Notes under the pieces: model-generated
Seen by the model: only the letters and a program-made list of their open reading frames with translations
Databases searched by the model: none
What the model was told of the DNA's origin: nothing
Program-made: the position numbers and the translations under genes
Assembly: GCA_001873365.1 (NCBI GenBank)
Contig: MNYZ01000093.1
Span: 504-64,503, forward strand
Length of the DNA: 64,000 nucleotides
Direction of reading: 5' to 3'
DNA from: Oscillatoriales cyanobacterium CG2_30_40_61
GTDB taxonomy: Bacteria > Cyanobacteriota > Cyanobacteriia > Cyanobacteriales > Microcoleaceae
In this document: positions 1 through 64,000 of the stretch, piece after piece
Position numbering within the stretch: the stretch's first letter is position 1
Layout of the letters: each line of letters begins with the position of its first letter

Positions 1-1522
1 TAATACCATTACGGTTAACCGCACCGGAGGAAGTAGCGGTTTAGTCACAGCAACCATTACCCCAACGGATGGAACCGCAACGACTAATTCCGACTATAAT
101 AGTACGCCTATAACAGTAACATTTGCTGATGGAGATATTACCCCGAAAACTATTACAATTCCCATCATTGAGGATACAGTATTTGAACCAACAGAAACCA
201 TTAATTTAACCTTGGCTATTACGGGAGGAGCCGCAACAGTTGGAACTCAAAATACGGCAATTTTACAAATTATTGATAATGATCCCAGCGAAAATATCCA
301 GTTAAATAGTGCAACCTATTTAGGAACAACTGGAAATGATAGTGGTGCATCGGTTGAAATTTCCCCCGTTGATAATAATATTATTATTGCGGGTAATTTT
401 AACGGTTTGGGAGAAATTCAACGGTTACAAAATGGTAATACAGTCCCTTTATCTAATACACCATTAGGCGGTATTGTCAATGATTTAGATGTGGATCGAG
501 ATAGTGGAGAAATTGTCGCCGTTGGGGATTTTGGAATTAAAGTTTATGACCCTACAGCTAATACGGTTTTATGGTCACAACCGGGAACTTTTAATCGAGT
601 TGCGATCGCCAATGATGGTACAGTTGCCACCTTAAATAATAATACCGATACTATTACCTTATGGAATGGATCGGGAACTCAATTAACTAGCACAACCTTA
701 ACCGGAACTAATGTTAATCCGGCGGATATCACGATTGATCCTACTACCAAACAAGTCTTTGTTACCGGGTATAATCAAGTTACCAGCACTTTACAAACTC
801 CTTTCCTACGCGGGTTTGATTCTTCCTTGAATTTGTCATGGAAAACCTGGGATTTTAGTGCAACGGAAGTCACCGGACAAAATTTAGGAGCAGATACAAG
901 AGGAGAACGAATTACAATTGGTAAAGATGGGGGACTTTATTTCTTAGGAAGAACCGATGGTGGTAATAATGTTTTTCAACGGGACGGTCAAAACATTACT
1001 CAAAATTTAGCCACAAAAGTTGATATTGATTCCTTTAATAATTTCTCCGGTGCTGGGGCGGGAACTTTCACTTTTCATGCCAAAATTAATCCTAATAATG
1101 GAACAGTTGATCGGGGTCAATTTATTGTTACCCGGACTAGCACCGGGGCGAATAGTTTTACCCCCAATTCGATCACGGCTGACGAATTTGGTAATATATA
1201 TATAGGAGGATCTTCGGCTTTTCAATTGCAAAATCGTCCTGGTAAAACCATAAATAATCAACCCGTTGGAGCTTATACCTTGGGAGAAATGGCTGTATTA
1301 GGATTATCCGCAGATTATACTATCAGAAAATTCTGGACTCCTTTAACTCAAATGGGCGACGCTGATGGTGCTAAAGGAAGTGTGAATGGTTTTGCAGTAG
1401 CAAAGGGTGAAGCTGTGATCTTGGGGACAGTAACCCAACCTGCTGTGGCGACAACAACTAACGCAATTAATCCTAACCCATTAGGAGGAAATGATGCTTA
1501 TTTAGCCACTTGGTCGGTTTAG
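1..1522 (+). CDS. Large secreted/surface protein, C-terminal part: Calx-beta domain followed by a beta-propeller-like region (5' end lies outside the window)
   Basis: The frame is open from base 2 and reads NTITVNRTGGSSGLVTATITPTDGTATTNSDY...TVTFADGD...TIPIIEDTVFEPTETINLTL...AILQIIDND, a typical Calx-beta pattern. The ORF-track start at 212 is internal. Confidence 0.85.
   Translation, partial: NTITVNRTGGSSGLVTATITPTDGTATTNSDYNSTPITVTFADGDITPKTITIPIIEDTVFEPTETINLTLAITGGAATVGTQNTAILQIIDNDPSENIQLNSATYLGTTGNDSGASVEISPVDNNIIIAGNFNGLGEIQRLQNGNTVPLSNTPLGGIVNDLDVDRDSGEIVAVGDFGIKVYDPTANTVLWSQPGTFNRVAIANDGTVATLNNNTDTITLWNGSGTQLTSTTLTGTNVNPADITIDPTTKQVFVTGYNQVTSTLQTPFLRGFDSSLNLSWKTWDFSATEVTGQNLGADTRGERITIGKDGGLYFLGRTDGGNNVFQRDGQNITQNLATKVDIDSFNNFSGAGAGTFTFHAKINPNNGTVDRGQFIVTRTSTGANSFTPNSITADEFGNIYIGGSSAFQLQNRPGKTINNQPVGAYTLGEMAVLGLSADYTIRKFWTPLTQMGDADGAKGSVNGFAVAKGEAVILGTVTQPAVATTTNAINPNPLGGNDAYLATWSV
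602..609. repeat. HIP1 octamer GCGATCGC (representative of many copies across the window)
   Basis: It recurs throughout the window, for example near 2023, 7218, 15438, 24969, 41313, 45324 and 61645. It is a cyanobacterial hallmark. Confidence 0.9.
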
Positions 1523-1525
1523 CTC

Positions 1526-1590
1526 AGAAACCGGGTTTCTCAACAAAACTTGATGGAAACTCAGAGATAAGGATTAGAAACCCGGTTTCT
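1526..1590. repeat. Paired palindromes AGAAACCGGGTTTCT / AGAAACCCGGTTTCT (dispersed intergenic repeat family)
   Basis: Copies lie at 1526-1540 and 1576-1590. Similar pairs about 50 bp apart occur at 3492/3543, 10948/11000 and 42221/42273, with further copies near 16641, 24120, 48118, 48530 and 49595-49640. Confidence 0.9.
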
Positions 1591-1719
1591 TAAATCTACG
1601 TCGATTAGTTTAAATACCCTCCGATGTTGTTTTTTACCTCTAATATCCCCCTGATCAAGCGCTCTCTGCGCAACAACGGGTTTTTTGCTATAACCTGTAA
1701 ATTCTCACACACACTGATT

Positions 1720-2568
1720 ATGTTAAAACTCTTGACAATAACCCGATCTTTCCGTCGTCGTTGGCTATATCCATTAATTGCAATTGCGATTAGCTTGAGT
1801 TTGGTATTGAGTTCAACGATCGCCACCTTGGCAATTCCTTTACCTGAGTTAATCTTTAGAGGAGTTCAAGTTATCCAATTATCGAATTTATCTGCACGAC
1901 AGGAAATAGCGATCGGGGGACAAATTAATCAGGAATTACTCTCCAAGCAAGTTAAATTATTTCGTAATCAAGACGCTCAAAACTATATTAACCAAATTGG
2001 TCAACGTCTAGCGCAAGCAAGCGATCGCCCTAATATTCCCTATACTTTTCAAGTAATTGATGATCGAAATGTTAATGCTTTCGCCACCATGGGCGGGTTT
2101 GTTTATATTCATACGGGCTTAATGGCGGCGGCCGATAATGAAGCGGAATTAGCCAGTGTGATCGCCCATGAAATCGGACATATTGCCGGACGTCATGCGA
2201 TCAAACAAATGCGTCAAGCCGCCATTGCTGCGGGGGTAGCTACGGCCGTTGGTGCTGATCAAAACAAATTAGTCCAAATTGGGGTAGAATTAGCCTTAAA
2301 CCGCCCGAAAAGCCGTGAAGCTGAATATGAAGCCGATCGCCTGGGTTTAGGAACTTTAATTCGTGCAGGTTATGCTCCCCGGGGTGCTATTGATTTTATG
2401 GCTAAACTGTTAAAAAGTGGCTCTCCCCCAACTATTATTAGCACTCACCCCGCGACCGGAGATCGGATTTCTGCCATGCAACGACTTTTAGATCCGAGTA
2501 TGCTCAATTCTGGTTATGGGTTAGATAGTAATTCCTATCGCGCCACCATTGAACGGATTTTGTCTTAA
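1720..2568 (+). CDS. M48 family zinc metalloprotease
   Basis: It contains VNAFATMGG, HEIGH (HExxH), EYEADRLG and a THP motif, plus an N-terminal signal/TM segment. The ATG at 1720 is preferred over the TTG-type start at 1624. Confidence 0.9.
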   Translation: MLKLLTITRSFRRRWLYPLIAIAISLSLVLSSTIATLAIPLPELIFRGVQVIQLSNLSARQEIAIGGQINQELLSKQVKLFRNQDAQNYINQIGQRLAQASDRPNIPYTFQVIDDRNVNAFATMGGFVYIHTGLMAAADNEAELASVIAHEIGHIAGRHAIKQMRQAAIAAGVATAVGADQNKLVQIGVELALNRPKSREAEYEADRLGLGTLIRAGYAPRGAIDFMAKLLKSGSPPTIISTHPATGDRISAMQRLLDPSMLNSGYGLDSNSYRATIERILS

Positions 2569-2615
2569 TTGCATCCAAATTAGGGAGAAAATCAACTTCT
2601 CCCCCCAAATCAATC

Positions 2616-2769
2616 TATAGCAATCCTATTTGAGTTGTGTTGAAAATCCCTGATCAAAAGGGAACACCGGAACAGGGAACGCCGGATCTGGGAACGCCGG
2701 ATCTGGGGTAATACTTCTGGCCGTTTCATATCAGTATTGAAATGTTACAACCTATTTAGGATTGCTATA
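2616..2769. mobile_element. MITE-like element with 13-bp terminal inverted repeats TATAGCAATCCTA...TAGGATTGCTATA
   Basis: Perfect TIRs at 2616-2628 and 2757-2769 enclose internal GGGAAC(A/G)CCGGA tandem units. A matching right end (TAGGATTGCTATA) recurs near 3565-3577. Confidence 0.7.
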
Positions 2770-2779
2770 TATCTCACTA

Positions 2780-3385
2780 CTAATTTCGACTTTCCGTTTC
2801 TTTTTTAATTGCCTCTAGGGTTTGTTTTAAGCTATTTTGATAGATATTATAAAATAAAGTTAGGCTAGGAGTAGAACCCGGGTCAACTTTCACTTGATGC
2901 TCAATTAAAACTTGTTTCTCAGAAATCGGTTCAATTTTCCAAGTTCCTTGTAAAGCTTTTAAATCACCATCAACCAGTTTAAAATCAATTTGTTTAGGAT
3001 AGGTTTCTGTCGTAGCAATTTTAACTCTAGTTTTTTGATTAAAAATAAACGCTTGAATTTGATATACCTGTTCAAATACCTTATGATTACCTTCGGTTTT
3101 TAAGACTTTACTACTAATAACATTAGGTAAAAATTGATCAAAATTATTATAGTCAATTAAAACTTTCCAAGCCGTATCCACAGAACTATTTACCACAATT
3201 TTAGCGATATATTGACCCTCTTTTCCGGTGACAGTTGCTCCTTGAGGTTGACTGGCAATCAAATTAGGATCAACTAATTCAGCCATAGCTAGAGGGCTAC
3301 CGACCAAATTTAAACCTAAACCGAGAATAGAAACAAATGTGATCAAAACTTGATTGGATTTTGGCGGCGTAAAATTAAAAGGCAT
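2780..3385 (-). CDS. SRPBCC / polyketide cyclase-dehydrase family protein with signal peptide
   Basis: Motifs AWKVLIDYNNFDQFLPNV and FKLVDGDLKALQGTWKIEP. Confidence 0.85.
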   Translation of the reverse strand: MPFNFTPPKSNQVLITFVSILGLGLNLVGSPLAMAELVDPNLIASQPQGATVTGKEGQYIAKIVVNSSVDTAWKVLIDYNNFDQFLPNVISSKVLKTEGNHKVFEQVYQIQAFIFNQKTRVKIATTETYPKQIDFKLVDGDLKALQGTWKIEPISEKQVLIEHQVKVDPGSTPSLTLFYNIYQNSLKQTLEAIKKETESRN

Positions 3386-3596
3386 TGGTATTTTTAACAG
3401 TTTATTGAGGAGAAACGCAAAATTTTACGGTTCTATTGGTTGTAGTTATTATAGCAGAAAAAACCCACTTACCGGAATAGGACTTATGCAAAGAAACCGG
3501 GTTTCTACAAAAATCTCCAGGTTTATCCCTAGATATCTGAGAAGAAACCGGGTTTCTACTCAAATAGGATTGCTATAGTGCATTTTATCAATAGAT

Positions 3597-4454
3597 TTAG
3601 CCACAGGCCCAAACAAACGCAAACTGATCTTTATGGGTTTTGCATTGCAGAATATGGGCAATTCCCAAATCACCAAACGCATAGTTAAGGTTTTCGCACG
3701 AAGCTAATTGAAACACTTGCCGCATCGGAACCCGACAAACGGGACAGCCTGGACACTCCATACCCTGAACCCAGCGCGGGTAGCCGCCCAGCTTATCACT
3801 CCCATCGGTGGGGTATATCTGATCGTAGTCGTCCCCATCATCCCAACCCAAACGCTCCATCACCGCATCCCACAAGTCATATTCCTGTAACCTCTCCCAG
3901 CCATAAACCTGTGCTACCAGATCATCAGGGTCGGGATAGTCTTGAATTTCTAGCCATTCGGTGATGGTCTTAGCGGATAAATAAGTGCCATAATCTTCTC
4001 CATCGATTTGGGGTAGGGGTGGAGTTGAACCCATACCCACGGGTTGTACCAGACGAATTATGACGTTTTTAATTAGTAATGGAACTCTACCATAATAAAT
4101 TGTTCCTTCTTCTACCTCGAACCCACACTTATCAGACATACAGTGGAACATTTGCAACAGACCTGTACCAAACTCCTCACGCACAGGTTTTGGCAATTGA
4201 CTCAAATTCAGTTGAACAAACAGTTGCAGGGGTTCGGCGCAACAGGGACAACCGGGCCAGGTTTCATCTATTGCCAGCCAGGGACGACCGGAAAACTTAG
4301 AAGCTAGGCGATCGCCATCTCCGACCGTAACAATAGGCTTCCAGGCGGGACGAACAAATTGGGTAATATCGAGATCAGAATTAACCACTGGCTCAGATAT
4401 AATGTTGTAGAATTTGTTAGAGTTTGAAAAAGGTTTTTCCTCTGAGGTCTTCAT
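3597..4454 (-). CDS. DUF1963 (YwqG-like) protein
   Basis: Motifs SKFSGRPW, WPGCPCCAEPLQLFVQLNL, DKLGGYPRWVQ, CPVC and FGDLGIAHI. Confidence 0.8.
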   Translation of the reverse strand: MKTSEEKPFSNSNKFYNIISEPVVNSDLDITQFVRPAWKPIVTVGDGDRLASKFSGRPWLAIDETWPGCPCCAEPLQLFVQLNLSQLPKPVREEFGTGLLQMFHCMSDKCGFEVEEGTIYYGRVPLLIKNVIIRLVQPVGMGSTPPLPQIDGEDYGTYLSAKTITEWLEIQDYPDPDDLVAQVYGWERLQEYDLWDAVMERLGWDDGDDYDQIYPTDGSDKLGGYPRWVQGMECPGCPVCRVPMRQVFQLASCENLNYAFGDLGIAHILQCKTHKDQFAFVWACG

Positions 4455-6264
4455 CCCAAGGAATATTAATAAATTGATAGTTTTCCCAGTTCGTCGGATA
4501 AATCGGAGGGATATGAATATGATTAGATCGAACTAACACTAACCAACGTCCATCTAGGGTTAAATAACCCAATTCGGCGATATAATCTCGATCACTCATG
4601 GCAATGGGGATATGCCATTCTCTGGCCATCTCATCACACTCATATTCCTGCACCGACAATGGCGGCTGGGTATCGAGATCAATTGCAGTCACGTCATAAA
4701 CCCGCAGCAGAAGGTGTTTTCCCCCTTGGTAACGTAGATGTTCTTTATGTTCGTTAGGAATATCCCAATACGCATAGGCCCAATTTGGGTCACGGGGTAA
4801 TAGGAAAATCTGACTCTGACCATATCCATCGGGTAGTGGTGCAAGTCCCTGGTCTACATCCGCAAGGGAGGGCTCAAATTTGATTTCCTTTCCTACATTA
4901 AATTTAGTAGCTGCTACGTCTGTTTCTGAACGAACCTCTTGCTGAGGTACTCCTAATTCTATTACTTCGGTTTCCGGTTTTACTATCTCTAAAACCGATA
5001 TTTCCGGTTCGGTTAATTCATCATCAACCGCCGCCACCTTCACTTCTAATTCCTTACTATCTGATTCCACAATAACAGATTTAGTCTGAAGATTAGGTTC
5101 AGATTCTACTATCTCTAAAACTGATATCTCTGGTTCGGTTAATTCATCATCAACCGCCGCTACCTTCGCTTCTAATTCCTTACTATCTGATTCCACAATA
5201 ACAGATTTAGTCTGAAGATTAGGTTCAGATTCTACTATCTCGGAAACCGATGTTTTTGCTATCAAAAATTCTGCAATTACAGCTTCAGCTTCATTCGGTT
5301 CAATTTCCTTGATTAATAATACTTCTGAAACTTCCTCAATTTCTCCATTTTCAACAGGATAAAATTCCGGTTCAGGAGACTCTGATGAAATCAAAAATTC
5401 TACCTCTGATTTGGTTTTAACTTCATTTTCTGACAAGATTGATGCTTGATGGGGAATGGCGATCGCAGAATCTAAATTATCTACCTCCGGTTCCATTAAA
5501 CTAATAGATGATTCTTGGGTTTGTAAATGATCTTCTAATTGCAACGTTTTTGGATGATCACCTTTTTTAATAATAGTACGCGGTAGAGAAAAAGTAGTAA
5601 TAGTTGGAGAAAATGGTGTTTTTAATGGTTCTACAAACTGCTTATTAATATTGGGAGAAAATGGAGTTTTTAGGGGTTCTGTCAAACTCTTAAAATCAAT
5701 TTGATTAGAATTTTTCTGAGGTTGCTCCCCGGTAACATCGGGTTTTGTAGACAGGGGAACAGGAATCACTTCTTCTTGTTTTTTAACTAGGGATTTAGAA
5801 CGTTGAGCTTTGAATTGTAAATTGATCCATAAACCCAAAAACGGAACCACAGGAAGTAACCACCACAACCAAATCGGGATTTCTCCTTCCGTCGCCGGAA
5901 CCGTTCCGGGCTGCATTTGGGAAGACTGACCCACTAGGCTATCATTATTCGTGTTAGCCGGGGATAAACGCGAGTCAATTTGACTTAGAGAAATAGGGGG
6001 CTCAGAACTCAACCTAACCGTAGAATTAGATTCTGATTTTAGCTTAAAATCCCCTAAATTTTGAATACTCCAGTCCTCTGACTCCGACTTAATATCAATA
6101 TTTCTCACCCGTCCCGAAGACCATAAGGATGACTCTGAAACTGCGGAAGAAGTAACGCTAGAGTTGGAGTTCCACCGAGAGGTCGCCCAGGCAACCGGAC
6201 TCGTCGCTATTGATAACAATAACGTTAAGGTGAATATCGATGTATCTTTTTTGTTTAACACCAT
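4417..6264 (-). CDS. DUF4912 domain protein with long acidic linker, signal peptide and a TM helix
   Basis: The C-terminal LPDGYGQSQIFLLPRDPNWAYAYWD...LRVYDVT...AREWHIPI...DYIAELGY...RSN is the DUF4912 pattern. The TM segment is IPIWLWWLLPVVPFLGLWI. Confidence 0.8.
   Translation of the reverse strand: MVLNKKDTSIFTLTLLLSIATSPVAWATSRWNSNSSVTSSAVSESSLWSSGRVRNIDIKSESEDWSIQNLGDFKLKSESNSTVRLSSEPPISLSQIDSRLSPANTNNDSLVGQSSQMQPGTVPATEGEIPIWLWWLLPVVPFLGLWINLQFKAQRSKSLVKKQEEVIPVPLSTKPDVTGEQPQKNSNQIDFKSLTEPLKTPFSPNINKQFVEPLKTPFSPTITTFSLPRTIIKKGDHPKTLQLEDHLQTQESSISLMEPEVDNLDSAIAIPHQASILSENEVKTKSEVEFLISSESPEPEFYPVENGEIEEVSEVLLIKEIEPNEAEAVIAEFLIAKTSVSEIVESEPNLQTKSVIVESDSKELEAKVAAVDDELTEPEISVLEIVESEPNLQTKSVIVESDSKELEVKVAAVDDELTEPEISVLEIVKPETEVIELGVPQQEVRSETDVAATKFNVGKEIKFEPSLADVDQGLAPLPDGYGQSQIFLLPRDPNWAYAYWDIPNEHKEHLRYQGGKHLLLRVYDVTAIDLDTQPPLSVQEYECDEMAREWHIPIAMSDRDYIAELGYLTLDGRWLVLVRSNHIHIPPIYPTNWENYQFINIPWDEDLRGKTFFKL
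4981..5240. repeat. 126-bp (42-aa) tandem duplication inside the DUF4912 gene
   Basis: The peptide EIVESEPNLQTKSVIVESDSKELE(A/V)KVAAVDDELTEPEISVL occurs twice. Nucleotide anchors at 5101 and 5227 are 126 bp apart. Confidence 0.95.
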
Positions 6265-6471
6265 AGATGGAATCGCAAGCTGATAATTCCTAATTTAACT
6301 GAAAATCACAGGTTAACAATCAATATTTGGGCTTAATCTATCAGAACATGGGACTATGGGGAACTGGGGCTAACTCCTTGGGAATATTATATAGTCTGGG
6401 CGAACTACCCACACCCGTTGCTATATAATGGAGTGTGGGCTTCCCACTTCAACTTAAATTTTTTTATATTT

Positions 6472-6783
6472 TTATTCTTCGTCCAGGGGATCATCCCCAT
6501 AACCCGGAGAAGATTTATATAAACTATCTAATTGATTTCGCGCATCCTGAACCGATAAAGAGCGCATCACTAACAAAGGTTCATTAATTAAATGTCCGGT
6601 TTCATCAAGTAGTTCTGGATGTAGAACTTTGCCCCTTTGTCCTGAATGATTCGACCCGCCATAGTTGCGAGGGTCATGCAGTTTATGGGATTCCATACCC
6701 ACGGTCAAAAGACTTTGAATTAAATTCCGAACAGCCAGAAAAGCCAGAATTGTAAAAGCCAAGACGTAAACTAAGTGTAACAT
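6472..6783 (-). CDS. DUF2973-like cyanobacterial protein
   Basis: N-terminal TM segment MLHLVYVLAFTILAFLAVRNLI, and HPELLD...EPLLVMRS...DARNQLDSLY. Confidence 0.8.
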   Translation of the reverse strand: MLHLVYVLAFTILAFLAVRNLIQSLLTVGMESHKLHDPRNYGGSNHSGQRGKVLHPELLDETGHLINEPLLVMRSLSVQDARNQLDSLYKSSPGYGDDPLDEE

Positions 6784-6979
6784 TTTTATCTCCTTAATGC
6801 TAGGGTTTATTCGGTTAATTTACAGCCATTTTTTAATAGAAAGGGGATTTTATTTTAGAGCTGAATCCGGGGGATTGATTGAAACGCTCATTTACCTAGA
6901 TCTTCCTATACTCTATCAATAAATTGAACCTTTCTACTGAAAAAAATGATCAATTGTTTCGGGAGTTTACCCTCTGATC

Positions 6980-7312
6980 TTAATTTTTGACTGGATTAGC
7001 TTGTTCCATACGAAAGCGGGCCGCCACTTGCCAACATTCTGTTAATAGTTTATGCCAAGGCATTAATACCGTAATTTCTATTCCCACTTGCCCCCCGGTC
7101 GCGTGAAACAGGGTTTTAGTCGCTATCACCTGCTGTTGGGCTTGGGTAATTCGGTTCAGGAGGTCGGATTGTTGCGGCTGGGACAAAAAGGACATCTCCT
7201 CCGTTTCTAAAAGATGGCGCGATCGCTCAAACCAGTATTCAAAATCCTCCAGTAGCGGTTCTAAGATCGATTTGAGAAGCTCTGACTCTTCGGGCAAGTT
7301 GGAACTTAGCAT
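6980..7312 (-). CDS. DUF2605-like cyanobacterial protein
   Basis: LLKSILEPLLEDFEYWFERS...MPWHKLLTECWQVAARFR. The ATG at 7312 is the likely start. Confidence 0.8.
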   Translation of the reverse strand: MLSSNLPEESELLKSILEPLLEDFEYWFERSRHLLETEEMSFLSQPQQSDLLNRITQAQQQVIATKTLFHATGGQVGIEITVLMPWHKLLTECWQVAARFRMEQANPVKN

Positions 7313-7601
7313 GGATGGTTCGATTAAGACTTCAGTTAAGACAATATTAACACTCTTTACATTTCTTAATAATTTTCTTAACAAAAGTTTTATAGCCGTT
7401 GACGATCGCCCCCTACTCCAGTCTTTCCTAGCTAACCAGAAAATCCCCCAGGAGCAGTCTCCCCTCGCTGAAAATCAACCATAGTAAAGGTTTCAATTGT
7501 TTTAGAGAATGACACAGATCCAGCCCGGAATCAACCCTCAACTCCTAACAGATAGACAATTCCTAAATAATTGTTAAGTTTTTCAATTTAACCTGAAAAA
7601 G

Positions 7602-7617
7602 TGTAACAATGAATACA
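7602..7617 (+). promoter_or_regulatory. Candidate NtcA binding site (TGTA-N8-TACA)
   Basis: TGTAACAATGAATACA matches the GTA-N8-TAC consensus and lies about 70 bp upstream of the DUF4278 gene. Confidence 0.6.
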
Positions 7618-7687
7618 GAAATAAAAAGATCATTTAAAATTTGTCTTTAAGACAGCGCCTTTAAAACTAGAGTCAGGAGAAACAGAT

Positions 7688-8092
7688 ATGAAACTCACCT
7701 ATCGTGGTCATCAGTACGAAAGCTCTTTTTCGCCAATGGATATGGTGGAGAGCGAATTAACGGGCAAATACCGGGGCCAAAGCGTCCAGTTTCACTATCC
7801 TCGTCATGTTCGGGTACCTCAAACCTCCCACCCCCTGAAGTATCGAGGTGTTTCCTACAGTAGTACAGAAGAGCCACAACATTCCCTCAACCAAGTGGCT
7901 TCCCAGAAAAGCCAGGGAGGAGCGGTACTGCATTTAGCTACATTTGAGAAACCCCTAGACGATCACCTGGCAAAAGTTCACGCCGATCATTTGTGCCGTT
8001 TACTCAACCGCCGACGTGCAGCGGCCATTGCCCGGGGCGACCTCCATCTGCTGCGCCTTTTAGATTTAGAAGCAGAACACATCGCTTGCTAA
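7688..8092 (+). CDS. DUF4278 domain protein
   Basis: Repeated (K)LxYRGxxY motifs (MKLTYRGHQYE, GKYRGQ, LKYRGVSY) and an AGGAG RBS. Confidence 0.85.
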   Translation: MKLTYRGHQYESSFSPMDMVESELTGKYRGQSVQFHYPRHVRVPQTSHPLKYRGVSYSSTEEPQHSLNQVASQKSQGGAVLHLATFEKPLDDHLAKVHADHLCRLLNRRRAAAIARGDLHLLRLLDLEAEHIAC

Positions 8093-8214
8093 ATAATCCT
8101 TGATCTGATTGGGTTTGGGTGTTCCTATCAGCCATCTCAACATCAAAAAACTTAGGAATATTGCTCCCTTAGTCTAAAATTGTTTCTGGACTTGTAGACA
8201 AGAAAAGAAGCCTT

Positions 8215-10494
8215 ATGTCCGTTTTTCGTAATTTGATGGCTGTGGGAGTGAGTGGAGCAATTACTTTAATCAATGTGGGGCCAGGAACAGCAGTTCCTGC
8301 CCCCGTTGGCTCTCAGGATAATTGGCCCAACTCGAATACAACTCAACCCCAGGGGTTTAAACAAAATCCTACAAAATTGTATCCGACTCCAGCTCAGGTA
8401 GAAGCGGGTCTGGAATTATTGTCCACGGATTCAACATCAACCCCAAAGGAAGATTCTGGCGCTGTAGTCATAGATGCTACGGCACAGAAACCACAACAGA
8501 GTTCTAACTCTACACCGGAAACAGCCCCTATAAACAAAGTGGAAAGCGTTTCTAATCAAACGTCTTTACCCTCAGAAATCCTAAATTCTACTTTTAAGCA
8601 AAATCCTAAAAAATCTCAATTAGGAGTTCCTACTCCTAGCCATCGGATCATCGATAATCTATTGATCACATCGGACTCCGTTACCCGGTCTTCCGCGCCA
8701 TCGGAGGTGTCTGCGCCAGTTTTTAAACAAAATCCTACAAAAATTGCTCAACAGCCCGGATCAAACCCGACGGCATCCACTGTGATTGACACAACAGCAG
8801 ATAGCACCCCAACTCCGACTGCTAGGGTGAACCCCGTCTTTAACTTGCCCCATCCCCTGGGAAATAATTCCCTATCCTCACAAAGCGATACTCTGCAAGA
8901 GATTGAAGTCGCACTACCAAATCCCTCTACCCAAGCTGCCACCCTTACTGATTCTGTAAATAGAGTCCGGCAAGCTCAACCTTCCCAACTGGCTCAGGTC
9001 AGTAGACCTGCCTTGGAGGTTCCTGATCTGACCCCTCCCACGACCCCGTTTCCGCCTCCGACTCCCAACGGCACCTTACAAACTAATCCGCCCCGAATTC
9101 TGCTCCCAAGTAGTGATCCCCTGTATCGACCCACCTTACCGGAACAGGTGAATATTGAGGAAACCGTCCCCGTCACGCTTCAACAAGCGATTGATTTAGC
9201 AATTCGGAATAATGAAAGTATCAGTATTGCTCAACTACAAGTTGAACAAAGCTTGGCGACGTTGAGGGAATCTCAGGCGGCTTTATATCCGAGTTTGGTT
9301 TTTCGTTCGGGTTTTTCTCGCAATGTCTCGGCGGCGGAGGACTTACAAGTTCGCGCTCAAAACCGCGCCCTCCGAGTGGATCGGTTCAACGGTGTTCAGG
9401 GGGCTGACCAGAGGCAATTTCAGACCCGCTATGGAACCTATTCCTTTGATAATTCCTTTCAATTGCAGTACGACTTAGGAATTAATGGCTTGAGAGGAGC
9501 CAGAATTAAAGCCTCAGAAGAACAGTTACGGATTCTGGAATTAAGGTTAGAAACAGCCTTAGAAGAAGTCCGATTTAATGTGGCTCGTGCCTATTACAAT
9601 TTGCAAGAAGCCGATGCGGCGGTGGAAATTCAAGCGGCCGCTGTGCGAAACTCTCAAAAGAGTTTAGATGATGCCGAAGCCCTGGAGCGGGCCGGAGTGG
9701 GAACCCGTTTTGAAGTCTTGCAAGCTCGTGTCACCCTGGCGAATAACCAACAGGATCTGACTAATTCCCGGCGAAGTCAGTTACAAAGTCGGCGGGAATT
9801 GGTGGCGCTTTTGAATATTGATGAAAATACGAATTTATTGGCTGCTGACCCGATTGCTTTGGCGGGAGCTTGGGATTTAACCTTGGAAGAAACTATTGTT
9901 CAAGCCTATCAAAATCGGGCGGAGTTGGAAGAACAGTTAGCCGAACGCGATCGCGCTCAACAGTTACGTCGGGCTGCTCTGGCCGCCACTCGCCCGAATG
10001 TTACGGTGGGGGCTACTTATAACCTCCTGGGTAGAATTAATGATAACCAGGATTACCGGGCTGTACGTGGCTGGGCTGATGGTTATGATGCTCAAGTCCA
10101 GTTGTCTTGGAATTTCTTTGATGGCGGTGCGGCCAAAGCTCAAGCCAGACAGAGGGAATTAGATATTGGTATCGCGGACGAGCGTTTTAATCAGTTACTC
10201 AATCAAATTCGTTTGGATGCCGAACGGGCTTACTATGATCTCCAAGCTAACTTTGATAATATTCAAACCTCTAGTTTGGGGGTTGAGGAAGCAACGGAAG
10301 CCTTACGTTTAGCACGTTTACGGTTTCAAGCCGGGGTAGGAACTCAGTTAGAAGTGATTAACCAGGAAACGGACTTAACCCGTGCCCAAAACCGACTCCT
10401 AAACGCCATCATCAGTTATAACCGCGCTCTATCGGCTCTACAACGGGCTGTCAGTAATCTTCCGGGTAATATTCTGTCGGATTCTCCTTTGTAG
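8215..10494 (+). CDS. TolC family outer-membrane efflux protein with a long low-complexity N-terminal extension
   Basis: TLQQAIDLAIRNN, RFNVARAYYNLQ, ARLRFQAGVGTQLEVI and YNRALSALQRAV are OMF repeat patterns. Confidence 0.9.
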   Translation: MSVFRNLMAVGVSGAITLINVGPGTAVPAPVGSQDNWPNSNTTQPQGFKQNPTKLYPTPAQVEAGLELLSTDSTSTPKEDSGAVVIDATAQKPQQSSNSTPETAPINKVESVSNQTSLPSEILNSTFKQNPKKSQLGVPTPSHRIIDNLLITSDSVTRSSAPSEVSAPVFKQNPTKIAQQPGSNPTASTVIDTTADSTPTPTARVNPVFNLPHPLGNNSLSSQSDTLQEIEVALPNPSTQAATLTDSVNRVRQAQPSQLAQVSRPALEVPDLTPPTTPFPPPTPNGTLQTNPPRILLPSSDPLYRPTLPEQVNIEETVPVTLQQAIDLAIRNNESISIAQLQVEQSLATLRESQAALYPSLVFRSGFSRNVSAAEDLQVRAQNRALRVDRFNGVQGADQRQFQTRYGTYSFDNSFQLQYDLGINGLRGARIKASEEQLRILELRLETALEEVRFNVARAYYNLQEADAAVEIQAAAVRNSQKSLDDAEALERAGVGTRFEVLQARVTLANNQQDLTNSRRSQLQSRRELVALLNIDENTNLLAADPIALAGAWDLTLEETIVQAYQNRAELEEQLAERDRAQQLRRAALAATRPNVTVGATYNLLGRINDNQDYRAVRGWADGYDAQVQLSWNFFDGGAAKAQARQRELDIGIADERFNQLLNQIRLDAERAYYDLQANFDNIQTSSLGVEEATEALRLARLRFQAGVGTQLEVINQETDLTRAQNRLLNAIISYNRALSALQRAVSNLPGNILSDSPL

Positions 10495-10561
10495 TGTTGA
10501 AATGTTAACTTTTTGTAATAATTGGAAAGGGACGCTATGTTAATGCAGCTAGGACATCAAA

Positions 10562-10870
10562 ATGGGTAATATCAGATTCGTTAGTGAAAACAAGGAAATT
10601 ATTGCTGCGGATGGGGCAAATCTTAGACTTAAAGCCCTAGAAAACCAGATTGACTTATATACCTTCACGGGCAAAATGATGAATTGTGGGGGTTATGGTC
10701 AGTGTGGGACTTGTATTGTGGAAATTGTTGAAGGGATTGATAATCTCCCGCCCCGCACGGAGGCTGAAGCCCGCATTCTCAAGAAAAAACCCGATAGCTA
10801 TAGATTAGCCTGCCAAACTATTGTTAATGGCCCTATTAGTGTTCAAACTAAACCCCAAAAGCGCAAGTAA
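10562..10870 (+). CDS. 2Fe-2S ferredoxin-like protein
   Basis: [11 protein letters not shown] and RLACQ. Confidence 0.9.
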
Positions 10871-10892
10871 TGGGTAATGGGTAATAGGTAAT
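10869..10892. repeat. STRR-type heptamer tandem repeat (GGTAATG/GGTAATA)
   Basis: taatgggtaatgggtaataggtaata. Related tracts occur near 52128-52160 (complement strand) and 53207-53222. Confidence 0.75.
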
Positions 10893-11041
10893 ACAAACAG
10901 TTTACCTCTGGGACTTGATCTCGAACCTTTCGGGGTCATGTCGACCGAGAAACCGGGTTTTTTAGATAATATGTGGGTCATAACTAAGTATTTTCGGAAA
11001 AAAACCCGGTTTCTTTGGTTGGGTGCGTAAGTTCTAAACCC

Positions 11042-11974
11042 TTAAAATAAAATTGAATTTTTTCGCACTTCTGGGGGTTCGGGTTTAATCCGTAAATCTT
11101 CAATCAGTTGGTGGAGATGATCGGAATTTGCCTGATACATTTCCCCACAAAATTCACATTTTGCTTCCGCCCCATTATCTTTTTCAATCATATCTTGAAG
11201 TTCTTCCATCCCGAACATTTTTAAAGCCCCTAATACCCGTTCAAAAGAACAACTACAATCAAACCGAACTAATTGAGATTCGGGTAAAATCACTAACCCA
11301 ATATCTCCTAATAATTCTTGCAAAATATCCGGTAAGGTTTTATGAGCTCTTAATAAGGGAGTAAACCCGGATAAACTTGCCACCCGGGATTCTAACTTGG
11401 CTATTAGTTCCTCATCCGTTGCCGCTTTGGGTAGGACTTGTAATAATAAACCCCCGGCCGCTTGTACTCCTTGTTTATCCACAAATACCCCTAAAATTAA
11501 AGCTGAAGGAGTCTGTTCAGAATTAGCTAAATAGTGGGTAATATCATCACCAATTTCACCAGAAACTAATTCAACCGTACTCGTATAGGGATAGCCATAA
11601 CCCACATCTCGCACCACCCGCACATAACCATTCTGGCCCACAGCCCCACCGACATCCAATTTGCCTAGGGAATTGGGCGGTAATTCTACCTCCGGGTTGC
11701 CCACATAACCCCGGACAGTCCCATTTAAACCCGCATCTACTAACACCCCATCCAATGGCCCATCGCCTTTGATGCGGATATTAACTCGGGAGGTGGGTCG
11801 TTTCATACTCGATGCTAGGAGCAACCCGGCGGCCATGGTGCGCCCCAGGGCTGCGGTTGCCACATAAGATAGTTTGTGTCTTTGTCTGGCTTCTTCCGTC
11901 AGACGGGTGGTAATCACTCCCACAGCCCGAATACCGCCCTCTGCCGCCGTTGCCCGAATCAGTTGATCTGCCAT
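11042..11974 (-). CDS. hslO: Hsp33 redox-regulated chaperone
   Basis: ADQLIRA, ALGRTMAAGLLL, LVSGEIGDDITHYLANSEQTPS and the zinc motif CSCS...CEFC. Confidence 0.95.
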   Translation of the reverse strand: MADQLIRATAAEGGIRAVGVITTRLTEEARQRHKLSYVATAALGRTMAAGLLLASSMKRPTSRVNIRIKGDGPLDGVLVDAGLNGTVRGYVGNPEVELPPNSLGKLDVGGAVGQNGYVRVVRDVGYGYPYTSTVELVSGEIGDDITHYLANSEQTPSALILGVFVDKQGVQAAGGLLLQVLPKAATDEELIAKLESRVASLSGFTPLLRAHKTLPDILQELLGDIGLVILPESQLVRFDCSCSFERVLGALKMFGMEELQDMIEKDNGAEAKCEFCGEMYQANSDHLHQLIEDLRIKPEPPEVRKNSILF

Positions 11975-12149
11975 GTTTAGAGTTTTTAACAATTTGTACC
12001 TGCTCCTATTTTAATTTTTTCTGGGATCGGGTGTTAGGAGTCAGTCAAGATTGATTTCGATTTGATATAATCAATGGTCATTATTGCATTAGTTTTGGCG
12101 ATCAAAACCTTTGAATCTATCATTAGAGATAATTTAGACCTAAATTATT

Positions 12150-12416
12150 ATGAGTCAAAAAATTAGTAATTCCATTCCAAGTTGTGACCCGTTAATTCTC
12201 AATGATGAAGTTTGGTTAGGGGTTCAGTCTGTTGCAGAAAGTTTAGAAGTTTCTATTCCTGAACTTTTAGAAAAAATTAGTTCCCAGCAATTGATTGTAA
12301 TTGAAGCGGAAAAATTGGAAGACTTGTTAGATACAATTGATGGATTAGAGGGACTATTATCAGCAGAAACAGAAGGAACCGTTCCTTGGGAAGATATTAA
12401 AGCCGAACTAAGTTAA
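12150..12416 (+). CDS. Putative type II antitoxin (acidic, ribbon-helix-helix/HTH-like N-terminus)
   Basis: Small acidic ORF 4 bp upstream of a RelE-type toxin. It ends in EGTVPWEDIKAEL, a tail typical of RelE/ParE partner antitoxins. Confidence 0.7.
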   Translation: MSQKISNSIPSCDPLILNDEVWLGVQSVAESLEVSIPELLEKISSQQLIVIEAEKLEDLLDTIDGLEGLLSAETEGTVPWEDIKAELS

Positions 12417-12420
12417 GTGG

Positions 12421-12678
12421 ATGTACAGAATACAGTTTTCTAAAAAAGCCCAGCGTCAATTCAGGGCTTTGCCTCAACTTGTTCAAGAACAACTTCAACC
12501 CAAAATTGACGCTTTATCAATTAATCCTAGACCTTTTGGTATAAAAGCCTTACAAGGAAGAAAAGGATTGTTGCGTTTACGAGCGGGCGATTATAGAGTA
12601 ATTTATCAAATTGAAGATGACCTTCTCATTGTTTTAATTGTTGAAGTAGGTCATAGACGGGAAGTATATAGAAACTAA
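12421..12678 (+). CDS. Type II toxin, RelE/ParE family
   Basis: MYRIQFSKKAQRQF...PRPFGIKALQG...RLRAGDYRVIYQI...VEVGHRREVY. Confidence 0.92.
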   Translation: MYRIQFSKKAQRQFRALPQLVQEQLQPKIDALSINPRPFGIKALQGRKGLLRLRAGDYRVIYQIEDDLLIVLIVEVGHRREVYRN

Positions 12679-12761
12679 AATTTTTGATCTAATTACCTAA
12701 ATTTTTCATAACAAATGTTATAATCAAAAAATTAACAGTTATTAAAACCTGTAAAATTATT

Positions 12762-13157
12762 ATGCTCGGTACGTTCCAACACAGTAGTATCCGTATTGAA
12801 GTCAATGCCAAAGAAGCTGATATTCGAGACAGTTTATTACGTCCGAGTCAGTTGCAAAAATGGTTATGGCCGCAACGGTTTGACCCCGGACTTCCTGAAC
12901 AATTTCAACCCGGATTAACTTTTACCAGTTTCCTTGGCCCGGTGAAAGTTCAACATTATGTTGATGTCAGCCAACCTAATTGTTTAAGACTTTTATTAAG
13001 TCACGGAATTGATGGTTTTCATGAGTGGTATTGGGGAGAAGGTTGGGTACAATCTCGTTTAGAAGGAATTTCTATACTACCTTTGAATTTAGGTCAAACC
13101 CTTAGTTTAATCCAGTTACGCGAGTTTCTATCTCGGAAAAATATACCACAGAATTAG
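12762..13157 (+). CDS. Conserved cyanobacterial hypothetical protein (possibly SRPBCC-like fold)
   Basis: Clean ATG-started ORF with GIDGFHEWYWGEGWVQSRLEG. No function can be assigned. Confidence 0.65.
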   Translation: MLGTFQHSSIRIEVNAKEADIRDSLLRPSQLQKWLWPQRFDPGLPEQFQPGLTFTSFLGPVKVQHYVDVSQPNCLRLLLSHGIDGFHEWYWGEGWVQSRLEGISILPLNLGQTLSLIQLREFLSRKNIPQN

Positions 13158-13160
13158 TTT

Positions 13161-13928
13161 TTATAAAACCGATAAAAAGGTTTTAATCCCTAATCCTAAA
13201 ACCGCTAACATAAACAATCGTTTGATCCAAATATTACTCAGATTAAGAGCAATTTTTGCTCCTAATATTCCCCCGAAAAACATGGCTAAACTTAGCACAA
13301 TTCCTAATTGATAATTAACCAGTCCATAAAAGATAAAAATTAGAGTAGCAACTAGGGAGGAAAACAGATTAATAACTTTGGTAATGGCGACCGCTTCTAG
13401 GAAAGTTTGATGAAATAGCATCACATAACTCGCCGTTAGTAGGGTGACATAACCCCCACTAAAAAAACCTCCATAAATTCCTAATAAAAAAGTGACTAAA
13501 TATCCTAAAGTTTTTGATAAATTTGAGGGGGGTTTGGTCTGGGGTTTAACTCCGGTTTGGGGGTTGAAAAATACAAAAATTGCGATCGCCACCATCAACA
13601 CAGAAATTAACAAAGATAGGGTATTTTTGGAAACGCTAAAAACCAAAAAAGCCCCTAAAATTGAACCGAATATTGTTAAAATAATTAAACTGGATAAACC
13701 TTCAGTATTGAGTTTTTTTGCCCTAATAAAAGGAATAGTTCCCCCTAAACTCAAAAAGGTTAACGCTAACATATTTGTCGCGATCGCCACATCCGGTTCT
13801 ATTCCCATTTGTAACATCACGGGAACAGTAATTAGAGAAGTACAACCCGTGACCACACTAATTACTCCCGTACCAAAAAAAACCAAACTTAGAGTTAATA
13901 AAAGGATTGGCGTGAGTAAATTTTCCAT
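13161..13928 (-). CDS. Sulfite exporter TauE/SafE family membrane protein
   Basis: Multiple TM helices, AIATN and GIYGGFFSGGYV. Confidence 0.85.
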   Translation of the reverse strand: MENLLTPILLLTLSLVFFGTGVISVVTGCTSLITVPVMLQMGIEPDVAIATNMLALTFLSLGGTIPFIRAKKLNTEGLSSLIILTIFGSILGAFLVFSVSKNTLSLLISVLMVAIAIFVFFNPQTGVKPQTKPPSNLSKTLGYLVTFLLGIYGGFFSGGYVTLLTASYVMLFHQTFLEAVAITKVINLFSSLVATLIFIFYGLVNYQLGIVLSLAMFFGGILGAKIALNLSNIWIKRLFMLAVLGLGIKTFLSVL

Positions 13929-13973
13929 CCTAATATTTTTACGCTTTGTGGGGGTTTGTAAGTCCTATTCCAT

Positions 13974-15053
13974 TCACGCCACAACCGAATGTTCAGGACG
14001 GGCAAAAATCATCCGACCTGCGGAAGTTTGCAGAGAACTGGTAACAATAACTCGCACCTGATCTCCCACATATTCGCTCCCCGCTTCCACCACCACCATT
14101 GTACCATCATCTAAATAACCAATCCCCTGGGAGGGTTCTTTACCTTCCTTTCTAATTTTCAAATCAATAATATCCCCGGGTAAATAGGAGGGACGAATTG
14201 CTTGCACCAAATCATTAATATTCAAAACTGGAACTTGTTGTACCGTTGCCACTTTGGATAAATTATAATCATTGGTTAATAGAGTTCCATTGATTTCTTG
14301 AGCAAATCGGACTAATTTAGCATCAACGGTTTGGGCTTCTTCATAATCAATAGGATGAATCGAAATCTGATCGGGATATTCTTCCCGCAGGCGATTTAAA
14401 ATATCTAATCCTCGCCGTCCTCGCACCCGCTTTTGATCGTTAGCCGCGTCAGCAACTAATTGTAACTCCTGTAAAATAAACTGGGGGACTAAAATTTGAC
14501 CCTCAATAAACCCTGTTTCTAACAAACTTTCAATCCGACCATCAATAATACAACTGGTATCAATTACTTTGGTATAAGCAGGTTTTAGAGTGCCTTCTGC
14601 CAATAACATTGAGTCTAAACTACCCGGATTAATAATTCTCAAGAATGCCCGTCCGTGGGTATCCGCTAAATTAACGCCCGTAAACCCAAACATGGCACTA
14701 CATAACAGTGCAAACAGAGGTTTGATAAACCCAAATTCCCGGGGAATAGGCAATAAAAATAACGGCGCTAACATTAAATTAGCGACTAATAATCCAATTA
14801 CCAAACCAATAGCACGAGTGATCAATACATCAAGAGGCATCTGGCGCACTTGTTCTTCTAGGCGGCGGTAGGTGGTTTGCACCACTAAACCGATGACACC
14901 TCCGATTAAAGCAGTAAATGCACCCGTAACCGATCGCAGTCCTTCGATATTTGTGACTTGATCGAGTACGGGTTTCGGAAGCAATTCAATGCCGTAGAAG
15001 CCCGTCCCAGCACCAGCTATTATGAATAAAATAATAATGATTGCATCTAGCAT
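13974..15053 (-). CDS. PIN/TRAM domain membrane protein (YacL-like)
   Basis: N-terminal TM helices, DTSCIIDGRI, RGRRGLDIL, LLTNDYNL and QGIGYLDDGTMVVVE. Confidence 0.92.
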   Translation of the reverse strand: MLDAIIIILFIIAGAGTGFYGIELLPKPVLDQVTNIEGLRSVTGAFTALIGGVIGLVVQTTYRRLEEQVRQMPLDVLITRAIGLVIGLLVANLMLAPLFLLPIPREFGFIKPLFALLCSAMFGFTGVNLADTHGRAFLRIINPGSLDSMLLAEGTLKPAYTKVIDTSCIIDGRIESLLETGFIEGQILVPQFILQELQLVADAANDQKRVRGRRGLDILNRLREEYPDQISIHPIDYEEAQTVDAKLVRFAQEINGTLLTNDYNLSKVATVQQVPVLNINDLVQAIRPSYLPGDIIDLKIRKEGKEPSQGIGYLDDGTMVVVEAGSEYVGDQVRVIVTSSLQTSAGRMIFARPEHSVVA

Positions 15054-15303
15054 GATTTTAAGCCGATGGAAGTGGTTTAGAAATCCCGTTAAGGATATCT
15101 GTGAGTTTGTGTACCATTATATCTTCTGTGGTAAACCTAATTGGGATTCGACCGTTAGGGAAAACCGACCCCACTTATTCACCGGACTCCATTATTGTCT
15201 ATAACCACCGCCGACTGTTAATTATAGGCAAAATTTAGATGCAGAAACTCCCCCACTTCTTCACAAAAACTTTAGAATTTGCTGTACAGCAATCTTAAAT
15301 AAG

Positions 15304-16578
15304 ATGAATGATTCCTCGATTGTTACTAACTCTGAATCCTCTTTTCCCTGTTTAGAATCGCCAACCTCCGCCTATTTACACATTCCGTTTTGTCGTCGCC
15401 GTTGTTTTTACTGTGATTTTGCTGTGTCGGTGGTAGGCGATCGCAAACATGGGGATAATTCCACCATGATTCAAGACTATGTAAAAATATTATGTCAAGA
15501 AATTGCCCAAGAATCGGTTTCTGCTAATATTTCTCCTTTGAAAACTGTTTTCTTTGGCGGGGGAACTCCTTCCTTATTATCGGTTAATCAGTTAGGAGAA
15601 ATTTTACATTTAGTGGATAAAAAATTAGGCATTGCCACGAATGCAGAAATTTCAATGGAAGTAGACCCCGGCACTTTTGATCAAGAAAAATTGCAAGGTT
15701 TTCTTGATTTAGGAGTAAATCGAATTAGTTTAGGAGTGCAAGTATTTCAGGATAAACTCTTAGAATTAGCCGGGCGATCGCATACTGTTGATGAAATTTT
15801 TTCAGCTATTAATATTATAGAAAAAACCGGGATTAAAAACTGGAGTTTAGATTTAATTTCCGGTTTACCCGAACAAACCTTAGAATCTTGGGAATATTCA
15901 TTAAAAACCCTATTAAAAATTAACCCCAATCATATCTCAATTTACGACCTAATCGTCGAAGATAAAACCCCCTTTTCTCGATATTATACTCCGGGTGAAT
16001 CTCCCTTACCAACGGAAGCAGCCACCGCCCAAATGTATCGTTTAGCTCAACAACTCTTAACACAAGCTGGATATGAACATTATGAAATTTCTAACTATGC
16101 CAAACCCGGATTTCAATGTCAACATAATTTAGTCTACTGGAAAAAACAACCCTATTATGGTTTTGGTATGGGAGCGGCAAGTTATCTTCAGGGTTATCGC
16201 TTAACTCGACCACGAAAACGACAAGAATATTATGACTGGGTTAATGGTAATTATTTATATGATATTGCTGAATTTGTCGATACAACCCAAGAAAAATTAT
16301 TAGAAATATTAATGTTAGGATTCCGGTTAGCAGAAGGAATTAATTTAGAATATCTATCCCAACAATTTGGAGCCAAAACCCTATCCCAAATATTAACACT
16401 ATTAATACCCTTTCATCAACAAGGATTAGTTCAATTTTTAGATATCCAGAAACAACCTATTTCTAACACCATTAAACCCGAATTAAATCAAGGGTTTATG
16501 CGATTCACAGATCCCGATGGTTTCTTAGTTTCCAATCAAATTTTATCTACATTATTTGCAGAATTAAGTGATCTGTAG
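15304..16578 (+). CDS. hemW: Radical SAM heme chaperone HemW (HemN-like)
   Basis: AYLHIPFCRRRCFYCDF, FFGGGTPS, YEHYEISNY and HNLVYW. Confidence 0.9.
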   Translation: MNDSSIVTNSESSFPCLESPTSAYLHIPFCRRRCFYCDFAVSVVGDRKHGDNSTMIQDYVKILCQEIAQESVSANISPLKTVFFGGGTPSLLSVNQLGEILHLVDKKLGIATNAEISMEVDPGTFDQEKLQGFLDLGVNRISLGVQVFQDKLLELAGRSHTVDEIFSAINIIEKTGIKNWSLDLISGLPEQTLESWEYSLKTLLKINPNHISIYDLIVEDKTPFSRYYTPGESPLPTEAATAQMYRLAQQLLTQAGYEHYEISNYAKPGFQCQHNLVYWKKQPYYGFGMGAASYLQGYRLTRPRKRQEYYDWVNGNYLYDIAEFVDTTQEKLLEILMLGFRLAEGINLEYLSQQFGAKTLSQILTLLIPFHQQGLVQFLDIQKQPISNTIKPELNQGFMRFTDPDGFLVSNQILSTLFAELSDL

Positions 16579-16601
16579 CTAAGGTTGCATCCTATTCTTT
16601 T

Positions 16602-16627
16602 TCTTTGTGTCTTTGTGTCTTTGTGGT
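16602..16627. repeat. (CTTTGTGT)n-GGTT repeat; a second copy at about 18273-18300, so the pair flanks purF
   Basis: ctttgtgtctttgtgtctttgtggtt and ctttgtgtctccgtgtctttgtggtt. Confidence 0.7.
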
Positions 16628-16677
16628 TAAATAAATATATAAACCGGGTTTCTTAGGTCAGAAATCCGGTTTATAAG

Positions 16678-18156
16678 TTAAACCGTTATCGATTTCTCCA
16701 ATATCAATTTAGAGCGTTTCACCTTTTCAGGAATATCAATCGGATAATTCCCGGTAAAACACGCCGAACAGAAAGTAGTAGTATCTTCCCCCGTCGCGAT
16801 TAACATTCCTTCCCAACTCAAATAAGCTAAAGTATCAACCTCAATTTGTTGACGAATTTCCTCAACGGATTTGGTCGCCGCAATTAATTGTTCCTGACTA
16901 TCGGTATCAATCCCATAAAAACAAGGATGAGTGACTGGAGGAGAAGAAATTCTCATGTGAACTTCCTTAGCACCCGCATCCCGCAGCGCCTTCACAATTT
17001 TGCGGCTTGTAGTCCCTCGGACAATCGAATCATCCACCATAATCACCCGTTTGCCTTCCAAGACATCCCTTAACGGGTTTAACTTCATTCGAATCCCCGA
17101 CTCCCGCATACTTTGGGTCGGTTGAATAAACGTCCGACCCACATAACGGTTTTTAATTAATCCCTCAGCAAAAGGAATCCCCGACTCTTGAGAAAATCCA
17201 ATCGCCGCCGGAATTCCCGAATCAGGAACACCGATCACAATATCCGCATCAATAAACGATTCTCTAGCTAAAATCCGTCCGATTTCCAAACGATAACTAT
17301 ACAGACTTTCGCCACACATCACACTATCAGGACGGGCAAAATAAATCATCTCAAAAACACATAATTTCCGCGCTGGTTTAGGACTCCAGTGGAAAGATGA
17401 CATCCCTTCCTCCGTGATCCAAACCAATTCCCCCGGTTCCACATCCCGCAGATATTCCGCTCCAATAATATCTAATCCACAGGTTTCCGACGCTAAAACA
17501 TACCGTTGGGGACTCGTCGGTAAAATTCCAATCACTAACGGCCGGATTCCATTCGGGTCACGAACTCCCATCATCCCTTTAGGAGTCCCAATCACTAAAC
17601 TATAGGCCCCCCGGCACTGAGTAAAAGCACTTAACGCCCCTTCTAACCAGTCTTTGCCATTATTCACTTCCGAAGCGATCGCTAAAGCAATCATTTCGCT
17701 ATCCGTCGTAGTCAGAAAATCACATTGCCGCCGGGTTAGTTCCTCACGCAATTCACCCGTATTGACTAAATTACCATTATGTGCTAGAGCCAGGGAACCC
17801 AGACGGGTTGAAACCACCGCCGGTTGAGCATTCACCCGACGGCTCGATCCCGTCGTAGAATAGCGGGTATGACCGACAGCCAGATTCCCGGTTAAGCTAT
17901 TTAAAATAGTTTCATTAAACACCTGGGAGACTAATCCCATCTCCTTATACAAATGCACCGTTTCGCCATCAAAAGTAGCGATTCCGGCGGATTCTTGGCC
18001 CCGGTGTTGCAGCGCGTACAGACCAAAATAAGTAAGTTTGGCCACATCCTCCCCTGGAGCATACACCCCAAAGACACCACAAGCTTCTTCTGGTTTATCA
18101 GGTCGGTCGGGCTCAACCTGGGCAGACTGGGGATCAAGGGAATCGTTTGGAATCAT
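16678..18156 (-). CDS. purF: Amidophosphoribosyltransferase
   Basis: EEACGVFG, LQHRGQESAG, GHTRYST, AHNGN and VDDSIVRGTT. The ATG at 18156 is the likely start. Confidence 0.97.
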   Translation of the reverse strand: MIPNDSLDPQSAQVEPDRPDKPEEACGVFGVYAPGEDVAKLTYFGLYALQHRGQESAGIATFDGETVHLYKEMGLVSQVFNETILNSLTGNLAVGHTRYSTTGSSRRVNAQPAVVSTRLGSLALAHNGNLVNTGELREELTRRQCDFLTTTDSEMIALAIASEVNNGKDWLEGALSAFTQCRGAYSLVIGTPKGMMGVRDPNGIRPLVIGILPTSPQRYVLASETCGLDIIGAEYLRDVEPGELVWITEEGMSSFHWSPKPARKLCVFEMIYFARPDSVMCGESLYSYRLEIGRILARESFIDADIVIGVPDSGIPAAIGFSQESGIPFAEGLIKNRYVGRTFIQPTQSMRESGIRMKLNPLRDVLEGKRVIMVDDSIVRGTTSRKIVKALRDAGAKEVHMRISSPPVTHPCFYGIDTDSQEQLIAATKSVEEIRQQIEVDTLAYLSWEGMLIATGEDTTTFCSACFTGNYPIDIPEKVKRSKLILEKSITV

Positions 18157-18309
18157 TTTAAGGTTTTGCTCCTGATTAGCAAAGTCAGATGGTGGAATTG
18201 ATTTAAAAGTTAATATTCCCTTAATCTTATCCCCTTTTACCTGAAATCGCAACAAAACCCACCTCTTAAGTCTTCTTTGTGTCTCCGTGTCTTTGTGGTT
18301 AAATTCCCC

Positions 18310-21300
18310 CTAACCATTTAACCGACGTTCAATCCCATTAAAATAGCGATCGCCCATTTCCCCAAGCTCAACCTCAATTAAACCCCGATCATCAGCTAAA
18401 ATCCTCAAAGGTTCAGACCCCGACCCCACAAAACCCAAGTTTTGCCAGATCTGGTTTTCTTCCCCCAACTGTTGTTGTAAAAACCCTTCCCAAACCGACT
18501 GATATTCAGGACTCACGGAAACCAGAATTCGTCCCCCACCTTCTCCAAATAGAATATTATCCCAACGCACCGGAGCACCAGCATCTAAACCGAGCTTCAC
18601 CGTTGCTCCTTTTTTCCCACTAATACAAGCTTCAGCCAGCGCCACCGCTAACCCTCCTTCCCCACAATCATGGGCCGATTTAATCCACCCTTGACGAATA
18701 CCTTCCCGACAGGCGGCTTGTACCTTTTCTTCTAAGTGAAAATCCACCCTGGGAGGCTTACCCGCAATCGTTCCATGCAGCACCGCCAGATATTCCGATG
18801 CTCCTAACGTCGGTAGGGTTTTGTCATCCCCCAAAAGATAGATTAAATCCCCCGAACTTTGCCAACCCTGGCCACAAACCTTAGTTAAATCCGTAATTAA
18901 CCCCACCATACCCACCACCGGGGTCGGATAAATCGATTCCGGGTTGCCATCGGCATCCAGGGTTTCATTGTACAGGGACACATTCCCCCCCGTCACCGGA
19001 GTATTAAACGCCTTACAGCCATCGGAAATCCCCCGACAGGACTCCGCTAACTGCCAATAGCCAATCGGTTTTTCCGGGCTACCAAAATTCAAGTTATCCG
19101 TCACCGCAATCGGTTCGGCCCCCACACAGCTTAAATTCCGGGCGGCTTCGGCTACCGTTGCCTTCGCCCCTTCATAAGGGTCAAGATACACATACCGAGA
19201 GTTACAGTCTACTGTTGCGGCTAGTCCCCGGGTTGGGGCAGGGGAGGCAGGGGAGGCAGGGGAGGAGGTATTTTCTGTTGCTTCCCCATTTTTGGTGAAT
19301 CGGGGTTCTAGGGGTCGTAGGCGAATTACCGCGGCATCTCCACCACCGGGAACTAAAACGGTATTATTTTGAACTTGATGATCATATTGACGATAAACCC
19401 AGCGTTTAGAGGCAATAGAAGGAGTATCTAATAAGGTCAATAACACTTGATTCCACGATTGAAATTCTCCCTTAATTTTAATTCCTGAAACCGTAGATTC
19501 CGGTAAACTTTCCGGTTGCCATTGCCAAGCAATTTGAACATATTCTGGCGGTTCTGATAATATTTCTCGTGGATATAAAGGCGTATTTTCTGCTAAAGCA
19601 TCGGCTGGAATTTCCGCAGCAATTCCCCCTTGAAATAAAATTCTAACTATTGGTTCGGCAATTACAGTTCCCGCCACAACCGCCTGTAATCCCCAACGAT
19701 GGAAAATATCAATTAACTCCTGTTCCCGGCCTTTTTGAGCGACAAATAACATCCGTTCTTGGGATTCCGATAACAGATATTCATAGGCAACCATTCCCGT
19801 TTCTCGTACCGGAATTAAGTCTAAATCTAACTCAATTCCCACTCCACCTTTGGCCGCCATTTCTGAGGTTGAACAGGTAATTCCAGCCGCTCCCATATCC
19901 TGGGCTGCTACCACCGCGCCCGTCTTAAAGGCTTCCAAACAAGCTTCCACTAAAGACTTTTCTAAAAACGGATCTCCGACCTGTACCGCCGGACGATCTT
20001 GGATCGATTCTTCGCTTAATTCGGCACTGGCGAAACTCGCTCCCCCCATGCCATCCCGTCCCGTTGTTGAACCTACATATAATACTGGATTTCCAATACC
20101 TGAAGCACCAGATTTAACAATTTCTGGGGTTTCCATTAACCCAATTGCCATCGCATTAACTAGGGGGTTTCCGTTATAAGCTGGATCAAAATAAACCTCT
20201 CCCCCAACCGTGGGAACCCCGAAACAATTGTGAGTTACAATTCCAGATGTTGTTACAAATAAGTGAGTATTTTCTACTTCAACATCATAGACATTACACA
20301 ATTCAACACTTTTAGTTTCCACACTCCGAACTTTGACAAAAGCTAACTCGTTAGAAACATCAAAGCGAGGGAAAGAATATCGATTTCCTTGATCACAATT
20401 TAAAGCATTAACAAGCTGTTCATCTCGTTCTTGATAAAAAATCTGAGTCAAAGAACTGAGTCCCGAAATATTACTCACCTCTAATTCCCAAAACGGTAAA
20501 CTTTGATAAGGGCGACCTTCAATTTCTCCAGCGGCAGAAGGGCGATAATGAACAGAAGGAACTGCACCTTGGCTTTGAATTAATGCTAAAGCTTGTTCAA
20601 ATAATTTTTGGCTAGTCGAACCAAAGGCAATTTTAGCATGACTGCCGTTGGTTTTGGTCGTAAAAGAACCATCCCCTCGCATTAATCCTTTTAAGGCTTC
20701 TCTTTGTAAATGTTTTGGCCATGTAAAAACAAAACTAGGAAAAGCTTTATTTGCTGAACCCTCTCCACATTGCCAAACCTCTTTTAAGACATATCCTAAT
20801 AGCCAAGATGTCGCATAAACAGCAATTGTTGATTTTCGTTTTTCAATACAGGGGCGTAGTCCTAAATCTTTGAATCCCTGTACAACATCATCAACATATT
20901 CTTGTTCGTGTAAAGCAAATGTCAGGATAATTTTGTAAGTATTACCATTCGCAGAAACACACCCTTCTGAGAGATAGTAGCCGAGGAAACGAGCAAAGGT
21001 TTCATCCGGTTTAATTACGGCTTTCATGTAGTTGGCTTTACCACTTCTACGGAATAGCAAAATCTCCCGTCGTTGCACATTCAGAAGTGTTTCTAATTTC
21101 AGGAAATAGGGTAAAGGTAAATAACGTTTATGAATATATTGATAACGGTTAGTAGCCGAGGGTTCTAATAGGCATAATTCAGCCCGAATGGTTTCTGTCG
21201 GTTGCCACATTTCAGGCAGTTGAACATAAACATTTTGTCGCCCTTGATCAGAGTCATTTAAGGTTTCTAATAAATCTAGGGCAGGAATCTCCTCAACAGC

Positions 21301-22170
21301 TTGAAAATCAGGTAAAGGTAAATTAATCAGTAAGGGAATTAAATCCCCTTCTTTTAGCAACTTAGCTTCTCGCACACACCATTTCCCATCTTCTAGTAGT
21401 AAAATTAGATGGTCAGGAGTCACCGTTAAAGTACGTCCTAATGCCGTGCGGAAGGTAATCAGAGTTTGAGTCTGTCGCTTAAACACCCTGGTAACAGGTT
21501 GCCAACAGCTTTGTTGGGTTTCTGGGTCAATGGACAGTGTTTCAATACCAGGAGCTTGATTAAGTTCAGTTGTTGTTTCGTTAGGGAGAAGATGAGATTC
21601 AACAAAATTACCAATGGTGTCAAAATAAATCCCCTGATTATCCCGCCACACGAACCTTTCACTGGCAATTAAACAATTACCATAATGACTAATACCAGAA
21701 ACTACCCCTTTAAATATTTGTCTATTTCTCGAATCTTCTAAGCAACCAAATCGCAAGGAATTTAACGCCGCAATTGGCCGCGCCCCCATGGTAAAAATAT
21801 CCCTTAGAATTCCCCCCACTCCCGTCGCGGCGCCTTGGAAGGGTTCAATAGCTGAAGGGTGATTATGGGATTCTATTTTAAAGGCAATATGCAGCCCATC
21901 ACCAAAGTCCACAACTCCGGCGTTTTCCCCAGGGCCAACTAAAATTCGCTCTCCCGTGGTGGGAAATTGTTTGAGCAGAGGGCGGGAATTTTTATAACAA
22001 CAGTGTTCGCTCCACATCACCCCAAACATCCCTAATTCCGCTTTGTTGGGATGTCTTCCTAAGCGTCGGACAATTTCTTCATATTCTTCGGGTTTGATGC
22101 CTTCAGAGGCAATTTCTTCAGCAGAAAAGGGACAGTTATTTTGGGTAGACATCTCTAAAAGCGATCGCAC
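18310..22170 (-). CDS. purL: Phosphoribosylformylglycinamidine synthase subunit PurL, intein-containing
   Basis: [25 protein letters not shown] and GGNVSLYNE, interrupted by about 483 aa of intein between SHYGN and CFGVPTVGG. Confidence 0.96.
19235..19268. repeat. 9-bp tandem repeat (GGGGAGGCA) in frame within purL
   Basis: It encodes [11 protein letters not shown] in a loop between RLRP and GLAATVDCN. Confidence 0.85.
20227..21675 (-). mobile_element. Intein (483 aa) with LAGLIDADG homing endonuclease in PurL
   Basis: It starts at Cys (CLIASE) and has block B TVTPDH, blocks [11 protein letters not shown] and LKGLMRGDG, and block F VYDVEV. It ends VTHN followed by Cys+1. Removing it restores GN-CFGVP. 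Confidence 0.95.
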
Positions 22171-22313
22171 TTTTTACCACAGCATTTCCTATTCTATCTT
22201 CTCCTAACTCAAAACTGATTTGATTCAAAAAATTTCCGAAAAAGATAGAGGCTACCCTTGACAAAATCCCGCAGCCATCGTATATTAATTATACGTCTAA
22301 CATAAACATACAC

Positions 22314-22838
22314 TTGATTAAAAAATCAACATACAAAAACAACCCCCCGATGTCCGGTTCCCCAAACCCAATTTTTAACGACTATTCCACCCATCAATAT
22401 TGGATGAGTCGGGCTTTAGAATTAGCGCAACAAGCAGGAGAAGCCGGAGAAGTTCCCGTCGGAGCTATTATTATTAATCAGAATAATCAACTAATTTCCC
22501 AAGCCCAAAACCGCAAACAAAGAGACTGTGACCCCACCGCCCACGCCGAAATATTAGCCCTACGAGAAGCGGGAAAAATATTCAAAAATTGGCATCTAAA
22601 CACCTGTACTTTGTATGTTACCCTCGAACCCTGTCCCATGTGTACCGGAGCAATTTTACAAGCTCGTTTAGGGTTATTAGTTTATGGCGCCGATGACCCC
22701 AAAACCGGAACTATCCGTACCGTTATCAACCTTCCCGATAGTCCCTGTTCTTACCATAAATTATCGGTTTTAGGCGGAATATTAGAATCTCCTTGTCGTC
22801 AACAATTACAATCTTGGTTTGCTAAAAAACGCAATTAA
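22314..22838 (+). CDS. tadA: tRNA adenosine(34) deaminase
   Basis: GEVPVGA, DPTAHAE and TLYVTLEPCPMC. The true start may be the ATG at 22350. Confidence 0.92.
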   Translation: MIKKSTYKNNPPMSGSPNPIFNDYSTHQYWMSRALELAQQAGEAGEVPVGAIIINQNNQLISQAQNRKQRDCDPTAHAEILALREAGKIFKNWHLNTCTLYVTLEPCPMCTGAILQARLGLLVYGADDPKTGTIRTVINLPDSPCSYHKLSVLGGILESPCRQQLQSWFAKKRN

Positions 22839-22934
22839 ACAGACAATAAAAAAACTGTCCTGATCACGATAAATAAAAGCCTTTAAACTGTTTAAGATCA
22901 AGTTAAGAGGTTTATTCAACCTGCGAAAACCGTT

Positions 22935-23654
22935 ATGCTCATCTTTGACTCTGATCAATCTTTTGCAAAAATGTCCATATCTACAAAGGAAACACAGGTT
23001 AATTCTGACGTTTCTCCCTTGCTGGCTTCCATTGTGTACCCCTTGGGACAACATCTGGTTTTACCCTTTTATTTTAAATCATTGGAAGTCATCGGTCAAG
23101 AAAATCTTCCCCAACAAGGCCCTATTATTTTAGCACCAACCCATCGTTCCCGTTGGGATGCAATTATGATTCCCTATGCTACGGGTCGCTATATCACTGG
23201 ACGAGACCTGCGGTTTATGGCTACGGTTGATGAAATGAAAGGACTACAGGGGTGGTTTATTCGTCACCTAGGTGGCTTTGCAATTAACCAAAAACATCCG
23301 ACTATTTCTACTATTCGTTATGGAGTAGAATTGCTGCACCAAGGAGAAATGTTAGTTATTTTTCCAGAAGGAAATATTTTTCAGGATGACCAAGTTCACC
23401 CCCTGAAATTAGGTCTGGGGCGTTTAGCGATACAAGCAGAAACTAGCCATGATAATTTAGGAATTAAGATTGTCCCGATTTCTGTACGCTATAATCCGAT
23501 CATTCCCGGTCGGGGTTCTAGTGTTAAAATAAAAATAGCTTCTCCCCTATCTGTTGCGGATTATTGTCAAGGTTCACCAAAAAAAGACGCTCAACATCTG
23601 ATCCAAGATTTACAATTAGCACTCAACCAAATTGATCAACAAGAAGGCTTATAA
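22935..23654 (+). CDS. Lysophospholipid acyltransferase (1-acyl-sn-glycerol-3-phosphate acyltransferase family)
   Basis: APTHRSRWD (HxxxxD) and IFPEG. Confidence 0.88.
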   Translation: MLIFDSDQSFAKMSISTKETQVNSDVSPLLASIVYPLGQHLVLPFYFKSLEVIGQENLPQQGPIILAPTHRSRWDAIMIPYATGRYITGRDLRFMATVDEMKGLQGWFIRHLGGFAINQKHPTISTIRYGVELLHQGEMLVIFPEGNIFQDDQVHPLKLGLGRLAIQAETSHDNLGIKIVPISVRYNPIIPGRGSSVKIKIASPLSVADYCQGSPKKDAQHLIQDLQLALNQIDQQEGL

Positions 23655-23689
23655 TTAGAATTACTTGTAATTAATAAGCTGTTACGCGC

Positions 23690-24112
23690 GTGATAGACTC
23701 TAGCTCGAATTTTAAGCCCGGTCAAATTGTGGGATTAAATCATCACAACAGTTGTTTGTATGCAGAAGTTATTCAAGTTGTCGAAGTTCGAGATGTCTGT
23801 TGGGTCAGACCTTTGATGTTAATTGAAGGGTTATCTGAGCATCCAGAAGACAATTTTTCGAGTTTTGGTTTTACCCCAGAAACCTTTATTTTATCTGATT
23901 TACGCCCCAGCCCGGATTTAATTTGGCCGACGCGATTATTTAAGGCGGCTTTGGATACGGAAGTTATTACTTTCTTAGCCCAACTAGAGGCCCCAGAGGT
24001 CAATTCTCCAGGAGTTAAACGAGTAAATGCTGTTTATGCTCACCAACAACTCCAAGACTTTATCGCTCAAGTTTGGCGAGCTTCTGCTAATATTTTTGAA
24101 TCTAATGGATAG
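23690..24112 (+). CDS. Conserved cyanobacterial hypothetical protein
   Basis: GQIV...LYAEVIQV...CWVRPL...DLIWP..LFKAALDTEVI is a recurring cyanobacterial pattern; GTG start. Confidence 0.65.
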   Translation: MIDSSSNFKPGQIVGLNHHNSCLYAEVIQVVEVRDVCWVRPLMLIEGLSEHPEDNFSSFGFTPETFILSDLRPSPDLIWPTRLFKAALDTEVITFLAQLEAPEVNSPGVKRVNAVYAHQQLQDFIAQVWRASANIFESNG

Positions 24113-24165
24113 AAACACAAAACCCGGTTTATTTTTGGATATCGAAATTTTCAAACTTGAACCTA

Positions 24166-24393
24166 TTAGTAGCTAGAAACTAAGCGAATACGCCCAGCAT
24201 CCATTTCTTCCATTAATAATTCTAAGGCTTCATAATCGACATCGGAAACATAGCCCATTCGGGTTAATTCTGTGTTAATCCCATTTTCAATTTCAGGAGT
24301 CAGACATCTAAAATAGAGAGCTTTTTCAACCAGTTTACGAATCATATTCGTCGTTGCTGACATAGTAGGTAAGGATAAGTCGCCTATGTTCAC
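24166..24393 (-). CDS. Small helical hypothetical protein
   Basis: IRKLVEKAL...LTPEIE...DYEALELLMEEMDAGRI. The start may be the ATG at 24363. Confidence 0.6.
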   Translation of the reverse strand: MNIGDLSLPTMSATTNMIRKLVEKALYFRCLTPEIENGINTELTRMGYVSDVDYEALELLMEEMDAGRIRLVSSY

Positions 24394-24441
24394 AATATGA
24401 TAAATCGTGATTTTTACTTGTGATCATATCCTTTTATTTAA

Positions 24442-24457
24442 AGTGATCCTGATCACT
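24442..24457. promoter_or_regulatory. Candidate CRP-family binding site AGTGAT-N4-ATCACT
   Basis: It lies within the perfect palindrome AAGTGATC-CT-GATCACTT (24441-24458) and matches GTGA-N6-TCAC. Confidence 0.55.
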
Positions 24458-24600
24458 TGATATACGGGAACTTTAATAACATTTATTCAGTCCCACTTTC
24501 ATCTATCTTAAGGTATACTTAAAAGTATATTTTAATACATTTTACCCAAAATTTATCTTATATAAAATCCAATTATAGATGCTACAGATTATCTCCCTAA

Positions 24601-24642
24601 CCTCCCGGTAGAGACTAGCCATACTTAGTCTCTACCGGGAGG
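24601..24642. other. Perfect 17-bp inverted repeat with an 8-nt loop in a divergent intergenic region
   Basis: CCTCCCGGTAGAGACTA-gccatact-TAGTCTCTACCGGGAGG. Confidence 0.85.
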
Positions 24643-24748
24643 AATGTGTAGCAAACATTAAAGGTAGGGTTTGGTTTCCAAAACCCTAAAGTAATTAATA
24701 CTATGACAACATCAATGGTAATCTTAAAATAGTGTCGTTATCAATAGA

Positions 24749-27391
24749 GTGAGGTTTGCCTTGAATGTCGCAGTCGAGAAACTAATTACACCAGAAATTC
24801 ATCAACCTGCCCGTTATTTGGGTCAGGAGTTGGGCGCCAAACGCAAACCTTGGGAGTCCGCCGTTGTTCGTTGGACGTTAACCTATCCTGAAGTTTACGA
24901 GGTCGGAGTCTCAAACCTTGGCCATGTGATTCTCTATAATATTTTAAATACTCAACCTCGGCAATTATGCGATCGCGCCTATCTCCCCGCGCCAGACTTT
25001 TCAAAAAAATTACGCGAGACTAAAACCCCTCTATTTGGTGTTGAGTCCCGTCATTTTTTAATTGATTTTGATATTTTAGGATTTAGCCTCAGCTACGAAT
25101 TAGGGGCAACAAATATCTTAGAAATGTTAGATTTAGCTGGTATTCCTTTAACTTGGGAAGACCGACAAAATTATGCGGTTTGGGGTGATGATCAAAATTC
25201 CGATCAACCCCATTATCCCTTAATTTTTGCCGGGGGACAAACAGCCACATCTAACCCCGAACCCTACTCAGATTTTTTTGATTTTATCGCTTTAGGAGAT
25301 GGGGAAGAATTATTACCAGAAATTGGATTAATTTTAGAAGAATGCAAGAAAAATAACTTAGATAGAAAATCCGTATTACTAGATTTAGCCCAAATTCCAG
25401 GGGTCTATGTTCCTCAATTTTATCAGATGGCAGAAGATGGTTCTGTTCATCCCAAACATCCTGACGTTCCCGCCCAAATATTAAGACGGGTAGCCGCACC
25501 AATGCCCGCCTATTCGATTAAATTTGTTCCCTATGTACAAACAGTTCATGATCGGTTAGTAATTGAAGTTAGACGGGGTTGTACCAGGGGATGTCGTTTT
25601 TGTCAACCAGGAATGTTAACCCGTCCGGCGCGAGATGTGAAACCAGAAGATGTGATTCAAGCTGTTGAAAAAGGGATGAAAGAAACGGGTTATAATGAAT
25701 TTTCCCTATTATCTTTGAGTTGTTCCGATTATTTATCCTTACCCTCGGTGGGAATGGAAATTAAGAACCGTCTGAAAGATTATAATGTCAGTTTATCTTT
25801 ACCTAGTCAACGGGTAGATCGCTTTGATGAAAATATTGCTAATATTTTAGGGGGAGCGCGACAAAGTGGGTTAACTTTTGCCCCGGAAGCGGGAACTCAA
25901 AGAATGCGAGATATTATTAATAAAGGGTTAACTAATCAGGAATTATTAAAGGGAGTTAAAACCGCTTTTGAGCAAGGGTGGGAGAAAATTAAACTCTATT
26001 TTATGATAGGTTTACCCGGAGAAACCGATACGGATGTATTAGGAATTGCCGAAACCGTTGCTTGGTTACAACGCGAATGTTCTGCTAAAGATCGGAGGAA
26101 ATTAAATTTTAATTTAACTATTTCTAACTTTACACCTAAACCCCATACTCCCTTTCAATGGCATTCGGTTTCTACAACAGAATTCCAACGCAAACAGAAA
26201 TTATTAAGACAAGAATTTCGCCAAATGCGAGGGGTAAAAGTTAACTTTACCGATGTTAGAATATCGGCCATGGAAGATTTTGTCGGTCGAGGCGATCGCC
26301 GTTTAGGGCCAGTGGTGCGTCGCGCCTGGGAACTCGGGGCGGGAATGGACTCCTGGTGGGAAAGTTTAGAGCGGGCCTTTGGCGCTTGGACACAGGCGAT
26401 CGAAGAAGCGGGTTTGAGTTGGAAATACCGTCGGGTGGAAAGTGGGGAATGGAATTTGATCGAGGGAATAGGGAACAGTCAAGAACCGGATTATGGCATA
26501 TTATTAGATCAGCCTTTACCCTGGGATCATATTGACAGTGGAATTGATAAAAATTGGCTCAAAGAAGATTTAAAACGGGCATTAGAAGCGACAACTGTTC
26601 CCGATTGTTCCTTTGAAAGTTGTTCTCATTGTGGCGTTTGTGGAACGGATTTTGGTCATAATATTGTGATTAAATCTCCTCCTATTCCCCAATTTGCCGG
26701 AGAATTTATCCCCAATTCCCAGCGAGTCCAACGGTTAAGAGTGGGGTTTGGAAAATTAGGAGATATGGCTTTAGTCGGACATTTAGATTTATTCCGATTA
26801 TTTGACCGAGCAATTCGGCGGGCTTCGATTCCCTTAGCGTTTACGGGAGGATATCGTCCAAATCCGAGGATTTCCATTGCCTTTGCCTTACCTTTAGGGG
26901 CAACCAGTAGCGGTGAAATTGTAGATTTTGAATTAACAGAATCCATAAATATCCAAGAATTTCGCCAAAAATTAGCCGCAGGTTTACCTGATACTATTCC
27001 TTTGTATCAAATTCAAGAAGTCCCCATAGACTTACCCTCTTTAACAGATACAATTGAAAAAGCAGAATATTATTTAACCCTAAATTGGATAGGGCAAGAA
27101 AATGCTATCCCTGAATGGTTAAACTGGATCAACCAGGTCAAAGCCACATCAGAAATTTTATGGGAGAAAACCACAAAATCAGGTAAAAAAACCGTGATCA
27201 ATTTACGAGAACAATTATTTGAACTAGAAATAATTTCCCCCGAAGATCAGCGACTCCGTTATGTGGGAAGTTGTCGGAATGATGGGACACAACTACGGCC
27301 CGAACTGATGATCAAGATGTTAGAACAGGTAACTGGCCAAGAATTCCAATTATTACAGATTCACCGCCAGCAGCTTTTAACCCAATCTTAA
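24749..27391 (+). CDS. TIGR03960-type B12-binding radical SAM protein fused to a DUF2344 (TIGR03936-like) domain
   Basis: PARYLGQE, YPEVYEVG, RGCTRGCRFCQ and C-terminal GHLDLFRLFDRAIRRASIP. The exact start is uncertain. Confidence 0.9.
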   Translation: MRFALNVAVEKLITPEIHQPARYLGQELGAKRKPWESAVVRWTLTYPEVYEVGVSNLGHVILYNILNTQPRQLCDRAYLPAPDFSKKLRETKTPLFGVESRHFLIDFDILGFSLSYELGATNILEMLDLAGIPLTWEDRQNYAVWGDDQNSDQPHYPLIFAGGQTATSNPEPYSDFFDFIALGDGEELLPEIGLILEECKKNNLDRKSVLLDLAQIPGVYVPQFYQMAEDGSVHPKHPDVPAQILRRVAAPMPAYSIKFVPYVQTVHDRLVIEVRRGCTRGCRFCQPGMLTRPARDVKPEDVIQAVEKGMKETGYNEFSLLSLSCSDYLSLPSVGMEIKNRLKDYNVSLSLPSQRVDRFDENIANILGGARQSGLTFAPEAGTQRMRDIINKGLTNQELLKGVKTAFEQGWEKIKLYFMIGLPGETDTDVLGIAETVAWLQRECSAKDRRKLNFNLTISNFTPKPHTPFQWHSVSTTEFQRKQKLLRQEFRQMRGVKVNFTDVRISAMEDFVGRGDRRLGPVVRRAWELGAGMDSWWESLERAFGAWTQAIEEAGLSWKYRRVESGEWNLIEGIGNSQEPDYGILLDQPLPWDHIDSGIDKNWLKEDLKRALEATTVPDCSFESCSHCGVCGTDFGHNIVIKSPPIPQFAGEFIPNSQRVQRLRVGFGKLGDMALVGHLDLFRLFDRAIRRASIPLAFTGGYRPNPRISIAFALPLGATSSGEIVDFELTESINIQEFRQKLAAGLPDTIPLYQIQEVPIDLPSLTDTIEKAEYYLTLNWIGQENAIPEWLNWINQVKATSEILWEKTTKSGKKTVINLREQLFELEIISPEDQRLRYVGSCRNDGTQLRPELMIKMLEQVTGQEFQLLQIHRQQLLTQS

Positions 27392-27430
27392 AAAACTTCT
27401 ATCTCAGGTAATAATTTGCATTTGCTCCAG

Positions 27431-27439
27431 TGTTATAAT
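27431..27439 (+). promoter_or_regulatory. Extended -10 promoter (TGnTATAAT), the likely start of a very long rne leader
   Basis: tgttataat lies 40 bp after the upstream stop codon and about 815 bp before the rne ATG. Confidence 0.5.
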
Positions 27440-28255
27440 AGGATGCGTTAAGCCAAGTTTGGTGGCCTAGGGGCGGGTTCGTCCAGATCTAGGCTACAAA
27501 CCGACAATATTACTTAATCTCCCCGGTACTCAACTAGGGTTCTCAGAATCAAAAATTGCAGGTTCGCTGACGCTAGGATCAACCCAATTGAACCGGAATC
27601 CTATACACTTACGGTCAAGTCAGTGTATGGCATTCACGGGTGGCGCACCTGTTATAAGGCGGCTGGAAAATCCACCCAAGCTTAATACGGCTAAAAATCA
27701 CACCGAAGAAAGTAGCAAAAAAACTTTGTCTGGCATCTGTCTTGATACCATAAACAAACAAACACATTTCAATGGCTAGATTCAAGTCTATTGAGGTGAA
27801 TGGGGGAGAAATCATCTAGCTTAGAATGTGCGATCTAAGCTGTAGTAGGAGTGAGATTTTCACAAGATCCCGAGACTTGATTGGTAAACAAGTCAAGAAG
27901 TCAACCCCTGTCAAACCCAAGTTTTGCTCACTGACACCAATCACCGATGAAGGCAGATGGATAACAAATAAACTCCATAATCTCATTTTCCCATAACCTT
28001 TGAAGGCTTACATTTGATGGATTTTGGATGTTAAATTTAGCTTTTGTTAACCGTTGATTTGAAAAGATCAAAACCTGATTTTCTTGCCCTCGGTGTAGGG
28101 TAGGTATGGGGGCGGTTTGCCTAGGGGCTTGGTGTGTCTTTGGTGTCTTCCTAATGGCGCGAAAATTCGCGTTAATGGATTTATTAATCACGTCAATATT
28201 GTTAGGTACACGCAGCGTAGGTGCTTTCAATATTGCTAAGTTTTGAGGGAACTGA

Positions 28256-30547
28256 ATGTCAAAGCAAATTATTATCGCAGAACAGCAACGAATCGCTGCT
28301 GTTTTTTCCGAAGATCAAATTCAAGAACTGGTGGTAGCGACCGGAAATCACCAAGTCAGTGATATTTATCTGGGTATCGTGGAAAATGTCCTACCAGGAA
28401 TTGATGCCGCCTTTGTCAATATTGGAGACCCGGAACGGAATGGATTTATCCATGTTTCCGACCTCGGGCCATTACGATTAAAACGCAGTTCCGGTTCCAT
28501 TACCGAACTATTAAGTCCCCAGCAAAAAGTGTTAGTGCAGGTGATGAAGGAACCCACCGGCACTAAAGGCCCCCGGTTAACCGGAAATATTTCCTTACCC
28601 GGGCGGTATTTGGTGTTAATGCCCTATGGCAGAGGGGTGAATTTATCCCGCCGGATTCGCTCGGAAAATGAACGAAACCGTTTAAGGGCCCTAGCCATTT
28701 TAATTAAACCCGCCGGCATGGGATTATTAGTCCGTACAGAAGCGGAAGATATGCCCGAAGACGCGATTTTAGAAGATTTGGAAACTCTACAAAAGCAATG
28801 GGAATTGGTACAACAGGAAGCCCAATCTTCCCGGCCTCCGGCCTTGTTAAATCGAGATAATGACTTTATTCAACGGGTGCTACGGGATATGTACAGCACC
28901 GAAGTTAACCGAATTGTGGTCGATACCAGCACCGGCGTAAAGCGAGTCAAACAACATTTGATGAGTTGGAGTGTGGGCAAAGCTCCTCAAGGGGTGTTAA
29001 TTGACCATCACCGAGAACGGATTCCGATTTTAGAGTATTTCCGAGCCAATGCCGCCATTCGAGAGGCGTTAAGACCTAGGGTGGATTTACCTTCGGGCGG
29101 TTATGTTGTGATTGAACCAACCGAAGCCCTGACGGTGATTGATGTTAACTCAGGTTCCTTCACCCGTTCGGCCACCTCCCGGGAAACGGTATTGTGGACA
29201 AATTGCGAAGCCGCCACCGAAATCGCCCGTCAGTTGCGGTTACGCAATATTGCTGGGGTAATTATTGTGGACTTCATCGATATGGATTCCCGTCGAGATC
29301 AGTTACAGGTCTTAGAACATTTTAATAAAGTCCTAAAAGCCGATAAAGCCCGACCCCAAATTGCTCAATTGTCAGAATTAGGGTTAGTGGAATTAACCCG
29401 CAAACGCCAAGGCCAAAATATCTATGAGTTGTTTGGCAAAACCTGCACCACCTGCGGGGGCTTGGGCCATATCGTTCAGTTACCCGGAGAACCCGAACCC
29501 GAAACAGCACCAAACCCAGAACGAGTCGTGATTCCCAGTAATCGGATTATTACCCCGCCAAGCAGTAGTGACACCTCAGAACGGCCCAGTTTACGTCCGG
29601 TTCCAGTTTATGAACAGCAGTCTTCGAGGGAAGAACCCGAAGTTGTAGATTTTGAGGCGTCTGAGGGTTTCCAGGAGTTAGAACTGCTCAACCATCCCAG
29701 TTATCAAGATATTGGCGCTAGTAACGCCCGTCGCCGTCGCCGTCGGATTCGGGATATGGATTCTATCACCCGCGATGAGGAATCCCCCTCCCTTGGTGTG
29801 CGGGTGACTCCGACCGTCAACTATGGCGAACCTCGGACGGATGTTGGGTTTAGTGAAGGCTTCTCCGGGCGTAGTGGACTAAGTGAACGCAGTCGCCCCA
29901 CCAAGTCCGAAATTATTAAACCGATGGTGGAACCGCCGGAGGTGATTTCGGTGGAAATGACACCGGAAGAACAGGAGGTTTATGCGTTGATGGGGATTTC
30001 TCCGTTAATGCTATCCCATGAACCCGTAAAAAATTCTCGCTCTGTGATTGTCACGGTGCGCTCCCCTGGAGAATCTCCCGTTTCTCCCACAACTCTGATG
30101 GATGAAGATTCGGAGGAAGCCGAAAATCTTCCCCTTTCGATTGGTTTCGGTGAGCGGCCCATTCCTGAGCGGGTAGTTCCTGAACGGTCGGTTTCTGAGC
30201 GGATTATTCTTGACCGAACTATTCCTGAGCGGGTAATTCCTGAAAGGTCAATTTCTGAGCGGATTATTCTTGAACCCAAAAAACCAGAAATACCGTTAAT
30301 ACCGGAAATACCAGAAATACAGGAAATACCAGAAGTACCAGAAATACAGGAAATAACAGAAACACTAGAGATAATAAAAACGGCGGAAATAGAAGAACCT
30401 GAAACAACAGTAGAATTTTTTGTACCGCCAACCCAGGATGAGTCAGTATCAGAGGATTCCTCCGACTTAGAAGCAGATACGGATCATCAACCGGGTGAGC
30501 CAATTATTCGTCGTCGTCGCCGTCGGTCTTCGGCTCTGACAGACTAA
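28256..30547 (+). CDS. rne: Ribonuclease E
   Basis: GIDAAFVNIG, KEPTGTKGPRLT, IDVNSG, IIVDFIDM and CTTCGGLG, with a C-terminal disordered region ending RRRRRRSSA. Confidence 0.97.
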   Translation: MSKQIIIAEQQRIAAVFSEDQIQELVVATGNHQVSDIYLGIVENVLPGIDAAFVNIGDPERNGFIHVSDLGPLRLKRSSGSITELLSPQQKVLVQVMKEPTGTKGPRLTGNISLPGRYLVLMPYGRGVNLSRRIRSENERNRLRALAILIKPAGMGLLVRTEAEDMPEDAILEDLETLQKQWELVQQEAQSSRPPALLNRDNDFIQRVLRDMYSTEVNRIVVDTSTGVKRVKQHLMSWSVGKAPQGVLIDHHRERIPILEYFRANAAIREALRPRVDLPSGGYVVIEPTEALTVIDVNSGSFTRSATSRETVLWTNCEAATEIARQLRLRNIAGVIIVDFIDMDSRRDQLQVLEHFNKVLKADKARPQIAQLSELGLVELTRKRQGQNIYELFGKTCTTCGGLGHIVQLPGEPEPETAPNPERVVIPSNRIITPPSSSDTSERPSLRPVPVYEQQSSREEPEVVDFEASEGFQELELLNHPSYQDIGASNARRRRRRIRDMDSITRDEESPSLGVRVTPTVNYGEPRTDVGFSEGFSGRSGLSERSRPTKSEIIKPMVEPPEVISVEMTPEEQEVYALMGISPLMLSHEPVKNSRSVIVTVRSPGESPVSPTTLMDEDSEEAENLPLSIGFGERPIPERVVPERSVSERIILDRTIPERVIPERSISERIILEPKKPEIPLIPEIPEIQEIPEVPEIQEITETLEIIKTAEIEEPETTVEFFVPPTQDESVSEDSSDLEADTDHQPGEPIIRRRRRRSSALTD
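30161..30400 (+). repeat. Coding tandem repeats in the RNase E C-terminal region (15-bp units with a 60-bp superperiod, then 9-bp units)
   Basis: IPERV VPERS VSERI ILDRT IPERV IPERS ISERI ILEPK, followed by PEI PLI PEI PEI QEI PEV PEI QEI. Confidence 0.85.
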
Positions 30548-30553
30548 AGAAAT

Positions 30554-30587
30554 GTTGAGGGTTCACAGTTAATTGTTAACCCTCAAC
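30554..30587. terminator. Hairpin between convergent genes, probable bidirectional terminator
   Basis: GTTGAGGGTT...AACCCTCAAC, a 10-bp perfect inverted repeat just after the rne stop codon. Confidence 0.6.
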
Positions 30588-30597
30588 CCCAGTCTGA

Positions 30598-31086
30598 TTA
30601 CTTGACTTCAATAATTTCTGTATCCCCGATTTCTTGATTATCAACCATGAAAGTTTCATGATTATTTCCGTTTAAACTAACCCGAACTTGATGAAGTCCT
30701 GGGGGAAGTTCTGCAAGATAATACCAATTTCCATAAATTCGGGTGACTTTCTTCCCATTAATATAAAGGTGAGCGTGTCCTTCTTGATAGGAGTCGCTGG
30801 GTTGATTGGCTCTTTCTGGTGTAAATTTAAAATTAGTTAATTTTAACTCTAAATTCCATCCCTGACGGGGATCGGGATGGACAATTAAATCCACCGATGG
30901 TATCGGTTGACCAGGAGGAATCGAGATCATTTTATGGTGAGGGGAAGATTGATCATGTTGTTGTTCATGGGCTTCAACAGATGATAAACCTAATCCAGTA
31001 AAACCACTAAAAATTGTCCCTAAAAGGAGAGAAAACCCAATCACAATGGTCTGGTTTTGTTGACGATTAAATTGGCAATTCATCAA
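30598..31086 (-). CDS. Exported His-rich hypothetical protein, possible metal-binding Ig-like fold
   Basis: Signal peptide ending SSVEA, then HEQQHDQSSPHH and EGHAHLYINGKK. Confidence 0.7.
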   Translation of the reverse strand: MMNCQFNRQQNQTIVIGFSLLLGTIFSGFTGLGLSSVEAHEQQHDQSSPHHKMISIPPGQPIPSVDLIVHPDPRQGWNLELKLTNFKFTPERANQPSDSYQEGHAHLYINGKKVTRIYGNWYYLAELPPGLHQVRVSLNGNNHETFMVDNQEIGDTEIIEVK

Positions 31087-31288
31087 ATTAACTCAAGTAA
31101 AGAAAATAGATTTTTTTATGACCTGATCTTGATTTTTTTACCTAAATATTAGTTTTGTCAAAAGACAGATTGTCAAACTTAAGCACACTGATAAATGTTT
31201 ATGGACGGGTTTATTGAAATTCGGGTGATTCACAAAGATTAAATAGAACCTGTCCCTACCAGTGATAACTAATAACTGATTATTGATT

Positions 31289-32476
31289 ATGTCTGAAACT
31301 ATTGTTGTTAAAATTGGTACTTCGAGTTTAACCCAGTCAGCAACTGGACATTTAGCCCTATCGACCTTAGCCACATTAGTAGAAACCTTGACCGGACTGC
31401 AAAACCAGGGTTATCGCGTGGTTTTAGTGTCTTCGGGGGCGGTGGGAGTGGGACGCGATCGCTTAGGATTAACCGAACGTCCCCGGACTATTGCTTTAAA
31501 ACAGGCTGTAGCCGCGGTGGGTCAAGGTCGTTTAATGCGGGTTTATGATGATTTATTTAGTACCTTAAAACAACCAATTGCTCAGGTTTTACTAACTAGG
31601 GGAGATTTAGTACAACGCAATGGTTATGTGAATGTTTATAATACTTTTCAACAACTTTTAAAATTAGGGGTAATTCCAATTGTTAATGAAAATGATACCG
31701 TTGCAGTCGATGAACTAAAATTTGGAGATAATGATACGCTTTCGGCTTTAGTTGCGAGTTTAGTAGAAGCGGATTGGTTATTTTTATTAACCGATGTAGA
31801 TCGATTATATTCGGCCGATCCTCGGGAAAATCCTAATGCACAACCGATTAGTTTAGTAACTAATATGGAACAACTAGAAGAATTTCAAGTCAAAACGGGA
31901 GATTCTCGCAGTAGCTGGGGAACCGGAGGGATGATTACTAAAATTGAAGCCGCTAGAATCGCCACGGGATCGGGGGTGAGAACAGTAATAACTGAGGGAA
32001 AATATCCTCAAAATTTAGAAAAAATTCTCCAAGGGGAAGCCATTGGTACGCAATTTGAACCCCAGAATCGACCCGTTAATGCTCGCAAACATTGGATTGC
32101 AAATGTATTAGTTCCTACGGGAAAAATATATTTAGATGCGGGGGCGGTTCGGGCAATTTCTCAAGGAGGAAAATCCCTATTGGCGGCGGGAATTACTCAA
32201 GTTGAAGGTGAATTTAATCTTCAGGATTCTGTCCAAATTTGTAATTTAGACGGACAAGAAATTGCTAGGGGATTAGTTAATTATAGTCAGGGAGAATTGC
32301 AAAAAATTAAAGGTTTACATTCGGATAAAATTCCTGAGATTTTAGGTTATGACGGGGCGGATACGGTGATTCATCGTGATAATTTAGTCGTATTATCCCC
32401 ATTATCTATAACAGGGAACAGGGAACAGGGAACAGGGAACAGGGAACAGGGAACAGGGGGAAAAATTTCACTATAA
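31289..32476 (+). CDS. proB: Glutamate 5-kinase with PUA domain
   Basis: [36 protein letters not shown] and GTGGMITK. Confidence 0.97.
32411..32459 (+). repeat. STRR-type heptamer (ACAGGGA) x about 7, inside the proB 3' end
   Basis: Six perfect units plus one near-perfect unit, translated as [15 protein letters not shown]. Confidence 0.92.
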
Positions 32477-32513
32477 TCAATGCTTTTTTAAAATCAATTT
32501 GAGCTGGTTAATT

Positions 32514-32831
32514 ATGTCACTTTATGATAAAATATACGAGGTTGTCCATCAAATTCCTAGGGGAAAAGTCGCTACCTATGGGCAAGTTGCAGAACTCGCG
32601 AATCTCAGTAGAAAAGCTCGTTTAGTCGGTTATGCTTTATACAAAATTCCGTTAGAAACCACAGATATTCCTTGGCATCGAGTGATTAATGCTCAGGGGG
32701 AAATCTCTCATTCAGTATGGCGTAAAGGCACAGATTATCTTCAGCGATCGCGCTTAGAATCAGAAGGTATTCAATTTAACACCCAGGGTAAGATCAACCT
32801 TTCCCAATATCTATGGAAACCTACGGTTTAA
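32514..32831 (+). CDS. Alkyltransferase-like (ATL/MGMT family) protein
   Basis: IPRGKVATYGQVA and IPWHRVINAQG. Trp replaces the catalytic Cys of PCHR, as in ATL proteins. Confidence 0.9.
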   Translation: MSLYDKIYEVVHQIPRGKVATYGQVAELANLSRKARLVGYALYKIPLETTDIPWHRVINAQGEISHSVWRKGTDYLQRSRLESEGIQFNTQGKINLSQYLWKPTV

Positions 32832-33047
32832 AAATTTGGGATTTAAGCCAGAAAGACCGTTTTACTGCTAGAAAAGCTGCGAATTGATCATGCAGCATCT
32901 TGCCAATTCCCGATTCCCTGCTATAGTGTGATATCGGCTAATGTTTGATATAGTTTTAGGGCGAAATGCCGAACTTGCAAGCAAAACCGAACTATAATTC
33001 CTGCATGGCAAATCACCCCTACCAGGAGCATCGATCAGGAGGTAAAA

Positions 33048-33647
33048 ATGGCTGAAATCACAAAAGAAGAAATGCGAGAGCGTTTGGGCAATATTGACCA
33101 AATTCGAGATATCATATTTGGGTCGCAACTGCGGGACTATAACAGTAGGTTTGAGAAGATCGAGTCGGATTTGGCACTATTACAAGAAGATGCCCAGGAT
33201 CGGGTTGAACAACTCAAGACTATTTTAACCGCAGAAATCAAGTCTGTTGTTGAGAATTTAGACAAAAAAATTAAAACCCTGAGTTCAAATTCTCAGGAGG
33301 AGTTAACGGATTTAAGACAACAGGCTGATCGACTTAATCGGAAATTTTCCAGTAGTATTGAGGCGTTAGATGAGGCCTTAGATAGTCAAACTACTTCCTT
33401 GCGGGAAGAATTAGGACAAACCCGTGATCAGTTACAAGACGAAGTTCGCGGTCTGAAAAATCAAGTTTTAGAAGAACTAGAACGTCGATTTACTTTATTA
33501 ACAGAAGCCAAAATTTCCCGCGATGATATGGCTGAAGTTCTGTTTGAAGTCGGGATGCGATTAAAGGGGACTGAATTTGTTCCGGCTATTAAACAGGCGG
33601 TCGATGAAAAAAATTCCGGTTTTGCCCTCCCAGAACATCATCTATAA
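33048..33647 (+). CDS. All-helical coiled-coil (apolipoprotein-like) protein
   Basis: AGGAGG RBS, N-terminal LGNIDQIRDIIFG, then continuous heptad-like helices. Confidence 0.8.
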   Translation: MAEITKEEMRERLGNIDQIRDIIFGSQLRDYNSRFEKIESDLALLQEDAQDRVEQLKTILTAEIKSVVENLDKKIKTLSSNSQEELTDLRQQADRLNRKFSSSIEALDEALDSQTTSLREELGQTRDQLQDEVRGLKNQVLEELERRFTLLTEAKISRDDMAEVLFEVGMRLKGTEFVPAIKQAVDEKNSGFALPEHHL

Positions 33648-33663
33648 TTAATTTGGTCAAACT

Positions 33664-36258
33664 ATGACCTTTTCTCAGGGTGATTTAAGTCAAAATGATC
33701 AACAAAAGGGGATTTCATCTCAACAAGATTCATTGGATCAGGTTGAGAGTGATCCTCTGGAATTGTTGATTGATTTATTAATGGATTTAAGCGATTTTAA
33801 TGATTCTGATCCCGATTCTTCCTCCTCTTTACCCTTAGAAGATCAACAAAGCCTCAATATTTTAACACCAGATCCGATCCCTTCTCAACTAGAATCTCCG
33901 AACCCAATTCCATCAATTCATCTGTTATCTTCTGGAAAGTTAAAACCGGAAAATGATTTAATTTTGCGACTACTGCCTTTACTGGAAAAACCGCCGGCTG
34001 GGGCGATGGATGTTGATTATTCAGTCAGCGATATTGAAGAAGATTTAGGTGAAATTTCTGCCGAAACTTCAGCTAAACTAGAAGAAAATCAGGATATTAT
34101 TGAAGATATTAGTACGAGTTTACCCCCAAATCAAACAGATAGGATAAATTCTGCTAATTTAGAGAAATCTTTACCTGAAAATACCACATCAAAACCTCAA
34201 TTAAAATCCCAAAGTTGTTTAGCAAAATCTGCCAATATTCCAGAGATAAATTCTGTTTCTAATTCTAATGACCCTCTGGAGAAATTGCAAGAGTTAATGT
34301 TTGGGTCTAATCTCGGCGATGACTTAGATAACTTTAAAAGCCGTCTGTTCAACTGTGAGTTGCCAGAAGTTAGAGAATTAATAGAAAATATTAATCGTCA
34401 ATTAAGTCAGATTCAATTCCAAATTTATGAACCAGAACAATTAATTGAACTTTTACTTCCTACCATTGGTCAACTTTTGAACTTAAAAGTAATTGAGTCC
34501 AAAGACGAATTAATTCAAGCATTTATTCCAATTATTGATGAGGTAATTAAAAGGAAAGGTCAAACCGACCGACAGGCGATGAGTGCGGCTATTGCTGATT
34601 TAATTCCCCAAGCAATTAAACAACAAATTAAAAATTCTCCTAAAGAAATTGCTGAAGCTTTGGGGCCAGAAATTGGGGCAGCAATTCGAGAACAAATTAA
34701 AATTGATCGGAATGAAATTGCCGTAGCTTTAGCACCAATGATTGGACGCAGCATTAAAGAACAAGTGACTTTAGAACGAGATTCAATGGTAGATGCACTG
34801 TATCCGGTAATTGGCAGTACAATTACTCGTTATTTAGCAGAGGCTATTCAAGAAATTAATGAAAAGGTCAGTCAAGCCTTTAGTGTAGAAGGGTTACAAC
34901 GAAAAGTTAAATCCAAAGTTCAAGGAGTATCGGAAGCGGAACTTATTTTAAGAGAAGTCAGACACTTTATTGTACAAGCGGTGTTTTTAATTCATAAAGG
35001 TTCGGGTTTAATTATTGCTGAAATTAAACAACCGGATCAATCTCAAATGGAAGCGGAAATGGTGGCGGGAATGTTAACCGCAATTAGAAGTTTTGTTAAT
35101 GATTGTATTAGTCAAACCGGGGAAGTTTCCGAACTGAATGAAATTGAATATGGAGATTGTAAAATCATCCTAGAAGTGGCGGGATATTGTTATTTAGCAG
35201 TAGTAGTAAAAGGGGAACCTCCGAAAGCATTTATTAAAAAAATCCGTCAGACTATGGCAAATTTAGTTATGAAATATAGTCAGCCGATTAAAGACTTTGA
35301 TGGTGATCCTAATTCGGTTCCTGAAGGAATTATTAGTCAGCTTGAAGCCTTGATCAGAGTTGTAGCCCGTTTACAGACCCAGCAAAAGCCAATGACTTTA
35401 TTAATTTTGGGTTCTGTGGTTTTGAGTTTGATCCTAATTCCTTGGGGAATCCATCAATATCGACAACATAATTTGCGTCAGTTAGAAACAACATTAACCA
35501 CCACTTTAGGAGCGGAGTCTGAGTTATCAATTTATACTTTAAAGGTTAAAGCCCAGGGAAGAACCTTAGCATTAGAGGGGAAAGTTCCCAACGCTCGATT
35601 AAAAGATAAAGTTGAAAAAATTGCCCAAGAAACGGCTCCAAATTTTCAAATTAATAATCGGATTATTGCAGTTAAAGTTCCTCCCGATCCGATCAAAGTT
35701 GCTGCTGAAGTTAAGCAAATGGTGACTATAATGAATCAAATTAGTGGGATATCAATTTCTGCTGATTATCAAAATTCCCAAGTGAATTTGAAAGGAAAAG
35801 TGATTAAATCTGAAGATATTCAGAAAATTACTCAAGCTTTTCAGAAAATTGAAGGGGTAGATTCGGTAATTGCTAATCTAACGGTGCAACCTCTACCAAT
35901 AGCCACTAGAATTTATTTTGGTTTTGGTTCGGCGGAATTAGTCTTAAAAGATATTCGAGGTAAACTTGTGCCTCTGGCTGAATATTTGAAGCGATATCCC
36001 GATCTCAAATTAACAATTATTGGTTATAGTCATGAACAGGAAAAATCTCGAAAACATCCTGAGTTAGCCTTAGAACGTGCTCAAACTATCCAAAATGTTT
36101 TAGAGGATTTGGGAATTGATCGGCGACGCATAGAAACAGTTGGTAAAACTGAACGCCCAGGGGGAGTTGATCCAAATCAAGAACTTTGGTTGAGTCAAAC
36201 GGTTTTATTTGAGATAATACCCTTACAGTTTGAACAAAATAAACCCCAAAAACTATGA
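33664..36258 (+). CDS. Single-pass membrane protein: disordered N-terminus, 22-residue helical repeats, putative longin/roadblock-like domain, TM, two BON-like domains and an OmpA-like domain
   Basis: TM segment MTLLILGSVVLSLILIPWGI, BON-like LALEGKVP and VNLKGKV, and OmpA-like IYFGFGSAEL...LTIIGYS...LALERAQTIQNVLEDLGID. Confidence 0.8.
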   Translation: MTFSQGDLSQNDQQKGISSQQDSLDQVESDPLELLIDLLMDLSDFNDSDPDSSSSLPLEDQQSLNILTPDPIPSQLESPNPIPSIHLLSSGKLKPENDLILRLLPLLEKPPAGAMDVDYSVSDIEEDLGEISAETSAKLEENQDIIEDISTSLPPNQTDRINSANLEKSLPENTTSKPQLKSQSCLAKSANIPEINSVSNSNDPLEKLQELMFGSNLGDDLDNFKSRLFNCELPEVRELIENINRQLSQIQFQIYEPEQLIELLLPTIGQLLNLKVIESKDELIQAFIPIIDEVIKRKGQTDRQAMSAAIADLIPQAIKQQIKNSPKEIAEALGPEIGAAIREQIKIDRNEIAVALAPMIGRSIKEQVTLERDSMVDALYPVIGSTITRYLAEAIQEINEKVSQAFSVEGLQRKVKSKVQGVSEAELILREVRHFIVQAVFLIHKGSGLIIAEIKQPDQSQMEAEMVAGMLTAIRSFVNDCISQTGEVSELNEIEYGDCKIILEVAGYCYLAVVVKGEPPKAFIKKIRQTMANLVMKYSQPIKDFDGDPNSVPEGIISQLEALIRVVARLQTQQKPMTLLILGSVVLSLILIPWGIHQYRQHNLRQLETTLTTTLGAESELSIYTLKVKAQGRTLALEGKVPNARLKDKVEKIAQETAPNFQINNRIIAVKVPPDPIKVAAEVKQMVTIMNQISGISISADYQNSQVNLKGKVIKSEDIQKITQAFQKIEGVDSVIANLTVQPLPIATRIYFGFGSAELVLKDIRGKLVPLAEYLKRYPDLKLTIIGYSHEQEKSRKHPELALERAQTIQNVLEDLGIDRRRIETVGKTERPGGVDPNQELWLSQTVLFEIIPLQFEQNKPQKL

Positions 36259-36782
36259 TTTCTAAAAAAATTTGCTTAGTTGGTGATTTTGGAGTTGGAA
36301 AGACCAGTTTAATCCGCAGATTTGTGGATAGACAGTTTAGCGATCAATATTTGTCTACCGTTGGAGTCAAAATTTCTCGAAAGATTGTTGAACTGGCTGA
36401 AATGAACTCAAAAATAACTGGATCTGTACAATTGTTAATTTGGGATATTGAGGGTCATACTAAATTTAAAGCGATCGCCCCGAGTTATTTACAAGGAGCG
36501 AGTGGTGTGGTGATTGTTGCAGACGTTACCCGACAGGAAACAATAGAAAGATTACCTGAACATATTAATTTATTTCTCTCTGTGAATCCCAAAGGATGTA
36601 TAGTGATAGCATTGAATAAAATTGATTTGATCGACTCAACAGAACTTGAACATCTAATCAAACTAGCCCCTAATTTGAAGCAGTATGATCAGATTTTGTC
36701 CAGCCATCAAACTTCCGCAAAAACTGGAGATCATGTAGATACAATTTTCTATGAGTTATCCCAGAAATTTATCTATAGTTAA
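36255..36782 (+). CDS. Stand-alone Ras-superfamily (Rab-like) small GTPase
   Basis: G1 GDFGVGKT, G2 YLSTVG, G3 WDIEG, G4 NKID and G5 TSAKTG. It is 175 aa with no CAAX tail and overlaps the previous stop codon (ATGA). Confidence 0.93.
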   Translation: MISKKICLVGDFGVGKTSLIRRFVDRQFSDQYLSTVGVKISRKIVELAEMNSKITGSVQLLIWDIEGHTKFKAIAPSYLQGASGVVIVADVTRQETIERLPEHINLFLSVNPKGCIVIALNKIDLIDSTELEHLIKLAPNLKQYDQILSSHQTSAKTGDHVDTIFYELSQKFIYS

Positions 36783-36820
36783 AGAATTACTTCTAGTTTT
36801 TTTGTGTTCTGGGATGAGTT

Positions 36821-38698
36821 ATGAATAACCTTTTAAGAAAGATCTTAGCACCCAAAAAAATCGAATATTTAACCATTAACTCGGAGTTAGTTATTGTAGA
36901 GTCCTCCTGGGGAGTCGCCCGGTTTGCAGATTCCCCAGAACAATTACAATTAGGAGAAGATGTCTGCATGGCTTTTCCTGAGTTAATTGGATTAGAAGAA
37001 ACCTTTAATAAAATTTTATTGAGTCAAATCAATCAGTTTGAACTGAAAGGAATTTCTAGGACAATCACTCAAGAAAATACAATTTATTTTGATATTTATG
37101 TTTTGAAAAATCCTGATAATTCTTGCCATAACCAAGAACTATTGATTGTGTTTGAAGATACAACAGAATCGATTTTAAAGGAACAAAAAATTACTCAGGT
37201 TGCTAAGGAATATGGATTGGCTTTAAGTGCTTTAGAAAAAACTAAAATATATTTAGATAAAATCATTAATTCGATGACAAATATATTAATTGTCACAGAT
37301 GACCAAGGAATGATCAAAATTATCAATCAAGCTACATCGTTTTTATTAAAATATTCAAAAGCAGAATTAATCGGGCAATCTATTTTAACTATTTTTAAAG
37401 ATAATCAACTTAAAAATTATCCCCAAGTCAATCAATTTTTATTATCTGCTGATCTATTAATGCCTGTTGAAGTAATTTGTCAGACCAAAATAGGAACAAA
37501 TTTTCCCGCATCCTTTTCCTGTGCAGCCATGAATTTTGATCCCCATGATTCCCAGGAATTTGTTTGGATTGGTCAGGATATGACCGCACAAAAACGAGTA
37601 GAATTTCAGTTGTATCAACAAGCGGAACGTGATCGCATCTTAAAAAGAATTACACAACATATTCACCAATCTTTAAGTTTACAAGAAACTTTACAAACAA
37701 CGGTGACTGAGGTTCTGGGATTTTTAAATGTGGATCGGGTTTTAATTTATCGATTTTACTCCTCAGAAAAAGGACAAGTAATTGCTGAATCCGTCAGAAA
37801 TTCTTCTCTGACTTCCCTGGACAATATTATTTTTAGTTCTGAGTTTAATTCCTTATTATTATCTCATTTTCAAACAGGTAAAATCGATGCTTTTGATAAT
37901 ATTTATCAGGTTTCAGTTGACTCTAAATATTTAGATTATTTAATTCAATTAAAAGTAAAATCTAGTTTGATAGTCCCGATTATAATTTATGATGCTTCTG
38001 TTTCACAACAGTCTAGCAATAATAATCAACTTTGGGGATTATTAATCGCCCATCAATGCCAGCAAACCCGCCATTGGGAAGTCTGGGAAACAAACTTATT
38101 AGAAGAATTAGCCCTACAAATTGCCATTGCACTACAACAGGCTGAACTTTATCAACAATTACAAATTGTCAATCAAGAATTGGAACAGTTGGTTATTGAA
38201 GATGGGTTGACAAAAGTGGCAAATCGTCGTCAGTTTGACCGGGTACTTGATCACGAATGGAATCGCTGTAGACGAGAAGGAGTCATTCTATCCCTAATTT
38301 TACTAGATATTGATTATTTTAAACAATATAATGATAACTATGGACATTTAGCTGGAGATTTTTGCTTACAACAAGTTGCTCAAGTTTTACAGAATGTGAT
38401 TCAACGGAATACCGATTTAGTGGCTCGTTATGGGGGGGAAGAATTTGCTATCATTTTACCCAATACCGATATCAATGGAAGTATGCACCTGGCTGAAAAA
38501 ATTCGCCAAGGAGTGGAAGCATTGCAAGTGGAGCATCTCAAATCAGAGGTGAGTAGTTATGTCACAATTAGTATTGGAGTAGCGAGTTTAATTCCGATTG
38601 AAGATCTTACTCCTAAAACTTTGGTTTCTCAAGCTGACCAAGCTTTGTATAAAGCCAAAAATAATGGGCGCAATTGTATTTTTATTGCATCCAGATAG
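36821..38698 (+). CDS. Diguanylate cyclase: N-terminal PAS-like domain, PAS, GAF and GGDEF
   Basis: DGLTKVANRR, DIDYFKQYNDNYGHLAGD and RNTDLVARYGGEEF (RxxD I-site plus GGEEF). The GAF reads DRVLIYRF...LWGLLIAHQC. Confidence 0.93.
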   Translation: MNNLLRKILAPKKIEYLTINSELVIVESSWGVARFADSPEQLQLGEDVCMAFPELIGLEETFNKILLSQINQFELKGISRTITQENTIYFDIYVLKNPDNSCHNQELLIVFEDTTESILKEQKITQVAKEYGLALSALEKTKIYLDKIINSMTNILIVTDDQGMIKIINQATSFLLKYSKAELIGQSILTIFKDNQLKNYPQVNQFLLSADLLMPVEVICQTKIGTNFPASFSCAAMNFDPHDSQEFVWIGQDMTAQKRVEFQLYQQAERDRILKRITQHIHQSLSLQETLQTTVTEVLGFLNVDRVLIYRFYSSEKGQVIAESVRNSSLTSLDNIIFSSEFNSLLLSHFQTGKIDAFDNIYQVSVDSKYLDYLIQLKVKSSLIVPIIIYDASVSQQSSNNNQLWGLLIAHQCQQTRHWEVWETNLLEELALQIAIALQQAELYQQLQIVNQELEQLVIEDGLTKVANRRQFDRVLDHEWNRCRREGVILSLILLDIDYFKQYNDNYGHLAGDFCLQQVAQVLQNVIQRNTDLVARYGGEEFAIILPNTDINGSMHLAEKIRQGVEALQVEHLKSEVSSYVTISIGVASLIPIEDLTPKTLVSQADQALYKAKNNGRNCIFIASR

Positions 38699-38786
38699 AG
38701 GGTTCTTGCTTTAATTGCATCTACTAATTAAAAAAAAATCTAACAATCAAATTAGAAAAAAGTTCTTTATCATCAATCCAGGGATT

Positions 38787-40952
38787 ATGAACCATTTATT
38801 TAAAAACTTTTTAATAGCACGAAAAATTGATTATCTAGTGATCGATCCAGAGTTAAAAATACTGGATTTTTCTCAAGGAGTTATTCGATTTACTGAAGGT
38901 TCAGAAGTTTTAAATCAAGGAGAAGATGTACAATATTACTTTCCCGAATTGATTGGAACAGAAGATATTATTGATGCCATTATTCAAGGGTATCAAGATT
39001 ATTTTGAATTAAATGCTATGAGTCGGCAAATTGAGAAAACAACATCAATTTATTTTAATATTTACTTTCTGGGTGTTTCCATTCAAGGAGAACATATCCC
39101 CGAATTAATGTTACTATTCGAGGATGTGACACAACGAATGGAACTAGAACAGGCTTTAGTTCAAGAAACTAATGAATCACGATTACTTTTAAATGCCTAT
39201 TCTCATTCTCAACAATATATTGATCGAATTATTACCTCCATGGAGGATATTTTAATCGTTACCAATCAACAAGGTATGATTAAAAAAGTCAATCTCGCTA
39301 CTTTATCCCTATTAGAATATAGTCAATCGGATTTAATTAATCACTCTCTTGCTTCTTTTGTAGAAGATGATACTTGTTTGCAAGAATATTTAAAGGAATC
39401 TTCTCTGAAAAAACAAGACTTTTTATTTAAAAATTTGGAGTTAACCTGTCAGAAAAAACATGGCGGTAAAATTGTCCTAGAATTTTCAATCTCGACCTTA
39501 ACTACTGATACGGATGATTCCCTAGACTTTATTTATGTGGGTCGAGATATTACCGCCAGAAAACGCGCTCAACAACGGATGTTTACTCAGTATCAAATTT
39601 CTCGGATTCTGTCTGAAGCTCCGAATATTAATGAAGCTCTCCTACAGATTTTGCAATCCACTTGTGAAAGTTGGGGATGGGTTTTAGGAGAAGTTTGGAT
39701 GTTGGAAAAATTTTCAGAAGCACCGTTAATTTTAGGGAATAAAATCTCTGAAACTAATAGTTTTTCCCGCAACCATCCCGATGTTAAATTGGAGTGTATT
39801 AAACATTGGGTTAACTCTAAATCCGGTATTGATGAAATTCAAGAACTCTATCAAAAAATTAACCTAGATTCTAGTATAACTTTACCCAGTAAAATTTGGC
39901 ATAGTGGTTTTGCCCATTGGGTTGAAGATGTGATGGTTAATGACCAATTTACTCAAAAAGATATTGTCCAAATTCTGGGATTACGCGCTGGGTTTGGATT
40001 TCCGATTAAAGATGGAAAAGAAGTCTTAGGGGTGATCACTTTTTGGGGTACAGAAATTTGTTTTCCCGATCCGGAATTGATGCAAACCATGACTACAATT
40101 GGCAGTCAACTCGGTCAATTTATTAAACGAAAATTGGCTGAAATTGCTCTCCAATATCAACAACAACAAACAGAAAAATTACTTTTAAATATTCTGCCGG
40201 AAGCGATCGCAGAACGTCTAAAAAAAGAAGAAAAAACCATAGCAGAACATTTTTCTGAAGTCACGGTTTTATTTGCTGATATTGTTGGATTTACGCAGAT
40301 TTCATCTACCTTAAGTCCGATTGCTTTAGTGAATTTACTCAATGAATTATTCTCAGCTTTTGATCGATTAACCGAAAAATATGGCTTAGAAAAAATTAAA
40401 ACTATTGGTGATGCTTATATGGTGGTGGGCGGATTACCCGCTCCCTGTCCCAATCATGTGATCGCGATCGCCGAAATGGCTTTAGATATGCAAAAGGCAA
40501 TTCTTGATTTTAATGAAACTCATGATCAAGTATTAAGTTTGCGCATTGGCATCCATAGTGGGGCAGTGGTTGCGGGAGTGATTGGGATTAAAAAATTCCT
40601 CTATGATTTGTGGGGAGATACGGTCAATATTGCCTCGCGAATGGAATCTCACGGGTTAGCAGGACGGATTCAAATTAGTGAAGATACCTTCCATCTTTTA
40701 CCAGATCAATATGTTATATTCAAACGAGGGATAATTTCAGTCAAAGGCAAAGGAGCAATGAATACTTATTTTTTATTAGGCCGAAAAGGAGAAAAATATC
40801 TTCCCATTATTGAGCAAGTTATTCCGTCAAAAAATCAATGCAAAAATGCTGCGCCACAGCATTTAGTTGAAGTGATTCATAATAAAATTCAAGACGGCTA
40901 TCCCCTAAAATTCGATGAAATTACAGATAGCTCACAGGATTTCCAGATTTAG
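38787..40952 (+). CDS. Class III adenylate cyclase: N-terminal PAS-like domain, PAS, GAF and cyclase
   Basis: LFADIVGFT, EKIKTIGDAYM and YDLWGDTVNIASRMES. The Lys/Asp purine-specifying pair indicates ATP rather than GTP. The ATG at 38787 aligns with the start of the DGC. Confidence 0.92.
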   Translation: MNHLFKNFLIARKIDYLVIDPELKILDFSQGVIRFTEGSEVLNQGEDVQYYFPELIGTEDIIDAIIQGYQDYFELNAMSRQIEKTTSIYFNIYFLGVSIQGEHIPELMLLFEDVTQRMELEQALVQETNESRLLLNAYSHSQQYIDRIITSMEDILIVTNQQGMIKKVNLATLSLLEYSQSDLINHSLASFVEDDTCLQEYLKESSLKKQDFLFKNLELTCQKKHGGKIVLEFSISTLTTDTDDSLDFIYVGRDITARKRAQQRMFTQYQISRILSEAPNINEALLQILQSTCESWGWVLGEVWMLEKFSEAPLILGNKISETNSFSRNHPDVKLECIKHWVNSKSGIDEIQELYQKINLDSSITLPSKIWHSGFAHWVEDVMVNDQFTQKDIVQILGLRAGFGFPIKDGKEVLGVITFWGTEICFPDPELMQTMTTIGSQLGQFIKRKLAEIALQYQQQQTEKLLLNILPEAIAERLKKEEKTIAEHFSEVTVLFADIVGFTQISSTLSPIALVNLLNELFSAFDRLTEKYGLEKIKTIGDAYMVVGGLPAPCPNHVIAIAEMALDMQKAILDFNETHDQVLSLRIGIHSGAVVAGVIGIKKFLYDLWGDTVNIASRMESHGLAGRIQISEDTFHLLPDQYVIFKRGIISVKGKGAMNTYFLLGRKGEKYLPIIEQVIPSKNQCKNAAPQHLVEVIHNKIQDGYPLKFDEITDSSQDFQI

Positions 40953-41008
40953 GATAAAATAGTCAAACCCTTGGTAATTTACAATTTTCTGACACCTTAA
41001 AAATTTAA

Positions 41009-42133
41009 ATGACCTTAATAGAATCTTGGACAAATCAGTGGCGTTTCCAACTGGAAAATGACTACCCAAACTCTAGTCAAGACAAACGGGAAAGTATCAT
41101 TAATTGGTTACTAGGAGAACATTTTACGACCTTAGATTCTCTCCCTATTAACCAACAAGAAAGAATCCAATTAGGGTTAAACTTTCGCTATCAAATTCTG
41201 CAACAGCGCTATTTAGATACGCCGCCGGAAAAATCCTATCGAAATTTAATGCAGCGATTAGGGAGTTTAATGATTCTACGCCAAAAAGTTCGTCTTTGGG
41301 TGGCAACCAGTCGCGATCGCCAACGTCAAGTGGTGGATGTTTTACAAGAAGTGATACAGGAAATGTTGCATAGCGATCGCTATTTACAACAACAAATTCA
41401 ATGGATTTCTCAGTGTACAAATGACCGACAATTAAGCAATGCTTTACTATTCACAACAGTAGAAGAATATTGTCTCCGTCCGATTCGGAATCAACCCCTA
41501 TTAGTCTATCGATTTGTTAACTATTTACGTCGTTCCCAACGGGGAGGATTAACCCAAGTTCCCGCCGGAGAATGGATTAAACAATTATCCGATGAAATTC
41601 TCTCAGAGGAAACCGAAGACACCATTAGTTTATTAGATAATCAAGCTATTTCTGAATACGAAGATGAGCAATATTTTCAAAACCAACAAAACCAACGATT
41701 AAAAGTACAGGCGGAATTTGAAGACTATTTAATTAAAAACGTAGATTCAACGGCGGCGGAATGGTTGCGACTGTATTTACAAGGATTATCCCAAGAAGCG
41801 ATCGCTCAAAAGTTAAATTTACCGATTAAACAAATCTATCGACTCCGAGAAAAAGTTAGTTATCATGCGATTAAAAACTTCACCTTAAAACAGAATCCCG
41901 AATTAGTGACCAGTTGGTTAGGAACCTCGGTATCAGAACATCGTTTAGGATTAAATTCCGAACAATGGGAACAATTTTGGCAAGGTTTAAACCCCAATCA
42001 ACGTCAAATTATTGAACAATTAAAAGCCGGAGAAACCCTAGAAACTATTGCTAAAACCCTAAACTTAAAAATTACCCAAATTCAGCAGGAATGGACTACA
42101 ATGTATCTAATGGCTCAAGATATTCGGAATTAA
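41009..42133 (+). CDS. HetZ-related protein (sigma-factor-like, two C-terminal HTH regions)
   Basis: RESIINWLLGE, YRILQQRYL, LVYRFVNYLRR, LRLYLQGLSQEAIAQKLNL and GETLETIAKTLNL. Confidence 0.75.
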   Translation: MTLIESWTNQWRFQLENDYPNSSQDKRESIINWLLGEHFTTLDSLPINQQERIQLGLNFRYQILQQRYLDTPPEKSYRNLMQRLGSLMILRQKVRLWVATSRDRQRQVVDVLQEVIQEMLHSDRYLQQQIQWISQCTNDRQLSNALLFTTVEEYCLRPIRNQPLLVYRFVNYLRRSQRGGLTQVPAGEWIKQLSDEILSEETEDTISLLDNQAISEYEDEQYFQNQQNQRLKVQAEFEDYLIKNVDSTAAEWLRLYLQGLSQEAIAQKLNLPIKQIYRLREKVSYHAIKNFTLKQNPELVTSWLGTSVSEHRLGLNSEQWEQFWQGLNPNQRQIIEQLKAGETLETIAKTLNLKITQIQQEWTTMYLMAQDIRN

Positions 42134-42206
42134 TATACTGGGTTTAACCCCTTCTCTATTTTGGTTGTAGTCCCAGTAACACAAATTAGGTTAAAATAAT
42201 ATTGAT

Positions 42207-42308
42207 AGGACTTACGCACCAAACCGGGTTTGGTGAACGAGAAATCCAGATTTTATCCGCAAAATCATGGCCAGAAACCCGGTTTCTTTGGTCTTGTGCG
42301 TAAGTCCT
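42207..42308. mobile_element. 102-bp MITE-like element with TIRs AGGACTTACGCA...TGCGTAAGTCCT enclosing a pair of AAACCGGGTTT palindromes
   Basis: The 12-bp TIRs are perfect. A degenerate homologue lies at about 10910-11036, and a left-end-like copy near 3478. Confidence 0.75.
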
Positions 42309-42363
42309 GATTGATCAATACAGCAACCTCTAAAAAATCTCCTGTTTCCCATTTTGAAAACCT

Positions 42364-45300
42364 ATGATTCCCCAAAAACTGACCCTAAAAAATTTCCTCA
42401 GTTATCGAGAAGCCACCCTAGACTTTAGTGGATTACATACCGCTTGTATTTGTGGTTCCAACGGGTCAGGAAAGTCATCTTTATTAGAAGCAATGGCTTG
42501 GGCAATTTGGGGGGAAAGTCGGGCAGAATCAAAAGATGATATTATCTATATGGGGGAATTAGAAACCCAGGTTGATTTTATATTTATTAGTCAGGGAAAC
42601 CTATATCGGGTAATTCGTAATCGTCGCCGAGGTCAATCGGGAGCCTTAGAATTTCAAGTAGCAACCACCGTTTTACAAGAAATTGAAGATTTAGATCAAA
42701 TCAAGTTTCGCACCCTCACAGAAAAGGGAATAACTGTCACTCAACAGAAAATTATCGACTACTTAAAACTAGATTATGATACCTTTACTAATTCCGCCTA
42801 TTTGCGTCAGGGAAAAGCGGACGCATTCATGATCAAACGTCCCGCCGAACGGAAAGAAATTCTGGCAAATTTATTAAAATTAGATCAATATGATGGTTTA
42901 TCAGAAAAAGCTAAAGACTCAGCCAAAAGTTATAAATCCCAAGCCGAAATTTTAGAACAAACCCTAACCAGTAACCAAGTCCAAATTGATCAAAAAGGTC
43001 AACTGGAACAGGATATTATTCAACTACAAAATACAATTGATCAGCTTCAAGAAAAACAAGCCCAAGACCGAGAGCAATATCAACAGCTACAAGCCCAACA
43101 ACATCATCGTCAAGCTTGGGAAAAGTTATTAACCGGACAACAACAACAGCATCAAACCTTTGCTCAAGATTATCGCAGATTACAACAGGAATTAACTACA
43201 ACTCAACAGCAAAATCAAGAATTAGAAGCAGTATTACAACAAGAAACAGAAATTCAAACCGGATATAATAATTTTATCACCCTACAAACCACCGAAGAAA
43301 CCCTATCGGCTCAATTTAAAATCTATCAAGATTCCCAACAACAACGCCAGCAATTACAAGAACAACAACGCCAATATCTAAACACCCTACAACAGCAAAT
43401 TCAAGGTCTACAAGCTCGTTTAGAAGCGTTAACCCAACAGGAGCAAGATTACTCCCAAATCTTCAGCCAAAAATCCGATATTGAAACGGGATTAGAACAG
43501 TTACAAACCGCTCGTAATCGGTTAACCCAGTTTGATCAATTACAATTAGAAGTTACCCCGATTTTACAACAGCGTCAACGGCTACAAACGGAGTTAGATC
43601 GGGCTCAATCTCGTCAACAAGCTCGGTTAGAGGAATTAAAAACCTCCGTGGGAAAATTGCAACGAACTCTCAACCATCATCGCCCCCAATTAGAACAAAA
43701 ATCCCAAACTATTGCTAATCAAATTATTGAACTCGATAAGAAGAAAGTTTATCAACTCAGAGTCAGGGAAAAAGGACAAGAACGTCATGGTTTTATTGAC
43801 CGCTTGAATACGGTTAAACGGGATTATGAAGAAAAATTAGTCGAACTAGATCAGAAGATTAAACTATTATCAAAATCGGAATCTGAAGCAACTGAAACCG
43901 AAGAATTACCGTTATTGCGATCGCAGTTTCCCCCTTGTCCACTTTGCGATCGCCCCCTAGACGAACATCACTGGAATTTAGTAATTTCTAAACAGCAAAA
44001 CCAACAACAGGAATTCATAAATCAAATTTGGGTGATCCATGAACAGTTAGTAGTTGCTGATCGAGAACTTAAAATATTACAGGAGGAATATCGACAAATT
44101 CAAGAGGATTTATTACCCTACGAAGAATTACGAGAACAACGGGTAAAAATTCAAGCTCAGTTAGAATCCTTAGATAAAGATGAACAACAATTACAACAAT
44201 TAATATTAGAAGAAAAAGCCGTTCAAAATATTTTAGATACGGGAGACTATGCAACGGATTTATATGCAGAATTACAGGATTTAGAGCAGAAATTAAGCCA
44301 ACTAAATTATAATGAACAAAGCCATGCGTTAGCCAGGAATGAGGAAAAACGGCATCGTTGGGCGGAAATTAAATATAGTCAAATTCGCGATGCTCAGGAT
44401 AAATTAACAAAAATTCAGACCCAAAAACCAGAATTAGAAACCCAAATTCAAACCTTAACCCAAACCTTAACCGAACAAAAAAACAATTCTGAAATACAAC
44501 AAGAAATTATTACCTTAGAACAAAAAATCAGCCAAATGGGTTATAATGTAGAGGAACATAATCGCATCCGGGCGGAGTTACGTCAAGCTCAAATTTGGTT
44601 AACTAGAACCGAACAACTCAACCAAGCCAAACAACAATATCCCATCCTACAAAAACGCCTTCAAGAGTTAGAAACCATCACCCAAGAAAGGGTAAAAAAC
44701 CTACAAGCAATTCAAGGACAAATGGAACTATTACAACAGCAATTAAAAGCAACTCCCGACCCGACAGAATCATTAAAACAATTAGAGCAGTTAATTCAAC
44801 AACAACAGCTAAAATTAGATAGTTATTTAGGTCAATTCGGAAGTTTACAACAACAACAAACTCAATTAGACAATTTAAACGCTCAACAAATCGAACTTAA
44901 AACCCAATTAGATACCGCCCGTCGTCAATATCGAGTTTACGATGAATTAGGAAAAGCCTTTGGTAAAAATGGGATTCAAGCCTTAATGATTGAGAATGTT
45001 TTACCACAATTAGAAGCAGAAACTAATCAAATTTTATCTCGATTATCTGCTAATCAACTCCATGTTCAATTTGTTACCCAGCGCACTAGCGGGCGCGGGG
45101 GAAAATCATCAAAAAATACCGCTAAAATGATTGAAACCTTAGAAATTTTAATAGCAGATGCGCGGGGAACTCGTTCTTATGAAACCTATTCCGGGGGGGA
45201 GGCTTTTAGAATTAATTTTGCTATTCGTTTAGCCCTAGCAAAATTATTAGCACAACGGGCGGGAACTTCTCTACAAATGTTAATTATTGATGAGGGATTT

Positions 45301-45474
45301 GGAACCCAAGATGCGGAAGGGTGCGATCGCTTAATTGCGGCTATTAATGCGATCGCTTCTGATTTTGCTTGTATTCTTACTGTTACCCATATTCCTAGTT
45401 TAAAAGAAGCTTTTCAAGCTAGAATTGAGGTTCATAAAACTAGCCAAGGTTCTCAAATTTATCTGTCAATTTAA
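42364..45474 (+). CDS. sbcC: SbcC (Rad50-like) ATPase
   Basis: Walker A GSNGSGKSS, a long coiled coil with the CPLC zinc hook, YSGGE and IIDEGFGTQD. Confidence 0.95.
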   Translation: MIPQKLTLKNFLSYREATLDFSGLHTACICGSNGSGKSSLLEAMAWAIWGESRAESKDDIIYMGELETQVDFIFISQGNLYRVIRNRRRGQSGALEFQVATTVLQEIEDLDQIKFRTLTEKGITVTQQKIIDYLKLDYDTFTNSAYLRQGKADAFMIKRPAERKEILANLLKLDQYDGLSEKAKDSAKSYKSQAEILEQTLTSNQVQIDQKGQLEQDIIQLQNTIDQLQEKQAQDREQYQQLQAQQHHRQAWEKLLTGQQQQHQTFAQDYRRLQQELTTTQQQNQELEAVLQQETEIQTGYNNFITLQTTEETLSAQFKIYQDSQQQRQQLQEQQRQYLNTLQQQIQGLQARLEALTQQEQDYSQIFSQKSDIETGLEQLQTARNRLTQFDQLQLEVTPILQQRQRLQTELDRAQSRQQARLEELKTSVGKLQRTLNHHRPQLEQKSQTIANQIIELDKKKVYQLRVREKGQERHGFIDRLNTVKRDYEEKLVELDQKIKLLSKSESEATETEELPLLRSQFPPCPLCDRPLDEHHWNLVISKQQNQQQEFINQIWVIHEQLVVADRELKILQEEYRQIQEDLLPYEELREQRVKIQAQLESLDKDEQQLQQLILEEKAVQNILDTGDYATDLYAELQDLEQKLSQLNYNEQSHALARNEEKRHRWAEIKYSQIRDAQDKLTKIQTQKPELETQIQTLTQTLTEQKNNSEIQQEIITLEQKISQMGYNVEEHNRIRAELRQAQIWLTRTEQLNQAKQQYPILQKRLQELETITQERVKNLQAIQGQMELLQQQLKATPDPTESLKQLEQLIQQQQLKLDSYLGQFGSLQQQQTQLDNLNAQQIELKTQLDTARRQYRVYDELGKAFGKNGIQALMIENVLPQLEAETNQILSRLSANQLHVQFVTQRTSGRGGKSSKNTAKMIETLEILIADARGTRSYETYSGGEAFRINFAIRLALAKLLAQRAGTSLQMLIIDEGFGTQDAEGCDRLIAAINAIASDFACILTVTHIPSLKEAFQARIEVHKTSQGSQIYLSI

Positions 45475-45500
45475 TCACATTTTCATATAATTGTATACCC

Positions 45501-47618
45501 CTATATTAATTTACTAGACAGAGGTGCTGTTTCGCCTTGACACACCCATGCACCCCAAAAATAGGGATGATTTAACGGTTGATAATTGGGATCGGGATAG
45601 TTGTTTTCGGGGTATAATTCTTTGAGAACAGTTTGACCGAGTTCGGTGGTTTGTAATTTAGAAATTGTCGCGTTTTTAATATAATCTTGGGCAAATTCTA
45701 ACGCTTGTAAACGGCCACAACCCGTATTTATTTTATCAAAAAATAACTTCATTAACAACGCCGTGGCTTTATCGGGAACAGACCATAAACTCATAAGTAA
45801 GGTTTTTGAACCGGCGATCGCAAATGCCCGACGCAACCCAAATACACCCTCTCCTGATGCTAAATCTCCTAATCCCGTTTGACAAGCAGATAAAATACTA
45901 ATTTCCGTTGCCCATAAATCTAATGCTGCCACGTCTAGGGCAAAAACTAATCCTTTTCCGTATTCTTTCGATAAGGGTTGACCCCGTAAAACTGTGTTAG
46001 TTCCTGTTAAGGCTAATACCGATCTTAACATCGGATCTTCAACATTGGAAAAAAGATTTTCTGAGGAAGGTTTAACTTCTTTTTCGATAATAGTTGCCAG
46101 AGAATTCAAGAAATCTGCTAAATTTTGCCGATTATTTTCTTTTGCTAAATCCGCATATAATAGTATCAACGCTAATAAATCTTTATTCCATAAATCTTGA
46201 TGATTTTTTAACAGGTTGATTTCTTCTCCTTCAGGACAACTGAGCAAATCTTGAATTAAATGATGATAATTTTGTTCTTGTTTCTGCCCAACAAATAACC
46301 CGTGAGTAGCAAACAATAGAATTTTAGGAGATTTATGGCGATGGAGATAGGACTCGCGGGCTTCATTTTCTAAATAGGGTTTGACCTTCAGAAGTTTAGC
46401 AACGGTTTCTCCTAAGAAACGGGTTCCTAATACTCGTTTACAACCCGATAAAGTTTGTAGCAGGGTTTGGGGTTCGTTGGTGTTGAGTTCAATATTACAG
46501 TTTTGAGGACTATTTTTAATAGTTTTATCCTCATCTTCTGGAAAGGGTTGGGGATAATCAAAATTCGGATCAGCCATAATTAAGGGAGCCGATGGGATAG
46601 CATGGGAAACGATAGTTTTCCGCAAGATTTCTCGCCCCACACTTAAATAACTGATACTGTAATCTTCTATTAATAACCGTCCGTTTTCTTGGGTTAACAG
46701 TTGAAAGGGGAGCAGGTTTAAGTTGCTGTCGGGGGCGATGATCAGTGACCTAACCCCCCCAGCCCCCCTTCCCTGCGAGGGAATGGGGGTGACATCTTTC
46801 TCCCCTCGCCTCGCAGGAGATGGGTCGGGGGTGACATCTTTCTCCCCTCGCCTCGCAGGAGAGGGGTTGGGGGAGAGGTCATTCAACACCTGAAACCCCG
46901 ATCTAACAACAGCCGCCGCAACCCTTGACCATGACTAACGAAAGAGGGAGAAGACCGCACAACAACCTCCTCCTCATCCCCGAAGTCTAAACGGCCGATC
47001 GCATTTTCTTGAGGAGGGGAGAAATTATCAGGAGGAAGGGAAACCCCCGCCCGAAATAGACGAATTAACCGATCAATTTCCGCCGCATCCCCTAGATCCA
47101 CCATCGCCACTTGATCCGGTTGTTGGGCCGGGAGAATAAACGCCAGATAACGGGCGGGTTTCCAGTGTTCCTGTTCAGGGGCGGTGAAGTCATACACCCG
47201 AAAATGCACAAACTCTAACAGGGTACTACCGAGGGGAAGTTCCAACGCCACCGCTTGACGGTCGGGGAGGGCGTTTTGCAGTTGCACTTCTGGAATTTCA
47301 CGGGCCAGCAGTCGGTTAATTTCATCGGCTTGTTTTTGCGACGTCCCGATCTGCTCAAGGATATCGTCTCGCTGGTCAAATTGACTGGCTAGGGAGATGG
47401 TGAGAGAAATAATTTTATTGTTGATCGAGGTTAATAACCTGTCGGTTGAGTTGTTTCCATTGTTTTTTCAACTTTCTTGATTGATCCAATGGATTTAATT
47501 CTAATAACTTATCCTTCAGGTAGAGAACTAACTTGATTAAAACAACAAAAAAAATAACAGGAAAAATTAGAATTACTTGAATTAAATTTTTGTAAACCGT
47601 GACTTTGTTCTTATTCAT
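45501..47618 (-). pseudogene. CHAT (caspase-like) domain gene split by two apparent single-base frameshifts (about 47417 and about 46895) and carrying an in-frame repeat insertion
   Basis: The three pieces 47415-47618, 46883-47287 (frame open up to 47467) and 45501-46889 join into one continuous CHAT-type protein. The catalytic motifs FATHG and LSACQTG and the terminal HPYFWGAW are present. Confidence 0.75.
46746..46881. repeat. GC-rich miniature repeat element with imperfect TIRs and an internal 42-bp tandem duplication, inserted in the CHAT gene
   Basis: TGACCTAACCCCCCC...GGGGGAGAGGTCA. The unit GGGGGTGACATCTTTCTCCCCTCGCCTCGCAGGAGA occurs at 46785 and 46827. Confidence 0.85.
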
Positions 47619-47645
47619 GTTTATACCTTCCTCTGGGTTAGGGAA

Positions 47646-48101
47646 TTAAGCAATAATTGAATATTCAGAATAAAACAGTTGATGGCCGTTGCTGGGGTTG
47701 AGGTTATTCTGAAGTTCTAATAAATGTTCTACCGTTAAGGATAGGAATTTTTCAGACCCTTGTTTTAACCAAGTTAGGGTTAAGGTGATTCTATATTTTT
47801 CTAATAATGTTGTCACCTGACCCCCCTGTAGCTCTTGACTCGGATCAATATTACAAAGTTGTTTAATTGCTGGATAAACATCTTTGGATAATGTCACTCT
47901 CACACTATTAGCACTTGAGAAAACTTTTGCAGCAATATCTTGAGGACTATAACCTAACAGTAATCCTCTCAAGTATTTTTTCTGCACCGATGTTAGTTCT
48001 TTGGCATTTGCGATCGCTAAATCTCTATATAATTGAGGCAGATTCCAATATTGTGCCGCTTCTGCAAAGACTTGATCATCTGGGATATTAGCAATAACCA
48101 T
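47646..48101 (-). CDS. HTH-type protein of the family usually found N-terminal to cyanobacterial NTPase/WD40 conflict proteins
   Basis: WNLPQLYRDLA...ELTSVQKKYLRGLLLGYSPQDIAAKV...VRVTLSKDVYPAIKQL. The family call is from pattern recall. Confidence 0.65.
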   Translation of the reverse strand: MVIANIPDDQVFAEAAQYWNLPQLYRDLAIANAKELTSVQKKYLRGLLLGYSPQDIAAKVFSSANSVRVTLSKDVYPAIKQLCNIDPSQELQGGQVTTLLEKYRITLTLTWLKQGSEKFLSLTVEHLLELQNNLNPSNGHQLFYSEYSIIA

Positions 48102-48335
48102 AATTCTCCTCTGGTTTAGAAACCGGGTTTCTGAAGTTATCTAGTTTTACTATAACAAACCCTTTGATAAAATTCAAGCTAAAATTATCTATTTTGAAAA
48201 TTACTATTATTTCGTTAATGAGTATTAACCGAAGGTAGAACAAATCAGTTTCTTCAAAAAACAGGTTTCTAAAAATGCTATGATTAATAATGTTTATCGT
48301 CAAAATAAAAACCCCTGACTTTCAACCGAGGTTTA

Positions 48336-48445
48336 GATCCCCCTAAATCCCCCTTCCCAAGGGGGACTTTGAGTTTTGGTGCTTTCCTCTTTATTTATTA
48401 AGTGCTTCCGGTTCCCCCCTTATTAAGGGGGGTTAGGGGGGATCG
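48336..48445. repeat. Inverted pair of CCCCCTAAATCCCCCTT-N-AAGGGGG elements (miniature dispersed repeat); degenerate copy at about 61511-61545
   Basis: gatccccctaaatcccccttcccaagggggac at the left and ccccccttattaaggggggttaggggggatc at the right. Confidence 0.8.
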
Positions 48446-48638
48446 AAACCCCAGGACAAAGTAAAACTTTTAATCTTAACTCCTAATTAAGTTTTTAAGG
48501 TTAATGGTTATTAACCTTAAAAACTTGAAAAACCCGGTTAATGAAACCTGTTTAATAATGCTATTGATTCGTTAATGAGTGTCAGTTACGTTTTAAATAA
48601 TTTCCTGTCAATATGAGAGCAGAGTTCAGGAATAGATT

Positions 48639-49229
48639 ATGACATCTTACGACTTATCCATCAATTCTGCAAACAATATTCAACCCTTCCCTAACCATCA
48701 ACTGCAATTACCGACAATCTTAGAAACAAAATGGATGCAATTGATTAAACCTCACCCCGATTATTTTGAACCTATTGAACAAATGTTACAAGACCCCGAA
48801 ATGATGAAATATGTCACCACAGGGGCGCGTTCAAACGCACAAGCGAAACTTGAAACCTTAGCGTTTCAAAAAGCTTGGGAACGACAGGGATGGGGGGCTT
48901 ATTTTCTGTTGAATAAACAGACAAAAGATGTTATGGGAGCCGTTATTAAACTCTATTTAAGCGATCGCACTCCCTATCTGCAAATCGGCTATTTTTTAGG
49001 GCGTGAATATTGGGGCAAAGGATACGGAACTGAAGCCGGAAAAATGGCTTTAAAACTGGGATTTTATGGCTTAAATCAACCGCGTATTGATGCCTTTGCC
49101 CATATCAATAATATTCCCAGTCGTCATATCCTCGAAAAAATTGGCATGACCTGTATTACTGATCAATTCATCTATGACGGTCGCCAATATGCCCACTATC
49201 TGATCAATCGTTCAGACTATCAAATCTAA
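48639..49229 (+). CDS. GNAT family N-acetyltransferase (RimJ/RimL type)
   Basis: QIGYFLGREYWGKGYGTEA and NIPSRHILEKIGM. Confidence 0.9.
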   Translation: MTSYDLSINSANNIQPFPNHQLQLPTILETKWMQLIKPHPDYFEPIEQMLQDPEMMKYVTTGARSNAQAKLETLAFQKAWERQGWGAYFLLNKQTKDVMGAVIKLYLSDRTPYLQIGYFLGREYWGKGYGTEAGKMALKLGFYGLNQPRIDAFAHINNIPSRHILEKIGMTCITDQFIYDGRQYAHYLINRSDYQI

Positions 49230-49339
49230 CGAAAAAACGGGGCAGGTTTAGCAAGATTTGGGGTAATTTTCAAAGGTTGACGAGAACCCGTCCCTACTGG
49301 TTTTTTGCACAAATTCATATTAAGATAAAAGGAGATATT

Positions 49340-49588
49340 ATGCAAGATAATCAATGCAATGGCTTTGGGTGTAAGTGGATTCAAAACCGCCACGACGCCG
49401 ATAATTGGGTGTGTTTAAAATGTGGAAAAGATCGCCATATTCGTACTAATGATCCCGCTTTAACGATTATTATTTTTAGTGCGATCGCCCTGATCTTTGT
49501 CTTAATTTTTAATTCTCAGTCCTCTGAATCTTCCGTTAAAACTCTCCCCGAATCCTATATGATTGAAACCTACGATATTAACCCATAA
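49340..49588 (+). CDS. Small protein with a four-Cys zinc-ribbon-like motif and one TM helix
   Basis: AGGAG RBS, then MQDNQCNGFGC...WVCLKCG...ALTIIIFSAIALIFVLIF. Confidence 0.6.
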   Translation: MQDNQCNGFGCKWIQNRHDADNWVCLKCGKDRHIRTNDPALTIIIFSAIALIFVLIFNSQSSESSVKTLPESYMIETYDINP

Positions 49589-49718
49589 CCCATCAAATCG
49601 GGTTTCTAACTATTCTTGATCAATTTAGAAACCCGGTTAATTATAAAATCGATTAAAAACTTGACAATGATCAAAATATCAATTAAAATATTAACATATA
49701 GCTTATTTTTTAAGAAAA

Positions 49719-50405
49719 ATGGCAACCTCAATCGCCAGTTTTAAAATAACCTGGGAACCCCTTCCCGATGATTTTATTTTACCGGATGATCCTGTGGATA
49801 ATATTAATCAACCTGCATTAGCTTCCGCTTTAACAGATAGTCTACAAAATGCAGGAAAACTCCCCCCAAATAGTTTAACTCCAACCAATTATGGAATTTG
49901 TGCAACGGTTAATGACAAAATAGTAATTAAAGCACCAGATTGGGCATTTATTCCAGAAATTCGAGTTCCCAGAACCGATATTCAACGTAGTTATACCCCA
50001 CAATTACAAGGAGATATTCCGCTTTTAGTTGTAGAATTTCTGTCCGATACCGAAGGCGGAGAATATTCGATTAAATCAACCTATCCGCCCGGGAAATGGT
50101 TTTTCTATCAAACAATTTTGCAAGTCAAACATTATGTTATTTTTGAACCCCCGCAAGGCATTTTAGAAGTCTACAGTTTAAATCAAAACGGAGAATATCA
50201 GTTACAAACTGCTAATGCAAATAGCCGTTATTTTTTCCCAGAAATGAACTTATATTTAGGGGTTTGGCAAGGAACCAGAGAAAACAGAACTGGATATTGG
50301 TTGCGGTGGTGGGATGAAAGCGAAAAATTATTATTATGGGGATTTGAATTAGCAGAAAGATTAGCTGCACAATTACGAGCAGCAGGTATTGAACCCGAAG
50401 TTTAA
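49719..50405 (+). CDS. Uma2 family (DUF820-like) putative endonuclease
   Basis: LPDDPVDNINQP, KAPDW, VVEFLS and YFFPEMNLYLGVW. Confidence 0.88.
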   Translation: MATSIASFKITWEPLPDDFILPDDPVDNINQPALASALTDSLQNAGKLPPNSLTPTNYGICATVNDKIVIKAPDWAFIPEIRVPRTDIQRSYTPQLQGDIPLLVVEFLSDTEGGEYSIKSTYPPGKWFFYQTILQVKHYVIFEPPQGILEVYSLNQNGEYQLQTANANSRYFFPEMNLYLGVWQGTRENRTGYWLRWWDESEKLLLWGFELAERLAAQLRAAGIEPEV

Positions 50406-50437
50406 TTAAACCGAATTGCTTGGAGGAAATTGATCGG

Positions 50438-51385
50438 ATGTCTGAACACTTCGACAAGCTCAGTGCAAAGCATTATCCCAGAAATATGATCGGTTATGGT
50501 CGCCATACCCCCGATCCAAAATGGCCGAACCAAGGCCGAATTGCCGTACAATTTGTAATTAATTATGAAGAAGGTGGCGAGAATTGTATTCTACATGGTG
50601 ATCAATCTTCTGAAGCCTTTTTATCAGAAATTATTGGGGCTGAACCCTTTCACGGACTGCGCCATTTAAACATGGAATCGATTTATGAATATGGCAGTAG
50701 AGCGGGGTTTTGGCGACTGTATCGGCTGTTTACCCAACGTCATATCCCCGTGACCGTTTATGGGGTCGCCATGGCTTTAGAACGCAACCCAGAAGCCGTT
50801 GCAGCCATGTTAGAGGCGGACTGGGAAATCGCTAGTCACGGTTATCGTTGGATTGATTATAAATATTTTAATCAAGAAATGGAGCGCGAACATTTACAAA
50901 AAGCGATCGCCATTCATACAAAAGTTACCGGAAATCGTCCCCTGGGTTGGTATACAGGACGCACCAGTCCCCACACCCGCAAATTAGTCGTAGAAGCCGG
51001 AGGATTTTTGTATGATGCTGATAGTTATGCCGATGATTTACCCTATTGGGTTTATGATTATAAAACCCCCCATTTAGTCATTCCCTATACCCTTGATAAT
51101 AATGATATGCGATTTGCAACAAATCAAGGGTTTAACTGTGGGGAACAGTTTTTCACCTATTTAAAAGATGCCTTTGATTTATTATATGCTGAAGGAGAAA
51201 CCGCACCGAAAATGATGAGTATTGGGTTACATTGTCGTTTAGTCGGTAGACCCGGACGGGCGGCGGCACTGGCTCGGTTTTTAGATTATATTCAAAACCA
51301 TGACCGGGTTTGGATCTGTCGTCGGGTTGATATTGCTAACCATTGGTATGAGTATAATAGACCCATAGCCGAAAACAACTTTTAA
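50438..51385 (+). CDS. puuE: Allantoinase PuuE (polysaccharide deacetylase fold)
   Basis: YPRNMIGYG, AVQFVINYEEGGE, SIYEYGSRAGFWRL, GWYTGR and MMSIGLHCRLVGRPGR. Confidence 0.92.
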   Translation: MSEHFDKLSAKHYPRNMIGYGRHTPDPKWPNQGRIAVQFVINYEEGGENCILHGDQSSEAFLSEIIGAEPFHGLRHLNMESIYEYGSRAGFWRLYRLFTQRHIPVTVYGVAMALERNPEAVAAMLEADWEIASHGYRWIDYKYFNQEMEREHLQKAIAIHTKVTGNRPLGWYTGRTSPHTRKLVVEAGGFLYDADSYADDLPYWVYDYKTPHLVIPYTLDNNDMRFATNQGFNCGEQFFTYLKDAFDLLYAEGETAPKMMSIGLHCRLVGRPGRAAALARFLDYIQNHDRVWICRRVDIANHWYEYNRPIAENNF

Positions 51386-51415
51386 TGGTTAATCAATTTT
51401 AATTTAAAAAATATT

Positions 51416-52057
51416 ATGACAGACACAACTGTTACCCTTGATAATAATACCTTTGTATTTTTATTGGGAACCGATAATAATGATACTATATTAGGAGGGG
51501 TAGAAAATGACTTAATATTAGGACTTTCAGGGAATGATTTTTTATCGGGAAATTTAGGAAATGATTGGTTAAATGGAAATTTAGATAATGATGCAGTCGT
51601 GGGAAATGAGGGTAATGATACCCTTTATGGAGGGCAAAATAATGATATTTTAGATGGTCGAATTGGAGATGATTTATTATTTGGAAATTTAGATAATGAT
51701 GACCTCACCGGAGACGAGGGAAATGATACCTTATTTGGGGGTCAAGGAATAGATATTCTGCGGGGAAATGATGGGGATGACTGGTTATATGGAGATAAAG
51801 ATAATGATACCTTAATTGGAGGTGCTGGACGCGATCGCTTTATCCTTACCAATAATTCAGGAAGCGATACTATCAATGACTTTACCCAAGGTGAGGATAT
51901 AATTGAGTTAACTGGAGGATTAGATTTTACCCAATTAACCTTAGTTTCCGATCTAAATAATACCCTAATTCTTGTCACCAATACCAGCGAAATATTAGCG
52001 ACATTAATTGATATTTCTGCGAATAGCTTAAATAGCAACGACTTTCAAACTCTATAG
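51416..52057 (+). CDS. RTX/hemolysin-type calcium-binding repeat protein
   Basis: Multiple GxxGND(x)LxG nonapeptides and a C-terminal DTINDFTQGEDII. Confidence 0.88.
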   Translation: MTDTTVTLDNNTFVFLLGTDNNDTILGGVENDLILGLSGNDFLSGNLGNDWLNGNLDNDAVVGNEGNDTLYGGQNNDILDGRIGDDLLFGNLDNDDLTGDEGNDTLFGGQGIDILRGNDGDDWLYGDKDNDTLIGGAGRDRFILTNNSGSDTINDFTQGEDIIELTGGLDFTQLTLVSDLNNTLILVTNTSEILATLIDISANSLNSNDFQTL

Positions 52058-52177
52058 AAGTCACACAACCCACGGCGTTCGACAAAGACTAACCCAGCAA
52101 ACCTAACAGTCAACTATTTTCTCCCTCATTCCCTATTCCCTATTCCCTATTACCCATTACCTATCTTAAATTTAACC

Positions 52178-53197
52178 ATGTCTCAACAGATATACCCCCT
52201 TAATATTAGTGTTCATCCCCAACTAGAAAAATCCCTAGGCTATCATTCTAATAATAGATGGGTGGCTTGGTATTGGGAATCTGATATTGAACAAGCATTC
52301 TTTACCGATGGTCAAAACCTAGGAACAACTTCGGCTTTATCTTGGCAAATTTTATTACAACATCCCAATATTAGTTCCAGTTTACAACAGTATTTCCCCG
52401 ACCCTAATCAGCAATATGGGTTACTTTTAGATCGAAAAACCCGTAACCTTTATATCGGAGAGGGAAAACTGATTCAAAATTTATTAGAACAACCAGATAG
52501 TTTAAATTTACTTGCTTGTTTAGAAACTAAAAATCAGAGTTTTTCTAATATCAAATATCAATGGAATCAAATCACTTATAATCCTTTACTATTAAATTTA
52601 TTAAAATGGATTCCCTTAACTGTTGCTGTTGGTTTTGTGACTATATTAGGTTTAAAAACCGGATCTTCCCTAATTCCTAAAGTAGAACAGCAACTAACCC
52701 GTTCTCCTGTTTCCCAGCCTATTATAGCCATAAATCAAACCTGTGGAGTCGGAGGATCTGATGATTTTAACCATTATGAAATTAAAACATCCCAACCCAA
52801 AGAACTGCATTTAATTGGAGTCTATGAAGCCGATCCTAATCATAGCGGAAACCAACGTTCTCCCGGTACAATTTCTGTTAACATTAACCGTCAGAATCAA
52901 CCCATAATATTAGCTTTATCATCCTATGAACCCGTGACCTGGAAACTGGATATTAAGCCCGGAGTTATCATTGAAAAAATAATTTTAAATGGATATTATG
53001 ATCAAAATATTATGGGAGTTTCGGGGATTCCCATTCAGGAGTATAGTCAAGAAGGAACCCATCAAACTTTAGGAAATTTTCCCTATCAATGGAATAGTGT
53101 TTCTTCCACCCTGGTTAATCAACTCCAACAAAAAACCGGACTTGAAATTACCACCTTTCAAGGTTGTTATCGAGGTACAGAGTTTAAAATAGATTAA
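52178..53197 (+). CDS. Two-domain hypothetical membrane protein (cytoplasmic domain, TM, exported beta-rich domain)
   Basis: Central hydrophobic segment WIPLTVAVGFVTILGL. No family can be recognised with confidence. Confidence 0.65.
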   Translation: MSQQIYPLNISVHPQLEKSLGYHSNNRWVAWYWESDIEQAFFTDGQNLGTTSALSWQILLQHPNISSSLQQYFPDPNQQYGLLLDRKTRNLYIGEGKLIQNLLEQPDSLNLLACLETKNQSFSNIKYQWNQITYNPLLLNLLKWIPLTVAVGFVTILGLKTGSSLIPKVEQQLTRSPVSQPIIAINQTCGVGGSDDFNHYEIKTSQPKELHLIGVYEADPNHSGNQRSPGTISVNINRQNQPIILALSSYEPVTWKLDIKPGVIIEKIILNGYYDQNIMGVSGIPIQEYSQEGTHQTLGNFPYQWNSVSSTLVNQLQQKTGLEITTFQGCYRGTEFKID

Positions 53198-53293
53198 ATG
53201 AGGAACGGGTAATGGGTAATGGGGATTTCACGAATTTTAATCTGTGTAATCCGCGTAATCCGCTTAAATCCGTGATCCTCTTTCAACTAAAAA

Positions 53294-53848
53294 TTATTGT
53301 TTTTGTTCAACTCCAAAACCAACTAATAATATATTTTCTAAGGGGTTATTCTCAATCGGTCGTTGATAATTAAGAATTCTACGAATTCTTAACTTTGGAT
53401 TAATTAAAGTAATCGAATCTACCGAAACAATACTGGTATAAGTAGTTTTCATTAACAATTCCCGAGTTTCCGTATGGTAGCTAAAATGCGACACCATCGG
53501 TCTTGCTTCTTCATAGGCTTTATCCCGGAGATAATCTCCTTCAATAATCGGGAAATCTAGTTTTTGAGGGACAAAAAGAATATTTAATTCTTGAGAAACC
53601 TCATCCCCTTTTTCCGAAACCGTTTGAAACGCTAGTCGATATCCGGGTAAAACTTCTAACTCTAAGTTTGTTGATAAACGGTGATTATCTTCTAAGACTT
53701 TAGCTTTAGCTGAATTCTCCAAAGGATGAATCACAAATTCGGTATGCGATCGCTCAACTTCCCGATAACTCAGATAATGATAGGTACGTTCTGTGATCCA
53801 TTGACCCACACAATGGTCGAAAAATTCCTGAAATTGTGCAATCGACAT
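53294..53848 (-). CDS. Phycobiliprotein lyase, CpcS/CpeS superfamily (CpcV-like)
   Basis: FQEFFDHCVGQWITERTYHYL...NPKLRIRRI...GFGVEQK. Confidence 0.75.
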   Translation of the reverse strand: MSIAQFQEFFDHCVGQWITERTYHYLSYREVERSHTEFVIHPLENSAKAKVLEDNHRLSTNLELEVLPGYRLAFQTVSEKGDEVSQELNILFVPQKLDFPIIEGDYLRDKAYEEARPMVSHFSYHTETRELLMKTTYTSIVSVDSITLINPKLRIRRILNYQRPIENNPLENILLVGFGVEQKQ

Positions 53849-53958
53849 GGTGAATATCACTCCTCTTAAATCATCTTTGCAACAGTTTTTAACATTTTTT
53901 AGTAAAAATCCCTAGTAATTCTAAGATCTAAACTAAATTATCCTGTTGATGAACTCCT

Positions 53959-55581
53959 GTGATTGACCCGGAATGTTTAGCCTATAGCGTCGGCCATGCA
54001 GGGGAAGGTGTCTGTCTGTTAATGCGGATGGGATCTCATCGCATTCTACTCGATTGTGGTATTCAGGACATTTCACCCCTATTAGCATCCTCAGATCAAC
54101 CTCCGGCCGACTTAGTTCTATGTTCTCATGCCCATGGGGATCATGCTCAAGGTTTACTCGCCTTCCATCAGGCTTTTCCTAAAATTCCCATCTATGGGAG
54201 TCAAGTCACAACCCAACTCTTACCCCTGAACTGGCCAGACTGGGAACCCGATCCCCAGATTCCCCTGTGTCAGCCCTTACCCTGGGATTCTCCGGTTGAA
54301 CTCCAACCCGGACTTAGTGTTACCTTGTTTCCGGCGGGTCATTTACCTGGGGCTTCGGTAATTTTAATCAATTATGTAACACCCGAACGCAACTATAAAC
54401 TGATTTACACCGGAGATTTTTTTCTCTCGAATTCTCGCCTAGTCGAAGGCTTACCCCTGGGGGAGTTGCGCGGACTCAAACCCGATGTTTTAATCATAGA
54501 AGGCAGTTATGGAACCGGACGCCATCCCCATCGCCGTCAACTGGAAAACCAACTGGCAGAACGCTTATATCGGGCGATAGAAGCCCAATATTGCCTACTC
54601 CTACCGACACCAACTTTAGGTTTAGGACAAGAATTGTTAATGTTGCTTCGCAGTCACCATTATTTTACCGGGCGAGATCTTGATATTTGGGTAGATGCGA
54701 GTATAGCCACCGGATGTGATATTTACCTGCAACTCCTGCCCCATTTCCCCGCCAGCGTTCAGAATTTTGCCCAACATCAGCCCCTATTTTGGGATGACCG
54801 GATTCGCCCCAGAGTTCGACGACTCAGCCCGGAACAACGCTCTCAACTCGGTCAAACACCCTGTATTGTTTTCACCGACGAATCAGCCGACTGGAATTCC
54901 TATTGGGCCGATTCTATCCTGCCTTGGATGTTATTTTTACCTCAAAAACCCGGCCAAAACCTCGATATTATTCTAACTCCCGAATCGGAAGAAAAAGGTT
55001 TTAGTCCCTGTATTCCCAAGGTGGAAACCTATTTCATCTCAGAACATTGTGATGGCCCGGGGACAACCCAACTAATTCATAACCTGCGACCCCAACATAT
55101 TATTTTTGTGCACGGATCTCCCACCTATTTAGGGGATCTGACCAATTTAGAAGAACTCAGAAACCGTTATCAACTCCATACCCCCAACCCCGGAACCCTC
55201 GTCGAGTTACCCATCGGGGAAACATTTATCCAGCCTCCCCTGGCTGAAATTGAGTATGAGGGGGAGATTGCCGAGTTTGAAACTCAAATTCATATTACCC
55301 TGCCCCCAGGATTAAGCACCGATCCGCGCTGGTTAGGTTTTGCCGATACGGGGTTAGTAGAAGCCCGATGGCAAGGGGAAGAATTAGTTTTGCGGGGGAT
55401 TTCCCAACGGGAGTTCCTCAGTCAAGGTAGCGATCGCCCCATTCCCCGGGATCTCGATTGTTGTGGAAACTGCCAATACTATCGCGGACAACGCTGTTGG
55501 AATCAATCCTCGGCTCTCCATGGCTTCAAAGTAACCAGCGATGGTTACTGCCCCATGTTTGAATCCATCGAGAGGATTTAA
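53959..55581 (+). CDS. Metallo-beta-lactamase fold hydrolase (beta-CASP/RNA-processing type) with a C-terminal Cys cluster
   Basis: ILLDCG, SHAHGDH, AGHLPGA, YTGDF, IEGSYG and FVHG. The C-terminal region reads CCGNCQYY...RCWN...YCPMF. Confidence 0.85.
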   Translation: MIDPECLAYSVGHAGEGVCLLMRMGSHRILLDCGIQDISPLLASSDQPPADLVLCSHAHGDHAQGLLAFHQAFPKIPIYGSQVTTQLLPLNWPDWEPDPQIPLCQPLPWDSPVELQPGLSVTLFPAGHLPGASVILINYVTPERNYKLIYTGDFFLSNSRLVEGLPLGELRGLKPDVLIIEGSYGTGRHPHRRQLENQLAERLYRAIEAQYCLLLPTPTLGLGQELLMLLRSHHYFTGRDLDIWVDASIATGCDIYLQLLPHFPASVQNFAQHQPLFWDDRIRPRVRRLSPEQRSQLGQTPCIVFTDESADWNSYWADSILPWMLFLPQKPGQNLDIILTPESEEKGFSPCIPKVETYFISEHCDGPGTTQLIHNLRPQHIIFVHGSPTYLGDLTNLEELRNRYQLHTPNPGTLVELPIGETFIQPPLAEIEYEGEIAEFETQIHITLPPGLSTDPRWLGFADTGLVEARWQGEELVLRGISQREFLSQGSDRPIPRDLDCCGNCQYYRGQRCWNQSSALHGFKVTSDGYCPMFESIERI

Positions 55582-55626
55582 TCGGTTAAATTAAGTTTAA
55601 AATAGATTAAGTTTTTAATATTTCCC

Positions 55627-56163
55627 ATGAAAAAATCAGTTTTGTCTATTGGTCAAATTTCCGGTTTTTCTATACTGTTAACGACGATTATATTTGTTAG
55701 CAGTTTATTGGGGTTAGTGCCTCCAGCTTCTGCGGTTAATACTTCCGTCTCTCCAATCATAGCTAGTATATTTTCATTTTCAGGCAATCGACCCACTAAC
55801 ATCGGGATTGACCAAGGACAATTTGCCCCCTGCCCAACTTCTCCCAATTGTGTTTCCAGTCAAAGCCTAGATGCTCAACATCAAATTGAACCTTTCACCT
55901 ATCAAGATTCTCCCGAAACAGCTTTTGAACAGCTTGAAAAACTGCTTAAAAACACTGAAAATGCTAAAATAATTACGCAGAAACCTAATTATATTTACGC
56001 CGAATTTACCTCAGATTTGATGGGATTTGTTGATGATGTAGAATTTTATTTAGATCAACAAAATAGTGTAATTCAAGTGCGTTCTGCCTCTCGTTTAGGG
56101 GAATCGGATTTAGGTGTTAATCGGAAACGCATTGAAACTATTAGAGCCCAATTGAATCTATGA
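55627..56163 (+). CDS. DUF1499 domain protein
   Basis: APCPTSPNCVSSQ, GFVDDVEF and RSASRLGESDLGVNRKRIE. Confidence 0.9.
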   Translation: MKKSVLSIGQISGFSILLTTIIFVSSLLGLVPPASAVNTSVSPIIASIFSFSGNRPTNIGIDQGQFAPCPTSPNCVSSQSLDAQHQIEPFTYQDSPETAFEQLEKLLKNTENAKIITQKPNYIYAEFTSDLMGFVDDVEFYLDQQNSVIQVRSASRLGESDLGVNRKRIETIRAQLNL

Positions 56164-56260
56164 ACGACCCACGCTGACAGCGCGTTATTGTTTAAACTTG
56201 GCAACTTCCGGGTTAAATGGCCGCTAAAAATCTAAAATCGAGTAGGATAGATGTTGGAAC

Positions 56261-56370
56261 GGACAGCAACATATCAATATTGTAGGGTATAGCTGGGGTG
56301 TGTCCAAAGCCAAGTTTTAACTTTAATCAACCAATAGTAAATTCAGCTTACCTACAATTGATTGTTGTCC
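56261..56370 (+). other. Long imperfect stem-loop in the leader of the uxs-ugd operon
   Basis: About 27 base pairs can form between 56261-56295 and 56344-56370. A candidate -10 TAGGAT lies at 56243-56248. Confidence 0.55.
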
Positions 56371-56413
56371 ATTCAAGTTAAACTCTCTACAATTTCGCGC
56401 ATGGAGTGTAAGC

Positions 56414-58342
56414 ATGAGAATTTTAGTTACGGGTGGCGCGGGTTTTCTGGGTTCACACCTGATTGATCGCTTAATGGAACAAGGCCATGAAGTGATTTGT
56501 TTGGATAACTTTTTTACGGGGAGAAAACAAAATATCCTGAAATGGATCGGAAATCCTTATTTTGAATTAATCCGCCATGATATTACCGAACCAATTCGCT
56601 TAGAAGCCGATCAAATTTATCATTTAGCCTGTCCCGCCTCTCCGGTTCACTACCAATACAACCCGGTTAAAACCATCAAAACCAACGTATTAGGAACTAT
56701 GAATATGTTGGGGTTAGCCAAACGGATCAAAGCCAGGTTTTTCCTCGCCTCCACCTCTGAAGTCTACGGCGATCCTGACGTTCACCCCCAAACGGAAGAA
56801 TATCGAGGCAATGTTAACTGTATTGGGATTCGATCCTGTTACGATCGGGAAACGGAAATTTTAACTGAGCAAGGTTGGGTTCCGTTCCCTAACTTGCAAC
56901 CGGGGATCAAAGTTGCTACCCTCAACGAAAATCATCAAATTGAATATCACGTTCCCGATGAATATATTGTCCAACCCTATATCGGGGAAATGTTGCGATT
57001 TGCTAACAGTAAATTTGATCTTTGCGTCACCCCCAACCACTGGATGTATGTTCGCGGTAAAACCGGGAAATTAAAATCAATTCAGGCGGGTGAGGACAAA
57101 CACTGGCATTCTTGGCGAGTGGTCACGGGTGCAGAATTTGACACCCCGGATCAAGAAGAATTTGATTTAGACCCTGCTCCCCGTAATGCCAAAGTCCGGG
57201 TCGAAAAAGTCAAAATGGATGACTGGCTGGAATTCCTGGGTTATTACATTTCTGAAGGTTGTGTTCATGTTCGGCGACGGGTGCGCGCGGTCGGGGGTGC
57301 TGATTATGATGTGGCGGACTATAACATTTTAATTGCTCAAGAAAACCCGGAAGGCCGGACAAAAATTGCCGAATGTCTCAAACGTTTACCTTGGAAATTT
57401 TTTGACTCCGATCACCATCAATTTCGGATTTGTAGCCAACAATTAGCCGATATTCTCTTACCCTTGGGTAAATCCGGTGATAAATATATTCCCCGTGAAT
57501 TTTTGCAATTGTCACGACGTCAATCCTTAATTCTTTTTAACGCCTTAATTTTAGGAGATGGTAGTCAACGGGGTAATTGTTATACCTACTACAGCAAATC
57601 TAAACAATTAGCTGACGATGTACAGGAATTAGCGATGCGTTGTGGATATGCTGCTTCTGTGGTGTCCCATGCCATCGGACGTGACCTGTATCGTGTGAAT
57701 ATCCGTCCCGCCATTGATGCCAATTTAGTTGAACCAGAACGGTTTCACCATGTCGGGAAAGTCTATTGTGTAAATGTGAAAAACCATGTCATTTGTGTGC
57801 GTCGGAATGGACGGGTTGCCTTTTGTGGTAACTGTTACGACGAGGGAAAGCGGGTGGCAGAAACCTTAGCCTTTGACTACCATCGTCAAAACGGGGTAGA
57901 TATTCGGGTGGTACGGATTTTTAATACCTATGGCCCTCGAATGTTAGAAAATGATGGGCGTGTGGTCAGTAACTTTATTGTCCAAGCCCTGCGCGGGATT
58001 CCCTTAACGGTTTATGGGGATGGTTCCCAAACCCGGAGCTTCTGTTATGTGTCAGACTTGGTAGAGGGATTCATCCGTTTGATGAATAGTGATCAGCTTG
58101 GCCCTATTAATATCGGGAATCCGGGGGAGTATACCATTTTGGAATTAGCCCAAAAAATTCAGAATCTGGTTAACCCGGATGTGGAAATTCAATTTAAACC
58201 TCTACCGGAGGATGATCCTAAACAGCGACAACCTGATATTACTCGTGCTAAAACCTATCTGAATTGGGAACCGACAATCCCACTCGATCAAGGATTAGAA
58301 TTGACAGTGAAAGATTTTCGGGAACGCATCTACAACAGTTGA
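56414..58342 (+). CDS. UDP-glucuronic acid decarboxylase family SDR, intein-containing
   Basis: VTGGAGFLGSHL, HLACPASP, ASTSEVYGDP, YDEGKR after splicing, RIFNTYGP and RSFCYVSDLV. Confidence 0.93.
   Translation: MRILVTGGAGFLGSHLIDRLMEQGHEVICLDNFFTGRKQNILKWIGNPYFELIRHDITEPIRLEADQIYHLACPASPVHYQYNPVKTIKTNVLGTMNMLGLAKRIKARFFLASTSEVYGDPDVHPQTEEYRGNVNCIGIRSCYDRETEILTEQGWVPFPNLQPGIKVATLNENHQIEYHVPDEYIVQPYIGEMLRFANSKFDLCVTPNHWMYVRGKTGKLKSIQAGEDKHWHSWRVVTGAEFDTPDQEEFDLDPAPRNAKVRVEKVKMDDWLEFLGYYISEGCVHVRRRVRAVGGADYDVADYNILIAQENPEGRTKIAECLKRLPWKFFDSDHHQFRICSQQLADILLPLGKSGDKYIPREFLQLSRRQSLILFNALILGDGSQRGNCYTYYSKSKQLADDVQELAMRCGYAASVVSHAIGRDLYRVNIRPAIDANLVEPERFHHVGKVYCVNVKNHVICVRRNGRVAFCGNCYDEGKRVAETLAFDYHRQNGVDIRVVRIFNTYGPRMLENDGRVVSNFIVQALRGIPLTVYGDGSQTRSFCYVSDLVEGFIRLMNSDQLGPINIGNPGEYTILELAQKIQNLVNPDVEIQFKPLPEDDPKQRQPDITRAKTYLNWEPTIPLDQGLELTVKDFRERIYNS
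56837..57832 (+). mobile_element. Intein (332 aa) with LAGLIDADG domain in the UDP-glucuronate decarboxylase
   Basis: Block A CYDRETEILTEQGW, block B VTPNH, block C FLGYYISEG, block E LILGDG and block F VYCVNV. It ends FCGN followed by Cys+1. Removing it restores GIRS-CYDEGKR. Confidence 0.95.
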
Positions 58343-58426
58343 AAAGAATGAAATTCTTGTTAACGGTCACTTGTTCAGCGTTAACAAGATTGTTAATGTT
58401 TGGGTCAAAAAATTGAGGATAGATTT

Positions 58427-59794
58427 ATGCGTGTTTGTGTAATTGGAACCGGATATGTGGGTTTAGTAACCGGAGTTTGTTTGGCACAAATCGGACATGA
58501 GGTTATTTGTGTTGATAATAATGAAGAAAAAGTTAAATTAATGAAGTCGGGACAGTCTCCGATTTATGAACCTGGATTACCGGAATTAATGAAGTCCTGT
58601 ATGGAGTCCGGGCGTCTGGATTTTTCTGCGGATTTAGCGGCGGGTGTGGAACATGGTGAGGTGTTATTTATCGCCGTAGGAACTCCGCCATTACCTAGCG
58701 GAGAAAGTGATACCCGTTATGTTGAAGCTGTTGCCCGAGGGATTGGTTCTAACCTGAATAAAGGTTATAAAGTAGTTGTGAATAAATCTACTGTGCCCAT
58801 TGGTTCCGGGGACTGGGTGCGGATGATTGTTTTGGACGGTGTTTCGGAGCAACAAAAAGAAAAAGGGTTAGCAGGAACACCCATTGAAGCGGAATTTGAT
58901 GTGGTCAGTAACCCGGAATTTTTACGGGAAGGTTCGGCGGTTTATGACACCTTTAATCCTGATCGAATTGTGTTAGGAAGTAACAGCAAAAAAGCACTTT
59001 CTGTGATGCAGGAATTGTATGCACCTTTGGTGTCGAGAAAATATTCTGATGATCAGTCCTTACCTCCAGTTCCAATTGTATTAACGGATCTGAGTTCGGC
59101 GGAAATGATTAAATATGCTGCTAATTCGTTCTTAGCTACTAAAATTAGCTTTATTAACGAAATTGCTAATATTTGCGATCGCGTCGGTGCAGATGTTAAA
59201 CAAGTAGCTCAAGGAATTGGCTTAGATTCTCGGATTGGTAATAAGTTTTTACAAGCGGGAATTGGTTGGGGGGGTTCCTGTTTCCCTAAAGATGTTTCGG
59301 CTTTAATTCATACCGCCGATGACTATAATTATGAAGCCCAATTGTTAAAAGCGGCGGTGGAAGTTAATAATCGTCAGCGCACTATTGCTATTGACAAATT
59401 ACAGCAAGTTCTGAAAATTCTTAAAGGCAAAACCGTGGGTTTATTGGGGTTAACTTTTAAAGCTGATACGGATGATTTACGCGATGCTCCGGCTTTAGAT
59501 ATTATCCAAGAATTGAACCGTTTGGGGGCAAAAGTTAAAGCCTATGATCCGATTATTTCCCAAAGTGGAATGCGGCACGGCTTAACGGGTGTTATCGTTG
59601 AAACCGATCCTGAATTGTTAGCTGATGGTTGTGATGCCTTAGTTTTAATTACCGACTGGGCGCAATTCCAAAACCTTGATTATGCAAAAATGGCGAAAAA
59701 AATGCACTCGGCATTTATGATTGATGGCCGGAATTTCTTAGACCGAAAACAATTAGAAGCCGCCGGTTTCCAATATGTCGGTATTGGACATTAA
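58427..59794 (+). CDS. ugd: UDP-glucose 6-dehydrogenase
   Basis: VIGTGYVGL, NKSTVPIG, SNPEFLREG, GWGGSCFPKD and FKADTDDLRDAP. Confidence 0.95.
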   Translation: MRVCVIGTGYVGLVTGVCLAQIGHEVICVDNNEEKVKLMKSGQSPIYEPGLPELMKSCMESGRLDFSADLAAGVEHGEVLFIAVGTPPLPSGESDTRYVEAVARGIGSNLNKGYKVVVNKSTVPIGSGDWVRMIVLDGVSEQQKEKGLAGTPIEAEFDVVSNPEFLREGSAVYDTFNPDRIVLGSNSKKALSVMQELYAPLVSRKYSDDQSLPPVPIVLTDLSSAEMIKYAANSFLATKISFINEIANICDRVGADVKQVAQGIGLDSRIGNKFLQAGIGWGGSCFPKDVSALIHTADDYNYEAQLLKAAVEVNNRQRTIAIDKLQQVLKILKGKTVGLLGLTFKADTDDLRDAPALDIIQELNRLGAKVKAYDPIISQSGMRHGLTGVIVETDPELLADGCDALVLITDWAQFQNLDYAKMAKKMHSAFMIDGRNFLDRKQLEAAGFQYVGIGH

Positions 59795-59861
59795 TCCGTA
59801 GGTTAATATAAGGTTGGGGTGGGCATGGCTCACCCTATATTTTATGCTAGGTATGATAAAA

Positions 59862-59915
59862 TGTCGGTATATAAATAGAAGTACCTACACTTTTCACCCT
59901 TTTTGAAAGTGTAGG
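59862..59915. promoter_or_regulatory. Overlapping inverted repeats downstream of a -10 box; probable AbiEi autoregulatory operator
   Basis: TGTCGGTA-N12-TACCTACA and CCTACACTTTTCA...TGAAAGTGTAGG. TATGAT lies at 59852-59857. Confidence 0.55.
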
Positions 59916-59947
59916 AGAGCTTATTCATTGATTTGGGTGATACGATC

Positions 59948-60547
59948 ATGACTCAGAGACAACAAGTGCTGGATACCCGTTGCACTATGGGAGTCATCAG
60001 TGCCAAAGATATAGAAAAATGGGGAGTTTCTCGTCAGTATGTACAACGACTAGAACAACAAGGTTTGTTGATTCGTTCAGGACGAGGTATTTATACCATA
60101 GTAGAAGCAGATATCACAGAAAATCATGGTCTTGTAGAAGTCTCTAAGCGAGTACCTCATGGGGTAATCTGTTTGCTATCAGCACTGAGTTTTTATCAAA
60201 TTACCACTCAAGCACCCTCTCAAATATGGCTGGCAATTGACCAAAAAGCACGTTCTCCAAAGGAGGATCTAATTCCTTTGAGAATTATTTATATGTCAGG
60301 TATTGCCAAAGAATCAGGGATTGAAGAACATATTATTGAAGGAGTTCCTGTAAGAGTTTATAGTCTGGCAAAAACAATTGCTGATTGTTTCAAATTTCGC
60401 AATAAAATTGGACTTGATATTGCTCTTGAAGCTCTACGAGAATCTTGGCAGGAAAAGCATTGTACAATTGATGAAATTTGGGATTATGCTAAAATTTGTC
60501 GCGTTCAAAATGTTATTCGTCCCTATCTGGAATTGCTTGTATCTTAA
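59948..60547 (+). CDS. Type IV toxin-antitoxin antitoxin, AbiEi family
   Basis: N-terminal wHTH (GRGIY), GVICLLSALSFY, YSLAKTIADCFKFRNKIG and RPYLE. Confidence 0.9.
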   Translation: MTQRQQVLDTRCTMGVISAKDIEKWGVSRQYVQRLEQQGLLIRSGRGIYTIVEADITENHGLVEVSKRVPHGVICLLSALSFYQITTQAPSQIWLAIDQKARSPKEDLIPLRIIYMSGIAKESGIEEHIIEGVPVRVYSLAKTIADCFKFRNKIGLDIALEALRESWQEKHCTIDEIWDYAKICRVQNVIRPYLELLVS

Positions 60548-60550
60548 ATC

Positions 60551-61486
60551 ATGGATCAAACCAATCAACCGAATATTTCTCAAAAAGTTAATCAACGTTT
60601 GTTAAAACTTGCTAAGGAGAGCAAAGCAGATCTTAATCGCCTACGGATTCGTTATGTTAATGAAAGATTATTGTATCGTCTAAGTCAATCTCGTGATCAG
60701 GAGCAGTTTATTCTAAAAGGTGCAAATCTATTTTTTGTATGGAGTGGTCAACCCCATCGACATACTAAAGATTTAGATTTCCTCTGTTATGGTAATAATA
60801 ATATTGAACATATAAAAAATTTATTTCGAGAAATCTGTTCTATTTCTGTTCAAGAAGATGGTGTTGAATTCTTATCTGATACGATCAAAGGAAAATTAAT
60901 TAAAGAAGATCAAGAGTATGAAGGAGTCCAAATTAAAATAGCTTGGAAAATTCATACAACTAAAGGAGTTGCACAAATTGATATCGGTTTTGGAGATCAA
61001 GTAGTACCTGAAGCTAAAATAGAAACATTTCCCCTGATTTTACAAGAACTTGAACTTAACCCACCAAAACTGAGAATGTATCCTCCTGAAACTGTCATAG
61101 CAGAAAAGTTTGAAGCAATGGTTAAATTAGGAGAATTGAATAGTCGGATCAAAGATTTCTATGATATTTTTTATTTATCAGAAAATTTTGTCTTTAATCA
61201 AAAAATTCTTGCTAAGGCTATTCAAGTAACTTTTAATCACAGAAAAACGGCTATACCTTCTGATATTCCCTATTGTCTAACAAAAGAATTTTCTCAAGCA
61301 AAGCAAAAAAATTGGATTGCTTTTTTAAAAGACAAACAAATTAAAAATACTTCAGAAAATTTTCAGGATATTATTTCGCGTCTTATACTGTTTCTGGAGC
61401 CTGTTTATCGCTCAATTATTGAGGAGCAAATCCCTGATCATGTTTGGAAATTAACCGATTTTTATTGGCGTAAAATTGAAGATTAA
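60551..61486 (+). CDS. Type IV toxin-antitoxin toxin, AbiEii nucleotidyltransferase
   Basis: ERLLYRLSQS, FILKGANL, RHTKDLDF, QIDIGFGD, ETVIAEKFEAM and SRIKDFYD. Confidence 0.92.
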   Translation: MDQTNQPNISQKVNQRLLKLAKESKADLNRLRIRYVNERLLYRLSQSRDQEQFILKGANLFFVWSGQPHRHTKDLDFLCYGNNNIEHIKNLFREICSISVQEDGVEFLSDTIKGKLIKEDQEYEGVQIKIAWKIHTTKGVAQIDIGFGDQVVPEAKIETFPLILQELELNPPKLRMYPPETVIAEKFEAMVKLGELNSRIKDFYDIFYLSENFVFNQKILAKAIQVTFNHRKTAIPSDIPYCLTKEFSQAKQKNWIAFLKDKQIKNTSENFQDIISRLILFLEPVYRSIIEEQIPDHVWKLTDFYWRKIED

Positions 61487-61581
61487 AATTCTTGATTATA
61501 TCCAAGATTAGATCCTCCTAAATCCCCCTTAAAAAAGGTAACTTTAATATCTCTAAATTTTCAAGTTAAATCTTTAAATAC

Positions 61582-62892
61582 CTATAGTCCCTTTGAAAAT
61601 CGCACTGATAAATATTCAGCAATTCGACGACTCGCACCCGGTTGTCCGAGGCGACGTTTTCCGTTTTCTGCAATTAATTTTAATTGCTCAGAATTAAGCA
61701 GCAGCGATCGCAATATTTCAGGAATTTCTCTGGGATTTTCTACTACAATTAATGATCTCCCTAAAAGACGCTGTTGATTATTAGCAAAGGTGCGGGTAAA
61801 TTGTGGCCCCTCGCCCGGAATTGCGATCACAGGTTTCCCTAAACCGACAAATTGTTCCGTTGCAGTTCCCGCCATGGCGATCGCTACATTTCCTAAAGCT
61901 AAACAATCATTAAATCCCTGATTTGTCAAGATTAATCTGGCTGTTTCTTTAGCAAAAATCACTTCTCCGTGACCCCAAAGAAAGTTAAGATTAGGTGATT
62001 TTAACTCCGGGGTTTCTCGCCATCCCAAAGCGATGAGAGATTGACAAAAGGGTTGCAGATCTAAACTAGAGGCGATCGCAGCTAAAAATACTAAATGTTG
62101 ATAGCTATGAATTGGATTTTCTGTTGATAGAATTGAGCTTTGAATAATTGCATCTACCCCCTGTAAAACTATATCCCAATTTCGATTAACTTCTGGAGAA
62201 CGAGATCCGGGTAATAATGTTATAAATAGTGATTGCTGGTTTTCTCCCTTGAGTTGATCAAGAGTATAATTATCAATATTGGGTTGCAAATTATCCATCA
62301 TGGGATTTCCCAAATCCATCGCCGCAATTGAATATTTTTGTAAGGTTTGTGTGGTGATAGTATCTCTGGGAAATACCCCTAAACAGCGAGAATTATTCAT
62401 TAAAAATCGTTCCCAGGGGAAATAAATCGAATCAAAATATCGATACCATACCCACATTTGGGTTAAGGGTAATTGTTCCTGTTCATCACGAAGATAATAG
62501 TCGGATTTTGCTGTTCCAATAAAAGCATAATTTCCCCCACTTAACCAAGCTAAAAATAAGGGAACAATATCCCCGACAGCTAGAATAATTCCTCCTTGTT
62601 TTACCCACTGACGAATGGCTTGATATTGATGAATAATTAAGGGAAATAACCCCGCTTTTAGATCTAGCCAAAGTTGGTATTGATCCATATAAATAAATCC
62701 CCCGGAGGGTAGGGATTTTACTTGGCCAATCACAGGAAGGTTTTCTAGTTGAGTATATGCTTGTCCTAGCCCCACTAGGGGTAACGCAGCGATTTCCGGC
62801 GGGTGGGGCTGTTGTTGGAGTTCGCGTAAAATCTGAACAGCGATCGCATCTTCTCCATGACCATTACTTATTGATAGAATTTTAACAGTCAT
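61582..62892 (-). CDS. Lipid-A-disaccharide synthase-related protein (TIGR03492-like glycosyltransferase fold)
   Basis: ISNGHGEDAIA, LPSGGF, LLPGSR, MAGTATEQ and PGEGPQF. Confidence 0.85.
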   Translation of the reverse strand: MTVKILSISNGHGEDAIAVQILRELQQQPHPPEIAALPLVGLGQAYTQLENLPVIGQVKSLPSGGFIYMDQYQLWLDLKAGLFPLIIHQYQAIRQWVKQGGIILAVGDIVPLFLAWLSGGNYAFIGTAKSDYYLRDEQEQLPLTQMWVWYRYFDSIYFPWERFLMNNSRCLGVFPRDTITTQTLQKYSIAAMDLGNPMMDNLQPNIDNYTLDQLKGENQQSLFITLLPGSRSPEVNRNWDIVLQGVDAIIQSSILSTENPIHSYQHLVFLAAIASSLDLQPFCQSLIALGWRETPELKSPNLNFLWGHGEVIFAKETARLILTNQGFNDCLALGNVAIAMAGTATEQFVGLGKPVIAIPGEGPQFTRTFANNQQRLLGRSLIVVENPREIPEILRSLLLNSEQLKLIAENGKRRLGQPGASRRIAEYLSVRFSKGL

Positions 62893-63150
62893 GGTCTAAT
62901 ATCCTCAATAGGTTATACTATTTCATCCTAGGGGGGTTTTGTCAACAGTTATCAGTGTAAGAGTTAATCGTTAACTATTAATTGATTAATTGAAAAATAA
63001 ATCCCTATTAAAGTATACAATAAAATCACAAATCAAGTCTCTAATAAATCCGAATCAATCCTGTTTTTTGATCTATTTTAATTTGATTAAGTTATAGGAT
63101 TTTTCCTCTTCCAAGTTCTCCTAAATTTAATTGTTTAATAATTAATTCTG

Positions 63151-63624
63151 AACTTCGATGAATATTTATTACGAGAATGACAAGGTTTAGCCAGGGAAAG
63201 AATACATTTATCCTTAATTATTGGAGATATCGATAGGTTTCAAGGATATAACGAAGTTTATGGATATGATCAAGGAGATATCTGTTTACAAACCATCGCC
63301 CAAACCCTAGCTGCCTGTATTAAACGTCCGGCGGATTTGGTGGGACGTTATAGGGTAGCAAAATTTGCAATTTTGCTACCCCATACAGCTAGGGCTGGCG
63401 CAATAGAAGTAGCCAAGCTAATCCGAGCTAAAATTCAACAACTGGAAATTCCTCACCCTAAATCTGAGATCAGTCTCTACCTAACTATGAGTTTAGGGGT
63501 AGCCACGGCGATTCCTTCACCGGAATTGTCCCCCTATCCGTTGATCGCCGTTGCCCAAGAAGCACTACAGGAGGCCAAACAACAAGGGGGCGATCAGATT
63601 GGTGTCGGGGTACGTTGGCGTTAG
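63151..63624 (+). pseudogene. Decayed GGDEF domain
   Basis: The frame reads NFDEYLLRE*QGLARE...LSLIIGDIDRFQGYNEVYG...GDICL...KRPADLVGRYRVAKF. A TGA at 63178 stands where Trp is expected, the signature has become RVAKF, and no upstream start is in frame. Confidence 0.8.
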
Positions 63625-63642
63625 AAACAGCTTAAATATTGA

Positions 63643-63858
63643 TTAAGATTTTTTAGTATCGATCTGTTCTGTTTCTCCATCCTCATTTTTTCCGGTGTAA
63701 CTCAGTGTCCTCCATTGATCAAGGGTAGTTTGATACACCTCAGATTTGGATGGGACTGCATGGGCAGAAGCCACGGAAAACACGGTAAAACTTGTAGACG
63801 CCACAAGTCCTAACAAAACAATAATATTTTTCATGAGATGACCCCTGATGGCTATCAA
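63643..63858 (-). CDS. Short hypothetical exported peptide (possibly truncated)
   Basis: Signal-peptide-like MKNIIVLLGLVASTSFTVFSVASAHA followed by about 38 aa. Confidence 0.4.
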   Translation of the reverse strand: MIAIRGHLMKNIIVLLGLVASTSFTVFSVASAHAVPSKSEVYQTTLDQWRTLSYTGKNEDGETEQIDTKKS

Positions 63859-64000
63859 AATTGATGCCTTGATTGAACAAAATCCTGATATGACCAGGTT
63901 TTTATAACCCGATTAGATCTGGGAGAACCGCACGAGGGATGTAGAAATCTGCCCCGGTGTTCTGGTGTTCTCGGATATATATTCCCTCTATTTTGAGAAT

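Follow-up and report, generated by a model that had tools for sequence, protein, structure and literature searches.

A Planktothrix-type gene cluster, very probably a Group 1 Rup GTPase module, with a diguanylate cyclase and an adenylate cyclase as tandem effectors

The Group 1 Rup GTPase module was defined computationally in 2014 by Wuichet and Søgaard-Andersen (PMC4316618). It combines a coiled-coil protein with a DUF-TM-OmpA protein, a Ras-like GTPase devoid of the G3 glutamine, and a signalling output. The N-terminal region of this output is conserved, and a conserved glutamine in it was proposed as a residue supplied in trans (PMC4316618). The order DUFY > DUFX:OmpA > Rup was given for Anabaena, Nostoc, Cyanothece and Acaryochloris, and the typical outputs named were diguanylate cyclase/phosphodiesterase fusions and histidine kinases only (PMC4316618). 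The terms 'cyclase' and 'adenylate' were both absent from the supplement of that paper, and no experimental study of the module was found in the literature.

The locus considered here lies in a window of 64,000 nt from Oscillatoriales cyanobacterium CG2_30_40_61 (contig MNYZ01000093.1 of GCA_001873365.1, positions 504 to 64,503, forward strand), to which all coordinates refer. The ORF listing displayed six co-directional + strand ORFs within 33048-42133, separated in order by 16 bp, a 4-bp overlap, 38 bp, 88 bp and 56 bp. These ORFs and spacings, as well as the domains given in an earlier note, were all confirmed from the listing and from domain searches. The 88-bp gap between genes 4 and 5 presupposes a cyclase start at ATG 38787 (the longest ORF, from TTG 38715, leaves 16 bp); this start was favoured because the N-terminus then aligns from Met1 with the diguanylate cyclase and with orthologues. 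The flanking genes (proB, an MGMT-like gene and sbcC) have the orientation of the cluster and unrelated housekeeping roles. The 216-bp gap between the MGMT-like gene and gene 1 contains the best sigma-70-like promoter match (TTGCCA-16-TATAGT with a TG extension, 32900..32927, + strand), which is a match to the consensus only and weak as evidence. The arrangement is far beyond chance; its coiled-coil/OmpA/GTPase triad recurred in all neighbourhoods examined.

Compared point by point with the 2014 description, the locus very probably belongs to the Rup module. Both share the gene order and eukaryote-like G motifs without the G3 glutamine, and in both the fourth gene encodes a signalling output with a conserved glutamine in its N-terminal region. 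The locus differs in having two tandem effectors, one of them a class III adenylate cyclase, and the BON domains and longin/roadblock-like DUFX fold reported below are absent from the 2014 description. The cluster is a variant layout of a predicted module and the layout itself is not new; the earlier statement that no characterised system displays it was misleading, as genes 1-4 correspond to Group 1 Rup, although this group was described computationally only (PMC4316618).

Gene 1 (33048..33647, + strand) encodes a 199-aa cytoplasmic coiled-coil protein, the 'DUFY' of the 2014 description; profile searches yielded weak coiled-coil-type matches only. Its N-terminus was strongly conserved in an alignment with the Microcoleus orthologue, and an orthologue of about 200 aa was found immediately 5' of the OmpA-protein gene in all neighbourhoods examined.

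Gene 2 (33664..36258, + strand) encodes the 'DUFX:OmpA' protein, a single-pass membrane protein of 864 aa delineated by domain searches, modelling and alignment. Its N-terminus is variable and rich in acidic residues, Ser and Pro; conserved helical repeats, a predicted longin/roadblock-like domain, a transmembrane helix and a BON-BON-OmpA-like part follow in this order. The single hydrophobic span read from the translation (…PMTLLILGSVVLSLILIPWGI…, residues ~577-597, 35392..35454, + strand) falls within a long C-terminal helix of the AF2 model. The translation displayed no N-terminal signal sequence, which places the N-terminus presumably in the cytoplasm and the C-terminus in the periplasm. 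The periplasmic part (35491..36255, + strand) matched Pfam BON in two stretches (43.9 bits) and OmpA (43.8 bits, cut-off 27.2), both after the hydrophobic span, and NCBIfam ArfA/OmpATb_N at residues 623-667. The tethering to peptidoglycan put forward in the earlier note becomes less certain, as motif alignment revealed GYSH in place of the family motif G[HY][ST]D, the canonical Asp being replaced by His. The order TM - BON - OmpA-like resembles that of ArfA/OmpATb (Rv0899). In contrast to ArfA/OmpATb and MotB-type anchors, gene 2 has a cytoplasmic region of ~575 aa before the transmembrane helix and His at the canonical peptidoglycan-binding Asp, and it lacks Asp in the span. Domain searches detected no MotA-like partner among the six cluster proteins. 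The name 'MotB' borne by some gene 2 homologues in databases stems from the common OmpA-like domain only.

The conserved cytoplasmic domain just N-terminal to the transmembrane helix (residues ~436-543, 34969..35292, + strand) is predicted to be longin/roadblock-like, with a modelled beta-beta-alpha-beta-beta-beta-alpha topology. In the single AF2 model (mean pLDDT 53) this domain mostly reached about 70-86, with lower values for the first beta-hairpin and one loop. Foldseek comparison with the PDB retrieved longin domains of Ykt6, Sec22b and VAMP7, AP sigma subunits, C-terminal domains of RagA/C, LAMTOR, Mon1-Ccz1 and TRAPP subunits (E 9e-5 to 2e-3, target TM-scores mostly 0.44-0.69), while sequence-based searches of this region gave no match. 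The longin/roadblock fold is typical of small-GTPase regulators, and the predicted domain fits the MglB-style analogy drawn in the earlier note.

Gene 3 (36255..36782, + strand) encodes the 175-aa Rab-like 'Rup' GTPase. Its first 4 bp are shared with the end of gene 2, and the OmpA-gene/GTPase junction was tight throughout the neighbourhoods examined. The protein matched the Roc (95.7 bits) and Ras (93.8 bits) profiles; among solved structures, its best relatives were Rab22A, Rab14, Rab18, Rab1 and Sec4, and the best 60 PDB matches were all of Rab/Ypt/Sec4 type. Its motifs are GDFGVGKT (G1), STVG (switch I), DIEGH (G3), NKID (G4) and TSAK (G5), with Phe at the position of Ras Gly12 and His aligned to the catalytic Gln of Rabs (Gln61 position). 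Both DxEGH and the G1 Phe12 were invariant in 23 out of 23 diverse homologues. Judging from these two substitutions, hydrolysis probably depends on a residue supplied in trans.

Genes 4 and 5, delineated by domain searches and alignment, encode the two effectors. Effector 1 (36821..38698, + strand, 625 aa) displayed an N-terminal module-specific domain (N-dom) followed by PAS, GAF and GGDEF domains (181.9 bits), with GGEEF and an RxxD I-site (RNTD) readable in the sequence. Effector 2 (38787..40952, + strand) has the same N-dom - PAS - GAF order before a class III adenylate cyclase domain (225 bits), whose translation, compared with canonical class III motifs, contains the metal Asp pair, the adenine-specifying Lys/Asp pair and Asn/Arg. 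Alignment and motif searches located N-dom at 36821..37210 and 38787-39179 (both + strand); it covers ~125 aa, is 42% identical between the two cyclases and displays the motif FPELIG…FELKGI.R…Y.DIY, after which comes a helix bearing the conserved residues Gln122 and Gln126. No similarity of N-dom to Pfam, PDB or PAS profiles and no homology to Ras-association domains was detected; the AF2 model reached a pLDDT of 40.

The distribution of N-dom revealed a clear association with the GTPase. The motif FPE[LF][IV]G, with a chance expectation of 0.00 per 64 kb, matched only genes 4 and 5 in the window. Of 80 related loci, 69 carry it on the + strand downstream of the GTPase, mostly directly adjoining, and 40 have two to three copies. 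In at least 47 of these loci the cyclase metal-site motif occurred 1.3-4.9 kb downstream of the GTPase; GG[DE]EF was found downstream in ten. The N-dom family comprised 471 clusters at 50% identity, and nearly all of the 150 listed have the domain right at their N-terminal end. Ten proteins with an internal or offset N-dom were scanned and no fusion to a GTPase was observed. Outputs among 66 representatives were histidine kinases (30-31), GGDEF domains (14) and cyclases (13), and SpoIIE and sigma-54 activator outputs were also encountered.

In the neighbourhoods examined, the triad was followed by one to three signalling proteins starting with N-dom, usually continued by PAS and sometimes GAF. 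The C-terminal outputs (histidine kinase, GGDEF or class III cyclase) were interchangeable from genus to genus; across Oscillatoriales, N-dom marked the gene or genes directly 3' of the GTPase irrespective of the output domain. RNA contigs of the Microcoleus orthologue spanned the coiled-coil/OmpA protein, OmpA protein/GTPase and GTPase/effector 1 junctions, and none was seen to connect effector 1 with the cyclase. RNA runs matching the window itself contained DNA-scale contigs.

The actinobacterial conservon (CvnA-D; mfp operon) is viewed as a 'G protein system' of bacteria. Its GTPase is MglA-like, whereas that of the window is Rab-like; its roadblock protein is free-standing and its DUF742 protein (CvnC) has no counterpart in the cluster, whose membrane protein is not kinase-like and whose effectors bear a dedicated N-dom. 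Myxococcus MglA/MglB(/RomRX) likewise combines a small GTPase with a roadblock-fold regulator, a fold which is predicted in gene 2. In contrast to that system, the closest solved relatives here are Rabs and the cluster is devoid of a free MglB; the neighbourhoods inspected revealed no motility genes. Eukaryotic Rab/Rag GTPases with longin/roadblock GEF platforms (Mon1-Ccz1, TRAPP, Ragulator) share the Rab-like sequence and, according to the model, a longin/roadblock-like domain on a membrane-anchored partner. Yeast Ras activates adenylate cyclase (Ras-Cyr1), to which the window offers a likeness in a small-GTPase gene that neighbours an adenylate cyclase gene. The present system differs from these eukaryotic ones in being bacterial and probably operon-encoded, with a presumed anchor from the inner membrane to the cell wall.

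The explanation which we somewhat favour as a whole builds on a Planktothrix-type Group 1 Rup module equipped with two tandem effectors. The membrane protein, probably with its coiled-coil partner, would read the state of the envelope or periplasm, and its longin/roadblock-like domain may set the nucleotide state or location of the GTPase, by analogy with MglA, Rag and Rab platforms. The GTP-bound GTPase would dock on the N-dom of each effector and alter c-di-GMP and cAMP synthesis, to which the PAS/GAF sensors of the effectors may contribute cytoplasmic inputs. It is likely that the GTPase is functionally coupled to both cyclases: this tie, suggested in the earlier note, gained strong comparative support from the N-dom common to both and from their position 3' of the GTPase. 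We infer, with good support, that the GTPase controls the cyclases directly. Docking as such, with a signal flowing from the envelope through the GTPase to the cyclases, is a more tentative proposal with slightly less than even chances.

A reversed, conservon-like flow is rather improbable. The effectors would sense the cytoplasm and act through N-dom as GAP or GEF on the GTPase, whose output would be the membrane and coiled-coil proteins, for instance through changes in localisation, in attachment to the envelope or in a cell-wall process; the sensors of the effectors themselves would chiefly govern cyclase activity. It agrees with the analogy of the 2014 authors to the conservon, whose GTPase is taken as output (PMC4316618), with the presence of PAS/GAF sensors in the effectors, with the conserved Gln beside N-dom, which suits a GAP, and with BON/OmpA domains, which are structural binders of the envelope and not classic ligand sensors. 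However, outputs vary freely (histidine kinase, GGDEF, cyclase, SpoIIE, sigma-54 activator) while N-dom is constant, the usual pattern of an input domain before interchangeable outputs, and longin/roadblock domains are usually regulators of GTPases, not targets. That the cyclases are independent sensors merely adjoining the triad, or that the cluster is a phage defence of Zor or Pycsar kind, is very hard to sustain. The near-exclusive location of the common N-dom downstream of the GTPase rules out chance adjacency. Gene 1 weakly matched ZorA tails (NCBIfam E 3.7e-4, 18.9 bits with a cut-off of 190; PADLOC E 1e-5) and the cyclase domain gave a generic PycC match (E 4.7e-14), but the Zor matches were confined to coiled-coil tails and far under cut-offs, the cluster contains no MotA/ZorA membrane part, ZorB or Pycsar effector, and the remaining four proteins had no PADLOC match.

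Gene 6 (41009..42133, + strand, 374 aa) encodes HetZ-related protein 2 (NF037965, 574.7 bits, cut-off 400), counted in the earlier note as a member of the unit. With all six genes as one unit, this protein would be a transcriptional output reading cAMP or c-di-GMP from the neighbouring cyclases. The gene starts 56 bp after the cyclase in the same orientation, and no terminator-like site separates the two. It was found 3' of the cyclase in three loci of the Planktothrix clade (L086, L029 and L005), the last with a different downstream flank. It was encountered only in this clade; the neighbourhoods of Lyngbya, Microcoleus (three species), Phormidium, Limnospira, Leptolyngbyaceae and one Microcoleaceae MAG all lacked it. 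The unrelated proB and sbcC were conserved as well in L086 and L029, the two loci whose flanks were examined, so that plain synteny explains the linkage. Profile searches detected no nucleotide-binding domain in gene 6 but HTH-type matches only. A six-gene unit is therefore improbable and, from gene-order comparison, the HetZ-related gene is a syntenic neighbour within the Planktothrix clade, outside the conserved module.

For the favoured flow from envelope to cyclases, the conserved Gln after N-dom is a candidate for the in-trans hydrolysis residue, although such Gln residues could simply belong to a linker. To the module as described in 2014, the present analysis adds Microcoleus RNA contigs across three of its junctions, a predicted longin/roadblock-like fold for the conserved cytoplasmic domain of the membrane protein, class III cyclases among the interchangeable outputs, and an N-dom that starts both cyclases and accompanies the Rup GTPase across cyanobacteria. 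If the conserved Gln does supply hydrolysis in trans, each effector would double as an off-timer of the GTPase.

Six co-directional ORFs were found on the + strand, separated in turn by 16 bp, a 4-bp overlap, 38 bp, 88 bp (counted to an ATG start) and 56 bp, exactly as the earlier note had claimed, and its domain calls for all six proteins were agreed by both Pfam and NCBIfam. Gene 1 (window 33048-33647, + strand) encodes a 199-aa protein with coiled-coil-type matches only in these two collections. Gene 2 (33664-36258, +) encodes 864 aa, with a single hydrophobic span followed by two BON stretches and an OmpA-like domain, and gene 3 (36255-36782, +) a GTPase of 175 aa (Roc 95.7 bits, Ras 93.8 bits). 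Gene 4 (36821-38698, +; 625 aa) displayed a PAS-GAF-GGDEF organization and gene 5 a PAS-GAF-class III cyclase organization, the latter running on the + strand from 38715 (TTG, 745 aa) or 38787 (ATG, 721 aa) to 40952. Starting at the ATG is favoured, since it gives a protein that can be aligned from its Met1 to gene 4 and to orthologues; the orthologue in Planktothrix PCC 11201 was called at 720 aa. Gene 6 (41009-42133, +; 374 aa) encodes a HetZ-related protein (HetZ_rel_2, NF037965; 574.7 bits versus a cut-off of 400, profile positions 2-367 of 367).

The cluster is flanked in the window by proB, an MGMT-like gene and sbcC. Its nearest relatives are found in Planktothrix, the GTPase being 93% identical to that of P. 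paucivesiculata. Two short segments, window 32407-32458 in a proB 3' extension encoding GNREQGT repeats and window 42249-42310 between the HetZ-related gene and sbcC, were matched by the ends of many unrelated contigs at depths between tens and thousands (reaching about 7e3 at the former) and behave as dispersed short repeats.

The cluster and its domains were thus correctly read and the interpretation given in the note was supported in part, but the novelty claimed for it was overstated, since the pattern was described in 2014 as Group 1 Rup, a GTPase class defined computationally by Wuichet and Søgaard-Andersen (PMC4316618). Group 1 Rup systems comprise a coiled-coil protein, a conserved DUF-TM-OmpA protein, a GTPase without the G3 glutamine and a signalling output, which is 'typically' a DGC/PDE fusion or a histidine kinase and displays in its N-terminal region an invariant glutamine proposed as possibly acting in trans (PMC4316618). 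No member had been characterized as of 2014, and the gene order DUFY > DUFX:OmpA > Rup is given in Table S2 for Anabaena, Nostoc, Cyanothece and Acaryochloris (PMC4316618). Adenylate cyclase outputs are mentioned neither in that paper nor in its supplement, and the same holds for tandem effectors, BON domains and the fold of DUFX (PMC4316618). The searchable literature yielded no later experimental work on Rup GTPases or on the members published in 2014. Gene 3 shares with Group 1 Rup a single-domain Ras-superfamily GTPase with eukaryote-like G1-G5 motifs minus the G3 glutamine; adjoining DUFY coiled-coil and DUFX:OmpA genes are both present as genes 1 and 2; and the fourth-gene output with a glutamine-bearing N-terminal region is matched by genes 4 and 5. 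Judged by domains, motifs and gene order, the four-gene pattern is a Group 1 Rup system. What is new here is the presence of two second-messenger cyclases as tandem effectors of a Rup-type module.

Motifs GDFGVGKT, STVG, DIEGH, NKID and TSAK are conserved in the GTPase, whose G1, switch I, G4 and G5 are canonical and Rab-like. Its best solved relatives in the PDB were Rab22A, Rab14, Rab18, Rab1 and Sec4 (E 7e-22); to our knowledge, no other bacterial small GTPases resemble eukaryotic Ras and Rab as closely in sequence as the Rup class. The G3 catalytic glutamine is absent: DxEGH was invariant in 23 out of 23 diverse homologues, and His68 of gene 3 aligns to the glutamine of Rab22A WDTAGQ. The position of Ras Gly12 is occupied by a phenylalanine, likewise invariant across the 23 homologues. 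The Phe12 and His68 pair (window 36288-36293 and 36456-36458) is unusual for a Rab-like protein. From established Ras/Rab biochemistry, His for Gln and Phe for Gly12 would predict poor intrinsic hydrolysis and a non-canonical GAP mechanism.

About 76% of the length of the membrane protein is conserved across genera, the first ~200 residues being variable, and many alignment columns of its cytoplasmic region were invariant among 24 homologues. Residues 200-590 gave an AF2 model that was poor overall (mean pLDDT 53); residues ~436-543 were modelled as beta-beta-alpha-beta-beta-beta-alpha, the order of elements in the alpha-beta-alpha sandwich of longin/roadblock folds, with pLDDT mostly about 70-86, lower values within this stretch being confined to the first beta-hairpin and one loop. 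Foldseek matched it to longin and roadblock domains, namely those of Ykt6, Sec22b, VAMP7, AP sigma subunits, RagA/C C-terminal domains, LAMTOR, Mon1-Ccz1 and TRAPP subunits, with E-values from 9e-5 to 2e-3 over the whole set; 25 matches were obtained at E <= 1e-3, with target TM-scores mostly of 0.44-0.69. Longin and roadblock folds are recurrent platforms regulating small GTPases. Searches by sequence with Pfam and PDB phmmer found no roadblock domain in gene 2, and as sequence methods do not detect the domain, the evidence for a predicted longin/roadblock-like domain at residues ~436-543 is rated moderate.

The periplasmic part of gene 2 resembles the TM-BON-OmpA layout of ArfA/OmpATb. Its OmpA-like domain (window 35914-36255; Pfam 43.8 bits versus a cut-off of 27.2) retained the invariant conserved arginine, which in such domains holds the peptide stem together with an aspartate, while the canonical G[HY][ST]D reads GYSH, as it also does in Planktothrix PCC 11201 and Lyngbya; the aspartate is kept in Microcoleus, Phormidium, Limnospira and Leptolyngbyaceae. 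Peptidoglycan binding may consequently be altered in the GYSH lineage and, with His in place of the canonical Asp, is not to be assumed for gene 2. The gene 1 protein displayed no homology to the cytoplasmic part of gene 2 (BLASTP E 0.87).

Neighbourhoods of GTPase homologues were compared across other genera. Planktothrix PCC 11201 and two more distant Planktothrix-clade MAGs displayed the same six genes as the window. Elsewhere the genes located 3' of the first three were diverse: a PAS-GAF-GGDEF gene and then a GAF-GGDEF gene in Lyngbya PCC 8106, a 2114-aa multi-PAS/GAF protein in Microcoleus FACHB-68, a PAS histidine kinase in Leptolyngbyaceae, a kinase and then a cyclase in M. vaginatus, a cyclase alone in Phormidium, two hybrid kinases in Phormidium sp. 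CCY1219 (locus L040), and a DGC, a kinase and a cyclase in a Microcoleaceae MAG (locus L038). The neighbourhood of a Limnospira sp. MAG (locus L084) seemed effector-free because a 507-aa gene encoding a module-specific N-terminal domain (hereafter N-dom), PAS and adenylate cyclase, directly 3' of the GTPase (L084 10626-12149), was uncalled in the gene collection. Membrane-protein and GTPase genes were tightly joined in every neighbourhood examined, and a ~200-aa gene 1 orthologue was found upstream in all of them. The comparison thus defines a constant core of three genes, encoding a coiled-coil protein of ~200 aa, a BON/OmpA membrane protein of ~800-1000 aa and a GTPase of ~177 aa. Species-representative genomes contained at least 594 matching stretches, and the module is widespread among filamentous cyanobacteria that form mats and blooms. 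The earlier note had included the HetZ-like regulator in the unit, which was not borne out: the gene follows the cyclase in the Planktothrix clade only and was absent from every other neighbourhood. At two Planktothrix-clade loci (L086 and L029) conservation extended to proB and sbcC, which are unrelated neighbours, and HetZ-related protein 2 is treated here as a neighbour, not as part of the system.

Whatever their output, the downstream proteins of the examined loci all open with the N-dom, a stretch of ~125 aa characterized by the motif FPELIG…FELKGI.R…Y.DIY and then a helix with two conserved glutamines. These glutamines, Gln122 and Gln126, are common to genes 4 and 5 and to effectors from other genera; the N-doms of the two genes are 42% identical. 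Degenerate DNA-motif scans over 80 species-representative loci, complemented by Pfam spot checks, detected the pattern FPE[LF][IV]G on the + strand 3' of the GTPase in 69 loci; in most of these it was immediately adjacent, and 40 loci had two or three copies. At least one unmatched locus (L011/L084, Limnospira) displayed the variant FPELFG. The 64-kb window contained two matches only, in genes 4 and 5, where shuffles expect 0.00. Of the 80 loci, 47 had a cyclase metal-site motif on the GTPase strand, 1.3-4.9 kb 3' of that gene, and ten had GG[DE]EF 3' of it; both occurred together in five Planktothrix-clade loci, and L038 displayed both outputs by Pfam. The DNA motif used for the histidine-kinase H-box was too strict and missed known kinase effectors, so that kinase counts come only from the Pfam spot checks and a census of 66 representatives.

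Exhaustive HMMER searches gave 471 N-dom clusters at 50% identity, and almost every one of the 150 clusters listed had the domain at its very N-terminus; a word-index search retrieved 2 proteins. The outputs among the 66 full-length representatives were 30-31 histidine kinases, 14 GGDEF proteins, 13 cyclases and one sigma-54 activator. Rarely, the N-dom followed a receiver, Ser/Thr kinase or winged-helix domain, or preceded a SpoIIE phosphatase. Such internal positions were seen in proteins P0296, P0343, P0346, P0350, P0352 and P0390, with layouts including Ser/Thr kinase-N-dom-GGDEF, receiver-PAS-GAF-N-dom-PAS-SpoIIE phosphatase, winged-helix-N-dom, receiver-N-dom-PAS-histidine kinase (P0343) and receiver-N-dom-histidine kinase (P0390). 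Ten scanned proteins with an internal or offset N-dom included no GTPase-N-dom fusion. The N-dom had no match in Pfam even at E <= 10, none in the PDB by sequence, and no similarity to the adjacent PAS profile (hhalign probability 0.5%); its AF2 model, built from a 2-sequence alignment, was unusable (pLDDT 40). The N-dom pattern is characteristic of a dedicated input domain that precedes exchangeable outputs, and the linkage is the strongest available evidence that both cyclases function together with the GTPase module.

The GGDEF domain of gene 4 (PF00990, 181.9 bits) displayed in translation an intact RYGGEEF preceded by RNTD, this RxxD site lying five residues upstream of GGEEF, as expected of a GGDEF diguanylate cyclase with an intact GG[DE]EF active site. 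The cyclase domain of gene 5 (PF00211, 225 bits) read FADIVGFT, KTIGDAYM, YDLWGDTVN and ASRM, in which we take both metal-binding aspartates, the Lys/Asp substrate pair and the Asn/Arg of canonical class III cyclases to be present; the Lys/Asp pair is typical of ATP-specific enzymes of this class and points to ATP as the probable substrate. Within this domain, at window 40374-40415, the cyclase-covering contigs of three runs stopped at 40401, and another contig, of 3930 nt, matched this segment with its end; the pattern looks like an assembly break at sequence common to another cyclase gene or a strain difference.

The short gaps and the lack of convincing internal terminators in the cluster are weak evidence for an operon. 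Runs X1-X5, labelled metatranscriptomic and compared with window 31200-43200, contained contigs of 68-158 kb, together with a multi-gene contig of 11.9 kb (~90% identity, even depth) extending from 6 kb upstream into the DGC gene; contigs of this kind indicate genomic DNA, so that these runs cannot show co-transcription. In four rRNA-depleted biocrust metatranscriptomes, the orthologous M. vaginatus module was expressed, with RNA depth declining from the coiled-coil gene to the effectors. RNA contigs bridged the coiled-coil and membrane-protein genes (7005-7325), the membrane-protein and GTPase genes (9701-10126) and the GTPase and first effector genes (10290-11022 and 10410-11036), and none bridging kinase to cyclase was seen in these four data sets. 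These bridges support co-transcription of the core and the first effector in a relative. In the same M. vaginatus locus (strain HSN003, L068), the intergenic segment 5800-6126 between alaS and the coiled-coil gene reached word depths of 6e4 to 2.8e5 in the four metatranscriptomes, about 100 times the depth of the adjacent coiled-coil gene or more. It contains no ORF of note and no Rfam family, and may represent an unannotated small RNA or leader of high abundance. Rfam revealed no riboswitches or known RNAs in the window or in L068.

Several origins and roles of the cluster were considered. Chance adjacency of the cyclases to the three core genes was rejected given the N-dom linkage in 69 of 80 loci and the shuffle expectation of 0.00, and a role as a defence system was likewise discarded. 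The cluster is not an MglA/MglB module, as it lacks a free-standing roadblock gene and the best solved relatives of its GTPase are Rab/Ypt/Sec4 proteins; nor is it an actinobacterial conservon (CvnA kinase-like sensor, CvnB roadblock, CvnC DUF742, CvnD GTPase), as neither a HATPase-type membrane sensor nor DUF742 was found among the six proteins. The module may nevertheless work like either of them. Most likely, the membrane and coiled-coil proteins would respond to the envelope by setting the nucleotide state or the position of the GTPase. GTP-bound GTPase would then dock on the N-dom of both effectors, tuning c-di-GMP and cAMP synthesis, and the effector could possibly supply the missing catalytic residue of the GTPase. 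The main rival reverses the signal flow, in a conservon-like manner. A bolder reading holds that a Rab-like GTPase that is switched by an envelope-spanning longin/roadblock platform gates two different cyclases (kinases in other genera) directly, by way of one dedicated docking domain that also completes the GTPase active site, making each effector its own GAP; it is put forward tentatively, as a possibility we judge somewhat more doubtful than probable. On that reading, the module would be the bacterial equivalent of the way in which G proteins or Ras control adenylate cyclase, and no effector domain of a prokaryotic Ras-superfamily GTPase other than MglA would have been defined before the N-dom.

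The locus and the survey turn the neighbourhood prediction of 2014 into a concrete, testable model, which offers a defined candidate effector domain of ~125 aa, a candidate regulator fold in the membrane partner, and enzymatic read-outs, cAMP and c-di-GMP, that are easy to assay. A demonstration that the GTPase gates the cyclases directly would add substantially to the significance of the locus. In filamentous cyanobacteria, c-di-GMP and cAMP govern motility and aggregation, and a GTPase gating both cyclases would link the state of the envelope to these two messengers.

Follow-up and report, generated by a model that had tools for sequence, protein, structure and literature searches.

The window analysed here, a 64,000-nucleotide stretch of DNA from Oscillatoriales cyanobacterium CG2_30_40_61 (contig MNYZ01000093.1), carries the gene of a Ras/Rab-like small GTPase that is preceded by genes for a coiled-coil protein and a membrane protein and followed by genes for a diguanylate cyclase and an adenylate cyclase. 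Both cyclases begin with the same kind of N-terminal domain, referred to below as the NTD. The genes, and the parts of the two cyclases, are arranged as follows.

33048 to 33647, + strand: coiled-coil protein, called DUFY, 199 aa (open reading frame; weak coiled-coil-type Pfam matches only)
33664 to 36258, + strand: membrane protein, called DUFX:OmpA, 864 aa (Pfam BON, E 3e-11; OmpA, E 3e-11)
36255 to 36782, + strand: Ras/Rab-like small GTPase of the Group 1 Rup type, 175 aa (Pfam Roc, E 3e-27; Ras, E 1e-26; NCBIfam small_GTP, E 5e-18)
36821 to 38698, + strand: diguanylate cyclase, 625 aa, NTD-PAS-GAF-GGDEF (Pfam GGDEF, E 1e-53; GAF, E 5e-17; PAS_9, E 1e-8)
36821 to 37210, + strand: NTD of the diguanylate cyclase, aa 1-130, a predicted divergent PAS fold (AlphaFold2 and Foldseek)
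37253 to 37588, + strand: canonical PAS domain of the diguanylate cyclase, aa 145-256, resembling its adenylate cyclase counterpart (Pfam)
38198 to 38674, + strand: GGDEF catalytic domain of the diguanylate cyclase, aa 460-618 (Pfam)
38787 to 40952, + strand: class III adenylate cyclase, 721 aa, NTD-PAS-GAF-cyclase (Pfam Guanylate_cyc, E 7e-67; PAS_9, E 1e-11; GAF_2, E 7e-5)
38787 to 39176, + strand: NTD of the adenylate cyclase, aa 1-130, with the same residue signature, including Q122 and Q126-E-T-N-E130
40242 to 40778, + strand: class III cyclase catalytic domain, aa 486-664 (Pfam)

Both cyclases retain intact catalytic motifs, which agrees with the first-pass annotation that had placed two different second-messenger enzymes at this locus. 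The diguanylate cyclase has an intact active-site GGEEF (aa 538) and, five residues upstream of it, an RxxD inhibition site, RNTD (aa 529). The adenylate cyclase contains the motifs FADIVGFT (aa 496), KTIGDAYM (aa 538) and WGDTVNIASRMES (aa 609), of which, following what is established for class III cyclases, we take the Asp residues of the first two to bind metal, a Lys/Asp pair to confer ATP specificity and the Asn and Arg of the third to act on the transition state. The Lys/Asp pair suggests that this enzyme prefers ATP over GTP. Its likely start is the ATG at 38787 and not the upstream TTG at 38715, because the ATG aligns with Met1 of the family.

The N-termini of the two enzymes are paralogues, with a likeness far above chance. 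BLASTP of the full proteins aligned 275 residues with 108 identities (39%), one gap and an E value of 6e-55, a span that runs from the NTD (aa 1-125) across the linker and over the first canonical PAS domain (aa 145-260). Beyond residue 275 the same comparison returned only chance-level segments (E 0.38 or worse). Over the first 125 residues alone there are 52 identities (42%) with no gaps (E 6e-32), and both copies fit the family profile at E values of 1e-41 to 1e-46. Thus the claim of a paralogous N-terminal domain in the two cyclases, as well as that of a similar linker and PAS domain behind it, is confirmed by alignment, and the peptides that had been quoted for it are exact and correctly placed in the open reading frame list.

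The NTD had also been described as PAS-like, and structure prediction agrees. An AlphaFold2 model (pLDDT 85) has the order beta-beta-helices-beta-beta-beta-helix, with strands at residues 15-19, 24-28, 72-83, 86-96 and 107-113, four helices between the second and third strands, and a final helix at 115-124. This model contains a five-stranded antiparallel sheet, flanking helices, a D-x-T end and a linker helix, which are the features that define the PAS superfamily. A Foldseek search of the PDB gave 104 matches at E<=1e-3, and all 50 of the 50 matches listed are PAS-fold domains with LOV and haem-PAS sensors among them; they include the PAS domain of Rv1364c, LOV domains, DosP and FixL. At the sequence level the NTD matched no Pfam family even at E 10 and gave no convincing match among PDB sequences, and a profile-profile comparison (hhalign) with the adjacent canonical PAS domain was in full register but weak (probability 34%, E 4e-4). 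The NTD is therefore PAS-like by predicted fold while lying outside every curated PAS sequence family, and we predict that it folds as a divergent PAS domain.

Conservation of NTD residues was measured over 199 non-redundant family sequences. In the diguanylate cyclase the resulting signature reads S29, G45, D47, F52-P53-E54, G57, E59, R80, Y89, D113, T115, Q122 and Q126-x-x-K-E130, with an E-D-T-T-E motif at aa 112-116. Q122 and Q126 are each conserved in 93% of the sequences; Q126, which sits in the linker helix that follows the PAS core (family consensus L-V-Q-x-x-N-E), is invariant in 18/18 aligned pairs of GTPase and NTD. These residues bear on another reading of a PAS fold, namely that the NTD is an ordinary sensor of a small ligand or cofactor that lies near the GTPase through a common pathway or operon, with the GTPase acting elsewhere, for example in localising the complex or controlling the membrane protein. 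The fold is indeed that of ligand-binding PAS, LOV and haem domains, and behind the NTD come another PAS domain, a canonical one, and a GAF domain, as in common multi-sensor proteins. However, we know of no cofactor-binding motif that resembles the most conserved NTD residues (F-P-E, G57, E59 and the linker Q-x-x-N-E).

A profile of the NTD matches at least 403 representative protein clusters at E<=1e-3, and the domain is nearly always N-terminal. Its fusion partners include histidine kinases, GGDEF domains, class III cyclases and a sigma-54 activator, among others; the domains found in 78 scanned NTD proteins were PAS (71), histidine kinase (30), GGDEF (16) and cyclase (16). Adenylate cyclase is a recurrent partner, accounting for 57 of the roughly 146 NTD proteins at the genome loci described below. 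The family also contains stand-alone NTD-PAS proteins of 255 aa. This diversity is relevant to the idea that the NTD is a mere dimerisation domain, forming a homodimer or a heterodimer of the two enzymes and receiving no input of its own. N-terminal PAS domains often drive dimerisation, GGDEF and class III cyclase domains function as dimers, and the NTD model begins with an N-terminal cap helix, all of which would suit such a role. Nevertheless, the same invariant, surface-type motifs occur in NTDs on unrelated outputs and even in the stand-alone NTD-PAS proteins, and dimerisation leaves the synteny with the GTPase unexplained, so that we regard this explanation as very improbable.

That synteny was examined from both sides. 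From the NTD side we took the best-scoring 80 of 172 genome matches to a narrow peptide pattern, a sample that therefore favours the core NTD subfamily, and found the GTPase in the same cluster at 69 of these 80 loci, mostly directly upstream of the first NTD gene. The remaining 11 loci lie at contig ends or have a giant upstream gene that extends past the 10-kb flank, which makes the association 69/69 among informative loci. From the GTPase side, an NTD gene follows within 1 kb downstream at 59 of 74 informative metagenome loci; the gap is at most 20 nt in 43 of the 59, and in 12 the genes overlap by 4 nt. Additionally, GTPases that are only 43-50% identical to this one precede NTD-GGDEF, NTD-histidine kinase or NTD-sigma-54 activator proteins, and at two loci (L084, L042) a protein kinase-NTD-GGDEF protein likewise lies 3' of a GTPase. 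An NTD gene immediately 3' of the GTPase gene thus recurs in cyanobacteria and in more distant bacteria, often translationally coupled and with many outputs. Neighbours in an operon may share a pathway without physical contact between their products.

The downstream NTD gene is absent at 15 of the 74 informative metagenome loci, several of which carry DUFX and DUFY. Such loci, together with a conserved core made up of DUFY, DUFX and the GTPase, would fit a docking of the enzymes on DUFX or DUFY through the NTD, with the GTPase controlling that scaffold. However, the NTD gene adjoins the GTPase gene and not those of DUFX or DUFY, and there are minimal pairs of GTPase and NTD-PAS protein with neither DUFX nor DUFY detected in the fetched flank (L034, L041, L048, L057 and L173). 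Docking on the scaffold consequently appears quite improbable.

The association also has exceptions. No GTPase was found within 1.5-8 kb on either side of NTDs that stand behind receiver (P0087, P0107) or winged-helix (P0091) domains, nor upstream of three lower-scoring proteins with an N-terminal NTD (P0152, P0143, P0132); for P0140 there was none in the 8 kb downstream, with 466 nt of upstream sequence covered. Since orphan NTD proteins exist, the link between NTD and GTPase is strong and not exclusive. The first-pass annotation had asked whether hits of an NTD profile are confined to loci with the GTPase, which was the case at every informative locus among the best-scoring ones and was not the case for the orphan, receiver-linked and winged-helix-linked NTDs. 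The orphans are what an ordinary ligand sensor would predict, but such a sensor gives no reason for the NTD to track one particular small GTPase across phyla, with more than six kinds of output, in minimal modules of two genes and with genes that overlap by 4 nt; we therefore consider an ordinary sensor unlikely, if less so than docking on the scaffold.

The proteins encoded upstream of the GTPase offer a candidate for its regulation. At 45 of the 80 related genome loci, a DUFY homologue with 66-96% identity precedes the GTPase gene. The 864-aa membrane protein, the stop codon of which overlaps the GTPase start (ATGA), has 1068 homologues, including cce_4707 of Crocosphaera subtropica ATCC 51142. 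It consists of a cytoplasmic helical region, a predicted longin/roadblock-like domain, one predicted transmembrane helix and periplasmic BON and OmpA-like peptidoglycan-binding domains, two parts of which are located as follows.

34933 to 35295, + strand: predicted longin/roadblock-like domain, about aa 424-544 (AlphaFold2 and Foldseek)
35392 to 35451, + strand: single predicted transmembrane helix, aa 577-596 (mean Kyte-Doolittle score 2.29)

The longin/roadblock-like region has no sequence-level match. In an AlphaFold2 model built from a 36-sequence alignment (mean pLDDT of the whole model 71) it has the order alpha-beta-beta-alpha-beta-beta-beta-alpha, and its pLDDT, averaged over blocks of ten residues, ranges from 51 to 96, with the lowest values near the second helix and the highest in the C-terminal strands and helix. 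Foldseek matched it in the PDB to AP sigma subunits, the longin domains of Ykt6 and Sec22, TRAPP subunits, Mon1-Ccz1, LAMTOR/Ragulator, the C-terminal domains of RagA/C and MglB (E 4e-5 to 2e-3, target-normalised TM-scores 0.4-0.7). The cytoplasmic part of the protein is tentatively predicted to hold a fold that is found in known regulators of small GTPases.

The GTPase itself is a single-domain protein, identical or near-identical copies of which are named "Rab family GTPase" at NCBI, and contains G1 GDFGVGKT, switch I Thr35, G3 WDIEGH, G4 NKID and G5 TSAK, with motif conservation gauged over 70 homologues. G1, G2, G4 and G5 are canonical, and the catalytic Gln after the G3 DxxG is missing. 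Among 155 GTPases this position is variable and seldom Gln (H in 73, S in 33, N in 16 and Q in 10).

We consider it likely that the NTD reads the GTPase and that the two cyclases are the outputs of a small-GTPase module of the Group 1 Rup kind. From the synteny we infer that this reading is physical and involves direct binding. The NTD would provide the surface that reads the nucleotide state of the GTPase, and the signal would then pass along the conserved linker helix (L-V-Q-x-x-N-E) to the PAS and GAF domains and on to the dimeric catalytic domains. If the NTD does so in both cyclases, one GTPase would therefore set c-di-GMP and cAMP synthesis in parallel, as we propose. The longin/roadblock-like domain would be a likely regulator, as an exchange factor or a GAP platform, and would connect the GTPase with a signal from the cell envelope. 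A more specific and rather doubtful version of this model is that the NTD is a PAS-fold effector and GAP in one, which binds the GTP form and supplies in trans a catalytic Gln, either Q126 or Q122 and perhaps together with R80, with the longin/roadblock-like domain of the peptidoglycan-anchored membrane protein as exchange factor; Q126 could equally serve signal transmission. If true, bacteria would possess a full GEF-GTPase-GAP/effector cycle that connects the cell envelope with cAMP and c-di-GMP, with phosphorelays and with sigma-54 transcription.

Motility, phototaxis and aggregation of filamentous cyanobacteria are under the control of cAMP and c-di-GMP, and the module may therefore tie these behaviours to the condition of the cell envelope. 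The locus offers an easily assayed read-out in the form of two soluble enzymes with simple nucleotide products, and it defines a candidate GTPase-binding domain of 130 residues with a short list of invariant residues.

The neighbourhood of the Group 1 Rup GTPases was described as a predicted GTPase signalling module by Wuichet and Søgaard-Andersen (2014, Genome Biol Evol; PMC4316618). Their survey ranks these GTPases as the bacterial proteins most like eukaryotic Ras/Rab/Rho, gives the gene order DUFY>DUFX:OmpA>Rup (Table S2) followed by a signalling output protein, notes an invariant Gln in the conserved N-terminal region of that protein and the lack of the G3 Gln in the Rup GTPase, and lists Ava_0879, Npun_F1891, cce_4705 and AM1_2998 as cyanobacterial examples (PMC4316618). 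By sequence, our locus matches this module in gene order (coiled-coil protein, membrane/OmpA protein, GTPase, outputs), GTPase motifs and the Gln of the output N-terminus. DUFX here is homologous to cce_4707, the neighbourhood of Cyanothece 51142 being entered in the paper under cce_4705, its first gene, and both enzymes carry Q122 and Q126; we infer which of these two is the Gln meant in the paper. Since the same neighbourhood and Gln-bearing N-terminal region were already published (PMC4316618), the first-pass proposal that the GTPase supplies the input is supported and is not new. The 2014 survey treated the fourth gene as single, typically a diguanylate cyclase/phosphodiesterase fusion or a histidine kinase, assigned no fold to the NTD and no domain to DUFX, and stated that no Group 1 Rup member had been studied experimentally (PMC4316618); full-text literature searches found no later experimental work on members of the group. 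In contrast to the single output gene, there are two tandem NTD genes here, and adenylate cyclase is a regular partner. The new elements are thus the PAS fold predicted for the NTD, the recurrence of adenylate cyclase among its partners, the tandem fan-out to several outputs and the predicted longin/roadblock-like domain of the membrane protein, which extend an existing computational prediction and do not reveal a new kind of system.

The Streptomyces conservon (CvnA-D) and MglA/MglB combine a small Ras-superfamily GTPase with a signalling enzyme and a regulator of the roadblock type, an analogy already drawn in the 2014 paper (PMC4316618). Their GTPases belong to the MglA family and not to that of the Rup GTPases, the histidine kinase of the conservon is a membrane sensor that lacks the NTD, and MglB is a stand-alone roadblock protein whereas the longin/roadblock-like fold here is predicted to be embedded in an OmpA-bearing membrane protein. 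The role that we propose for the NTD is also like that of Rab/Ras effectors and of yeast Ras-Cyr1. In budding yeast, the adenylate cyclase Cyr1 has a dedicated N-terminal domain to which a Ras-family protein binds in its GTP form, and this binding switches the synthesis of a second messenger. Eukaryotic Ras-association domains have a ubiquitin-like fold, unlike the predicted PAS fold of the NTD, and there is no sign that the effector domains share an origin. TBC-domain RabGAPs give a Gln and an Arg in trans, and the GTPase's own catalytic Gln is dispensable or absent. The NTD likewise has near-invariant Q122 and Q126 together with R80 and is paired with a GTPase that usually lacks the G3 Gln, but its fold is unrelated to that of TBC domains and the role of its Gln is putative.

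The window holds five co-oriented genes separated by short gaps in the region 33048-40952.

33048-33647, + strand: coiled-coil protein of 199 aa (ORF)
33664-36258, + strand: protein of 864 aa (ORF; Pfam BON and OmpA-like)
36255-36782, + strand: small GTPase of 175 aa (ORF)
36821-38698, + strand: diguanylate cyclase of 625 aa (Pfam PAS, GAF and GGDEF)
38787-40952 counted from the ATG, + strand: adenylate cyclase of 721 aa (Pfam PAS, GAF and class III cyclase)

The stop codon of the 864-aa gene overlaps the start of the GTPase gene in the sequence ATGA. The peptides that led the first-pass annotation to assign a common N-terminal input domain to the two cyclases match the window sequence exactly, and the common domain itself is confirmed. 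Residues 1-275 of the 625-aa and 721-aa proteins are 39% identical (E 6e-55), and the first 125 residues alone align without gaps at 42% identity (E 6e-32). This stretch of about 125 residues, here called the NTD, has no Pfam assignment in either protein. The diguanylate cyclase keeps the catalytic motif GGEEF with an RxxD site upstream, the adenylate cyclase keeps its two metal-binding Asp, a Lys/Asp pair and Asn/Arg, and with these catalytic motifs present both enzymes are predicted to be intact. A promoter and terminator scan of 32400-42400 found sites no more numerous than in shuffled sequence and is uninformative for operon structure. Public sequencing runs that contain most of the window sequence are DNA metagenomes (hot spring; groundwater), and the sole RNA-labelled public runs have about one fifth of sampled words in common with it.

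A gene for HetZ-related protein 2 (41009-42133, + strand; NCBIfam NF037965, E 8e-173) starts 56 nt past the adenylate cyclase. It adjoins the cyclase only in the Planktothrix clade; for this reason it is not counted in the module, and it probably lies outside it. Elsewhere in the window, an RNase E/G homologue (28256-30547, + strand; Pfam E 2e-95) has a long C-terminal tail with short tandem repeats of the PERxxPERSxSERIIL and EIPxIPEI types. The predicted N-terminus of a CHAT-domain protein (45501-46889, - strand; Pfam E 1e-46) is a tandem repeat of 13 residues, and the listed GTG start may therefore extend the ORF into a repeat element.

No Pfam model matched the NTD even at E 10, and no convincing match was found among PDB sequences. 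An AlphaFold2 model from a four-sequence alignment (pLDDT 85, pTM 0.79) opens with a cap helix and two strands, continues with four short helices and then three strands, and closes with a C-terminal helix. Foldseek matched this model to 104 PDB entries at E<=1e-3, and all 50 of the matches listed are PAS-fold domains, including the Rv1364c PAS domain, LOV domains, DosP and FixL. Profile-profile alignment with the adjoining canonical PAS domain is in full register, with E-D-V-T-E-R-M facing R-D-I-T-E-R-K, but is weak (probability 34%). Taken together, the structural matches, the empty Pfam search and the weak profile alignment place the NTD, as modelled, in the PAS fold and outside the curated PAS sequence families. 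As a word-indexed search of proteins, queried with the NTD by itself or with a 40-sequence profile, returned only a handful of fragments, 1.84 billion representative proteins were searched exhaustively by profile. This search yielded 403 clusters at E<=1e-3, of which 251 reach E<=1e-10, and in these proteins the NTD is almost always N-terminal. Among 78 NTD proteins, a PAS domain follows the NTD in 71, and the other domains are histidine kinase (30), GGDEF (16), class III cyclase (16), receiver (16), SpoIIE (2) and protein kinase (1). Across 199 non-redundant members, numbered as in the window diguanylate cyclase, the conserved positions are S29 (97%), G45 (89%), F52 (90%), P53 (100%), E54 (99%), G57 (98%), E59 (98%), R80 (90%), Y89 (95%), T115 (91%), Q122 (93%), Q126 (93%) and E130 (90%). 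No "Rosetta stone" fusion of GTPase and NTD was present among the 150 best family members.

The distribution of the NTD was examined with one genome per species and a 10-sequence alignment, a 40-sequence one being too diverse. The scan gave 172 relatives, and DNA with 10-kb flanks was retrieved for the 80 best-scoring loci; these are the top scores to one narrow peptide pattern and thus favour the core subfamily. The first-pass annotation had proposed to test whether hits of such a profile are restricted to loci that contain the GTPase, and within this sample a homologue of the window GTPase is present at 69 of the 80 loci. The genes usually run from the coiled-coil protein through the BON/OmpA protein and the GTPase to two successive NTD proteins, at times followed by one more, and the GTPase stop is typically 8-40 nt ahead of the nearest NTD gene. 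The remaining 11 loci, in which no GTPase was present, were considered as counter-examples and rejected, as they are uninformative on inspection. In five the NTD gene is at a contig edge, cut just upstream, and two correspond to the distal gene pair in a cluster of the Laspinema type, whose GTPase is 8 kb upstream. In the other four, as at L014, L015 and L018, where the GTPase is further upstream, a gene longer than 1,900 aa or a shared reverse-strand regulator reaches the edge of the fetched DNA.

All 80 loci are on cyanobacterial contigs save three that bear only the label "uncultured bacterium" and one labelled Rhizobium. The latter (L022; CALRKB020000003.1, "MAG: Rhizobium sp. Q54") has a contig GC of 0.47, its GTPase and NTD hybrid kinase are almost identical to their counterparts in a Pseudanabaena MAG (L035), and it is probably a mis-binned cyanobacterial contig. 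At the 20-kb locus of Planktothrix sp. GU0601_MAG3 (L001; CP136572.1), each syntenic gene (coiled-coil, OmpA, diguanylate cyclase, adenylate cyclase, HetZ-related, SbcC and glutamate 5-kinase) is broken into two to four tblastn pieces or shortened ORFs, which looks like assembly indel error and not biology.

The converse scan, a search of metagenomes with a GTPase alignment, gave 80 loci, 74 of them with enough downstream sequence. An NTD gene lies within 1 kb downstream of the GTPase at 59 of these 74; the gap is <=20 nt in 43 of the 59 and a 4-nt overlap in 12, and such frequent overlaps suggest translational coupling. Divergent GTPases with 43-50% identity to that of the window, on contigs of GC 0.29-0.57, are followed after 12-33 nt by an NTD-PAS-GGDEF protein (~380 aa), an NTD-histidine kinase or an NTD-PAS-sigma-54 activator, and a protein kinase-NTD-GGDEF protein likewise sits after a GTPase. 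There are also two-gene modules that consist of the GTPase with a 255-aa NTD-PAS protein or with an NTD hybrid kinase; no coiled-coil or OmpA protein was detected in their fetched flanks. Sigma-54 enhancer-binding NTD-PAS-AAA+ proteins are directly downstream of a Rup-type GTPase on two metagenome contigs of GC 0.52-0.57, L154 (7528-9264), whose protein has a Fis-type HTH, and L156 (7557-9023), whose gene reaches the end of the available DNA. Reading of the GTPase by the NTD would account for this synteny. If the NTD were an ordinary ligand-sensing PAS domain, as its predicted fold might suggest, the pattern would be less well explained; the same holds for an NTD that docks to the scaffold proteins instead of the GTPase, and for one that serves purely in dimerisation.

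Because the best 80 genome loci favour the core subfamily, the gene context of 12 further representative proteins was checked. Some NTDs are internal and follow either a receiver domain or a winged-helix DNA-binding domain of the OmpR type (P0087/L085, P0107/L086, P0140/L081, P0091/L087). No GTPase is found within the 1.5-8 kb read on each side of P0087 and P0107 (behind a receiver) or P0091 (behind the winged helix), or in the 8 kb downstream of P0140, for which the upstream sequence is only 466 nt. In these proteins, a receiver domain occupies the position at which action by the GTPase would otherwise be expected. Of seven further proteins that start with the NTD and score lower, P0124 and P0149 belong to GTPase clusters, P0152, P0143 and P0132 do not, and two are uninformative. 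These orphan NTDs keep the F-P-E and Q-x-x-N-E motifs, and a GTPase from another locus may act on them in trans. Conversely, 15 of the 74 informative metagenome loci have no NTD gene downstream of the Rup-type GTPase (L097, L117, L126, L128, L136, L139-L142, L144, L146, L148, L150, L153, L164). Several of these retain the coiled-coil and OmpA proteins; the gene after the GTPase is a PAS-GGDEF-EAL protein without NTD at L148 and a borderline NTD match (E 0.014) at L164. Thus the proposed restriction of the NTD to GTPase loci stands as a very strong association but fails as exclusivity.

The NTD proteins at the genome loci comprise 57 class III cyclases, 41 histidine kinases, 24 hybrid kinases, 17 NTD-only or truncated proteins and five GGDEF proteins. 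The common order in Oscillatoriales is GTPase, NTD-PAS-histidine kinase (~518 aa) and NTD-PAS-GAF-PAS-PAS-cyclase (~928 aa), and in the Planktothrix clade, the window included, a GAF-GGDEF enzyme stands in the position of the kinase. Identity to Planktothrix is 93% for the window GTPase and 86-88% for the window NTD. A neighbour-joining tree built from the NTD and PAS domains unites most cyclase copies from different genera, likewise unites most kinase copies, and sets the Planktothrix GGDEF copies apart on a long branch of their own. On account of this grouping by output, the two window copies are old paralogues, and the idea that the NTD was duplicated locally in recent time was rejected. 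The fan-out from one GTPase to two or three outputs is a conserved trait of the cyanobacterial modules.

The GTPase is named "Rab family GTPase" in identical or near-identical NCBI entries. Conserved features in a set of 70 homologues are the Rab-like P-loop GDFGVGKT (with F in 67), an invariant switch I Thr and the motifs W-D-[LI]-E-G, NKxD and TSAK. The residue after G3 is variable and seldom Gln (H 73, S 33, N 16 and Q 10 among 155 GTPases). The 864-aa protein has a single transmembrane helix (aa 577-596) with the BON and OmpA-like domains on the periplasmic side. Its conserved cytoplasmic part, modelled by AlphaFold2 from a 36-sequence alignment (mean pLDDT 71), has helical repeats followed by an alpha-beta-beta-alpha-beta-beta-beta-alpha domain. 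Foldseek matches to this model include AP sigma subunits, longin SNAREs, TRAPP subunits, Mon1-Ccz1, LAMTOR, RagA/C C-terminal domains and MglB, all of which are platforms that regulate or bind small GTPases. These matches are suggestive, though not firm, evidence of a longin/roadblock-like domain.

The first-pass annotation had proposed that one upstream signal, plausibly the GTPase itself, is read by a common module and fans out to two second messengers. The paralogy, the predicted PAS fold, the intact enzymes and the synteny support this proposal, and from the synteny we infer that the NTD reads the GTPase itself. The longin/roadblock-like domain of the peptidoglycan-anchored membrane protein would set the nucleotide state of the GTPase on an envelope cue, and the GTP form would bind the NTD of each output enzyme. 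The conserved linker helix would then relay the signal to the PAS/GAF domains and on to the catalytic dimer, such that c-di-GMP and cAMP synthesis would be altered together. The NTD might also act as a GAP through Q122 or Q126; for Q126, which is located in the helix after the PAS core, transmission would be an alternative role.

Group 1 Rup GTPases and their neighbourhood were defined by Wuichet and Søgaard-Andersen (2014, PMC4316618). Their neighbourhood includes a coiled-coil protein, a protein of unknown domain with a membrane helix and an OmpA domain, a GTPase without the G3 glutamine, and an output protein, "typically" a diguanylate cyclase/phosphodiesterase fusion or a histidine kinase, with an invariant glutamine in its N-terminal region. 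In their proposal this glutamine might act on the GTPase in trans, and all four proteins belong to one signalling complex. Their Table S2 lists the order DUFY>DUFX:OmpA>Rup (coiled-coil protein, OmpA membrane protein, GTPase) for Anabaena variabilis (Ava_0879 cluster), Nostoc punctiforme (Npun_F1891 cluster), Cyanothece 51142 and Acaryochloris, and cce_4707 of Cyanothece 51142 is homologous to the 864-aa protein of the window. The same neighbourhood having been described, the first-pass proposal re-derives a published, untested prediction. No Rup member had been characterised as of 2014 (PMC4316618), and full-text literature searches found no later work on Rup members. The locus adds one more member to a module already defined computationally and its novelty is modest, but it is still of value as a tractable way into a family of bacterial Ras/Rab-like switches that is unstudied. 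To the published description our analysis adds the predicted PAS fold of the input domain, a candidate longin/roadblock regulator, the adenylate cyclase and the sigma-54 activators (the latter not mentioned in PMC4316618) as outputs, and the tandem fan-out to several outputs.
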